64,000 bases of DNA, from the NCBI RefSeq assembly GCF_016433145.1, contig NC_058130.1, forward strand, positions 735,156,692-735,220,691. The letters run 5' to 3'. Origin of the DNA: Gracilinanus agilis. Lineage: Eukaryota. Of this stretch, positions 1 through 64,000 are shown one piece after another. Below the pieces are notes generated by a model. It saw nothing but the letters and a program-made list of their open reading frames with translations, did no database searches and had not been told where the DNA came from. The position numbers and the translations under genes were made by a program. Numbering within the stretch: position 1 is the stretch's first letter; every line of letters starts with the position of its first letter.

Positions 1-11953: not shown

Positions 11954-13549
11954 ATGCCAATGAAATCTTATCACACACTTACCCCAGTCAATATGGGAGA
12001 GAAGAGTATGGCCACTTCAAATTGGCCAAAGATCGGATTAACTCCAGATATCTTGTCCCTTGTTTTTAGGTCCATAAAAAAGCTAGAACCAAGCTATTAG
12101 TATTGTCTAAAGGACCTGCTTTAATGAATAGATAAAAATTAAGGATTTCATGGTATTTTAAAAAGTGCTTGCAAATGGTGTTGTGTTTCCCCCGCCCCCC
12201 ATTCCTTCCCTCCACCAGATCGAAATAATCCCTCTCACCAGACTCTCTCTGGAGCCCAAATTACGTGAGCCTGGCTCCTTTTCTTCAGCATTATTAAGAT
12301 TTCAAATTAATGAGATTTGACTTCACTATACATATACTGCACGGGTTTTCCTTTTCACAAATAAGTAGCCCTTAACCCAAGAATTCCCAAAGAGTTTTCT
12401 ATTTGGGGAAGGTTCTCCAGAAATCATTTCATAGAATTATAATATCTTGGAGTTGGAAGATATTACAGGCCATCTCACCCTAACTCAACTGTAATCAATC
12501 AGTCTCCAAGCATGTATTAAGTACTGACTAATGGCAGGAGCCACGCTAACCACCACACTCCAAGAACATCCTTGGCTGGTGGCCATCCCTCACTGGAAAA
12601 TGGCGGCCATGTCCAACATTCTCTTCACTGTCTTCAATGGGCACTGAGAAGAGGAGGGACAGAGCCAGTAGATTTGATGCAGGACGTGAAGCGAGGTCTT
12701 CCTGAAGCTAGATCTCTATCCACAACCACCCAGATACACAGGAAAGAGAGTCGGAGCTCACCTTCTAGGATTTTCCTGTCCATTTGGAGATGTGACCAAA
12801 GCCAGTGTGGAAAAGGAGCTAATAATTCAGGAGGTTCTTTGCCAGGGACCAGTGGAAGGAGCCACAGTTAGTTATGGCTATGGGGCCTCAAAGGAAAGAA
12901 ACTGGACAATCCCAGGTAGTAGAAGGTGGTACTTTTATTGGGCCTTAAAAGGGTGGGTAAGATTTGGAAGGGAGGGAATANNNNNNNNNNNNNNNNNNNN
13001 NNNNNNNNNNNNNNNNNNNNNNNNNNNNNNNNNNNNNNNNNNNNNNNNNNNNNNNNNNNNNNNNNNNNNNNNNNNNNNNNNNNNNNNNNNNNNNNNNNNN
13101 NNNNNNNNNNNNNNNNNNNNNNNNNNNNNNNNNNNNNNNNNNNNNNNNNNNNNNNNNNNNNNNNNNNNNNNNNNNNNNNNNNNNNNNNNNNAGGGAGGGA
13201 GGGAGACAGAGAAGAGGAGNNNNNNNNNNNNNNNNNNNNNNNNNNNNNNNNNNNNNNNNNNNNNNNNNNNNNNNNNNNNNNNNNNNNNNNNNNNNNNNNN
13301 NNNNNNNNNNNNNNNNNNNNNNNNNNNNNNNNNNNNNNNNNNNNNNNNNNNNNNNNNNNNNNNNNNNNNNNNNNNNNNNNNNNNNNNNNNNNNNNNNNNN
13401 NNNNNNNNTGCCACCCTTTCTTCTCTTCTTCCTCTGTTCTCAGCCTTTAGTAATCTGATTTCCATTCTGCTCATTCAGCTGCAATTGTGATTGCAAATGA
13501 TCTCTTAATTGCCAAATTCAGACCTTTTCTTAATCTTCATCTTTATTTT

Positions 13550-13745
13550 TTTTAAACCCTTACCTTCCATCTTAGAATCAATACTGGGAATTGGTTCCAA
13601 GGCAGAAGAGCAGTAAGAGCTAGGCAATGGAGGTGAAGTGACTTGCCCAGGGTCCCACAGCTAGGAAGTGTCTGAGACCAGATTTGAACCCAGGACCTCC
13701 CTTTCCTGGGCTTGACTCTCCATCCACTGAACGACCCAACAGCTC
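13550..13745 (-). mobile_element. SINE1_Mdo-like SINE
   Basis: reverse-complement match to the SINE consensus seen across the window. Confidence 0.85.
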
Positions 13746-13907
13746 CCAAATATACGTATATTTTCAAAAGAATGTAAGCTCCTTGAGGGCAAAAATCGTT
13801 TTTGTTTTTCTTTGCATCCCAAGTACTTAGCACAGTAAATACTTAATGCTTGTCTGTTGCGACAAGTAGGAGGTAGAGATGAACCTAGAGCCAAAAGAGG
13901 AGCTGGA

Positions 13908-14100
13908 AGGGCAGCTAAGTGGCTCAAGGGATAGAGAACCAGGTCTGGAGACTTGTGGTCCTGGATTCAAATATGGACTCCATAACTTTCTTGCTTGACT
14001 GTGGGCAAATCAATTAACCCTAATTGCTTAGCTCTTACTGCTCTTCTGCCTTGGAACCAATATTAATTCTAAGACAGAAGGTAAAGTTAAAAAAAAAAAA
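13908..14100 (+). mobile_element. SINE1_Mdo-like SINE
   Basis: gggcagctaagtggctc head and A tail. Confidence 0.8.
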
Positions 14101-14487
14101 AAAGGAGCTGGGTTTGAATCCCTCCTCCAAAATACTATCTGTTAGCCCCAGACAACAAACTCTCTGAAAAAGAGCCTTCGTTCTCTTATTAGTAAAATTG
14201 TAATAATAACATTTCTGGGGGTCACTACCTCTCAGTTGATATGAAGATCAACTGAGTTAAAATAAAAAAATTTAAATTAAAAATTTTTATTAAAAAAATT
14301 AAAAATAAATAAGTAAATGAGTTAAAATCTATAAAGGCTTTGCATATCTCGAAGTGCCATAGAAATGGAGCTTTTACAACGGTTCTTTAATTTTGAGAAG
14401 GAAACGGGGAAAGAGGAAGTCCACCTTTATCATCAGTTATTATTAGCTTGACTGTTTTTATCTCTATTTTTATAAAAGTGTCTATTC

Positions 14488-14690
14488 TGGGGGCAGCTGG
14501 GTAGCTCAGTGGATTGAGAGCCAGGCCTAGAGACGGGAGGTCCTGGGTTCAAATGTGGCCTCAGACACTTCCCAGCTGTGTGACCCTGGGCAAGTCACTT
14601 GACCCCCATTGCCTACCCTTACTACTCTTCTGCCTTGGAGCCAATACACAGTATTTATTTTAAGACGGAAGGTGAGGTTAAAAAAAAAAA
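14488..14690 (+). mobile_element. Full-length SINE1_Mdo-like SINE with TSD
   Basis: TSD aaaagtgtctattc (14474-14487) / aaaagtatctattc (14688-14701). Confidence 0.92.
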
Positions 14691-14996
14691 AGTATCTATT
14701 CACAATTCGCTCTGAGTTTTTGTCCAGCAGTGCTTGCAGAGGGAATGTGGGCAGCGGTTAGAAAGCTGCCCCTCTGGGGGGGTTGGGGGGGAGGGTCGTC
14801 TAGCGAACGGGCTTGCCGAGAAGGCGCAGAGCTGCTTTTCCAGAAGGTGCTCCCTCCTACATCGCCGATGTCTCACAGATCTCTGTTTGATTTGATCTCT
14901 GTGTTTTTAGGGTTTGGGGTTCGGGTTTTGGTTGGGCACCCCAGGAGGGACCCTCGTAATGCCCCCCAGGCTCATTCCGCCCCCCTCTGTCCCCAG

Positions 14997-15212
14997 AAAC
15001 CTGCGAAGGAGTAGACTGTGGTCCCGGCAAGGTGTGTAAGATGCACGGCGGCCGGCCCCACTGCGCCTGCGCCCCTGACTGCTCCGGACTTTCCATGCAG
15101 CTGCAAGTCTGTGGCTCGGACGGAGTCACCTACAGGGACGAGTGTGAGCTGCGGACCATCAAGTGTCAGGGCCACCCAGACCTGGGCGTCATGTACCAAG
15201 GGCACTGTAAAA
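14997..15212 (+). CDS. FSTL3: FSTL3 exon 3 (follistatin domain 1, [11 protein letters not shown]...[15 protein letters not shown]...YQGHCK)
   Basis: ccccag acceptor, gtgagc donor, 216 nt, 10-Cys follistatin/Kazal pattern. Confidence 0.97.
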
Positions 15213-15776
15213 GTGAGCTCCCGGCGGCGGCCCAGGCTCCTCCTCCCTCCCTTCCTCCACTCTCCCCCTCTGTCAAGGCACCTAGATAAAGGACTGGACT
15301 TGGAGGCAGGAAGATCTGAGTTCGGATCCCGCCTCACACAATTCCCTGTGTCTCCCCGGGCAGGTCCCTTCCCTTCTGCCTCTCCATTTTGTCATCTGCA
15401 AAATGGGGAGAAGAGCGCCGACTCAGAGCGTCCTTTTGAGGATCAAAGGAGATAAAATTTGGAAAGCACTTTGCAGACCTTAAAGTGATACGCAAACGTT
15501 AGCTATCATTATGGCTGCCGTACTCCTCGGTGAACCTTTCCCTGCCCCTCACTGAGCCCCCATCCGCCTTCCTTGGTCTGCCTTCTCCCCGCCGACCTCC
15601 ATCTCTCTCCCTTGGCTGCCATTGCCCTCCCAGAGTTCCCATCCCTCTTGCTTAGCCCCTCCATCTCCCTCGCTGAGCCCCAGCGGCTCCTTACTTAGCT
15701 CTCCATCCCGCCACTGGCCTCCCGTCACCCCGAGGGACCCTCCTCGTGCCTCACTGACCCCCCTCTTCCCCCTCAG

Positions 15777-16004
15777 AGAGCTGCTCCCTTGTGGTGTGTC
15801 CAGGGACTCACACGTGTGTGGTGGACCAGACTGGCAGTGCCCACTGTGTCATCTGCCGCTCTGCCCCCTGCCCTGTGCCCTCCAGCCCCAACCAGCAGCT
15901 GTGCGGCAACAACAACGTCACCTATGCCTCTTCCTGCCACCTTCGGCAGGCCACTTGCTTCCTGGGCAGATCCATTGGTGTGCGGCACTCTGGCAGCTGC
16001 ACAG
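15777..16004 (+). CDS. FSTL3: FSTL3 exon 4 (follistatin domain 2, [12 protein letters not shown]...LCGNNNVTY...[15 protein letters not shown])
   Basis: cctcag acceptor, gtaggt donor, 228 nt, in frame with exon 3. Confidence 0.97.
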
Positions 16005-16195
16005 GTAGGTGCCCTGGCAGGGGCTGGGGAGCAGGGAGGGCATTCATGAATGAATGAATACACGTGTATGGGGCGGCAGTCATTGGCCTCTGAGGGGGAG
16101 ATTCAGCCCTGGTGGGGAAACATGGCCTTCCCCTTGGGGAGACCCTGCGCCCCCCCCTCCCTGAGGCTCCTTTCTCTTCCTGTCTCCCCTTGCAG

Positions 16196-16248
16196 TCAGC
16201 ACCACATTTCCTGGGCTTTTGGCAGAGGTGGAAGATAATTCCGTGTGA
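16196..16248 (+). CDS. FSTL3: FSTL3 exon 5 coding part (VSTTFPGLLAEVEDNSV*)
   Basis: polypyrimidine tract plus tgcag acceptor; TGA at 16246-16248; end resembles human ...AEEEENFV; total CDS 750 nt. Confidence 0.85.
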
Positions 16249-18010
16249 AGCTTGCCGCGGGTCCTACCCAGAGCCAAGGCAACCCTATTTATTATGAAGA
16301 GGGAGGCATATTTATGGCCCCCCAGACTCCAGCTGTGTTCTCTCTTCTAGACAACTCCCAGAGACCCTTGTTGAGGAGGGGAGAGATTGGGAGGATTATT
16401 ACGGCCTGACCGGGGCTGCCACGAGCGGATGGTGTGGTTGGTGGGAGAAGGATGGACATGACGGCTCCCTTGGAGGCTCCCAAAGAAGGAGGGCCAATCT
16501 CAGGGAGGGGGGGTGGTGGTTTGTAGCTCTTGGAGGAGCCGGGTGGGGCGGATATTTCAACATACCGTGGGGCCATCGAGGGAGCCTGGCAGAGAGGGAC
16601 AGAGGCAGATCTCCCAGCTGGGCTTTCACAATCCCTTCTGTTTAATGACCTTCCTGATGCAATTCTGGGCCCTAAGGGCTCTGCGGAGGGTGGGATTCCT
16701 GTGTAGATGTTCCCCTTCTCCTCTACCTCTCGAATGAGGGGCAGAGAGCTACCCAGGTCCCGAGCTTGAAGGATTTGGGGGATCCCAATCCCCGAAGGTG
16801 GAATGATGATGCTCTCCGCTTTGGAGATAAAGAAGTCTATGTGTGGGAGGCAGGGATGGGAGAAGACAGGTCCGATAGAGTGCCCTCCTTGCCACTGACT
16901 TTTCTTGGGGGAGGGATCCCCAGCTTCAGCCTTGGACCCATCCTAGCCTGAGACTGAAAGTTCTCAAGCCAAGTCCTTTCAGCGAAGTCAGACTGTCTCT
17001 AGAAAGGCCCCTCTGTTGGAGGGAACTCGAGGGAAGTGCCATCCCTATTCCCCACCCAAGCGCCAATGATCTGTTCCCCTTGTTCCTTCTTTGGGGGTAG
17101 GGGATAGGAGCCCTCCAAGTTCACCGTGTGACTTTGGGCTAATCCTTTCTCTTCTCTGATCCTATTTCTCCCTCTTTCCAATTGGGACCCGAACACCTCT
17201 CTGCCTGAGGATCATGGGAATGGTGGTGATTTCCTTTGGAAAGTGAAAAAAATAACCTGTATAAATGCAGTTCTCTGGTTCTCATTCTGAGCGTGGGGCG
17301 GTGGGTGGAGTCCTGGACTCGGGGTTCTAGGACTTCCCCTGTATCAGGTCCCCCCTGGTTCAGGTTCCCTGTGTGGGAAATGCTGGGGTTTGAGTTGATG
17401 GTCTCTAACCATCTTCCAGGGTGTGAGCCGGCCCACTCCTGAGCTGGGTTCCTGGAGGAGGGTCCCGGGAAGGGGGCACTAACAAAGACCCAGATGCAGG
17501 GGAGCGGGGTGATCCCGCCGAGGGCTGCCACCTGCTGGGCAGTCTGGGGAATATGGAGAAATGGGAATGAGGATGAATGGAGCAGAGAAAGGGGAGAGGC
17601 AATGAGTTAAGAGAGGCAGAGACAGGAAAGGAAGGAGCATGAAAGAAGCAGAGAAGGGAGAGGCGGAGAGACAGGGAATGGAAAGAAAGCGGGCGAGGGA
17701 GAGGGCAAGGGAGGGAAGGCAGACACGTGGGGAGACGAGACCCCACAATCCAGGAGTTTCCAGATGTCAAAGCCAAAGGGGATTGGGTAAGGACAGGGGA
17801 GGAAAGGTCCTGGATAACAATAGCCTGGAGTGATCCCCAAAGGAGGAGAGATTTGGGCAAGTCAGATGCCAGGCTGTTAGCTCCATGCATGATCTCACGG
17901 GCACGGAGGAGGGGTGTACCACATAGAATACGCACACAATTAACATACATTTATCTTTAGTATCAGGAACCATCTCAGAGTCTAGGAGGGGAAGGGAGTA
18001 AGAGTGGGAC

Positions 18011-18166
18011 CTATCCAGATTTCTGAGTCACACTCTGGATCCAAGTGATGAAGGCAGAGACAAGTGTGTAGACATCTGGAGTTCTGGGGTCTCCACACCA
18101 GGTGCCCGAGAAGGAGACGATGCCCAGGACTTGCTTTCCACAGATCAGGGGCCCTCCAGAGTCCGC
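18011..18166 (-). CDS. PRSS57: PRSS57 (NSP4) exon 5 ([10 protein letters not shown]...[18 protein letters not shown]...*)
   Basis: cag acceptor, catalytic Ser in ADSGGP (Ala193 typical of PRSS57), TAG stop at 18013-18011. Confidence 0.95.
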
Positions 18167-18704
18167 CTGGCAGGGGAAAGGGTCCTGCTGGTTAGAGTGC
18201 TGATCCTGAGGGGTCCCACCTTGGCACCCAGCACTGCTCTGGGTAAGCTCCCCACCATGCCCAGGGCTGTGGGGGAACCTGCTAAATGCTAGTCTCAGCC
18301 CTGTCCCTTATCAATGTCATTCCCTCTCTTTGGGGCTCAGTATCCTCCTTGATAAAATAAGTATGTTGGATTCAGTGATCTCTAAGTTCTATAACTCTCT
18401 GATGCTCTCTCTGATCTATAAGATGGGAGTAATACCTGCCCTGCGCCCTCACGGTATCATAGACCAAGAACTGGGAGCAATCTTAAGAGACAATCTAGTC
18501 TAGTGATTCTTAACCTGGGGCCCAAGGATCTAGTCCAGAGGTTCTTAACCTGGGATTCTCTCCAACAGTCAGTCCTGTGGATAGATTTCAAAGGAATCTG
18601 TGAACTTATATGGGGGAAAATGACTTCTTTATTTTCACTAACCTTTAAAATCTGGTCATTTCCTTCCAATATGATTTTTTTTAAAAATGGAAACTCCAAG
18701 TCCA

Positions 18705-18908
18705 ATTTTAAATTTAAACCTTTACCCTCCGTCTTGGAATCAATACTGGGTATTAGTCCCAAAGCAGAAGAGTGGTAAGGGTAGGCAACGGGGGTCAAGT
18801 GACTTGCCCAGGGTCACACAGCTGGGAAGTGTCTGAGGCCAGATTTGAACCTAGGACCTTCCGTCTCTAGGCCTGGCTCTCAATCCACTGAGCCACACAG
18901 CTGCCCCC
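18705..18908 (-). mobile_element. SINE1_Mdo-like SINE (left arm of an inverted pair)
   Basis: full consensus match; flanking duplication aatatgattttt..aaaaa. Confidence 0.9.
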
Positions 18909-18939
18909 CTAATATGATTTTTTAAAAAATTATTACCTT

Positions 18940-19130
18940 GGGGGGCAGCTGGGTAGCTCAGTGGATTGAGAGTCAGGCCTAGGTTCAAATCTGGCCACAG
19001 ACACTTCCTAGCTGTGTGACCCTGGGCAAGTCACTTGACCCCCATTGCCTAGCCCTTACCACTCTTCTGCTTTGGGACTAATACCCAGTATTGATTCCAA
19101 GACTGAGGGTAAGGGTTTAAATTTAAAATA
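18940..19130 (+). mobile_element. SINE1_Mdo-like SINE (right arm of an inverted pair)
   Basis: consensus match with a short internal deletion; flanking duplication aaaattattacc. Confidence 0.9.
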
Positions 19131-19851
19131 TATATATATATATGTATGTATACATGTATATATAAAATAAAATAAAAATAAAAATTATTACCCTGAGAGA
19201 GATCCATAGACTTCACCAGATTGCCAAAGTGCTTTAGCTTTAACACTAAAAAGGTTACTTCTATCAAGTCCAATTGCCTTATTTTATAGAGGAGGAAAAT
19301 GAGAGTCAACTAGGCTAGGCATGTGGCATTCTCCTGTTTTGGGGTTCCACACACACTCTCTCTTCTGTTTCTATCTCTTCCACCTTTTACTTTGTCTCTG
19401 CCTGTTTTTTCCACATCAGGACCAAAGCCTGAGTGATTAGCTTTAGAGAGTCCTGAGCAAATAAGAAAGGGGAGAGATCGGAAGTCCAGGTAGCAAATGA
19501 ATCTTCAGGCAGGGCCATCTATATGGAAGTGGAAAGGTCCCAGGAGGTGGGAAGCCCAGGATGGGTCCCTTTCTGAGCCCTAGCTTGCCCGGGTAGAATC
19601 AAAGAATCAAATCCTGCCTAGGATGCTAATGTCAGTAAATCACTTTACCTCCCCCGACCTCAGTTTCCTCCTATGTAAAAATGAAGACATTTGGGTTAGT
19701 TCATCTGAGAGCTTCCACCAGGCTGTAGCTCTCTGATTCTATGGTTCATAAGGGATGATCGAGCAAAAACTCCCTGGACTAAGCCTTCTTTTCCATGGCC
19801 TGCAGGGATAGTTGGACCTAGGGACCATTAGAGACACGGCGTGTCACTCAC

Positions 19852-20112
19852 CGTGCAGAAGCCTATGCGCTTCCATTTCTCACCAATGGCACAAAGCATC
19901 TTGCTGCTGATTTGGCCTTTCCAGGAGCTGTTACAGGTCATCCGATCCAGCACACTCACGTCCGCCTCCATTAAGCCTGGTGATGGGTGTCCGAAGTCAG
20001 ACAGAGAGCCCCAGCCTGACACCAGGCACCGTGTGCCATGCTTGGGGTCCACACCTTCCCCGGGCAGCTTCACTAGTCCCACTGAGGAGCTGAGGGTAGC
20101 CTCGCGATCTAG
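19852..20112 (-). CDS. PRSS57: PRSS57 exon 4 (LDREATL...CLVSGWG...GLMEA...CNSSWKG...GFCT)
   Basis: 261 nt, phase 0/0, cag acceptor and gtgagt donor; lies within ORF 19828..20184. Confidence 0.95.
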
Positions 20113-20943
20113 CTGGGGAGCAGAGAACGGTAGCTGTGGATCAGGAAGCATCCTTCGGCCATCATAGTGCCTGCCACTGACCAACAGGAAAAGTCTCCTG
20201 AATTCTCATCTAAATATGTCCTCTTGCAACAATAGCTGGCATTTATTCAGGGCTGTCATATTTGAAAAGAGCTTCAGTTGAGGACATTATCCCAAGTGAC
20301 CCCCTACGACAGACTCTAAGGGTATCATTATCCCTATTTGATTCAAGCATCGTGGATAGACCCCTTGTTGAGATCCTAGGGGAGGGCACGAAGAAGAATT
20401 GCTGAAGCAGGCAAGGAGGTGTTATGAGAAGCATTTTTGGAGGGAATATCCACATTGACGAGATCACAGATAGGAAATCAAGGAGGCAAAAGATTAACTT
20501 GACTGATCTCCCTGCGGGGGTGCCGATGAGAGAGGTAGGGGTTGGAAGGTGTGTAGAATCTGAGTCCAAATCTTTGCTTACACTAGGTTCATTCTTCTTC
20601 TGCTTAGAACAAGCTTCATCCCCTTACAGATCCTGCCTCTGCTGAGAGGTATTACTTAAGAAGCCTCTCTGTGCTAAGCAACCCCTGTTCCTCTAGCCGT
20701 GTGCTTTGGGACCCTAAGAAAGTCTCTTCCCTTCTCTGGGGTTCACCTTCCCTGTAGTCAAACCAAAGGGAATTGGACTCTAATCTCTAATGCCTGTCCG
20801 TCTTAGGTTTGATGGTGTTCTGGGTCCCTTCTGGCCCCGACAGTGTGTGTGTGTGTGTGTGTGTGTGTGTCTGACAACAACTCTGGACACCAGGAAGGAG
20901 AAGGGGAAAGGACACTGAGAAGATCTCCAGCACTTTAGCTTAC

Positions 20944-21088
20944 CTTCAGCAGACAAAGATCATTTTGATGCGTCTGAGGATCATAGTCTGGGTGCAGGAT
21001 AGATTGCTGGATGGTGAAAGTTTGTTGAGTGGGCTCAGTGTTGTTGGTGGAGTGGGCACCCAGCACTATCAGGCTAAGGCTGGTGTTT
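20944..21088 (-). CDS. PRSS57: PRSS57 exon 3 (IVLGAH...EPTQQTF...HPDY...NDLCLLK)
   Basis: 145 nt, catalytic Asp102 motif, cag acceptor and gtaagc donor. Confidence 0.95.
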
Positions 21089-21942
21089 CTGTGTTGGGAA
21101 AGAAATGTGACCTTCCAACCTGCTCTCCTCGGAGAAGGCCACTGGAGGACCAAGAGCAGGGAGGTTCGAATCTTTCATCTACCTATAAAACACTTGGGAG
21201 ATAGGTCAGATTTGAACCTTGGCTTGAGCAAGTCCCTTCCTCTCTCTGGACTTCCGTTATTCCTTCTGTAAAATGAAAGGTTGGACTGCCCTCTAGCTTT
21301 GGATCTTATGAATATATAGAGATGAAGGAGAAGTTGAGGGAGAAAAGATGGTGGAATAAACCCTGGGCTAAAGACTCAGGATTTTGAGTCCTAGTACTGC
21401 CATTGATGCAAATATTTCCCCTCTCTGGGGCTCAATTTTTCCGTCTTTAAAATGGGAACTTAATTCAGTGGTCTCTAGAATCTCTTTTAATTCTGACAAT
21501 ATATGAGTCTAAAAGGCAGTTAGGTATAGCAAGGGACAAATCTCTGAACCCCAGAAGACAGAACAGGTTCAAGATCAGGAGATTCTGATGGCCTTTGGTT
21601 CAGGAAAAATTAGAAAGGGGTGAAATGGGGGCAGGTAGGTGGTTCAGTAGATAAATAACCAGGCCTGGGGACCAGAAGTCCTGGGTTCAAGTCTGACCTT
21701 TGACCCTTCCCAAATGGATGACCCTGGACAAGTCACTCAGTCACCCTTTGGCTAGCTCTTTCTGTTCTGCCTTGGATCCAATACATAGTATTGATTCTAA
21801 GATGAAAGGTAAAGGTTTTTAAATTAAAAAAATTTTTTTTTAAATAGAAAAAAGAAAGGGATATAGGTGAAAGCCCTGGGGAGATAGCTGGATCCCTCTT
21901 GGTTGGGGTCTGGGAGCTAGAGCAAGGAGGGTTCCCTCTTAC

Positions 21943-22096
21943 TTGTTGAAGAAGCAGTGGGCTGCCGTCATCACCCACTGGGCCATGAAAAGCACTCCTC
22001 CACAGTGATGTTGGCCCATAAAGCGCACGGAAGCCATATAGGGCCTGGAGTGTGGCTTTACCTCTCGGCCACCAATAATTCGACCACTCTTGCAGC
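21943..22096 (-). CDS. PRSS57: PRSS57 exon 2 (..[23 protein letters not shown]...TAAHC)
   Basis: 154 nt, IIGG mature N-terminus, catalytic His57, gtaaga donor. Confidence 0.95.
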
Positions 22097-22375
22097 CTGG
22101 GAGCCCACAACAGCCAAGGAAAAAGGTAAGGATACCTGTCAGAAGCCAGCCTGGGGGACACAGAGGGTTGCAGAATCAGGATTCTTTGTAAAGGACCAAG
22201 GAAGGTAACAGAGAGAGAAAGAGAAACTTGACCTTTTGTTTCCCAGCCTTTGGTGAAGGAAGAGAGAGCAGGAGGGTAAAAGGTGACAGGAGAGAATTAG
22301 GAGCAGACACTTATTAGGTGACTAAGGCAGAGATGGGTATGGAGAGGGAAACAGGGTTGGAGAAAGAGATGAGGG

Positions 22376-22670
22376 GATGAGAATGGAGATTGGGGTCAGG
22401 GAGAATGGTGGAAATGAGGTCAGATACAAGGATGAGGGAAAGAGGAAAGGATGGGGATGGAGATGGAGATTGGGGTCAGGAAGCATGATGGGAATGAGGC
22501 CAGAAACAAGGATGAGGGAAAGAGGAAAGGAGGGGATGGAGATGGAGATTGGGGTCAGGGAGCATGATGGGAATGAGGCCAGATACAAGGATGAGGGAAA
22601 GAGAGAGGAAAGGATGGGGATGGGGATGGGGATTGGGGTCAGGGAGCATGACGGAAATGGGGATAAGGAG
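22376..22670. repeat. About 80-bp purine-rich minisatellite, roughly 3.5 copies, in PRSS57 intron 1
   Basis: attggggtcagg recurs at 22389, 22469, 22548 and 22632. Confidence 0.9.
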
Positions 22671-22898
22671 AGATGAGCATGGTTACAAGGAAAGTGATGA
22701 GGATGGGAAAGAAGCAGGAATAGAGATAGGATCAGAGTTGACAGAAAGTCAGTCATAAGGAAGAGCTTGGAGCTATGGAGAGGGGAAAAGAAATAAGGAA
22801 GTAGAGATAAAGGGAAGGGAGTCAGAGAGGGGTGAAGGGAAGGACAGAAGGGTGCTCCTGTCCCCAGGTTCCCAAACTCCTGGGAGCCTCTTGCTTAC

Positions 22899-22962
22899 GC
22901 TGGGCGTCCATGGGAACCAGTAGACTCAGTGGCAGCATTCTTGAGCTCCAGCCTGGCCCCAT
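22899..22962 (-). CDS. PRSS57: PRSS57 exon 1 (MGPGWSSRMLPLSLLVPMDAQ)
   Basis: ATG, 64 nt, phase-1 gtaagc donor in frame with exon 2; the leader is only moderately hydrophobic. Confidence 0.7.
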
Positions 22963-23016
22963 CTCTCCTCCTCAGTTCCTACTACCTGCAGCTCTGGACC
23001 TCCCACTGGCTTGATG

Positions 23017-23073
23017 GAGGAAGGGACACAGGAACAGGGCTCAGGGCGGAAAGGAGGATCTAGTCCTGTGGTT
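23017..23073. promoter_or_regulatory. PRSS57 proximal promoter motifs: ETS/PU.1-like GAGGAAG (23017-23023) and RUNX TGTGGTT (23067-23073)
   Basis: consensus matches within about 110 nt upstream of the PRSS57 ATG; function inferred. Confidence 0.4.
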
Positions 23074-24046
23074 GAGGCACCCCCACCCTAGCCAGTGTCT
23101 CCTGCCCTCTGAAGAAATCTAACTGGCTGTGTGACCCAAGGGGAAGCCTCTCCCCACTCTTGGTTCCTTACTTTCCCCATCTATAAAGGAAGGGGGGTCT
23201 AGCAGTGGATCAACTGGTCTCTAAGGTCCCTTTAGGCCCTAACATTCTAGAATTCCATAGTAAGCCATAGAATTGTGAGTGGTCCATCTCTTTAAGAATT
23301 CTGGTAGTGGTCAAGGCGTAGAAAGGAGAGTTAGTCCATAAAACACTCAGGGCCCAGTGAAAGACCAACCTTGGGTTCCAAGTTGCTACCAGAGCCCAGG
23401 GGTCCTGGTTAAGGCCATCTAGAAACCAGAATGGACTTTAATATTCATGCCATCGGGGTAGCATGGGGTCTCAACCACAATCTCCCACCCCTTTTATGAT
23501 TTCAAAGCACCTTTTAGATATGTACTAGATGCCCCTCCTTTCCTTCCAAATGCTCACTAGGAATATCCCCTGAGCATGTTCCAAGTTGAGAGGTAGGGAG
23601 AGGAGGGAGAGTTTGTTAATAGGTGGAAAGCCTGAGTTGCCAGATGAAAAAGGACTCGATTAGAGAGTATCAGATCATAAATAATGCCTGAGAAGATCTG
23701 TTTTCTAGGCCCAGCTTCATCACTGACTCGCTAAGTAACGTTGGGCAGGTCCTTTCCCCTCTCTAGGTCTCAGTTTCTTTGTCTGTGAAATGGGTAGAAT
23801 AACCTTGTCTGGCCTCCCTCCAAAGACCATACCATTAGGGTCTCCAATGGGGAACCAGAAGATCCACTTTCCAGGCTTAGCTTTGCCTCAGACTCACTTA
23901 TATGCCCTTTTTGTGCCTCAGCTTCCTCATCTGTGAAATGGGAAGGGTAATACTTGCTGTGCCTCCCTCCTCAGATTTGAGTAAGGAGAGGGTATCCTTT
24001 TGAGCTATATTGATGGAAGGAAGACAGATGAGGTGGAGAAAGAGTC

Positions 24047-24052
24047 TTTATT
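24047..24052 (-). terminator. AATAAA polyadenylation signal of the PRSS57-like gene
   Basis: tttatt on + strand, about 207 nt downstream of the TGA at 24259. Confidence 0.7.
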
Positions 24053-24258
24053 CAAAATCAAATTCCTCAATTAAACCAGGAAGGCCCAGTCAATTCTCCC
24101 CTACTGGGCCAGCCCCTCTGAGAACCTTGAAAAGGTGTTTTCCTCTCTCTTGGACTAGGGTTTCCCCCATGTGAGATTGCAGGGAGAGGAAGCCAGATCA
24201 GGTGGGCCATCTGAGCTCCAAAGTCTTGATTTTTGTGTGCTGGGCATCACCAGTAGGA

Positions 24259-24411
24259 TCAATAATGTTGCAGGACGTCATAGATCCAGGGTATGAAGGT
24301 GGAGACACGAGCATAGACATCAGGGAAGCGGGGGTGCCCACAGAGGGGCGTTGAGAAGGACACCACACCTTGAAGCCTCCCTTGGCAGATGAGTGGTCCC
24401 CCGGAGTCTCC
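24259..24411 (-). CDS. PRSS57-like protease exon 5 ([50 protein letters not shown])
   Basis: cag acceptor, catalytic Ser195 in GDSGGP, TGA stop. Confidence 0.93.
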
Positions 24412-25244
24412 CTGCCAAGCAAGAAGGGACAGTATGAGGGCAGAAGAAGACTAAGTAAATATTAAAAGGCCACTGGGGAGAGATGGNNNNNNNNNNNNNN
24501 NNNNNNNNNNNNNNNNNNNNNNNNNNNNNNNNNNNNNNNNNNNNNNNNNNNNNNNNNNNNNNNNNNNNNNNNNNNNNNNNNNNNNNNNNNNNNNNNNNNN
24601 NNNNNNNNNNNNNNNNNNNNGAGAGGGAGAGACAGAGAGATAGACATAGAGAGAGAGGGAGAAAGAGACAAAGAGAGGGAGAGGAAGAGATGGAGGGGGA
24701 GGAAGACAGGAAGAGAGAGAGAGAAAGAAAAAGAGGGAGAGAAAGGGAAAGAGAGGTGGGGAGGGAGAGAGAGGGNNNNNNNNNNNNNNNNNNNNNNNNN
24801 NNNNNNNNNNNNNNNNNNNNNNNNNNNNNNNNNNNNNNNNNNNNNNNNNNNNNNNNNNNNNNNNNNNNNNNNNNNNNNNNNNNNNNNNNNNNNNNNNNNN
24901 NNNATAGACATAGAGAGAGAGGGAGAGACAGAGAGTCAGAGACAGGGAGAGGAGGGGGGAGAGAGAGAGGCAGAGAGACAGAGAGAAAAACCTAAGGAAA
25001 GAGATGGACACCCTACCTATTGGGGACTACTAGGCCTACCAGTGTGTCCCTCAAGGATCTTCTAGGCTAACAGCTGACTTCTAAGAAGGTGGGAGACAAG
25101 GACAGAGAAAGACACAGGGAAGGTGGAGAAACTGGGAGCCAGATGAGGGAAGGGCCTTGCCCCAGATTATTCTCTGATGAGGGAGGGGGCAGAATTGGGG
25201 CTAGAATGCAATTCTCCCAGCTCCCTTTTCCTCACAATCCTCAC

Positions 25245-25508
25245 CCCACAGACGCCCCGGAACTGGCCTCTCACAGAGCCCAAAGCGCAGACCATGTCCT
25301 GGTTGATGACTCCATTCCAGGAGCTGTTGCAGGCCTGCTTGGTTACCACCACAACAGACGCCTCCATGAGTACCTTTGCGGGATTATTCAGGCCTGTGGT
25401 GTCCCCCCAGCCACACACGTGGCACTGAGTCCCTGGGAAGACTGCTGTGTTCCATCTGGGAAGGCTGACCAGCCTCACTGACCTCGTGAGCAAAGCGGTG
25501 CCATTGAG
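25245..25508 (-). CDS. PRSS57-like protease exon 4 (LNGTALL...CHVCGWG...LMEA...CNSSWNG...RGVCG)
   Basis: 264 nt, phase 0/0, cag acceptor and gtgagg donor; lies within ORF 25167..25544. Confidence 0.93.
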
Positions 25509-25559
25509 CTGCAGGGAACAGAAGAGGCAGGAAGAGTTAAACATGGGGACAGAGATGGT

Positions 25560-25672
25560 GACACCTGAGAGATAGAGAGAGGGGAGGGAGAGGGGGATAG
25601 AGGGAGACAGAGAGAAAGGAGGAAGAAAGGGAGAGAAGGGAGGTAGAAGGAGGAGAGAAAGAGAAACAGGGA

Positions 25673-25737
<65 letters not shown>

Positions 25738-25820
25738 TGATAGACAAGGGATAGAGAAAGGCTTAGAGAGTAACAGAGAAAAGAGAAATGATAAGAGACA
25801 AAAACAAAGACAAGGAAAGA
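25560..25820. repeat. (GA)n / purine-rich tract
   Basis: directly visible; similar tracts at 24620-25010, 29045-29340 and 53100-53147. Confidence 0.9.
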
Positions 25821-25969
25821 GGCAGAGATGTGTTCTGAAATTCTTGGGGTTCACCCTTTCCCAATAGCCCTGGGAGTGGGGGCCACTTCCTCCTTCTCTC
25901 CTGTATCCCAAGCCTCAGACTGCCTCACTGGTCCCAGAGAACTGGGTAGCCTTGGGTTTAGGGGCTCAC

Positions 25970-26114
25970 CTTGAGCAGCTGTAGGTCACTGGTATCGGCC
26001 TGGGAATTATAGAGCGGATAAGGGACAGCCTGAAGGATCCCAAACACCTGCTGGGTTGACTCTGGGGTCAGCAGGGAGTGAGCACCCAGAACTATTTTGA
26101 AGTCAGTTAGGTTC
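25970..26114 (-). CDS. PRSS57-like protease exon 3 (NLTDFKIVLGAHSLLTPESTQQVFGI...SDLQLLK)
   Basis: 145 nt (same as PRSS57 exon 3), Asp102, cag acceptor and gtgagc donor. Confidence 0.93.
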
Positions 26115-26584
26115 CTGCAGCCCCAGGGAGGGAAGAAGAGACGTTAGCTTCTAGAGGATGGGGGATCCCTCCTCGATTCCCTCTCCAGTGATCTCAGCAT
26201 TCTGTCCCCACCCTGGGCAAAAAACATTTCTGGGACCTCTCCTGCCATACACCCTAGTAGAAGTGCCAATAAGCAGTGGAGAAAATGGAAACTCCCCAAA
26301 GCAAGACATCTACCCAGGGTCACACAGTGAGTCTGAAGGATGAGAGCCTTGGTCTCCTGGCTCCTTTCCATCCTGCATTTCCTTCCTTCCCCATTTTATA
26401 CTTGACAGAAAGGGAAGTTGAGGCTCGGGGACTTGCCCAAGGTCATGAAATAAATCTATAGGACTGGAACTCTGTCCCAAACTAGGGTGAGTTGCCAAGT
26501 GACTTCTGGGAGAGCTGATGTGACTGGGACTTTGGGACAGGGCACGGAAGTCAGGGAAGGGATGGGTCCCAGGGCTGGACTCAC

Positions 26585-26738
26585 TTGGAGACCTCACAGT
26601 GGGCAGCTGTGAGCACCCACTGAGGCCGGATGAGGGCCCCCCCGCAGAAGTGCTCACCCTCGTACTGGATGGAGACTGCATATGGGTAGGAGTGGGGTCT
26701 GGCTTCTTGACCCCCCACGATTTGGCCTTGGTGGGCTC
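26585..26738 (-). CDS. PRSS57-like protease exon 2 ([19 protein letters not shown]...[18 protein letters not shown])
   Basis: 154 nt (same as PRSS57 exon 2), IVGG N-terminus, His57, gtgagt donor. Confidence 0.93.
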
Positions 26739-29700
26739 CTGGGGACAGAAACGAGTGTCTAAGCCTTCTTCATGGAGTTCCACATCCCAGATCTGGGGGA
26801 TATGCTGTCTCCAGAAGGCACTTTCATTCTCAGGGCACTCCTGAGTAGAGTCAGTGTTATCAAAGGATCTTGGCGAGAGTCCACTAGGATCTGTCAGGGT
26901 ACTCTGGGTGGGGAGGAAGGAAGGAAGGCTCGAATTGTCAAGATGACCATCTTCCAGAGTAATCTAGCCTTCAAGGTCTCAGGAAAAATACCCTGAGGTC
27001 TCAAATCAGACTCCACTGTCTTCTCAGACACAGGAGCAAGAAAAGAGTGACAGAGACAGAAGACACTGTACTGCTCAAGAAAATTCTATGATTCCCTATT
27101 GCGTCTAAGATAAAAGACCAACTCATCTCTAGAATTGAGATTCGGACTCTTTAAAAAAAAATCCTTTCCTTCCTTTCTATCTTAGTAAGAAAACAAATTT
27201 TTTTTAAACCCTTACCTTTTGTCTTAGAATCAATCCTCTGACCTCAGACACTTCCTAGCTGGGTGACCCTGGACAAGTCACTTGACCTCCATTGCCTAGC
27301 CCTGACCACTCTTCTGCCTTAGAACCTCTTACCTTCTTTCTGTCTTAGAACCAATACTAAGTATTAGTTCCAAGACAGAAGAGTGGTCAGGACTAGGCAA
27401 TGGGGGTCAAGTGACTTGCCCAGGGTCAACCAGCTAGGCAGTGTCTGAGGCCAGCTTTGAACCCAGGACCTCCCGTCTCTGGGCCTGGCTCTCCATCCAC
27501 CGAGGCACTTAACTGCCCCCTTTCTTTCTATCTTAGTAACAATTTTAAGACAGAAGGATGAGGGCTAGGCAAACAGGGGTAAGTTATTTGTTCAGGGTCA
27601 CATAACTAGGAAGTATCTGAGACCAAATTTGAATCCGGGTCCTCCCAACTCCAAGCCTGGCTCTCTGTCCATTGTGCCACCTAGCTATTAGCTGCCCTGA
27701 CAATCTGACTCGAACCCGTCTTCCTAGAGGGATCCCACGTTATTTCCCATTCACATGCTCCGTGTTGTATCTCTGCCCCTGGGGAGGTCTCCATCTTCCC
27801 CTGTGCTTTTTTGACCCTTCTTGCTTGGCAGGATTCTGTCTGGGAGATTCTCCCTCTTCGCCCCCGTCCAGTAGGACTCCTTCCGTGTTCTTAATGATCT
27901 CTCGGACCCCAGAAACTATTTTGTATTCACTCTTTATGTTTGTCTATGTAGGTGGTGTTCCTTGAGGGCAGAGAGGGTTTGGGTTTTGTCTTGGCATCTC
28001 TAGTAGCCCCGGCACATAGTAGGCCCTCCAAAATGTTTGTGGAATAGCAGTGAATTTTATTTGCTGTTACAACTAACTCCCCATCTCGCCTTATGTCCCT
28101 TGCACTAGATGCACACACACACCCTACGTGCATGTGGTTGCTTTGGCCGGATGACACATTTTCAGGATGACTCCGGAGGAGAACAAATATAGAACAAAAA
28201 TAAGAGGCACTCCAGAGACAGAGACTGAAACAGAGTAGAGGCAAAGATGGCCAAGGACTGGGTTTGCCACTCATTCAGCCATTCAGGAAGTACCTACTAT
28301 GTGCCAGGCACTTGGTTAACCAGCAGGGATACCGAGAAAGGCAAAAGACAGCCCCTGCCCTCATGGAGCTCACAGTCCAATGAAGGAGGCCACATGCAAA
28401 CAGCTATGGACAAATACACTATGTAGGAGGTAGCTGGGTGGCCCAGTGGATAGAGAGTCAGGCCTGGAGTTGGGAGGACCTGAGTTCAAATCTGGCCTCA
28501 GATACTTCCTAGCTATGTGCCCCTGGGTAAGTCACTTAACCCCCATTGCCTAGCTGTTACTCTTCTGCCTTGGAACTAATACTTAGTATTGATTCTAAGG
28601 CAGAAGGTAAAGGGGTTTAAAAAAAAAAAAGCAATTTATAGGGTAGATTGGAGATACTCATCAGAGGGAAGGCATTAGCATTAAGGAGGACCGCCAAAAA
28701 TTTGCTGTAGAAGGTGGGACTTGAAGGAAGCCAGAGATGCCAAAAGGCAGAGACAAGGAGAGAATGTTTCTGGCAGGAGGGATAGTCAATGAAAATGTCT
28801 GGACAGGCAGAGAGGCAGGGACAGAGATACTTTAACCCCAGAAAAGGGAGACCAGGAGATGGATTCCTGAGAAGAAGTTTGTCCTAGGATANNNNNNNNN
28901 NNNNNNNNNNNNNNNNNNNNNNNNNNNNNNNNNNNNNNNNNNNNNNNNNNNNNNNNNNNNNNNNNNNNNNNNNNNNNNNNNNNNNNNNNNNNNNNNNNNN
29001 NNNNNNNNNNNNNNNNNNNNNNNNNNNNNNNNNNNNNNNNNNNNCAGACAGACAGAGGAGAGAGACAGACAGACAGACAGAGACAAAGAGACAGACAGAG
29101 GAGGTACAGACAGACAGACAGAGGAGAGAGATAGACAGAGACAAATGGACACACAGAGGAGAGAGAGAGACAGAGACAAACACAGACAGAGAGACAGAGA
29201 CAAAGAGAGACACAGACAGACAGAGACAAACACAGACAACAGAGAGAGGAGAGACAGAGGAGAGGGAGAGACAGAGAGAGGAGGGAGAGAAAAGGAGGGA
29301 GAGGGAAAGAGAGAAGGAGAGAGAGAGGTGGGGGAAAGTATAGTAAGGATTTGTGCCTCAGAGCCTGAGAGGTGTTTCCTAGCCCAGTGACCCTGGGCAA
29401 GTCACTTAATCCCATTGCCTAGCCCTTACCACTCTTTGGCCTTAGAATTAATATTGATTCTAAGAGGGAAGGTAAGGGTTCGAGATGGGGGAGCCTGAGG
29501 GCTGGCTGGTCCCCACAAGCATCAAACACACTCCAATTCCAGCTCACTAAAGGCCTGAGGAGCAAAGAGAGACCTCTTTGGGGAGAACTTCCCCAATTTT
29601 AGGATTGCAATAAGGCAATAGGAACTCCTCTTTCTGTTTTGAAAGCTGCTTGGTTTCCCCTATCTGCTAAGCCTCCTAGTTGCTCTCTAACTTCTCAGAT

Positions 29701-29856
29701 AGGGAAACTGAGGCGCAGAGAGAAGGCCCCTGTTCAGGGTCACCTGACGATTCAAAGTCCAAGCTGAGGCCAGTGCCCCCATCTCCTGGCTTCTCCCCTG
29801 GTACATGGTCCTAGGAGAGGGGCTGAGGCACACTTGGGGCAGGGGCAGACCATTAC

Positions 29857-29923
29857 CTGAGGAGGTCAGCTGGCCCAGGGTCGCCACCCAGGACAGGAGC
29901 GTAGAGATCCCGGGGGCCCTCAT
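29857..29923 (-). CDS. PRSS57-like protease exon 1 (signal peptide MRAPGISTLLSWVATLGQLTSSG)
   Basis: gcaccATG Kozak context, 67 nt, phase-1 gtaatg donor in frame with exon 2, TATA-like box upstream. Confidence 0.8.
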
Positions 29924-29983
29924 GGTGCTTGCCAGAGTCTTTGTTCACACCTTGGAACAGGACTGGGCCTGGGATGGTTCCAA

Positions 29984-29990
29984 TTAAATA
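29984..29990 (-). promoter_or_regulatory. TATA-like TATTTAA of the PRSS57-like gene
   Basis: about 60 nt upstream of the ATG on the minus strand. Confidence 0.55.
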
Positions 29991-31244
29991 GTGTATGTGG
30001 GGGACAGGAAGCAGGAGTTGGGGGACGGTTATTGGGGGGGGAAATGTCTATTCATCCCATCCATCTGGGCTGGGCTCCTTCCCTTCTTCCCTTGTGAAAT
30101 TTGGGATGTCATCACCTCCCAACGGCCCGCGGGGGTTGCCAAAGCGGTCTGGAGCCAGACTCAGCATCCCCAGCCCCTGGGACTTGTTTCACAGCCCTCA
30201 AAGCATCTTGAGACTTTTACTTCGATGTCCTAAGCACCCTGGAATCTGCCTCAGAGGCCAGGGACTCCCAAGGACCACGTCAGGCCTCTAGAGTTCTGTG
30301 GGACCTACTAAGGTATCCACAATCCCCTGGGGTCCTTCCTAGCACCCCCCTCTTCCCCCAAGGATCCCCCTCAGGTCTGGAAGTCCTCCTATTACCCAGA
30401 GTCCCTTAGTATATATCTGTTCTAGAGGCATCCCAGAATCTAGCCTCGACCCTGGGCTCTGCCCCAGTTCTCAGAATCCCCCAGGACCCTCCCCAGGGCC
30501 CGGAATTCTTTAGTATCCGCCTCAGTTGTGGTGACATCCCATAACCTATTACTGCCTTCTCTTTCCCTTCAGGATTTATCTCAATGGAGGCAGAGAGCTC
30601 CCTGGGAGCCAGCTGTGTCAGTCCCTGCTCTGGGAATGGCACAGGAGGCTGCTGCTCCTGGGAGCCAGCATCCCCCTGTGTTTCATCTCCCCGAGGTTTT
30701 CCAGCAGAGTGTTTCAGGGAGGAGAGGAGGGAGTTTAGGGGTCAGGGGGGGTTACCCCAAATCAAGTCTTGAGGATGGAATCCTGGGGAATCAAATGCAT
30801 GGTCCTTGTTTCCTCTACCTTTCAGCATTCTAGAAACACCAGTTGTGGCTATGGCCCCAACATCCTTAGGATAAACTATAGGCTCTTCCTTTCATAAGCT
30901 CTGCCTGTCCAAAGCACGAAAGAACTCTATTCTAGAAGTCAGGAAACCAAAGCTCTTTTTTGTTGTTGTTCTTAATTCTTATCTTCTGTCTTAGGTAAGT
31001 ATCAGTATCAAGGCAGAAGAGTGGAAAGGACTAGGCAAACAGTGTTAAGTGACTTGCCCAGGGTCACACAGCTAGGTAGCCTCTGAGGATCACATTTGAA
31101 CCTTCCTCAGGTCTGGCTCTCTATCCACTGAGCCACCTGGCTGTCCCTAGGAAACCCAAGTTCTAGTCACAGCACTCCCCCACTGTTCGACCATGGACAA
31201 ATCACTTTCCCTTTCTGATTCTCAGTTTTTTCTTTCTTTTTATT

Positions 31245-31860
31245 TATTTATTTATATTTAAATATTTTATTTTTTTTAGAAAAATTTTCTATGGTTACAT
31301 GATTTCTGTTTTTACTTTTCCCTTCACCCCCTCTTCAGCCCCCCCCCATATACAACTCGCATTTCCACTGGTTTTAACATGTATGATCAGTCAAGACTTA
31401 ATTACATATTATTGATAGTGTGGTCATTTAGTATATATCCCCAACCATGTCTGCATCAACCCATGTGTTCAAGCAGTTGTTTTTCTTCTGTTTCCACTCC
31501 TGTAGTTCTTCCTCTGAATGTGGGTAGCATTCTTTTCCATAAATCCCTCAGAGCTGTCCTGGGTCATTGCATTACTGCCAGTATAGAAGTCCATTACATT
31601 CGATTTTACCACAGTGTATCAGTCTCTGTGTACAATGTTCTTCTGGCTCTGCTCCTTTCACTCTGCATCAGTTCCTGGAGGTCTTTCCAGTTCACATGGA
31701 ATTCCTCCAGTTTATTATTCCCTTGAGCACAATAGTATTCCATCACCCGCATATACCACAATTTGTTCAGCCATTCCCCAATTGAAGGGCATACCCTTGT
31801 TTTCCAGTTTTTAGCCACCGCAAAAAGCGCAGCTATAAATATTTTTGTGCAAGTCTGTTT
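31245..31860 (-). mobile_element. L1 3' fragment (ORF2 C-terminus plus 3' UTR and polyA)
   Basis: ORF 31606..31818 reads AKNWKTRVCPSIGEWLNKLWYMRVMEYY, the L1 ORF2 C-terminal motif; T-rich tail. Confidence 0.92.
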
Positions 31861-33444
31861 ATCTCTGATCAGTTTTTTTCATCTGTATCATCTTCATCTA
31901 TATTATCAAAATGGTGGCAGTGGGAGGTGGAGGGGTAGATGAGATGAGATCTGTGGTCCTTTCCAAAAAGGGTAAAAGGCGGGGAGGAGAGGTCAGCCTT
32001 TGGCTGGACTCAGAAGTTTCTAAGAAGGTGATTTGTGTAATCTTCCTCCTTTCCTTCCCCTTCAGAAGGCCTCTAGGATTTCCTGGATTGGTTGGTTAGA
32101 GGAAACAGCTGGCTGCCTGGCAGTTGGGAGGAATGGGGAAATCTGGGATTTGGAGCTAGATGAACTGGGAGAGATCATAGAAGAAGCAGAAACAATGGGG
32201 CACACCTGAGAGACTGCCTGTGTGGGGCAGAGGGGATAGACTACCGGGTTTGGGATCAGAAAGATCTGGATTCTTACGCCAGCCTATTCAGCTCGGGATT
32301 TATTTTTTTCTGAGATTGTTTCCTCATTTTCAGATTTGGAAGAATAATCTTTGTCATCCCTATTTCATGAGATAATGCATATAAAGTGTTTTGGAAAATT
32401 CAAAGAGGCATAGAAACATCCCTGATTACTATTTTTGGTTTGTTTTAAGGCAGAGTTTAAGTGATTTATCCAGGGTCACACGGCTAGTGAATTTAAGAGG
32501 CCAGATTTGATACCAGAATTCTATCTACTGAGCCATCTAGCTGCCTCCCACCCTTTATTATTTATTATTAACGGATCTTAGATTTCAAGTCAGGAGAAAT
32601 CAGACTTGGAGATCACAAGGTCAGAGATTCAGGGACTAAAGAAATATAGACTAAGAGAGGGAAGACATTGTAGAGAACATTAGATCATATATTTAAAAAG
32701 TGTTAAATAATTGAATAATAGATTTAGAGATGGAAGTGATATTAGGGGTCATCTAATCCCTCTTATTTTTTCCAGAAGAGGATAACCAAGATCCCTAGAA
32801 CCTAAATGACTTGCTCAAGCTCACCCAGGCATAGCAGTCAAGATTTGAATTCAGGTCCTCAGACTGCTTAGGTAGCTAGGTGGTACAGTGGGTAGAATGC
32901 CAGGTCTGGAGTCTTCCTGAGTTCAGATTTGATCTGATACTTACTAGCTGTGTGATCCTGGGCAAGTCATTTAACTCTGTTGGCCTCAGTTTCCTCATCT
33001 GTAAAATGAACTGGAGAAGAAAAAAGCAAACCACTCAGGTATCCCTGCCAAGAAAATCCCAAATGGAGTCACAAAGAATAGAACACAGCTGAAAAAGAAG
33101 AGACATGAGACTCTAACTATAACCTTCTTTCTGAAACTAGGGGCTAGAGATGATAAGGGACATGCCCTGAATCTTCTCCATAGCCTCCCAGAGATATCAT
33201 TTCTCTTATCTCTGCAGTTCCAAAGTCAATTTTCCTTCTGAGGGCTCTTGGGGAGGAAGGATGGTTTGAAAGTTCTTGAAGGAGGAAGAGGACATCCCTA
33301 GATGTCATTCTAGTCTCATTAAGCCTAGTGCAAGATGAGGAGGAAGGAACTGGTCTGTATCCAAACTCATCTCTCCTCTGTCTCCTTTCAGAGCTTTAGG
33401 GAAGGAATTAGATCTAGGCTAGTCCCTGCCTGTCACTAACTTTC

Positions 33445-33700
33445 AAGTCACTTCACCCTGTTGGCCTCAGTTTCCTCATCTGTCAAATGAGCTGGAGAAG
33501 GAAAAGGCAAACCTAGCTGGGTAATCCTAGCCAAGTTACTTCACCCTCTTGGCCTCAGTTTCCTCATTTGTAAAATGACCTGGAGAAGAAAATGGGAAAC
33601 CTAGCTGGATGACCCTAAGCAAGTCACTTCACCCTGTTGGCCTCAGTTTCCTCTTTTTGTGAAATGAGCTGGAAAAGGAAATGATGAACCATTCCAGTTT
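33445..33700 (+). mobile_element. MAR1-like SINE core repeated three times in tandem (about 90-nt unit)
   Basis: three copies of caagtcacttcaccc...cctcagtttcc...ctggagaagga. Confidence 0.8.
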
Positions 33701-34769
33701 CCAACGCTTGTGAAATGGTCTAGTGTGGTAGAGACAAAGCTCAATTCTTGAATTTCTAAATTCTCCTCCAGTTTGCTGTTTGGAGGTTAAGGGTGCTTCT
33801 GAAACAATACCCTACCCCAAAGGAGGCCGTCTCCCCCCCTCCCCTGCACTCTAGGGGAGACAGAGGAGGAAACAAACCTGCTTCCTGTTCCTAGAGGAAG
33901 ACAGATGGTTAAGGCTGTTTGGAGTCTGGAGGAGGCAGAGCTCCCTGGAGCCTGGAGCAGTCAGAAAAGGCTTCCCAGAAGGAGATTAAGCCTTGAGCAA
34001 GAACTTGAAAGATGGAAGAAGATGAAGGAAAGATCTAGGGCTGGAAGGGGAGACCAACCCCACCTGGGGTTTTTGTAAAAATAATAACAACAGCCTGGCA
34101 CACATTTCTTTGGTCCTTGAAAGCCTACATCAGTATTGAAATGCTCCCCATTTCCTGGAGGAAGAGATGGAAGACAGGGAAGGTTTGAGTTAGGATTCAG
34201 AAAAGCACAACAGACCGCAGACCTAGATCTGAATCCTACCTCTGCTACTTTCCATTTGAGTCATCTGAGCTAACCTCAGTTTCCCTGTTTGTAAAATGGG
34301 GGCCAGACTTCACTCTCTCTACCTAGAAATAGATGGTGTATTTCTAAGGTTCCTCCCAGTTCAGTAAGAATTGATTAAACAGCTATTGAGTTCCAGGCAC
34401 AGTGCTAGGCGCTGTGGGGGACAGAGACAAAGGAGGAATCCGTTCCTGCCCTCAAGAAGCTGATGTTGGGGGTCACATATTGCCACTGAGTGTGACACAT
34501 CTGAGGCAAGCAAATGAATCAACAGAATGGAGGGAGGGCGCTAGGGGAATGGGGAGCACCGACAACTGGATGAGAAGCAGCAGCCTGGTGTTAGAGGTAG
34601 CCCTTGAGCTGGGATGGACATGAAAGGAGCTAGCCAGAACTGAGGAGGGACAGTCAGCCTGTACCAAGACACAGAACCAGAAGATAAAAATCTCCCTGGT
34701 GGAGGAGAGCAAGCCGACCAATGTGGCCCAAATGGAGAGTCCCCGAGCAATGATGATCATGGCAGGGCT

Positions 34770-34920
34770 TCCACTTCCAGCAGCCAAGATGGCAGAGTGA
34801 AGAGCTCTCCGGGATTGCCTAAACCTATCTCCAAATAACCAAGAAGGGGGGAAAAAAGCCTCAAAACAAATTTTGGAGTGGTAGAACCACCAAAAGATAG
34901 GGAAGCAGGATTTTGGCCAG
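34770..34920 (+). mobile_element. L1 5' UTR fragment
   Basis: cttcc...ccaagatggcagagtga start with a YY1-like motif, resembling marsupial L1 5' ends (from memory). Confidence 0.55.
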
Positions 34921-36043
34921 AGATAATAACATTTCTAGAGCACCTACTATGGGCCAGGCTCTTGGTAGATATTTGATCCCCATGACAATCTGGGAAAGAG
35001 GTACCATTATTATTCCCATTTTACAGTTGAGGAAACCTAGGCAAAAGTGAAGAGAGTTGCCCAGGGTCTCAGATACAGTAAGTACCTGAGGTCAAATCTG
35101 AACTCAGGTCTTCCCAACTCTAGACCCCGTGCTCTATCCACTGGGCCACCTCGCTGAAGGGAAGCAATATGAAATCAGAGTGAAAAGATGGGCTGGAGCC
35201 AAACGACAAAGGGCTTTAAATGCCAAACAGAGGGGTTTTGTGTCTTATCCTAGAAGTCATATGGACCCTCTGGAAGTGGCTTAATTGATAGGATAGCCGA
35301 AGAGCTCTCCATCTACAAAGTAGCAATAATGGCTAGCATTTATTATTCATTATTATGTTATTAGCTATAATTAATGATTGATAACAGGATATTATTAAAT
35401 AATTTTATTAGAATTTTCTAGTTTAAAGATTTTGTATAATGGATTTTCTCTGGCTCAAAGCAAGCCTCAGCCCGTATCCTCGAAGGCCACCACTCACAGA
35501 CATTGGTACATGCCAGAGGAGAGAAACCAAGAGCCTCGGCCACACTGGTCATCGCTCTGCCCTTGATTCATCATGCCACCCCAGGCAAGTTCCTTGTCTG
35601 GGCCTTGGTGGTTATTATTTTTTAATTGTTATTACTAAAAAACTCCCAAGGCCATTCCCTTTGGAATCCTCGTCCTGGAAGTTTCTCTTCATTTTCCAAA
35701 TGGGAAAACTGAGAGTTGGAGAGAGAAAGGGACAAGGAAACATACTGGTGACATCCAGACCAGGCCTCTTGCCTCTCCTTCCTGATAGGTTCTTCTCCTT
35801 TTTTTTTTAACCTTCTGTCTTAGAATTGATAATGAGTACTGATTCTAAGACAGAAGAGCAACAAGGGCTAGGCAATGAGGGGTAAGTGACTTGCCCAGGG
35901 TCACACAGCTAGGAAGTATCCGATGTCAGATTTGAACCTAAGACCTCACGTCCCTGGGCCTGGCTCTCAATCCACTGAGCCACTCAGCTGCCCCCCACTA
36001 GCTTATTTTTTAACCATATTTTTTATATTCTTTTAACAAGATA

Positions 36044-36765
36044 CAGTGGTACCTTGACACACAAGTTTAATTCGTTCCACAGCCAAGCTTGTAACTCAAT
36101 TTGCTCACCTATCAAATCGAATTTCCCCATTTAAATGAATGGAAATGTAATTAATCCGTTCCAGCCCCTCAAAAAAACATACACAAATTTTTTGTTTTAT
36201 ATGCTTTTAGATACGAAAATGTACTTAATAAATAACAAATATGTTTGTAGATAATGATAAAGAGTGTAAAGAAATAAACTTGCTTATGAAACATTGTTTA
36301 CCTTTTAGTCAGGCAAAGATGCTGGAGGAGAAGGTTTTTTTCATACACTGTCACTTAACATAACTTACTCTCTGTACACGGAATACTACATTTCAATGCA
36401 AAACTGACCTTACACATTACTTATGATGTGGAACTTTACTGCTATTTTTTTACTTTACTTCATTATCATCACTTTCTTCACTGGATGTTGGCTGTTTTGC
36501 CACTCTTTCCTTGATTTCACTTGGAGGCTGTTTCAACAAAAACCTTTCCATGAAAGTTTGTTCTTCCTCCCTTTCAGAATGTTTCCATAATGTGCGAAAC
36601 AAGCCTTATCACTCTGCTCCAACCCATGAGATTCAAATATCCACTTGTGACTTAAAGCAAAAAATCCTGATTGTGACTGCTCCTGTCTCAAACTGCTCAT
36701 GTATGGAGGGGCCACTGTATACACAATTTGAACCTAAGCAAAACCGATTTGACTGATTTAAGAAC
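36044..36765 (-). mobile_element. Tigger-like (TcMar) DNA transposon fragment
   Basis: TA followed by TIR-like cagtggtaccttgac; minus strand encodes frameshifted HYGNILKGRK / KQTFMERFLLKQP, like the Tigger transposase C-terminus. Confidence 0.7.
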
Positions 36766-36886
36766 ATATTGTTGTACATGAGCACCCTTATATTCTATTT
36801 TAATTTTTTTTGGAGTAAATTAGGATGCAGTTTACAATAATTAAGCAACTGGGCAAGGTTCTGTCTAGTAATACTGCGCAAGTCAC

Positions 36887-37575
36887 TGTGATAATTAGAT
36901 TAAGTCTACCCTGCCCATCTTTAGATTTAATCACCAAAGGTGACAACATCTCCACTTAATTCACAAGTTGGGAGGTCTGTGACCCACCTGTGCTAGAGTG
37001 AGTGACAGATCAAAATTTACTGACTGCCTCCGGGGCAGTCCTAAGAAAAGATTCTGTTGTGATTGGACACAAAAACTAAGAGGAAGGCATAGGAAGTGAT
37101 GCATAAGAAGCCCCTTTAAAAGAGAGCTCAGTGAGTTCAGCTGGGTTCTTCTTGTTCTTGGCTTGGACTTGGAGAAGCTCTGGAGATGGGACCTTGAGAT
37201 CTTGGTGAGACTGTTCTTAAATCTTTCTTTTGGAACTACACATGGTGAGTGAAGAAAGCTGACTACCTTAGCCTCTGGAGGGGCCCTTGACTGGGAGAAG
37301 CCCTAGTGGCTAAAACCCTTGCTAATTGACTTTTAGGCTCTCTGGCTGGGCCTCTGGAGTCCTGCTAGAGTAAAGCCCAGATTTGAACACAAATCTAGTT
37401 CATTACGTTAGATCTCTTACTCTACCCTTTTCTCATCTCTCTATTTCCACTCTCTCCTATATTTTGCAAATAAATTACTAAAATCATTTTAGGAATTGCT
37501 ATTTATTCAGTTCCTTGGTGACCACACCTTTAAATATTAATATATCCAACCAAAAAACCCCTTTTCCCTCTTATA
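36887..37575 (+). mobile_element. Solo ERV LTR (689 bp) inserted in a SINE, 4-bp TSD tcac
   Basis: starts tgtgat; gattgg box, tttaaaa TATA-like, AATAAA at 37469-37474; the flanks rejoin as the SINE sequence caagtcac|ttcaccc. Confidence 0.8.
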
Positions 37576-39449
37576 TCACTTCACCCTTTCTACCTCAGTT
37601 TCATTCTCTGTCAAATGAGCTGGAGAAGGAAATGGCAAACTTAGCTGTGTGATCCTGGACAAGTCACTCACTTCATTGCTGTCTGCCTCAGTTTCTTCCT
37701 CTGTCAAGTGAACTGGAGAAGGAAATGGCAAACCACTCTAGCAACTTTGCCAAGAAAATCCCAGATGGGGTCAGGAAGAGTGGGACTGGACAGAAAGGGA
37801 ACCAAATAGCAACTTCCCTATTCCAGGCACCCCCCACCCCTCCCCAGCTGCCTCTGCCTCAGGGCAGCTGGAAGTCACAGAAGGTTTAAAAACAAAATGG
37901 TTTTATGTCACCCTTCCAGGAGAGAAGGAGAACTCCTCCCTCCTTTCTTGGACCTCTAGGCTAAAAAGGGGCTCCTCCCTGTAGATAGCCTGATCCCTTC
38001 TGTGCAAGAAGCAGAGCAGAAGAGAGGGCCCTCCTCAGTGGAAAGGGAGGCTAGACAAGACTACTTTTGTCCAGAATTAGACTTCCACCCTTAATCTAGT
38101 TTCCTGAAGAAAGGACTTTTGTTCTTGACCTGACCCACCTTTCTAAGGGGACCCATCTGGATTTGGACCCTAGAGAATATCCTTCTATTTCCAGAGGCTG
38201 GAGAAACTGAAAGGAAGGTTTTTCCATAGGCTTCCACACATCCTGGCTGGTTTTTGTTGTTCAGTCATTTCAGTCCCGATTCTTCCACTGGAGCAGTTTG
38301 CCATTTCCTTCTCCAGCTCATTGGACAGATGAGGACACGGAGGAAGACAGGGTGAAGTGACTTGGCCAGGGTCACACAGCTAGTTTGCCATTTCCTTCTC
38401 CAGCTCATTGGACAGATGAGGAAACTAAGGCAGACGGGGTGAAGTGACTTGTCCAGGATCACACAGTGAGGAAGCATCTAAATTCAGATTTGAACAGGAG
38501 ATAAATCTTCCTGACTTCAGGCCTAGTGCTTTATCTACTGTAACACTTAGCTGCTCCCTCCTTTATGGTACTTCTCTCTTTTTTTCCTTTGGTAACTGCT
38601 AGGGCCAATTTCCAAATACTTTGGGCTTCTCTGTGGCCTCTGAGTGCCCCAGAACTTTTATTCTTTATTGATTCTGGGGTTATATGACTAACAAGAATAA
38701 TAAAACATTATTTTAATAATAACATTATTAAAATGATTATAAAATAAAGTCTTAAATTAAATTTTAATTTTAAAATAAACAAAATAATTTTAAAAATTAT
38801 AAGAATAATAGTAAGCAGGGCAACTAGGTAGCACAGTGGATAGAGCACCAGGCATGGAGTCAGGAGGATCAGGGTTCAAATCTGACCTCAGATACTTACT
38901 GGTTGCGTGACTCTGGGTAACTCACTTACCCCCAGTTGCCTAGTCCTTACTGCTTTTCTGTTTTAGAATGGATACTAAAACAGAAGGTAGATATATAAAA
39001 GAATAGCGAGCTAACTTCTATATAGCTATTTGAGGTTTGTAAAGCGCTTCTTAATGATCTCATTTTATCTTCATAACAGTTCTGGGCGGCAGAACAGTGC
39101 TGCTATAATTCTCTTCATTTCACAGATGAGGAAATGGGGAGACAGAGGTTATGTGACTTGTTCAGTAAATAAGTGTCAGAGCCTGATTTGAACTCGGGTC
39201 TTTCTGATGCCAGGTCCAGAGCTCAAGCCACTGCGTGGCATCACCTGAGGAATATAAACGTGAAGAAGGCACAGAACCATTTCACATAGAAGTAACTAGC
39301 TTAGGGGACATAGTAGCTCTTGTAATGGCTGGCATTTTATTTATTATTTAGCAACAATGATAATTATAATGATTACTTTAATTATTATTAATTATGTAGT
39401 TAACTATAATGAACAATTAATACCAGGTTATAATTAAGGAACATAAGAC

Positions 39450-39580
39450 ACTGTCCCTGATTCTCTTCTTACCTGGCTGTTCCTTCTTCATCTCTTTTGC
39501 CTGGATTTTCACCCGGGTCCCGCCTATGGATATTCTCCTGGATTCAGTCCTGGGCTCCCTTCTCTATCTACACTAGTGAT
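39450..39580 (+). mobile_element. L2 RT remnant
   Basis: ggattcagtcctgggctcccttctc...ctacact resembles QGSVLGPLLFSLYT. Confidence 0.55.
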
Positions 39581-42500
39581 GTCAAAGTCAGATAGAAACA
39601 TCTTGCATTATTGACTTAGAAAATCACAAATTAACATTATCTATATTGGATGAAAGCTTTTTTTGTTAAACATTTGCTAATTATTATTATTATTATTATT
39701 TTTTAAGCCTTATCCTCTTAGTACTGATTCTAAGGCAAAAGAGCAGTAAGGGTTAAGTGACATGCCTAGGGTCACACAACTAGGAAGTATATGAAGTCAC
39801 ATTTGAACCCAGGACCTCCTGATTCCAGGCTTGGCTCTCTATCCACCAAGCCACCTAGCTGCCCCTTGTAGAAAGCACTTTACAAATATTATCTTATTTG
39901 TTCCTCATAACAATCCTTCGAGGTAGGTGCTGTTGCCATCCCCATTTTACAGGTAAGGAAATTGAGGTACATAGAGGTAAAGTGACTTGCCCAAGGTCAC
40001 ACAGCTAGGAAATGTCTTGGATCAGATCTGAATTCAAGTCTTCCTGACTCTAGAACTGGTGTTCTATCTACCTCGCCACCTAGCTGCCTGATACTTTGAA
40101 ACATTGCACAATTTCTTAAAAGCAAATCAGCCCATTTTCTTTTTCCTTTTTAATTCAAAAGGCAGTCAGGTGGCTGTAAAATGGGTACAATAAAATAAAA
40201 CAGGTATAAAAATAAGCCCAATGCCTCAAATTGTCATGATGCCAGGCAGGTGCTCAGTAAACATTTATTCTTAGGGGCAGCGAGTTACTACTTATTCTTG
40301 GGGGCAACAAGGTGGCTCGGTAGATAGGATGGAGGTATTGGATTAAAATCTGACCTCGGACACTTCTTAGCTATGTGATCCTGGGCAAGTCACTTAACCC
40401 CCATTGCCTAGTCCTTACTGCTCTTCTTCCTTGGGACCAATACACAGTATTGATTCTAAGATGTAAGGTAATAGTTGTTTTTTGTTTTTAATTTTTATTA
40501 TTCATTTTATTTATTTTCTATTATTTATGTATAAAATATGAATATTATTTATAATAAAATTTAAAACTTTTAAATTTTTAAATAATTTTTTAAAAACCAC
40601 CTTATTCTTTCCCCCCCTTAAAGCTATATGACTTCTGCATGAATCTTCTCTATATGAATCAGCTGTTCTTCCCTTTGTCCCATCCCCCCCAGCCCCTGCA
40701 TCATTCCTGCTTTCTCCAGTAGCACGTAAGGGTCCAAATGTCCCGTCGTAGATGGAAGAAAGAGTTACCAAATTTTTCAGATGATCTTTTCCACTTTTCC
40801 TCCATTCGTTGTCCAGTTTCACCCTTCAAGACCCTCAGGATGCTAATCGTAAGAGCTGGGGTGGATATCTTTATGGATAGCTCATTTGAGCCTCGCCATG
40901 AGGTAGGTTCTATCATTAACCTCATTTTATAAATGAGGAAACTGAGTCTGGCACAGTAAAGTGACTGACCCAGGGTCACAAAGCTGGCAGCAATCTGAGG
41001 CCACAATTGAAGCCAGGATTTCCTGACTCTGGGCTTAGCACTCTGCTTGGCAAAGAGAGAAAAATATTTCCTGGTTGAAACAGTCTTGCCTCTCTTTTGG
41101 TCCATTTATTAGGACAGTTGATTTACTTGTAAAACTTCCTTAGGAAATGGTGGTGTATTGTGATGATGTTTGTCTTTGGGCTTCCTATTTTTAAGCATGA
41201 AAAGGCTTATTTCAATATGTTAACTGGGTGAGATTCTTTCTCATATGGGATGGGGAAGAAGAGGATAAAGGGCTAAATTTAGACTATGTAAAAACAAAAG
41301 GGCAGCAGGGGGACACAATGGATAGAGTGCCAACTTTAGAGCCTGAAGTCAGGAAGACATCCTGAGTTCAGACACTTACTAGCTGTGTGACCTTAGGCAA
41401 GTCACTTAACTCTGTCTCAGTTTCCCAGTTTGTAAAAATGAGTTGAAAGGGGCTCAGTGGATTGAGAGCCAGAGGTCCTGGGTTCAAATCTGGCCTCATA
41501 CATTTCCAAGCTGTGAGACCCTAGGCAAGTCACTTAACCCCCATTGCCTAGCCCTTCCTGCTCTTCTACTTTGGAACCAATACATAAATTGACTACAGGA
41601 TGGAAGGTAAGGGTTTAAAAAAAAGTGAGTTGAAGAAGGAAATGACAAACCACACCGGTATCTTTGCCAAGAAAACCCCCAATGGGGTCACAAAGAGTCA
41701 GACATGGCTAAAAAATGGCTGAACAACAACAAAAACCCTAAATAAAATTGTATTAAAACCAGAAAGGCAGATCAGAGTTGTCTCAATTACTCACCATAGT
41801 TCCTCATTTTCATTTCTTCTTCTAATTTGCTATTGATTTTTATCTTGACTTTTTAAAAGGCTCTAGAATGCTCAGCCCACAAACAGCCAATTCGGAAATG
41901 GTGACGCCATACTTGTTTCCTGTCTGTTAAAAAAATAATCGGTTTCACTTTTTATTATGTTATTTAGTGTTGGCCACATTGAGTGCCTCTTGGCCCAAAC
42001 CAACAAGTATTTAGGAGCCTGCAATACGCCAGGAACCGTGCTAGGCACTGGGGAGACAAAGGCAACAAATGAACCCATCTCTGGGGGGAAACGGCATGTC
42101 CAGAGAGATATCTTTGTGGGATGTGGGCACGAGGCTTCTGGGCCAGCTACAAGCCTTTGGCCTCTTCCATTTCTTGCTCCCAAACAATATCTCTCAATAT
42201 TTTTTAAGTCCATTCTGAAAAAATGCCTATTTTTTAAAAAACCCTCACCATCCGTCTTAGAATCAATATTGTATATTGGTTCCAAGGCAGAAGAGTGGTA
42301 AGGGCTAGGCAATGAGGGTCAAGTGACTTGCCCAGGGTCACACAGCTGGGAGGTGTCTGAGGCCAGATTGGAACCCAAGACCTCCTGTGTCTCTAGGCCT
42401 GGCTCTTCATTCACTGAGCCACCCAGCTGTCCCTCAAAATGCCCATCTTTGCATTCAAGTCATATATGTATATAATATATATGTGCACATGTAATATTAT

Positions 42501-42988
42501 AAATATTATAGTAGTGCCTCTTGATTAAATGATTTTTATTGCCTTGTTAACATTACAAACGTTTCCAGTCTACCCCACCCAGTTGTGAGAGATCCCTGGC
42601 ATCCAAGTAAAACAATTAAGCAAAACCAACAACAGTCCAAAAGTGAATGGACACTCCACACCCATAAACCCCATCCTCTTAAGGGTTCTTTTTATTAAGT
42701 GAACTAAAACTATTTTCTCTTTCTACAGGCACCTCCCATTGAATAAAGATGGTGCCCCCCCCCAAGAAGCAGGAACACAATAAGAGATAATAAGCACAAT
42801 AGAGAGATGATCTCATTTGATCCTCCCAACAACCTGAGATATGGGTGCTACGATTATCCCCATTTTATAATTGAAGAAATGGAGGCAAAAAGAAGCAATT
42901 GGCTCAAGGTCACACCGCTAGTGAATGTCTGAAGCTGGATTGGAACACAGGGCTTCCTGATGCTGGGCCCAGAACTGTCCCCCTAGAC

Positions 42989-43201
42989 CAGTGATGGGCA
43001 ACCTTTTGAGCTTGGTGTGTCAAAATTTGCCAAAAAAAAACCGAGCATAACTCGGGTGGTTTGTCACTTAGGGGAAAAAAACCCCATAATTTCGTGATAT
43101 TTGTGGTTTAAATAACATACTTCTCTGCATGTGGCTGCGGGTCATCAAAAATGGCTACACATGTCAGTGCTGATACGCGTGCCATAGGTTTGCCATCAGG
43201 G
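42989..43201. mobile_element. hAT MITE, 213 bp, with 16-bp TIRs and 8-bp TSD
   Basis: TIRs cagtgatgggcaacct / aggtttgccatcaggg; TSD ccctagac / ccctagat with central TA. Confidence 0.9.
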
Positions 43202-43209
43202 CCCTAGAT

Positions 43210-44190
43210 GGAACAAATATGTATCGTCAAACAAAATCATTGTCCTCCATGGTTGCCTGTGTGTGCCCGCACATCCTCGTGTTTGTATCTCATGGAATTC
43301 ACACGCAGGTGATATTGGCATAAGTGTAATATACACGAGCGCGTAATAGACATTTGTATGTAAGATATGTATTTAATATACATATGTGGAATATAGGAGA
43401 GGCAGATAGGAAACACACGTGACATATAGAGACATACATAATAGGAATCATGTGCATATAATATACATGTGGAACACATTAATAAATTCACGTGCAATGC
43501 ATGAGCAAGCATGCACAACACACGTGTAATATGCACACACTTGCAACACACAAGTGTGATAGTTCTATAAATGTGCATATGTGTAAGTATGACTTAGTGT
43601 GTAATGTCTTCATACACACCCACTGTACACTCATGTGTACCTATATCATGCATGTGTGGAACATGTGATACATGTATAATATATACACAACATGTACCTT
43701 TATAGCTAATATATTGGCATGTATATATAACTCAAGTGTAATATACATACATATGTGATGTACACACGCAATATTTCCCTACACCATATACATGCGTGCT
43801 GTCTAGGTGTATACATAACACACTGTGTAATATTAACACACGTGTAGAGTACCTGTGTGGAAGATATGTTATATGTGTAAACTATGCACAGAAGTTGTAA
43901 AGTTATATACATGCGTATACAACAATGTGATGTGTGTAATGTGCACATGTGCACTCTCAACATAAGAGGTGGAGTACACATGTATGCATGTAATGCACAC
44001 ATGTGGAATATATGCACACGGTGTGTTTGTGTGTGCACGGTACATAGACAACCCCGTGTACATGCATGGGTGCACGGGACATACATGTATGATATCCATG
44101 TACAGCACAGGCATAACCTACAGACCTGTAAGTGCTGCGTGTGGGTATATGATCTACGCATGTGTGTGTGTGTGTGTGTGTGTGTGTGAG
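43210..44190. repeat. About 1-kb degenerate (CA/TG/TA) alternating purine-pyrimidine tract ending in (TG)n
   Basis: directly visible. Confidence 0.85.
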
Positions 44191-47100
44191 CACTGTACGC
44201 ACAACACAACATCGAGGAAACGTGTCTTGTTTGACGCCGCGTACTTGCCGCCGCTGACCAGCGAGGAGCCGTCACCCACGGTGTGCCCGAGAGGGAATAA
44301 AGGGGAGGTGCGGCCCCCCCGGCCATCACGCCTGTCAGCTGCGGGGACACGTGTGACCTCAGCACTCTGGAATAATGGGCGGTCATTGCGCGGGTCATAG
44401 TTTTTACTGCAAAGACAAACAACCTTGAAAGATGTCCATTTACTTATGAGGAAATTATTAAGTTCCTGATATGATTTTTCTGCCTTTTCATCCACTCCGA
44501 TAGATGTTGGCACATAAAATGCAATTATTTTCGTGGGGATCTTTTTCTAAGTGTTTACTATGAGCATCCCAACAGGAGCTAATTATGTCAGCGTGTTCTT
44601 ATTATATCTAATTATATTAGATGATAGGAACTGGTTATATTATAGATTACATATATAATATGTGGAACTGATTTTGCCCGGCGGCTTTGGACTCATGATC
44701 AAATCAGCTTTTTCAGTTCCCTCATTTATCATTTCAGAAGGAACCTGAAAGCCATCTTTTTTCCTGGGTCTGTTTTTATTTTTATTCTTTAATTGTATAT
44801 ATAGTATAGTATATAAATATATCTATGTTGCATATTATATAAATAAATGTATTTCTAGAAATAATATTTTATTATTATGTTTTTAAACCCTTACCTTTTG
44901 TCTTAGTATCAATTCTAAGACAGGCTACACAATTGGGGTAATTGACTTGCTCAGGGTCACATAGCTAAGAAATGTCTGAGGTCAGATTTGAACTCATCTC
45001 CTCCCAATTCCAGACCTGGTACTTCACCCTCTTCTAGATCAGTTTATAAGAGAGCTTTTTAATGTGTTTTATCATCAAGGATTTTTTTGGCCGTCTGGTG
45101 AAGTGGAGAAATCAACTGACTTCTCCTTAGAAGAAGGTTTTAATTTATTTTTATTAAAAAAAATTTTTTTAAACCCTTACCTTCCTTCTTGGAGTCAGTA
45201 CTGTGTATTGGCTCCAAGGCAGAAGAGTGGTAAGGGTAGGCAATGGGGGTCAAGTGACTTGCCCAGGGTCTCACACAGTTGGGAAGTGTCTGAGGCCAGA
45301 TTTGAACCCAGGACCTCCAGTCTCTAGGCCTGGTTCTCAATCCACTGAGATACCCAGCTGCCCCCAGAAGAACATTTTTAAATATTTGAAGGAAAGGCTA
45401 AATTCCAGCTGCAGATTTGTGATAATAAAGATGTCATTTTTTCTCATCCAAATTTATGAGCCCCTAAAACCCTTCCATGGATCCCACAACAAGAACCCCT
45501 TGATTTATAGCAAGAGTGTTAGGATTGGTACAGGAGGGTATCCTGTCAATCACAATAATAATCAGAGAGATAGTAATAACTAGCATTTTTATAGTGCAAA
45601 GTGAATTTTATCGATATTATCTCACTGCAGTAGAGGCCATTATCTTCATTTTATAGATGAGGAAACGGAGGCAGAAAGAAGTGAAAGAGAAGTGACTTGA
45701 CCAGGGTCATGCAAACTCTGGCAAGGCTCTGAAGTCAGGTTTTCCCAATTCCAAATACCTCACTTTTAGAGTACCAATGACTGATTAAAGTGTTTACAGA
45801 TGGCCCCATCTGACTCCATCACCGCAGAAGGGTCCTCGCTGGACTCAGAGCAACTTTGCATTCATCCTCATTTCCTGACTCTCAGGGGCCAAAGAATTCA
45901 TCACCAGGTTTCTGGTCTACAGATAGAGAGCTTCTCTCCTCTTGGCCAGCTCGGTCCTCGGCAAGCTGCCTGTTGCTGGATGGGCGGGCTCCTTTCCAGA
46001 AGGTAGACCTTGCCAGGATTGATTCTCTGCTTCACATGGCCTCCAAAAACTCAAGGTCACCTCTGCACCCCAAAGAGGCATTCTGGGAGGACTTTCCTGC
46101 TGTATCTTAGTTTATGTTTTTCTTAGCTTAGCTCGTAGGTACTCCTTCCTCTAAGAAGGCTTTTGTGATCTCCCCAATTATGCGTGAGCTCTTTCCTTTT
46201 TTATTTTTTATTTTAACCCTTAACATCTGGCTTAGAATCAATAGTAAATATTGGTTCCAAAGCAGAAGAGCAGGTAAGGGCTAGGCAGTGGGGGTTAAGT
46301 GACTTGCCCAGGGTCACACAGCTAGGAAGTGTCTGAGGCCACATTTGAACCCAGGACTTCCCATCTCTAGGCCCGGTTCTCTATCCACTGAGCCACTAGG
46401 CTGCCTGGTTCTTTCTCCCTTTTAAAATGTTTGTGTATTACTTTGTATTTATTTTGCATTAATTTACCTGCAGAGCAGAAGTCCCCAGTAGAAAGGAAGC
46501 CTCTTGTGGGTCTCATTTTTGTCTCCATTTTCCCCAACGTCTAACAAATTGTGTGACACTCTGTAGGTGCCTAATGAATTGTGATGGGTGATTGGGTGGC
46601 CACCCCTCTCTCCCAGGAGCCTCCAGGAGTGTTAGTTGAGTTTTCTGGGGTAGTTTGAGTTCTGGATGTTTTAATAAAGGGATCTGTCACTAATTCAACC
46701 CATGAAAGACTTTCTGATGTCTAATCAGGCCCCCAGCGCAGGGCCAGCTCATTGATTCCTAGTGTTATTATGATTATTATTGTTATCACTATTACACAAT
46801 CTCTCTTTCCTACACACAGGACTTGAGTGGGGCACAATAGCTGTCCCCAATTATTTGAAGGGCCTCATGTAGAACAGGGAATAGCCTTGTTCTATCTGGC
46901 CCTAAGGGTTAGGGGAGTTTCAGAGAGGCAGATTAAATGTGTGGCTGGAAAGAACTTTACAATATTCAGAGCTGTCCAAGAAAGAAATGGGTTGAGTATG
47001 GGGATACTTAAACAGAGGCTGGAGTTAGAAATGTGGATCAACAAAACATTTATTAATATGCCTACTGGGAGGGCAGCAAGGTTGCTCAGTGGTTAGAGCC

Positions 47101-47485
47101 AGGCCTGGAGCTGGGAGGTTCTGGGTTCAAATTTGGACTCAGAAACTCCTAGCTGTGTGACCCTGGGCAAGTCACTTAATTATCACTGCCTAGCATTTAC
47201 CTTCCTTCTGCCTTGGAACCACTTCATAGTATTGATTTTTAAAAAAACCTTTACCTTCAGTTTTAGACTCAATACAGTGTATTGGATCCAAGGCAGAAGA
47301 GTAGTAAGGGTTAGGCAGTGTTAAGTGACTTGCTCAGGGTCACACAGCTGGGAAGTGTCTGAGGCCAGATTTGACTCCAGGATCTCCCAACTCTAGGTCT
47401 GGCTCTCTGTGCACTGAGTCACCAAGCTGCCCCCAGAGGATTGATCCTAAGACAGAAAGTAAGGGTTTAAGAAAACAAAAGTCTA

Positions 47486-47665
47486 GGGCAGCTGGGTAGC
47501 TCAGTGGATTGAGAGCCAGGCCTAGAGACCGGAGGTCCTGGGTTCAAATCTGGCCTCAGGCACTTCCCAGCTGGGCAAGTCACTTGACCCCCATTGCCCA
47601 TCCTTACCACTCTTCCACCTATGAGCCAATACACAGAAGTTAAGGGTTTAAAAAAAAAAAAGAAA
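47486..47665 (+). mobile_element. SINE1_Mdo-like SINE with TSD
   Basis: aagaaaacaaaagtcta duplicated on both sides. Confidence 0.9.
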
Positions 47666-48422
47666 ACAAAAGAAAACAAAAGTCTACTGCACATCGGGTC
47701 TGTGCTAAAGTGAAAAAAGTCATTGCCCTCAAGTAGCTCATAGTCTACAGCATGTGAACAACCACTTGCAGACAAGATAAATTCAGGATAAGTTGGAGAA
47801 AATCTACAGGGAGGAGGCACTGGGAAAGGCTTCTTCCCAAGGGGAGATTTTAGGCAGGCTGGGAAGGGCGCCTGGGCAGGAAGCCAGGAGGCAGATGAGG
47901 AGTGAGAGAATTCCAGCCATGGGGCAAGGGGGCTGTCAGTGAACATGTTCCATCTTGGAGGGAGCCACTGGAGTTTATTCAAGGAGTGGAGGGTGGCATG
48001 GTCAGACCTAGGTTTAGGCATATCAATTTGGTGGCTGTGGAGTGCAGGAAAATCAACCAGTACTGAAGTGGTCCAGGAATAGGTGATGACAGCTTGCACC
48101 TAGATAGCAGCAATATCAGAGAGAAGAGCACATAGCAGAAGGATTTCTAATGGAATCTGGCAGTTAGGTGTTGCAGTGGTAGAATGTGGGGGGCCTGGAG
48201 TCAGGAGGACTCTTCTTCCTGAGTTTGGATAGGGCCTCAGACATTTCCTAGCTGTGTGGCCCTGGGCAAGTCACTTACCCTTCTGTCTTAGTTTCCTCAC
48301 TTGTACAAAGAGATGGAGAAGGAAATGGCAGTGTCTTTGCTATAAAAACCCCAAATGGGATCAGAGTCAAAGTGACTGAACAGCAAAACTAATGGAAGTT
48401 CCTTAAAGACCCACCATCTTTT

Positions 48423-48550
48423 TTATTATTATTTATTATTTTTAATATTTTTGTTTTTATTTTGAATATTTTCCCATAGTTACATGTTTCATGTTCTTTC
48501 CCTCTCCCCAAACCCCCTCCATCTCCACAAGCTGACGCACAATTCCATTG
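48423..48550 (-). mobile_element. Short 5'-truncated L1 3' end with 18-bp TSD
   Basis: TSD aaagacccaccatctttt at 48405-48422 and 48551-48568; same 3' UTR sequence as the 11.7-kb copy. Confidence 0.9.
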
Positions 48551-49449
48551 AAAGACCCACCATCTTTTATTCCAGTTAAGTTTTAAATTACCCTAACCTC
48601 CTATTCTGAACATAACCCCATAACCTTACCTTGCATTTAGAGTTGGGAAGACTCCAGTCCGAGTCTCTCTGTGTGCCTGGACAAATCTTTTAATTTCTGT
48701 CCGCCTCAGCTTCCTTATCTCTAAAATAGCTTTAAAACAGCACCCAGGGTTGTTTCAGGATCAGACCAGTTAATATTTGTAAAGTAAAAAATTGCTTCTT
48801 TCTAAAAAAAAAAAAAGATGCCTCAATTACCCTCTTTTCTGATCTTTACCCCAATCCCCATTTTCCACTTGCCCTAACCTTCCATCCACCTTGCAAACAA
48901 GAAAAACAAAGACTTTGCCACAAATATGAGTAAACAAGTAAGAAAAATTCCTACCTAGGCTGGTGACCTCTCCATCTCTCTTTTTAAAACATTAAAAACA
49001 AACAAACAAACAAACAAAAAACAACCTTCACCTTCTGTTTTAAAATTTGATACTAAGTATAGGTTCCAAAGCGGAAGAGGGGTAAGGGCTAGGCAACTGG
49101 GGTAAAATGACTTGTCCAAGATCATGCAGCTGAAAACTGTCATATTTGAACTCAGGCACTCCCGTTTCCAGTTTTGGATCTCAATCCACCAAGCTGCCTT
49201 TTACTGCTGAGGATACTGAGGCAGCAGAGGTGACAGGACAGTCAGATTGGTTGGACCCTCCGAAGTCTCAGAGTTTCAGGGTTTTTACAATTCCTTGCCC
49301 CGCTTTGACTAAGTTCCTTTCCCACTGTGGGCCTCAGTTTCTCCCCCCTGTAAAATACTGCATTGGAGAAATGAGCACATCCCCAGGCTCACTCCCACTG
49401 TGCCAGGTGTCTGGAGATACGGGCTGGGGTGGGGAATGGGCAGGCTGTA

Positions 49450-50350
49450 GTGATGGCTGGTGGCCGGCAGGAGGCGGCGTCGCACCGCTCCCGGGCCCCT
49501 GCCCAGCCCCAGCCCAGCCCAGCCCAGCCCAGCGCAGCTCAGCCCTCCCCCGCGCGCGCTCGCTAGCTCCCTCGTTCCGAGCCTCCGCCCGCCCCGGACA
49601 ATAACAGCGCTCCGTCTCGTCCCCTCCCTCCCTCCGCTCCTCTCCCGGCTGCGATGCCTCGTAGCCTCCGCCCGCCCCCGCCCCCGCGCCCCGCAGCCCG
49701 GACTAGTCCCGCGCCCCTGCGCTAGCCGGCCCGCGGGGAGTGAGGGCGCAGCGGGTGCGGGGGGCACCGCGGGCGCTTGGAGATCCCGACTCCGGCTCTG
49801 GCTCCTCCCCGCCGCTCTCCACCTGGGCCCGGCCGCTGCCGCCGCCCCCGCCCCGGGGGCCTAGCCCTGAGCCCCCGAGGCTGCTCTCCCCTCGCCCCAC
49901 CCTCCTCCAGCCCCTCCCTGGCCGCCGCTGCCTCCTCCTCCTCCTCCTCCTGCTAGCCTCAGACGCCCGGACTGCGGGAACCATGGAGTGAGTAGTCAGG
50001 GGCTGGGGGTGTTGGGGATCCGGAGGTCTAATGGCTGGAAGAGCCGGCCTTTAGGGGTCCAGGGCCTGAAACGGGGAGGGGGGGAATGTCTGAGGATCCG
50101 GTAGCTCAAGGTCTGGAACCAGGAGACCGGGCGCTGTGAGGCGGGAGGGTCCTGGAACCAGGGGTCGGTCTGTAGATGGGGAGTCCGAGGCTCCAGGGGT
50201 GGGGGTATGGGGACTCCTTTGGCGCTTTCTCCCGTAGTGGCTGGGGCGGGGGGAGGGGGGCTCACGGATTAACCCGCCTCTGCTTCTTGGGCCAGGGCTG
50301 TCAGTGGTTGACCCCACCCCTTGTCGGCGGCCCCCCTGCACCCCTGCTGG
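49450..50350. promoter_or_regulatory. PALM: CpG-island promoter of PALM
   Basis: very GC- and CpG-rich, GC boxes, no TATA; contains the PALM start codon. Confidence 0.85.
49983..49987 (+). CDS. PALM: Paralemmin-1 exon 1 coding part (ATG GA)
   Basis: gaaccATGGA|gtgagt: Kozak ATG followed by a phase-2 donor; splices in frame to 63233. Confidence 0.8.
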
Positions 50351-53100
50351 GGGCTCGGGCCTCGGAGAGCTTGGACTGGAAGGCTTCCCGCAGGTGGTGG
50401 TGGGTCTGGCCTCCAGGTTACAGCCCTAGCTCTTGTTTGGGCTCCTGGAAGATGCTGCCTAAAGACGGGGAAAGGGATGGAGGGAGCCAGACTCTACTCT
50501 GGGCCACATCCTCCTTCATACTCAAGGGCAGGGCCTGTGGCCGGCCCCCCTTTTCCCCCCTCGGTTCCCCCACCGGGCACAGGTGCCATGAAAGGCAGAC
50601 AGGCTGGACAGACAGGCTGGGCCTTAGGGACTCCTGGGGAAGAGGAGACTCGCAGCTTCTGCAGTCTTAGGCCTTTGACGCCAAGATTCCCGCCACCCTA
50701 CCCTCACCTTCAAACCCATCCCCATCCTCATCCTCATCCCCATCCCCATCCCCATCCCTATTCCTATCCCCATCCCCATCTCCATCCTTACCCTTCCCAC
50801 TAAGCCATGGTCTTAACTCCTCCCCATCCTTCCTCCTAGAGACTCTGGTGCTAGCTCCCTTCCTGAAAGCTCGCCTTAGAACGGACGTCAAGAGCTCCTC
50901 TCCCCTCTTCCTGCCTCCCCAAAGTGCCGAAGAGTACCCTCCCCCCAATCTCATGACCCTTCCCCCAGCCAGGGTTCCTCCCAGGAGTAATTGCTTGTAA
51001 ATCAAGGGGCAGCCTCTTCCCCATCCCTCCCTATGGAGTGATGGCCAGCGCCTCCTCGCAGCTCTAATAGAACCATTGGCTAACTCCCTCCCTCCCTCCT
51101 TCCCTCCCTCCCTCCCTCGTGCTTTCACAGAAAGCCATGGGCTCAGTCTGAATCCTTCCCACTCTCTCTGCCCCATTCCGTCAGTCAGCAGCCTAAAGTG
51201 CCTACTGTGTGCCAGGGACGGGGCTAAGCTTTGGGAGTCCGGGGCAGAAACAATGAGCTCTTCTCCCAAAGAGCCCCCACTGGAATGGGGAAGGGGCATG
51301 ACTCTAGCGGTCCATACGAGATAGATGTGGTAGGGATTCGTGGGCTCTCAGTTCTTCCCAGAAGAAGGCACTCAGGGGTGGGGGAGAAGGTGGGCTTTGA
51401 ACTGAGGCTTCTAGATTTAAGAGCTGGGAGGGACCCTCAGAGACTGGTGAGTACATCTCACATTTTACAGAGAAAGAAACTGAGGCCAATAGAAGTGCTG
51501 GTCTTTTCCCCACCATAGGTTCTCTTTCCTTGTCTCTCCACCCAGTAACTCTCTTTGGGGGTGTGGGGGGAATGGGTACCCCAGTTCCCTACAGAGCCCA
51601 TGGACTGGGGAATTCCTCTACCCAACTGCCACTGGATTTCTCCAGGAACTTTTTTAGCCTGAGGTATGTGGTGCCTTGAGCTTCAAGGATTTATTTAGAA
51701 AGGTGCTTTGAGATCTCTGGTTAAATCATAGTCCTGTCCCAGGAAATCTGAATCTCAGAGCCATGCTGTAATTGGGATGGCCAGAAATGTGGGTTCCACC
51801 TTGCCCTGCCCCTTCCAATCAGGGCCTCAGTTTCCCTCTCCTTAAAAGGTTTTGGTATAACTCTTTGAGTTCCTTTCAAGATCTGAGTTGGGGATTCTAG
51901 GAGCCATCTCCAGTCCTCTCACCTCATGACTGAGGAGGCCCCACCCTTGGCTTGGCCTGAAACTTGGCCCCTTTTGCTTTAGAAACTCCTGACAAGCAGA
52001 CAAAGCCCTATCCCAGAGGGAACCCAGCCCTGAGCCTTGGGGCCCTGGAGGGAGAGAGCAGCCCAGCCCAGCCTCATCTCTTCCTCCCTTGTTTACCTCA
52101 GGGCTTGCTGCAAAAGTCAGCCAGAGGTCCCTATGTACAGACCTACAGAGAATTTTGGTATAGAGCCCCCTACCTTAGCCCGGGCCCTAGTGCTGAGCCC
52201 TTGGCTGGGACGCACATTTCTTTGCATTCTCTGTTTTCTAAGTGTCTGTATTTCCATGCCAGCTGATGAGACACAGATTCCGCCCCAACCCAGTCCTGTG
52301 GGAGCTTCTAGTCCAATAAGGGGGGGTGCCAAATGCACGTACCCTAAAATTGTAGTAGAGACAGGAGAGACCCGTTCAAAGGGCTCAAGGCAGGGAATTT
52401 AACAGACTTGAAGAGGAGAGAATGCTCTCAGATGGAGGGTAGGCTTCAAGGAGGAGGTGGCATCTGAACTGAGCACTGGAAGAAGAGAAAGGTTTCAACA
52501 GGGGAAAGGGGAGGGAGTACATTCCAGCAAGGGGTCTGCTCTACCTGATCGAGCAGAGACTTTAGGAAGGTAGAATGAAATCCGGGAGGCATCCGGTTTG
52601 GCCAGAACTTCCTGTGTGAAGGAGAGTGCTATTTCAGAACTAAAAAGAGCAGACAGGTACGTTGGAGCCAGAGTCTGAAGGGCATCGAAGGTTCAGCTAA
52701 GCGTTTGGATTTGGTTCTGGAGGCACTAGGGAGTCCTGGAAGGTTTTTGAGTAAGATAACTGTGACAAGCTCCGAGGCACGATTTGAGAAGGGTATTTTG
52801 GTAATCAGTGAGGTCGGACTGGAGAGGGGAGGGACCAGCCAAGATCATATATTAACCTGGTTCCTGTGCCCACCTGTCCAGAGATGATAGAGACCATTTC
52901 AGGAAGGAGGGATCACTCCTGGCTGGGATGCAAGGAACATACATGGTGGCTGATAATCCTGGAAGGTTTCTTGGGCTTCTTGGTGGGCATGATATTTGAG
53001 CAGGGGCTGGAAGGTTAAAGATTTCAACAGGCACAGGTAGGAGGAATATTGGGGGTCTATTTTAGGCAAGGGAGATAGAAGCATATACCATGGGATCAAT

Positions 53101-53148
<48 letters not shown>

Positions 53149-55319
53149 CTGGAGCTTTTAATTTATTCATTAAAATTCAGCTCTGAGTATATCCCATGAC
53201 CGTGGAATATCATAAGGGAATCAGAGGATCATGGAACCCAAACTAGAAGGCATTCCGGGACCCCACCTAGAAGCTAGTTCCAGAGTGCCAGGGGCACATG
53301 AAAGATTTATTATAATTTGGGAAATTAGCGTTGTTTGGAGGTGAATTTGGGAGAGCTATTCCTCCATCTTGGCTATCAATAATATCCAAAATCCTGTGTA
53401 AAAGCATTTTTTCACCCTAAAGTGAAATATGAAATATGTGAAAATAGATTCATAAGTATATGGATATGAAAGTGTGGCAGAGTGGTTTTTGAGCTGATCT
53501 TGGAGCAAAGAAGACGTGGGATCAAATTCTTGCCAATGATTTATATATTCTGACTGGGTTTGTGACCGGGGCAAGGCTCTAAGTGCTTTAGACTGCTCTC
53601 TGTACAAGGTACAAGGTAGTGGGAGTTTCCTCATCTGGGAGTTTACTTTGCCAATGAAATCTCAGGTCTGGTACCTGCCTTATTTATTTATTTATTTATT
53701 TGTTTGTTCATTTATCTATTTCCCATTTTTATCCATTTTTAATTTTTTCCTTGCAAAACCCTTACCTTCTATCTTAAAATTGCTACTAAATATTAGTTCC
53801 AAAGCAGAAGAGTGATAAGGGCAAGGCAATTGGGGGTTAAATGACTTTCCCAGCTAGGAAGTCTCTGAGGCCACATTTGAACCCAGGACCTCCTGACTCC
53901 AAGTGTGGTTCTCTATCCCACTGAGTCACCTAGGTGCCCCACCCCATCCTGTATTCCTATAGTTAGCCCTTTTGGCATTGAACGTTTTATATATCAATAG
54001 CTATGCTTGATATGTGCTATGTGCCAGGCTAGAAAAAGTGAAACAGATCCTGCCCTCAAGGGGCTTACATTGTAAAGGGGGAGACAACCATTAGACATAG
54101 AGGTGAAAGACAACCAGGGCTGGGGACCGGTAATGGACTGGGAATCTGAAAACTTGGGTTTTAAAGTCTGGCCCTGACTTGCTTTGTAACTCTGGGCCAA
54201 GCCACCTGGCTTTTCTGGTCTCAGTTTTCTCATCTATAAAACAGGAATGTTTGGTTTTTAGATAGATTGCTCCCCATCTCCCTTAATGTGTGTAATGTTC
54301 ACCTTTCCACCTTTGTATTTCTTTGTATCATAATAACTTAACTCGGGTCTTAGCGCATAGTAAACCCTTAATAAATGCTTGTTTTTCTTTCCTTTTAAAA
54401 AAAAAATCCTTACTTTTCCTGTCTTAGTAATAATTAGGGTTTAAGAGGCTTGCCCAGGATCACAAAACTAGGAAGTGTCTGAGGCCAAATTTGGACCCAG
54501 GTCCTCTCCAATAAATGCTTGTTGACTTGCTTGGCCCCAGGAACCCCTAGCTCCCTCCAAGGCTTAATGCCTACCTCCTCCTGTTACAAGAAGCCCTTTT
54601 CAACAATTTATTAATGCCTCTGCCCCGCACTCCATGGCTATGGATTTATTTTGGGTATCTGTCTGAATTTGCTTATCCCTGACTGATCCTCCTTATAGGT
54701 TGTAAACTTCTTGAGGGCTGGTAGGATTTCATTCTTGTCTTTGTATCTTCAGGTCCTTAGCTTAGAACTTGGCAAACTGCAGATGCTGACTAACTGATTG
54801 GGAATCTGTGAAAGAGTAGAGTTGGTCTTGCATCTTTGTATATTCAAGAATTATCTGTGTTGCCTTATCTCTACTAGATAAACTCTTGGAGCATTTCTCT
54901 ATAATCTCATCCTGAATCTTAACATTTATCGCACTGCACAGAATCAAGGGAAATTAGAGCCAAAAGGGAGAGGTTAGAAATCATCAATCTAGTGTGTGTG
55001 GCCTCTGGGCCAGGAAACCCCTGGAGTGCAGGGACTGTTCCACCTTTTGCCTTTGCCTTTTCCTTTTCATTGATAGTATTTCTCTAGGTTGCAGGGTTTT
55101 ATAGGTATTATTTCCTTTGTTCCTCACCACAACTCTGTGAGGAAAGTGCTATTATTTCTTCCATTTTGTGAATGAGGAAAGGGAGGCTGAGAGATAAGTT
55201 ACTTGTCCAGGATCACCCAGCAGCAGGTGTGCCTGAGTTAGCATTGGAACTTAGGGCCTTTTTGATTTCAAGTCCTACCCAATCTCTTGCCCATTTGGAA
55301 TATACTATCAATAGAAGGT

Positions 55320-55650
55320 GGGATGGCTGGGTGGTGCAGTGGATAGAGCAAGGTCTGGAAGCAGGACAACTTGAGGTCAAATGTGACATCAGAGACTTAT
55401 TAGCTGTGTGACCCTGGGCAAGTCATTGAACTCTGCCTTGATTTCCTCAATCTGTAAAATGAGCTGGAGAAAGGAATGGCAAACCTAGCTGGGTGACCCT
55501 GAGCAAGTCATTGAACCCTGTTTGCCTCAGTTTCCTCATCTGTAAAATGAGCTAGAGAAGAGAATGGCAAACCTCTCCAGAATCTCTGCCAGGAAAACCC
55601 CAAGTGGGGTCACGAAGAGTCAGACATGACTAAAACTAATGAACAATAAT
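55320..55650 (+). mobile_element. MAR1-like SINE with duplicated core
   Basis: head, two cores joined at ggcaaac|ctagctggg, RTE-type tail. Confidence 0.8.
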
Positions 55651-56228
55651 AAAAATCATCAGTAGGTGTTTAATACATATTTGTACAATAGATAAAGGTC
55701 CCTGGGGAAGATGGTAGCTCAGGCAGGTGGCTGGGCACATGGGCAGCAGAGGAGCTGGTCACCTTGGGTGTGAGGGAGCTCCCTAGCACAGAAACTGGTG
55801 ACCCCCTGTCAGAAAGGCTGCTCTAACCAATCCAAGTTACTAATCAGATGTCAACATTTGCTAATTGGAGGCAGCCAAGTGGCCCAGTGGGTAGAGAGCC
55901 AGGTCTAGAGAGGGGAGGTCCTGGGTTCAAATGTGGCCTCAGACACTTCCTAGCCTCTTAACCCAAATGTCTACCCTTCCTGCCCTTCTGCCTTAAAACC
56001 AATACACAGTATTGATTCCCAGATAGAAGGTAAAGGTTTTTTTTTTAACACAAACATTTGCTAATTAATTAGATGCCATGTTGGAGAGCGAGTATGTACA
56101 CATATCAGCAAGAACAGATTTTACAAAGTAAAAATACAAGGTAATTTGGAAGGGATAGAAAAGGCTCCAGCATCTGAGGGCATCTGAGGACAAGCTTGCC
56201 GTAGGATGAGGCGCTTGAATCGAGGTTT

Positions 56229-56560
56229 TTATTTGGTTACTTTTTTTTTTAATTTTTTATTAATCATTTTCATTTTGATTCTCTCTATATAATTTTTATT
56301 AAGTATTTTAAAAACGTTTTCGATTCCACGGAATAACGATTTTTGACAATTGTTTTCTGACATTTTGGATTCCCATTCTTGCCCTTCCTCCCTGCGCAGG
56401 GCGGTAAATGGTAGGTTATCCCAGAGCTTGCATGCATTATGTATTTTCATATTCCCCACGTGGTGACTGAAGACACATATCCCGTGTACAGTTATAAACA
56501 ACCCTCATGAAGGAAATCAAGTGAGGTTTGATGTGCTTTGATCTGCACACAGACTCCCCA
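56229..56560 (-). mobile_element. Old L1-like 3' end
   Basis: T-rich tail and an L1 3' UTR-like end (gctttgatctgcacacagactcc). Confidence 0.55.
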
Positions 56561-59199
56561 AAACTGAACTGGGTTTTAGAGTGAGCTCAGGAGGGAGGGG
56601 AGATGGAGCCCTGGGGTATAAAAAGAGCACAAGCCCCAGTCTGGTGAAGGTGAGTTAATGGGTAACAGTCCAGGAAGGTCAGCCGGAGCCAGGACGAGGG
56701 GGCTTGAAATGCCGAGCAGGGGAGTTTCTGTTTGACCCAAGAGGCAATCGCCGGAGCTGTGGACCTTTCCGATGGGGGGCGTGACGGGGCAGGGACTTTG
56801 CTTTAGGGGCATCACTTGGGTGGCACTGCAGGGGAAGGATTGGAGAATCAGGGCAGAGAGGCTGCTGCAGTCATCCCGCTACAAGGGCTTCAACCAGGGG
56901 TGATGCCTGGAGAGAAGAGCTAAGCCAGTCTGCCAGGACACCATAGTGGGTACAGTCAGGAACACTCATCTTCCTGAGTTCAAATCTGCCTCAGACACAT
57001 ATTAGCTGTGTGACTCTGGGCAAGTGGCTGACCTCTGCCTCAGTTGACTCATCTGTCAAATGAGCTGGAGAAGGAAATGGCAAACCACTCCAGTATCTTT
57101 GCTAAGAAAATCCCAACGGGGTTCACCAAGAGTCTTGGACACAATTGAACAACAATATATTGTGCCAGGCATAGAAAGCCCAAAGTGAAACAGTTCTTGT
57201 CTTTCAAGGAGCGATGTGGTAGAGGACAGAGTGCTTGCCTTGGTGGCAGGAAGTTCAGGATTGAAATCTCAACTCTCACACTCACTAGTTGGTCCTGGAG
57301 CCAAGAAGACCAGAGTTCAAATCCAGTCTTAGACACTTACTACCCTTCGTGACTCTGGGCAAGTCACCCACACTTCTATTTACCTCAGCTTCCTCATCTG
57401 TAAAATAGGGATAATATTGGCATCTGCCTCCCATTCCCAGGGTTGTTGTGAAAATCAAAATCATGATAACTGTATAGTGCTTAGCACATAGTAAGCACTT
57501 TGTAAATGTTAATTATTATTATTTTGTTTGTTTACTTGTTTAAAAACCTTCACCTGTGTATTTCCTTTTAAAATTTATTTTTAATCCCCCCCCAATAAAA
57601 TTCTTACCTTCTGACTTACAGATAATAATAAGTATTGGTTCCAAGGTAGAAGAGTGGTAAGGGCTAAGCAATGAGGGTTAAGTGACTCGCCCAGGGTCAC
57701 ACAGTTAGGAAGTGTTAGATTTGAACTCAGGATTTTCTTGTCTCCTATCCTAGCTCTCTCCACTGAGCCACCTAGCTGCCCCCTACTGCTACTCTTATTA
57801 GTTGCATGGCTCTGGGGCTGGAGATTTCCCCTCTCTGAACCTCAGAGATTCCTCATCTGTCAAATGAGGGGGTTGGATTAGTTGGCTGCTTAATTTCTCT
57901 CTCATCCCCTCCAGCATTAACTTCCTGTGATTTTGTGTTGTTCCATCAACATTAAGACTCCTGAGGACTAATTTCTCTATCAGTCCTCCTGGTTATCACA
58001 AGGCTAGTAGAGAGATGACAAGATAATCGTCATGTAGAACATTATTTAATGCATCCGGAATTTCAAAATGCTATGCAAGGACCTAGGGGAAGGTTATTCA
58101 GGATCCTAGGAAAAGGGTATTGCCCTAAGAGGCAATCAGGGAAGTCTCCCTGGTAGAGATGGCGTGAGCCCTCCATTTGAAAGGCTAGGTAGTGAGAAGG
58201 GGGAGAGAAAAGGCATTTTGGTAAAAGACAGTGGACTGGGGGGGGGGGGGGGCTCTGAGAGTCCCCTTGTTTTGCCAAAATGGAAAAGGTAATGGAGAAA
58301 AATTTAAGCGAAATCCCCATTTTACAGGGGAAATAAACATAGGGTGATAATCCTGACAGCTGCCATGGACAATGCTTCTCATTTTCTCATTAAGCAACAG
58401 GTCTAGAATAGGTTGGATAGTTCACCAACTGTCTTATTTTACAGATGAGAAAACTGAGGTGTAGGAAAGTAACTTGACCAAAGTCAGTGCTGGGTGGCTC
58501 AGTGGGGAGAGAGCCAAGCCTGGAGCCAAGAAGATTGGAGTTCGAATATGGCCTCAGATACTTGTGTGGCCCTGGACAAGTCACTTCACACACACACACA
58601 CACCCCTTACCCTTGCCTCAGTTAACTCATCTGTCAAATGAGCCAAAAAGAAAATGGCAAACTGCTCCAGTGTCCAAGAGAACACCCCAAGGGCACAACT
58701 GAAAACCACCGAACAAATTCTCTAGTTAAAGGCTTTGGGCTTCAGGGAGGCTCAGTGGGATGAAGGGTCCTAATGAACTTAAAAAATTCTTGCCCTTTTC
58801 TGAGCTTTAAAATAAGTTTCAAGGCTCAATTCCTCCAGGAAGTCTTCCTAGAGTTAATCCCAGAGCCCTTGGCCAGAGGGACAGGGATGGCTTTTAAATC
58901 CTCCAGGCTCTTGCTCTTGGGCCTGAAGGCTGATAAATTGGTGTTGAATGAATGAATGAATGAATGAAATACAGGCTCCAGCTCAGTCCCAAGTTAAGAA
59001 TGCCCCCATCTGAACCAGGATTCAGATCCTGGCCTTAATGTGTTCTTTTATTGCCACTCTTCGGGCCTCGATTTCCCCATCTGTAAAGTGAGCGCTCTGG
59101 CCCTCCATGCTTGTGTCTTGGACCCCTTGAAAGCCTCTGGACCTCTTCTCCGAATCATGTTTTTAAATGCAAGAAATAAAACGCCTGAGATCGACAAAA

Positions 59200-60900
59200 G
59201 AAGCTCATTAGACTGAAAAACAGTTCTCAAACTACTGAGCCCCCACCCCAGGTGGCCCTGCGGGCCCTCACAGCTGTGATTGGCCTCGCTTGGTTTACGG
59301 CACAGGGAAATCCCGGTTGGGGAGCCGGTGGAGAGGGGCTGCGCTCCGGGCTCCGGGCCCTGGGGTTCCTGGGCTTCCCTGGCAGGGCTCCCTTCCCCGG
59401 CCTACTTCGGCAGGTCAAGGCAGCCGTTTCCTCTCAATAATTAACCCAGGAATGTGTCCAGATTCTCCCGGTGTGGGGGAGCTCAGGCCGGCCGCCTGGA
59501 TCCCTCCTGTGCTCTGGGCTGGTCTGAACCAGACTCCTTCCCGGCGCAGTCTGCTCCGGGAGCCAGAAGAGCCCCTGCCAGCCCCTCCCCCACTTCCAGC
59601 GGGCTGAGTGACCTCGGGCAGATTACACAACCTTTCTGGGCCCGCTACAGTCTGGACTCCGTCCCTCCTCAGCTCTGGCTCTCCCCGCGCTCCGGGGACT
59701 TTCACTGGGGTAAAAATAATAGGATCCGAGACTTAAAAGCCGGAAGGGGCCTTAAAAGCCCACAAAGCATTGATTATCCCCTTCTGTGTGTAAGTGCTGG
59801 GGATGCCCAGTCTGAGCGTGGCAGCGTACAAGCTCATGTCCAAACGGGCCCCCGGGCATGATCCGCTCCCTCGCCCTCATTTTACAGAAGGGGTAATTCT
59901 TCACAAAAGACCAAGTTGGGGGGCAGCCGGGTGAGAAGCAGGAGGCCTGGAGTTCAAATGTGGCCTCAGACGCTTCCCGGCAGTGTGACCCTGGTCTAGT
60001 CCCTTCACCCCCATTGCCCAGCCCTTAGCGCTCTCCCGCCTGGGATCTGATTCTCGATTCTATGAAGGAAGATGGGGGTTTAAAAGAAAAGGACTAAGTT
60101 GGCTCTCAGCCGTTGGGGTAGCTTTGGAGCTCTGCCCCTTCCTTCATTCAACAAACATTTATCAGGCGCCTCCCTCTGGCTGGGACCTTGGGGAGCAGCC
60201 CACGGGGTACGGAGTACGGGCCGGCCTAGCCCTGGCAGGCTGCTTGGAGGAAGATGAGACTCGGGTCGGGATTGGCCGAGACTAGGAACCCCCAGTCCGG
60301 GCCAGGTGGCTGCTGCCGTGGCCCTCCTCAAGCCGGGGTTCTACTTCTCTGTCTCCGCTTCTCTCTCGCCCGGGGGAGGGGGTGGGTGGGGCTGGGAGGA
60401 GGCTGGGGGAGCAGCTGTGGGGCGGGTCCCGAGGCTAGCCCATCCCCCCACCTCTCCGTGGGCCGCTCCCTCTCCCCCGCGCCTGGGTAATCGCCGTTGT
60501 CATAGCAATGGTGGTGTTGCCAGGGCACCCGCCTCCCCGAGGGGGCCCCGGGATAAATCACTGATCAGCAGCTTCCCCGGGGATGGGCAGGCTCCGAGGC
60601 TGGGGGTTGGACGGTTGGGAGCTGACCTAATCAGGATGGACTATACGCCTGGCTGACCTGGAGGTGGGGCCGGGCCGGCTAGACCCTCCGGCTCCCGGGG
60701 CCCCTTGTCCCCGGCCCCAGGGCCCTACCTGCCCTCGAGGCCTGCCCTGCTCGGGGTCAGAGCTCAGCCTTTGGGCTTCCTCAGCTTCCCGCTTGCTCCT
60801 GCCGGGCCCCTAACTGGAGAAACGGCTCATCCCTCCAAAGGAGGGGCCGCTTGCCAGTCTGGTGAAGCCAGAACTGGTTGCTCCAGATCAGAGCAGCTCT
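59200..60900. promoter_or_regulatory. CpG-enriched regulatory-like region in PALM intron 1
   Basis: CpG-rich compared with flanks; contains CCAAT, kB and X-box-like motifs. Confidence 0.5.
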
Positions 60901-62308
60901 TCCCCAAAGAGCATCTTGGGAGCCCTGTACCTACTACACTCCTAAACTGGAGGAGTAACAGTAGACAATAATAATGATCAATAAATACTATTAACGAGTT
61001 ATAGTAAATAACGTTTAATGATAAATTATAATAGATAGATATTAAACAGTCACAAATAAACTCTCTGTAAGGTGATTAGCACAGCACCTGGCACATGATG
61101 GATGCCAGAAAAATGTTTCTTTTTTCCCCCTTCTCCATTAGAACATCATTTCCACCCATTCCTAGATAGGTAGGAGCCCTTGGGTAGATAATTGCTGCTC
61201 CAGGGTATCAGGGCTTATTCCCATTCTGACTCCTAACTTTTGGATTCCTACCATGAGGTCTCTGTTTTCCTTTCTGGGTAAGGGGCAGAAAATTTGGTTG
61301 ATGCTTGAACTGGGGAAGCCAGTCATCAGCCTCTAACGATGTCTGTCTCGGCCTTGTTGGGAGTATATGGGGAGATCTTTTTGTGTTCACTTAAGTTCAT
61401 CAGGGATGGACTTCTGATGTTTAAATAGGGAATTTTTTCCCAAGCTATTAATATTTTATTTTTTCTCCAGTTACTGAATAGAGACTTTTATTTGGAAATT
61501 GGAAGATGTCAAGATGCAGGAGATTAGAAGAGGGCAAGATTTATAGATTTCTGATGAGCAAGGCCTCAGATCTGGGGTTCATGGGATTTTAGGCTCATAG
61601 ATTTCAAGCAGGAAAAGAGACTTTAGGAAGTCACCAAACCTCCTCAAAGGCCCTAGCTTTGCTTCTGATTTGATACATGACTGGGCAAACCCCTTTTCCT
61701 CTGTACCTCAGTTTCTCAATTGCATTCCTTTGGTCTTTTGACAGCTTTGCCATCATATTTTAGGATTTCAAGAATGCTAACACCATGGTATCTGGACAGA
61801 AGGAAACCCAGGCTTAGCTTCTAAAGGCTTTGCCTCTTCTTAGCTCTGTACCTTTTCCTTTTCTGAGTCTGTCAGATGGAATGACAATCCTTGCAATATT
61901 CCCTATCCCACAGGACTGCTTGTTTGAGGGACAACTGGAAAGCAGGACAGCAATGGCAAAACTGGGGTCTTTGGTCTTCTAGCCTGGACCTTTCCAGATT
62001 TAGGGACTGCAGTGGAGCTAAAAGAAGGGCAGATGGCAAGGGCCAGGGCATCAGGGCCAAACCACTCATTTTACAGTGGAGGAAACTGAGACTCACAGAG
62101 AAGAGACTTATCCAAGGTCATCCCACCTCATCCCATCCCATTTAGAGCAGGGCCCAAAACTGTAAAATGAGGAGATTGGGTCAAATAACATCTAAGGTTC
62201 CTCTCTTCTAATTCCAAATAGATTATCCTGTGAAACCTAGGCTTTCTGATAGCCAGGCTTTTTGTTTTTGACCCCATGGCTTCTGACCTTAAATGCAACA
62301 TTAAAAAA

Positions 62309-62356
62309 GTGTGTGTGTGTGTGTGTGTGTGTGTGCACACACACACACACACACAC
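62309..62356. repeat. (GT)n-(CA)n abutting inverted microsatellite
   Basis: perfect palindrome centred on gtg|cac. Confidence 0.95.
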
Positions 62357-63232
62357 CCATGCTGAATAGAGAGTTCTCTTGTTCTAACCAAAGAAATGCT
62401 CCAATGCTTCAATTTCTCACCTCTGTCCACACCTGAGTCCTGGGAGGTACAGGTTTGGGGACAAATCTTCCCTGGAAGAGAAGCATTTGATAACCTCAGG
62501 GCCGGGTGTAATTTCAGCCTCAAGGGCACTGGGGCAGGGAGAGGTAGGGCGAGAGGGGGTGATCAGTTTTTCTGGGGGGTTGGAGGGGGCAGGAATCAGG
62601 TGGTGGGACAGTACTGGCTGGTTCTCTGCTGATCTGGGCCCTAGGATGGTCCATCTGCCCAGGATGGCCAGGGACTAGACACAACAAGAGGGGATTAGGG
62701 TCCCTGGCTCCTGACCAGAATCTTCTATCTCAACCACTCAGCATTTCCCCAGCTCATCAGAAAGTTGTTTCTGGGTGTGTGTTGCTGTTCTAAGCAGTCC
62801 TGGGCTTATTGGGGATTTCTGTTTGAGGATCTCAAAGCAGGGGTGACTTGGTTCTATCTTATTATGGAAAACAGAAGTCAGACTTGGCTTAAACCACTGG
62901 GAGTCCATATTTCTATCCTAGGGGCAAGAAGGCCCTTTTTTTGGAGGGGTGGGCTAGAAACTCCTGCCACAGCAATCTGGGACAGCTTCCTGGAGAAGGT
63001 AACATTTTAAGAGCCCAATTAAAGGGAGAGAGGAAGCAAGATGAAGGAGCTGAGAAGTTGGGTGACCTCAGGGGACCCTGGGAACATCTTGGCCTTGTTC
63101 AGACACCCTGGTCTGAAGGGAGGAGAGAAGACTCTTGCCCTTGGGGAGCCACCTCTTTGGGAAAGGGGCACAGGAGCCCACTCAAGCCTGTGTAGGTCTT
63201 CATGCTTTTTTTTGTTTGTTTCTTTTTGGCAG

Positions 63233-63281
63233 AGTTTCTGTGGAGACCACCTTCCAACAGGAAAGGCTTCAGGCCATTGCA
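63233..63281 (+). CDS. PALM: Paralemmin-1 exon 2 (E-VSVETTFQQERLQAIA); the gene continues beyond the window
   Basis: long T-rich acceptor, gtgagt donor, matches paralemmin motif ETTSQQERLQAIA. Confidence 0.9.
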
Positions 63282-64000
63282 GTGAGTACCTCCACTTCAT
63301 TCCCCCTAAATCCTGCAGGAGTTTTAGTGACACTGTAGTTTGAGGAAAGGGAGTTGTGTGTGTAGAAACAGAAAAAAAAAAAATTCTACTTGTGTGATTT
63401 TTAGTCTTTTAATTACCCTGGGCCTCACTTTCCTCATTTGTAAAATGGGTTTTGACTTTATGACCTCTGATGTCCCTTTAAGGTCTACATTTATGATCCC
63501 TTCCTCCTTTGACCTCTCTGGGCCTCAGTTTCCTCATCTGTAAAATGTTAGATCCTATGATCTCCTCGAGGCCAGCTTTGAGATGTGGTGATGAGTTTCT
63601 CTCCAGGTTTAGTCTTTAAGCTGATTCTTGGACAGCAGTTGCCATGGTCTGTTGTTCCTGGGCCCCTTCTCAAAGCTTTTCCAGCCTGGGACAACCTGGC
63701 AGAGCTCTGCAGTGGCAGAGACTTACGGAACCCAGGGTCACCTCTGCCTCATCATGACACATTGGCAGAGAACCCCAGGGGTGCAATGATACAGATAATT
63801 TGATATTTGTTATTAGAATATCTGTGGTTAAAGCTCATTAATAATAATGAATATTGTACTTATATACCTCTTTGCATTTGAGAAAATTTTCCCATTTAGT
63901 CCTCAAGACAGCAGGAAGCAGTATGCCATGGTGGATAGATGGCTAGCTTTGGGTTCAGGTTCTGTCTGTGGCATAATACAGACTGTGTGAGCCTGGTTCT

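Follow-up and report, generated by a model that had tools for sequence, protein, structure and literature searches.

The met-ase locus has been mapped comparatively with a single PRSS57 gene in each mammal (PMC4646688; bioRxiv 10.1101/2022.06.02.494303), and the product of that gene, NSP4, figures in the literature as a single neutrophil protease of great age and unusual conservation. The stretch of Gracilinanus agilis DNA analysed here, a window of 64 kb, holds a second gene of the family next to PRSS57, and raises the question of what that gene is, how old it is and whether it encodes a working enzyme. We found no description of this paralogue, here termed 57L, in the literature searched. 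We suggest, with considerable confidence, that 57L is a functional and selectively maintained paralogue of PRSS57/NSP4, born by tandem duplication before the monotreme-therian split.

Gene structure and locus

On the minus strand, five exons of 67/154/145/264/153 nt, with every intron bounded by GT..AG and intron phases of 1,2,0,0, join into a coding sequence of 783 nt that specifies a preproprotease of 260 aa and a stop (Table 1). The exon structure and protein of the original prediction were thus reproduced from the sequence, and the same exon sizes are common to the Gracilinanus, Antechinus and Dromiciops orthologues. Five exons with phases 1,2,0,0 are the defining pattern of granule-associated haematopoietic serine proteases; 57L matches it, and the tandem neighbour PRSS57 has the same number of exons and the same phases. 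An earlier claim that exons 2 and 3 are equal in size to those of PRSS57 holds for exon 3 (145 nt in both), but exon 2 of PRSS57 measures 208 nt when its acceptor is placed as in the models of other marsupials, and shrinks to the 154 nt of 57L only with an internal in-frame AG. The expected Kozak ATG, TATA-like box and AATAAA are all present as candidate signals (start context ACCATGA, TATTTAA and AATAAA).

Three runs of N touch neither exons nor splice sites; since they fall inside introns 1 and 4, the lengths of these introns are nominal. No exon is missing, because the same exon structure is found in Antechinus and Dromiciops and because the product is identical, at 260/260 residues, to RefSeq XP_044541302.1 ("serine protease 57-like [Gracilinanus agilis]"). 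RefSeq therefore already contains the model, and 57L is not a new kind of system.

57L lies head-to-tail upstream of PRSS57, between PALM and FSTL3. Within the window the pair is flanked by FSTL3 at 5.9-16 kb (Pfam FST_N, E 1.2e-11; tblastx match to Tamandua FSTL3) and, at 63.2 kb, by an exon that we take to be PALM-like from the human PALM motif ETTFQQERLQAIA. The order PALM-57L-PRSS57-FSTL3 is kept in four eutherians, Tamandua, Dasypus, Echinops and Manis, in each of which the adjacency of the paralemmin gene was shown computationally. The prediction had been of an additional, intact member of the PRSS57 family lying in tandem upstream of PRSS57, with FSTL3 and PALM on the flanks; the gene models, the tree and the flanking-exon matches bear this out.

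Table 1. Features of the 57L locus in the 64-kb window (window coordinates)
Feature	Position	Strand	Remarks
FSTL3	5889..15988	+	FST_N exon ~5889-6011; 3' exons 14948-15196 and 15773-15988
PRSS57 (NSP4) orthologue	18011..22962	-	277 aa, intact; five exons: 22962-22899, 22150-21943, 21088-20944, 20112-19852, 18166-18011
AATAAA polyadenylation-signal consensus	24047..24052	-	207 nt 3' of 57L stop; from sequence only
57L exon 5, coding part	24259..24411	-	153 nt incl. stop; GDSGGP with Ser195, Ser214-Phe215-Ser216-Thr217, Asp226, C-terminus WIYDVLQHY
N run	24487..24620		within 57L intron 4 (24412-25244); GA-rich simple repeat on flanks
N run	24776..24903		within 57L intron 4 (24412-25244); GA-rich simple repeat on flanks
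57L exon 4	25245..25508	-	264 nt; LMEA, CNSSW, Gly189-Val190-Cys191
57L exon 3	25970..26114	-	145 nt; TQQVF, Asp102 (SDLQLLK)
57L exon 2	26585..26738	-	154 nt; propeptide end, IVGG N-terminus, TAAHC with His57
N run	28892..29044		within 57L intron 1 (26739-29856); adjoins GACA-rich simple repeat
57L exon 1, coding part	29857..29923	-	67 nt; ATG 29923-29921; signal peptide; donor GT
TATTTAA TATA-like element	29984..29990	-	67 nt 5' of 57L ATG; a match in sequence alone
PALM-like exon	63237..63281	+	encodes ...ETTFQQERLQAIA; exon limits approximate

Protein, fold and maturation

57L is a chymotrypsin-fold (S1A) serine protease with a fold closest to NSP4. The Trypsin domain (Pfam PF00089, E 1.2e-62) spans residues 29-253 and the complete profile (1-220/220), and the predicted AlphaFold structure (mean pLDDT 81.4) finds its top four PDB fold matches in NSP4 (4Q7X/Y/Z, TM 0.93-0.95), with elastase as the next-best. 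Sequence scores against solved structures follow the same lead, with 216 bits for human PRSS57, 176 for factor D (CFD), 167 for elastase and 164 for GZMM. The mature domain, at 232 aa similar in size to that of NSP4 (PDB 4Q7X-4Q80), is identical to the PRSS57 of the window at 113/231 positions, or 48.9%, which agrees with the first hand count of about 49% (113/232), and 44-45% identical to human NSP4. The motifs TQQ, LMEA, CNSSW, VSFS and PDVY, proposed as common to the two genes, were found in both, and Phe215 is likewise shared; unlike NSP4, 57L has a short C-terminus (...DVLQHY). The predicted complete catalytic triad is present as His57, Asp102 and Ser195, together with the cysteines, Ile16 and Asp194, and the triad, Ile16 and Asp194 recur in every 57L orthologue whose sequence spans those positions.

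We posit that 57L is made as a preproenzyme from which the signal peptide would be removed. Cathepsin C, which processes other granule proteases, would probably then trim the short, even-numbered propeptide (...HQ-GQ before IVGG); the four residues HQGQ may stand ahead of IVGG, an arrangement that would permit such processing. Trimming would free Ile16 to pair with Asp194, and granules of haematopoietic, probably myeloid, cells would store the active enzyme.

The S1 pocket and substrate preference

Gly189/Ser216/Asp226 ("GSD"), the S1 triplet of the PRSS57 family (PMC4646688), is present in the window gene and in all 57L members, whereas the GZMM and GZMA-type outgroups differ. Around the triplet, however, 57L has Val190/Gly192/Gly193/Thr217 where NSP4 has Phe190/Ser192 (or Thr192)/Ala193/Gly217. 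Throughout the 57L clade residue 190 is Val (Phe only in Antechinus), 192 is Gly or Ala, 193 is Gly, 217 is Ser or Thr (Phe in Manis) and Trp219 is lacking, against Phe190 (Ile in Ochotona), Ser/Thr192 and Trp219 in all mammalian PRSS57. In NSP4, Ser192 and Ser216 give the surface "up" binding of P1-Arg (PMC7914634), and Phe190 contacts the guanidinium (PMC4783772); the roles of Ser192/Ser216 and of the GSD triplet are treated in PMC7914634 and PMC4646688. With Ser216 but Gly192 and Val190, 57L holds only part of this arginine-recognition set. Cleavage after arginine, as in NSP4, is probable for 57L, since Gly189/Ser216/Asp226 are kept, but its P1 preference must be called a guess, because it lacks Phe190 and Ser192, to which the unusual arginine recognition of NSP4 is attributed in the literature.

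It is also possible that 57L is a working protease with a preference unlike that of NSP4, either elastase-like (small aliphatic P1) or for a basic side chain that would reach Asp226 in the ordinary "down" mode, and we give this reading appreciable weight without favouring it. The clade-wide differences at residues 190, 192, 193, 217 and 219 speak for it, as does the pairing of Val/Ile190 with a buried Asp226 in neutrophil elastase and proteinase 3 (PR3) (PMC7914634), which come from the same wider human chromosomal neighbourhood and supply the second-best fold matches to the predicted structure. Residue 216, in contrast, is Ser in 57L as in NSP4 and Val/Ile in elastase and PR3 (PMC4646688), whose sequence scores are also ~50 bits lower. 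Moreover, bird PRSS57 has Val190 and Ala/Thr192 too, the Val190/Gly-or-Ala192/Gly193 pattern of 57L being the one found in birds, while "bird NSP4" is said to prefer P1-Arg (unpublished data, no species given; PMC7914634, Fig. 4 legend).

Selection and expression

57L is under purifying selection similar to that on PRSS57. Between the window gene and its Antechinus and Dromiciops orthologues, dN/dS is 0.36-0.37 (NG86; bootstrap 95% 0.25-0.51; no replicate reached 1), an approximate value at the dS of 0.4-0.6 between marsupial orders, and PRSS57 gives 0.32 in the same species pair. Eutherian 57L pairs fall at 0.24-0.33, so that the ratio, a check proposed at the outset, is well below 1 in marsupials and eutherians alike (0.24-0.37).

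Splicing of intron 4 is seen in an RNA contig (run X9) that joins 24410|25244 with CT..AC ends, equivalent to GT..AG on the minus strand; this is one contig, of depth ~9 and with 30 nt on the exon-4 side, from a related species ~95% identical to the Gracilinanus genome. A contig from another run reads from exon 5 into intron 4, and represents unspliced RNA or DNA. Of the four junctions for which a check by spliced reads had been proposed, the RNA contigs of this close relative contain that of intron 4, and junctions 1-2, 2-3 and 3-4 were not seen among them.

Expression evidence of this kind is weak, one RNA-library contig is unspliced, and the apparent repeated loss of 57L in eutherians implies that it is dispensable in some lineages, as might be expected of a decaying or non-functional duplicate with its frame still open. 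We nevertheless consider decay very unlikely: the open frame, the triad, the cysteines and the splice sites have been conserved in monotremes, in seven marsupials and in several eutherians, dN/dS is far under 1 and equal to that of PRSS57, and one spliced junction was observed.

Phylogeny and species distribution

57L forms a clade of its own with support of 100/99 (marsupial subclade 100/98, eutherian subclade 100/100), outside the mammalian PRSS57 clade (100/99) that contains the neighbouring gene of the window. Its members are the echidna, seven marsupials and seven eutherian sequences (Dasypus, Tamandua, Choloepus, Echinops, Manis, Equus and one of unknown species), to which the platypus is added by 90% clustering only. 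The PRSS57 family as a whole (56 rows) is monophyletic with respect to GZMM and GZMA-type proteases (99/97); for ELANE, PRTN3 and CFD the comparison is by PDB score and fold rank, outside the tree. Because the echidna gene sits inside the 57L clade the duplication is old, as had been proposed, and 57L is, judging from its place in the tree, an ancient mammalian paralogue of PRSS57, older than the monotreme-therian split. Separately, an exon-3-like relic, nearest to PRSS57 proper, was observed 2 kb downstream of the echidna 57L gene.

The gene at 24-30 kb could conversely be read as the true PRSS57 orthologue, with the downstream gene as the extra copy. By BLAST, 57L has slightly more in common with the "PRSS57" of sauropsids and amphibians (45-50%) than with that of mammals, its residue 193 is the canonical Gly, as in non-mammals, and a 57L-type gene is the sole "PRSS57" annotated in echidna and in platypus. 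The sauropsid and amphibian genes share the family branch (97-99 against GZMM), and those of archosaurs and turtles also have Val190, but residue 192 is Ser, Ala or Thr there and mostly Gly in 57L; AU tests that place these genes with 57L, with PRSS57 proper or with both give p of 0.17-0.36. The downstream gene, however, joins the eutherian PRSS57 sequences, NSP4-like ones among them, with support of 100/99 and carries their Phe190/Ala193/Trp219 signature, which makes the reversed reading highly improbable. It is therefore the downstream gene (18011-22962) that is orthologous to human NSP4; as a candidate orthologue of human NSP4, 57L is rejected by tree and residue signature.

The original prediction of a marsupial-retained or eutherian-lost gene was only partly right. 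No primate, rodent, carnivore, bat or cetartiodactyl 57L-type protein was present among the matches of two protein searches, with which absence from human is consistent; published locus maps show PRSS57 alone (PMC4646688), and 57L was apparently lost in several boreoeutherian lineages. Yet eutherians of three superorders have intact orthologues, in the same synteny in Tamandua, Dasypus, Echinops and Manis and also in Equus and Choloepus, with the eutherian subclade and dN/dS given above. Eutherian-wide loss is thus refuted, by the very finding that the original prediction had named as fatal to it, a functional eutherian orthologue at this locus, and retention specific to marsupials is scarcely tenable.

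That 57L is another met-ase-locus gene (GZMM, CFD or ELANE/PRTN3) moved beside PRSS57 has next to no probability. GZMM does belong to the same extended locus, as a granule protease of chymotrypsin fold, and some automatic names of horse 57L are "granzyme M" or "granzyme G-like". The nine genuine GZMM sequences in the tree, those of Equus and Echinops among them, nevertheless group apart in a clade of their own (100/100), and GZMM has Ala189/Pro190/Pro-or-Ser226 against Gly/Val/Asp in 57L, by which GZMM is rejected; relocation is further opposed by the PDB ranking for CFD and elastase and by the S1 triplet for all three.

Implications

Given a functional paralogue that predates the monotreme-therian split, one scenario, which we put forward tentatively and regard as rather doubtful, is that the mammalian ancestor had both 57L and NSP4, which then underwent reciprocal loss. 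Monotremes would have kept only 57L, most boreoeutherians, including human and mouse, only NSP4, and marsupials, xenarthrans, tenrecs, equids and pangolins both. Of the two enzymes, 57L would be closer to the ancestral type, with Gly193 and with the Val190 seen in archosaurs and turtles, and NSP4 of mammals would be derived; the pocket and substrate range of 57L may then be missing in human neutrophils.

The family comprises a second, equally constrained PRSS57 lineage, apparently missing in human and mouse, and held by opossums, other marsupials, monotremes, armadillos, anteaters, sloths, tenrecs, pangolins and horses. Orthology assignments change accordingly, as monotreme "PRSS57" and some armadillo, tenrec and pangolin "PRSS57" entries are of the 57L type. 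57L also offers a natural experiment on residues 190, 192 and 193, which are thought to underlie the odd arginine recognition of NSP4, and it is likely a further granule protease in the immune repertoire of horses and of model marsupials.

Gene structure and genomic context

We find that the five-exon gene of the original prediction holds exactly as it had been described. The exons of 57L, the PRSS57-like protease gene, join into a 783-nt frame encoding the stated 260-aa product, and all introns have GT..AG ends, with phases 1,2,0,0. A gene model already exists in RefSeq for Gracilinanus agilis and for many other species; the product matches XP_044541302.1, "serine protease 57-like [Gracilinanus agilis]", at 260/260 positions and the Monodelphis model XP_056678056.1 at 243/260. 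Three assembly gaps fall within introns 1 and 4 and leave the coding sequence and splice sites untouched. No exon could be hidden in these gaps, since the 67/154/145/264/153 structure recurs in the orthologues of Antechinus and Dromiciops and the product is identical to the database protein. GA- or GACA-rich simple sequence borders all three gaps and probably caused them. Long repeats of this kind fill introns 1, 3 and 4 (24621-24775, 24904-24990, 25540-25830 and 29045-29330), and intron 1 also holds copies of a marsupial SINE-like repeat (…gtcacttaa(c/t)c…cattgcctag…) in both orientations (27220-27480, 28430-28600, 29390-29450). The expected promoter and polyadenylation signals were recovered, as consensus matches only: TATTTAA 67 nt 5' of the ATG, a start context of ACCATGA, and AATAAA 207 nt past the stop.

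Features of the 57L locus in window coordinates
Feature	Position	Strand	Remark
57L exon 1	29923-29857	minus	67 nt
57L exon 2	26738-26585	minus	154 nt
57L exon 3	26114-25970	minus	145 nt
57L exon 4	25508-25245	minus	264 nt
57L exon 5	24411-24259	minus	153 nt
N run	24487-24620		inside 57L intron 4 (24412-25244)
N run	24776-24903		inside 57L intron 4 (24412-25244)
N run	28892-29044		inside 57L intron 1 (26739-29856)
Neighbour PRSS57	22962-22899, 22150-21943, 21088-20944, 20112-19852, 18166-18011	minus	five exons, assembled by us; intact, 277 aa
FSTL3 FST_N exon	about 5889-6011	plus	Pfam E 1.2e-11
FSTL3 3' exons	14948-15196, 15773-15988	plus	match to Tamandua FSTL3
PALM-like exon (…ETTFQQERLQAIA)	about 63.24-63.28 kb	plus	motif match

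A tblastn search of the window with the 57L protein also hit the neighbouring PRSS57, a further protease gene in the same orientation. The predicted mature-domain identity of about 49% is borne out (113/231, 48.9%), and the mature 57L chain (232 aa, pI ~7.7, three N-glycosylation sequons, nine cysteines) is much like that of its neighbour. The claim of shared exon sizes stands for exon 3, which is 145 nt in both genes; exon 2 of the neighbour reaches 154 nt only through an internal in-frame acceptor and otherwise measures 208 nt, using an acceptor that fits other marsupial models. At 22096-22150 (minus) this exon has two in-frame AG acceptors 54 nt apart, and the choice between them would make the signal/pro region of opossum PRSS57 long or short; exon 2 of PRSS57 is 190 nt in Dromiciops and 154 nt in Tamandua. 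The exon carrying …ETTFQQERLQAIA is PALM-like by this motif. Between the protease gene and this exon, window 48000-52000 is GC-richer (GC 0.52-0.57, CpG o/e up to 0.51) and may be the PALM promoter/first exon, and long ORFs at 43.7, 47.5 and 50.7 kb had no Pfam match.

Identity and expression

The product contains a full-length Trypsin domain (Pfam, E 1.2e-62), and gave no match in NCBIfam, a prokaryote-oriented library. Among solved structures searched by sequence, human PRSS57 (neutrophil serine protease 4, NSP4) scored best at 216 bits, followed by factor D (176), granzyme A (174), elastase (167) and granzyme M (164). An AlphaFold model built from a 55-sequence alignment (mean pLDDT 81.4, pTM 0.81) had as its top four PDB fold matches NSP4 entries (4Q7X/Y/Z; TM 0.93-0.95, 44-45% identity), with elastase, factor D and PR3 next.

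RNA runs containing words of the 57L region all came from relatives, at shares of at most 0.10, and no run from Gracilinanus agilis itself contained 57L. Contigs were placed over window positions 24200-27200, a span covering exons 2 to 5, and two of the four runs gave none. A contig from run X9, about 95% identical over exon 5, joins 24410 directly to 25244; the skipped stretch has plus-strand ends CT..AC and is exactly the predicted intron 4. The identity of this contig agrees with the 93% protein identity to Monodelphis. A contig from run X3 continues from exon 5 into the intron and therefore represents unspliced RNA or DNA. Junctions 2-3 and 3-4 were not seen over this span. Support for expression of 57L is thus limited to a single junction in a close relative.

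Phylogeny, selection and retention

An exon-4-only search of 50% cluster representatives returned mainly multi-domain or fragmentary proteases, together with two proteins sharing the unusual C-terminus …DVLQHY. With one of these and then a bilby orthologue as queries, we gathered a "serine protease 57-like" set spanning marsupials (Macrotis, Notamacropus, Dromiciops, Antechinus, Trichosurus and Vombatus; 72-77% identical to the window protein), monotremes (echidna, 57%; platypus assigned via clustering) and eutherians (Dasypus, Tamandua, Choloepus, Echinops, Manis and Equus; 57-62%, with Tenrec via clustering). The Vombatus "serine protease 57" model, at 528 aa, has the length expected of a fused tandem pair.

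For a maximum-likelihood tree (70 sequences, nine of them granzyme M; 256 columns; LG+C20+F+G4), granzyme-A-type and sturgeon/paddlefish chymase-like proteases served as the root, with ELANE, PRTN3 and CFD left out. Support was 99/97 for the whole PRSS57 family and 100/99 for a 57L clade of echidna, seven marsupials (the window gene among them) and seven eutherian sequences, within which the marsupial and eutherian subclades received 100/98 and 100/100. Mammalian PRSS57 proper (100/99) includes the downstream gene of the window. By these separate clades the NSP4 orthologue is the downstream gene, and 57L is an old paralogue, already distinct before the monotreme-therian split. AU tests did not reject forced groupings of mammalian PRSS57 with 57L (p 0.195), of 57L with sauropsid genes (p 0.361) or of PRSS57 with sauropsid genes (p 0.165), and are compatible with either a mammal-specific or an older duplication. 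The "serine protease 57" of the newt Lissotriton groups with PRSS57 proper of mammals (99/88), its branch being long (0.6), and we distrust this placement; either long-branch attraction is at work, or it hints at a duplication that predates amniotes. Anuran genes form their own clade.

Orthology of 57L to GZMM can be dismissed, granzyme M forming a clade of its own (100/100), as can orthology to PRSS57, since it is the downstream gene that lies within the PRSS57-proper clade. We also reject a pseudogene. Coding sequences were taken from fetched loci by exact protein-to-genome mapping, and NG86 estimates for 57L between the window and Antechinus (dN/dS 0.37, dS 0.44, bootstrap 95% 0.25-0.50) and Dromiciops (0.36, dS 0.39, 0.25-0.51) resemble that of PRSS57 between the window and Dromiciops (0.32, 0.21-0.46). 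Every bootstrap replicate of the two 57L comparisons was at most 0.66, and pairs among Tamandua, Echinops and Manis gave 0.24-0.33, with upper limits of at most 0.48. Purifying selection is comparable on 57L and PRSS57, in marsupials and eutherians.

Genome annotation gives the order PALM(-)/57L(+)/PRSS57(+)/FSTL3(-) for Tamandua, Dasypus, Echinops and Manis, 57L/PRSS57/FSTL3 for Antechinus, Dromiciops, Notamacropus and Trichosurus, and 57L/PRSS57 for Macrotis. The presence of 57L in conserved eutherian synteny refutes the proposed marsupial-only retention. Among the matches to our protein searches, none of the 57L type came from primates, rodents, carnivores, bats or cetartiodactyls, and the distribution of the sequences fits several independent losses within Boreoeutheria. 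In the echidna locus (L002:16012-16146), about 2 kb downstream of the 57L-type gene and on the same strand, we note a degenerate exon-3-like fragment (…VLGAHSPDSLKTSWKVFGF…DPKTHEDDLCTF). It is most similar to marsupial PRSS57 proper and not to 57L (37-43% identity across 46 aa, with E about 1e-6, the database being small). We saw no further PRSS57 exon within 10 kb, and the fragment may be what is left of a PRSS57 proper that monotremes lost.

Predicted specificity

With chymotrypsin numbering set from conserved landmarks, Gly189, Ser216 and Asp226 are kept in all 57L proteins; Akula et al. (PMC4646688) give the "GSD" triplet for all PRSS57 genes. Around the pocket 57L departs from mammalian NSP4: it has Val190 (Phe only in Antechinus), Gly192 (Ala in Equus and Dasypus), Gly193 and Ser/Thr217 (Phe in Manis), and is without Trp219. 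In mammalian NSP4 the residues are Phe190, Ser/Thr192, Ala193, Gly217 and Trp219, except that Ochotona has Ile190 and Gly193. Arginine selectivity of NSP4 has been credited to two residues at an occluded pocket's surface, Ser192 and Ser216 (PMC7914634), and a docking study added a contact with Phe190 (PMC4783772). Judged by these residues, 57L lacks the NSP4-specific signature. Yet archosaur and turtle PRSS57 likewise have Val190 and Gly193, birds with Ala/Thr192, and "bird NSP4" prefers P1-Arg according to a review figure (PMC7914634, Fig. 4 legend; unpublished data, species not named). These parallels favour arginine-directed cleavage, to which we would give an even chance for 57L, and we regard altered specificity as the somewhat less probable outcome.

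Discussion

The original observation is thus confirmed and its interpretation stands in part: 57L is a real, conserved and probably functional paralogue of NSP4, but it was already annotated and is not marsupial-specific. The main comparative papers list one PRSS57 each in opossum and platypus, and the sole relevant full-text match for PRSS57-like names was a preprint labelling chicken and frog genes "Prss57-like"; another match dealt with the rotavirus protein NSP4. As a distinct and ancient mammalian orthologue group, apparently missing from human and mouse, 57L appears to be absent from the searched literature. Its database names vary, from "serine protease 57" in Dasypus, Echinops, Manis, echidna and platypus to "granzyme M" or "granzyme G-like" in Equus, and such inconsistency could mislead orthology tables.

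Follow-up and report, generated by a model that had tools for sequence, protein, structure and literature searches.

A second, old PRSS57-type gene of mammals, beside PRSS57 in Gracilinanus agilis, with systematic residue differences around the S1 pocket

In the marsupial Gracilinanus agilis (agile gracile opossum), a second protease gene lies next to PRSS57, the gene of the neutrophil serine protease NSP4. The locus raises the question of where this paralog comes from, whether it encodes a working protease, what its S1 pocket would accept, and whether it records how the pocket of NSP4 arose. We analyzed a stretch of 64,000 nucleotides, here called the window (contig NC_058130.1, positions 735,156,692 to 735,220,691). 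By six-frame reading and inspection of splice sites, the paralog was resolved into a five-exon gene at 29923-24259 on the minus strand, whose product is a trypsin-fold protease of 260 residues. The features that matter here are the following.

29857..29923, minus strand: paralog exon 1, with the start codon and signal peptide, ending in phase 1; a 100% tblastn match to residues 1-23 of protein P0001.
26585..26738, minus strand: paralog exon 2, with the pro-peptide end AHQGQ, the mature N-terminus IVGG (I16 at 26721-26719) and H57 (26601-26599).
25970..26114, minus strand: paralog exon 3, with D102 (25987-25985) within SDLQLLK.
25245..25508, minus strand: paralog exon 4, ending in G189-V190-C191-G192 (25256-25245); its top PDB match is human NSP4.
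24412..25244, minus strand: paralog intron 4, phase 0, GTGAGG...TTGGCAG, containing both assembly gaps of the span 24259-25330.
24259..24411, minus strand: paralog exon 5, with G193-D194-S195, S214-F215-S216-T217, P225-D226 and the stop codon at 24261-24259.
18011..22938, minus strand: canonical PRSS57/NSP4 orthologue (protein P0197), a member of the mammalian PRSS57 clade (100/100).
15032..16057, plus strand: FSTL3 follistatin/Kazal-type exons, whose ORF translations are rich in the follistatin-module Cys pattern.

When joined by a script on the window sequence, the five exons gave P0001 exactly (260 aa, "serine protease 57-like [Gracilinanus agilis]"), and all introns are of the GT..AG type, with phases 1, 2, 0 and 0. 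The exons were compared with solved structures singly, exon 2 matching granzyme K/M, elastase and NSP4 in PDB phmmer searches at E 1e-13 to 1e-16; thereafter P0001, being equal to the spliced model, served as the query. A word search with exon 4 alone matched only the window's own protein, and the relatives came from full-length queries. NCBIfam, a prokaryote-oriented library, holds no model for the paralog or PRSS57.

The residues that the first-pass annotation had read by eye in the paralog were all found at minus-strand codons. Exon 4 closes with G189 (25256-25254), V190 (25253-25251), C191 (25250-25248) and G192 (25247-25245). Exon 5 opens with G193 (24411-24409), D194 (24408-24406) and S195 (24405-24403), continues with S214 (24360-24358), F215 (24357-24355), S216 (24354-24352) and T217 (24351-24349), and then with P225 (24324-24322) and D226 (24321-24319). 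The span 24259-25330 named in that annotation comprises exon 5, intron 4 and merely the final 86 nt of exon 4.

PRSS57 lies about 2 kb downstream of the paralog, on the same strand, with exons at 22938-22899, 22150-21943, 21088-20944, 20112-19852 and 18166-18011 (minus strand). It reads GFCT/ADSGGP (the stroke marks an intron, after which one stretch of 14 residues was read), VSFSG and PDVY, so that the residues earlier assigned to it (GFCT-A193, S216-G217 and D226) are borne out. On its 3' side and on the opposite strand follows FSTL3, which is also the neighbour in Dasypus and Dromiciops (FST_N/Kazal Pfam matches). The gene order is PALM-A-PRSS57-FSTL3 in Dasypus (armadillo) and A-PRSS57-FSTL3 in Dromiciops, where A is the paralog, and the window agrees with it. 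The paralog belongs to the PRSS57/NSP4 family in the broad sense, since its closest relatives are PRSS57 proteins and it sits in the PRSS57 locus, which FSTL3 and PALM flank.

We further searched for the species range of the paralog. A word search with P0001 gave, among the matches listed, orthologues from six further marsupials (72-77% identity) and, in a second tier at 57-62%, proteins of armadillo, tamandua, sloth, tenrec, pangolin, donkey, zebra and echidna. The 90% clusters added members of the same group, here referred to as clade A, in Monodelphis, Sarcophilus (Tasmanian devil), Sminthopsis (dunnart) and koala, and also in platypus, Tenrec, Manis pentadactyla (a second pangolin) and Equus caballus (horse). 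As a result, clade A ranges over monotremes, at least 12 marsupials, xenarthrans, tenrecs, pangolins and equids. The 15 proteins closest to P0001, all of them annotated, included no copy from a primate or rodent. A search seeded with canonical PRSS57 showed that placental and marsupial species with clade A also carry ordinary PRSS57, mostly on the same contig. The annotated "serine protease 57" proteins of platypus and echidna are clade-A members; the echidna annotation contains the A gene alone, and a lone exon-3-like fragment with a B-type ...DDLC (clade B being mammalian PRSS57) lies ~2 kb downstream. Automated annotation already names clade-A proteins "serine protease 57(-like)".

A maximum-likelihood tree was built from 59 sequences with ray-finned fish as outgroup, ELANE, PRTN3, CFD and GZMM not being included. 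Clade A, with 15 sequences, is supported at 100/99, and its branching follows that of the species (echidna, then marsupials and placentals); the other clades are mammalian PRSS57 (B, 100/100) and sauropsids (100/98). In the free tree clade A branches outside B, sauropsids and amphibians together (87/84), and a mammal-only duplication, with A and B as sisters, was not rejected by the AU test (p = 0.24). Because clade A spans echidna, marsupials and placentals, and given this p value, the duplication dates from the crown of mammals at the latest and possibly from earlier. The two genes of the window are only 48.9% identical in the mature domain, which also argues for an old duplication. The paralog is not orthologous to human PRSS57, as it lies in the separate 100/99 clade and the true orthologue is its neighbour P0197. 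We also considered a local or recent marsupial duplicate, which was rejected because the clade is found in monotremes and placentals and the gene order is conserved in armadillo. Clade A would have arisen by tandem duplication beside PRSS57, in the common ancestor of living mammals or before it, and would have survived in monotremes, marsupials, xenarthrans, tenrecs, pangolins and equids, no annotated copy being recovered from primates or rodents.

The integrity of the gene deserves attention, as its intron 4 is 833 nt long as written and 262 of these are N. The two N runs (24487-24620 and 24776-24903) both lie within the intron, flanked by GA-rich tandem repeats, and a third assembly gap falls in intron 1. 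Together with the UniProt model of Equus caballus, which has D194N, these gaps could suggest an artefact or a dying gene, with the exons on either side of the gapped intron stemming from different copies, or an unexpressed pseudogene. We regard this as very improbable. The reading frame is intact and the splice sites are consensus, intron 4 having the donor GTGAGG, the acceptor CTTCTTGCTTGGCAG and phase 0; PRSS57 has its intron at the equivalent site, GFCT/ADSGGP. The paralog is colinear with the Monodelphis orthologue (260 aa, from an independent assembly) at 93.5% identity, with 79/88 residues identical in exon 4 and 50/50 in exon 5, and both exons bear clade-A signatures, e.g. the C-terminus ...DVLQHY in exon 5, which is typical of clade A. 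The coding continuity is therefore independent of the gaps. Moreover, coding sequence hidden in the gaps is ruled out, since intron 4 is also ~560-600 nt in Dromiciops and echidna. Comparing Gracilinanus with Dromiciops gave a dN/dS of 0.36 for A, against 0.30 for PRSS57, and the paralog is thus under purifying selection. In addition, a Logan contig of 1269 nt from run SRR22936866 joins exons 2-5 of an equid clade-A gene without introns and reads through the complete mature protein in one open frame, which shows transcription and splicing of the gene in at least one species.

The mature paralog aligned with human NSP4 (PDB 4q7x family) over residues 1-230 with two one-residue indels, located near residue 147 and in the 186 loop, and none from C191 to the C-terminus. 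Exon 5, like exon 4, matched human NSP4 first among the solved structures and aligned with NSP4 residues 184-230 without gaps, and a segment of 14 residues of the paralog fell onto NSP4 RGFCSADSGGPLVC. The AlphaFold model (pLDDT 88.7, pTM 0.89) was superposed on 4q7y/4q7x, as had been proposed for a check of the numbering, with TM 0.95 and rmsd 1.5 A. NSP4 structures were its top Foldseek matches; all top matches are S1A proteases, elastase and PR3 coming next. The numbering did not shift, and from the alignment and superposition the chymotrypsin numbering assigned by eye is correct. The model is weakest (block mean pLDDT 62-77) exactly at the 185-195 and 215-224 loops. Judging the exposure of Asp226 from the predicted structure was rejected, because these S1 loops are its lowest-confidence regions.

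The triad H57, D102 and S195 is present in the paralog, and its columns are invariant in an alignment of 57 sequences. The IVGG N-terminus follows a signal/pro segment of 28 residues, and the GDSGGP motif is present. By our reading of the alignment, the mature protein has nine Cys, eight of them at the 42-58, 136-201, 168-182 and 191-220 positions and the ninth, an extra one, marsupial-specific. The triplet G189/S216/D226 is found in the paralog and in all clade-A members. Thus, as read from sequence, the paralog has every feature of an active S1A protease: the triad, D194, G193, IVGG, four disulfides and a signal peptide. The clade-A product is predicted to be a catalytically competent secreted or granule-type protease of the trypsin fold, with a canonical G193 oxyanion hole. 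One name under which it is found in databases was not accepted, namely granzyme M, the UniRef name of the donkey protein. A separate GZMM gene of the opossum, located in another part of the locus (bioRxiv 10.1101/2022.06.02.494303), weighs against this identity, and the paralog scores 165 bits against granzyme M compared with 216 against human NSP4. The other solved relatives also score lower than NSP4, with at most 174 bits for factor D and granzyme A, 164 for elastase and ~161 for PR3.

In the NSP4 structure paper of 2014, Phe190 and Ser216 are said to plug the S1 pocket. We compiled the states at 189-193, 214-217 and 225-227 from an alignment of ~220 family members.

Fish and amphibians: GFCSG / SFSG / PDV.
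Lizards: GFCSG / SFNG / PDV.
Birds: GVC(A/T)G / SFSG / PDI.
Alligator and turtle: GVCSG.
Mammalian PRSS57: GFC(S/T)A / SFSG / PDV.
Clade A: GVC(G/A)G / SFS(S/T/F/A) / PDV.

The pocket differences from NSP4 that had been claimed for the paralog are real, and they extend over the whole clade. In the 14 clade-A sequences scored, V190 occurs in 13/14, G193 in 14/14 and Ser217 in 12/14, the latter being Thr in didelphids; this Thr217 is private to Gracilinanus and Monodelphis. Position 192 is G or A and never bears a hydroxyl. In dasyurid A genes, Phe190 is found again. Nine positions cleanly separate clades A and B, and three of them (190, 193 and 217) lie in the S1/oxyanion region; by a rough hand calculation, less than one separating position would be expected by chance among the ~16 pocket/oxyanion positions.

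Compared with the outgroups, B has a single derived position among these, 193 (Gly to Ala), and A has three: 190 (Phe to Val), 192 (Ser to Gly/Ala) and 217 (Gly to Ser). Since PRSS57 of the outgroups carries F190-S192-G193-G217-D226, the NSP4-type pocket is older than the duplication. The first-pass annotation had read the paralog as having lost F190 and the 192 hydroxyl and restored G193. The two losses stand; G193 was retained and not restored, as fish, amphibians and lizards already have it, and A193 is a novelty of mammalian NSP4. Nor is the locus a snapshot of the NSP4 mode arising, as had been suggested: PRSS57 of fish, amphibians and lizards already has F190, S192, G193, G217 and D226, with S or N at 216. 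Being the derived copy at 190, 192 and 217, the paralog records a departure from the NSP4-type pocket and not its origin. The ancestor of the clade-A pocket was probably of the NSP4 type, with G189, F190, S192, G193, S216, G217 and D226; clade A would have kept G189/S216/D226 and G193, with V taking the place of F190, G (in some species A) that of S192 and S (in didelphids T) that of G217. Valine at 190 arose independently in birds, crocodilians and turtles, because these group with the F190 PRSS57 of lizards at 100/98.

What such a pocket would accept can be considered against the known behaviour of NSP4. The specificity triplet 189/216/226 of PRSS57 is GSD (Akula et al. 2015, PMC4646688). 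The pocket of NSP4 is occluded, and hydrogen bonds hold P1 Arg on the surface of the enzyme, which can thus cut after Arg, citrulline and methyl-Arg and not after Lys (PMC12274431). Ser192 and Ser216 have been named as the new hydrogen-bond donors, and Ser192, which is said to be conserved in all NSP4 homologues, helps to hold P1 Arg (PMC7914634). A docking model adds the Gly217 backbone to Ser216 and a cation-pi contact with Phe190 (PMC4783772). Of these residues of the NSP4 mode, the paralog keeps only S216, having V190, G192 and T217. The bird enzymes offer the nearest precedent: in every bird PRSS57 recovered, position 190 is V or I, position 192 is A or T and position 193 is G, and a bird NSP4 was reported to prefer unmodified Arg, like human and mouse (PMC7914634, Fig. 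4 legend, unpublished data, species unnamed). As V190/G193 birds without Ser192 include one whose NSP4 is reported to prefer Arg, we rate as likeliest an enzyme that still prefers Arg and differs in its kinetics or inhibitor profile, with about an even chance of being right. As in avian NSP4, Val190 and Ser216 would form a shallow platform that carries the Arg, with Asp226 shielded beneath it. This platform may be regarded as intermediate between NSP4 and elastase (V190/V216/D226). The missing 192 side chain, the extra hydroxyl at 217 and the normal oxyanion hole would alter the rate, inhibitor sensitivity or secondary preferences. Counting against Arg retention, Ser192 is absent from every clade-A member. 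Moreover, duplicates of PRSS57 in fish have become specific for Ala, Tyr or Met (PMC10855939), so a retained specificity is not to be assumed for clade A. Taken as a whole, the explanation that we prefer, an old and conserved sister lineage of PRSS57/NSP4 that encodes a competent protease and retains Arg cleavage, appears to us slightly better than even.

Two other readings of the pocket have to be weighed with it. Valine is much smaller than Phe, and the clade-A pocket may be unoccluded. In that case V190 and the bare position 192 would admit Lys or Arg in the canonical "down" way, paired with Asp226, as the first-pass annotation had proposed with the acidic residue 226 of cathepsin G and duodenase as precedent. 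This is consistent with the conservation of V190 throughout clade A apart from dasyurids, and more than 160 My beside NSP4 would lead one to expect some difference in function. Granzyme M, which also has Ser216, accepts long unbranched P1 residues. A rat trypsin mutant, D189G/G226D, even keeps its basic specificity (PMC7914634). However, Ser216 is kept in clade A and the side chain gained at 217 narrows the entrance, while elastase and PR3, with V/I190 and D226, keep the Asp shielded (PMC7914634, PMC4646688). The Arg preference of the V190/G193 birds without Ser192, reported from the same assay as human and mouse (PMC7914634), points the same way, and the model, unreliable at the S1 loops, lends no help. 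We therefore consider such a re-opened pocket unlikely.

V190 over a shielded Asp226 could instead have shifted the preference to small aliphatic or polar P1 residues (Val, Ala, Thr, Ser), which would make the paralog a second enzyme of the elastase/PR3 type. G189, V190 and D226 are common to it and neutrophil elastase, the triplets of elastase and PR3 being GVD and GID (PMC4646688); these two are the next-best structural matches after NSP4, and in catfish an enzyme derived from PRSS57 is an elastase specific for Ala (PMC10855939). But V216, a mark of the neutrophil elastase/PR3 type, is not seen in the paralog, whose residue 216 is Ser, and the scores of ~161-164 bits, well below the 216 of NSP4, speak against a place in the ELANE/PRTN3 clade. 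The avian V190 precedent again points to Arg, and this shift seems to us as improbable as the re-opened pocket. Retained Arg cleavage thus remains the preferred reading.

In the usual picture, NSP4 is single, 400 My old and uniquely Arg-specific, with pocket residues "conserved in all orthologues". Surveys of the met-ase locus give a single PRSS57 in opossum and platypus (PMC4646688), and a 2024 paper, which describes no mammalian PRSS57 duplicate, places only one gene in the corresponding part of the human locus (PMC10855939); our literature search found no paper recognising a second mammalian PRSS57-type gene. The present results indicate that mammals inherited two PRSS57-type genes, the second of which differs systematically at 190, 192 and 217 and has a normal G193. 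They also correct the evolutionary polarity, A193 being the oddity of mammalian NSP4, and mean that the database "serine protease 57" of monotremes, armadillo, tenrec and pangolin is the paralog and not NSP4. Furthermore, they provide a natural mutant series for the "up" binding of Arg: F190/S192/G217 (NSP4), V190/A192/G217 (birds), V190/G192/S217 (clade A) and F190/G192/S217 (dasyurid clade A). A bolder interpretation would be a "fifth NSP lineage", i.e. an undescribed and functionally distinct granule protease with a P1 specificity other than that of NSP4, ancestral in mammals and lost in primates and rodents. We find this conceivable but doubtful. If it were true, V190/G192/S217 would give, e.g., an Asp226-dependent Lys/Arg or a dual basic/aliphatic preference, clade A might be the only intact PRSS57-type gene in monotremes, and the platypus "PRSS57" of the literature would be the paralog and not NSP4. 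The practical impact is modest, since no clade-A copy from human or mouse turned up among the annotated relatives of P0001 listed.

Among known systems, the paralog most resembles human and mouse NSP4 (PRSS57; PDB 4Q7X-4Q80), its closest sequence relative, with which it shares the fold (TM 0.95), exon phases, locus, G189/S216/D226, F215 and an equally long 217-225 loop. It differs from NSP4 in its ~45% identity to the human protein, in V190 vs F190, G192 vs S/T192, G193 vs A193 and T/S217 vs G217, in a short C-terminus (...VLQHY) without the Pro-rich tail, and in belonging to a clade apart from the true PRSS57 orthologues, one of which is 2 kb away. With PRSS57 of birds, crocodilians and turtles it has in common V (or I) 190, G193, S216 and D226, and most birds are also without Ser192 (A/T); unlike the paralog, these proteins keep G217, and their residue 227 is usually Ile. 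Neutrophil elastase and proteinase 3 have V216 and a side chain at 192 (Phe in elastase), whereas the paralog has Ser216 and Gly192, and it scores much lower against them. They share with it G189, V/I190, D226, a shallow shielded pocket and the same mammalian chromosomal region (PMC4646688, PMC7914634). Finally, gar granzyme G and the catfish granzyme-like I/II are likewise tandem duplicates of PRSS57 in the met-ase locus; their P1 specificity has diverged, and unlike the paralog they represent independent, fish-specific expansions (PMC10855939).

Within clade A, the ancient sister lineage of PRSS57, Phe190 (GFCGG) is present in the dasyurid proteins P0005 (Antechinus), P0222 (Sarcophilus) and P0223 (Sminthopsis), and all other members differ at this position. 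This residue could be a reversion, or could have been acquired by gene conversion from the adjoining PRSS57. In Vombatus ursinus, the 528-aa model P0230 (XP_027716167.1), annotated as "serine protease 57", contains both GVCGGDSGGP and GFCTADSGGP; it fuses the two neighbouring genes, paralog and PRSS57, by read-through, and members of both are therefore mixed in one 90% cluster. In the window, long GA/CT-rich and short-period repeats occur within the paralog's introns and next to them, as well as between and upstream of both protease genes, and all three assembly gaps of the paralog (24487-24620, 24776-24903 and 28892-29044) fall within such tracts:

Window 22320-22760, GA/CT-rich and short-period repeat tract
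Window 24450-25010, GA/CT-rich and short-period repeat tract
Window 25540-25780, GA/CT-rich and short-period repeat tract
Window 28890-29400, GA/CT-rich and short-period repeat tract

The Equus caballus model P0241 (UniRef A0A3Q2KP81) carries TATHC and reads GVCVGNSGGP, that is, D194N together with V192, whereas the motif is intact, as GVCAGDSGGP, in donkey and zebra as well as in a transcript contig from an equid (L003; Logan, run SRR22936866). The horse changes may represent a horse-specific inactivation, or else an assembly or variant issue. The contig itself holds a complete mature coding region, upstream of which (L003:1-268) there are in-frame stop codons and no recognisable signal-peptide exon, which suggests that intron 1 was retained in this transcript or that a different 5' exon was used.

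In the monotremes, the echidna and platypus proteins annotated as "serine protease 57" belong to clade A. About 2 kb downstream of the echidna clade-A gene we found a single exon-3-like fragment with the canonical PRSS57 motif ...HEDDLC (genomic stretch L001:16003-16155), and no further PRSS57 exons were detected in 10 kb of this sequence; true PRSS57 may have been reduced to a remnant, with perhaps the paralog alone retained. In the residues after GDSGGPLF, His replaces the expected Cys201 in both clade-A proteins (P0010, echidna; P0238, platypus), whose mature chains have 8 and 7 cysteines, respectively, versus 9 in marsupials. Judging from these sequences, the 136-201 disulfide thus appears to have been lost in monotremes.

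Marsupial clade-A proteins possess an extra, presumably unpaired cysteine three residues past Cys136 (C-x-x-C-G-W-G), located in the paralog as follows:

Window 25142-25131, minus strand, C-H-V-C motif before GWG in exon 4

Placental clade-A members differ in having Thr, Met or Leu at this site, while canonical PRSS57 has an odd cysteine of its own, after Asp102, in D-I/L-C-L-L.
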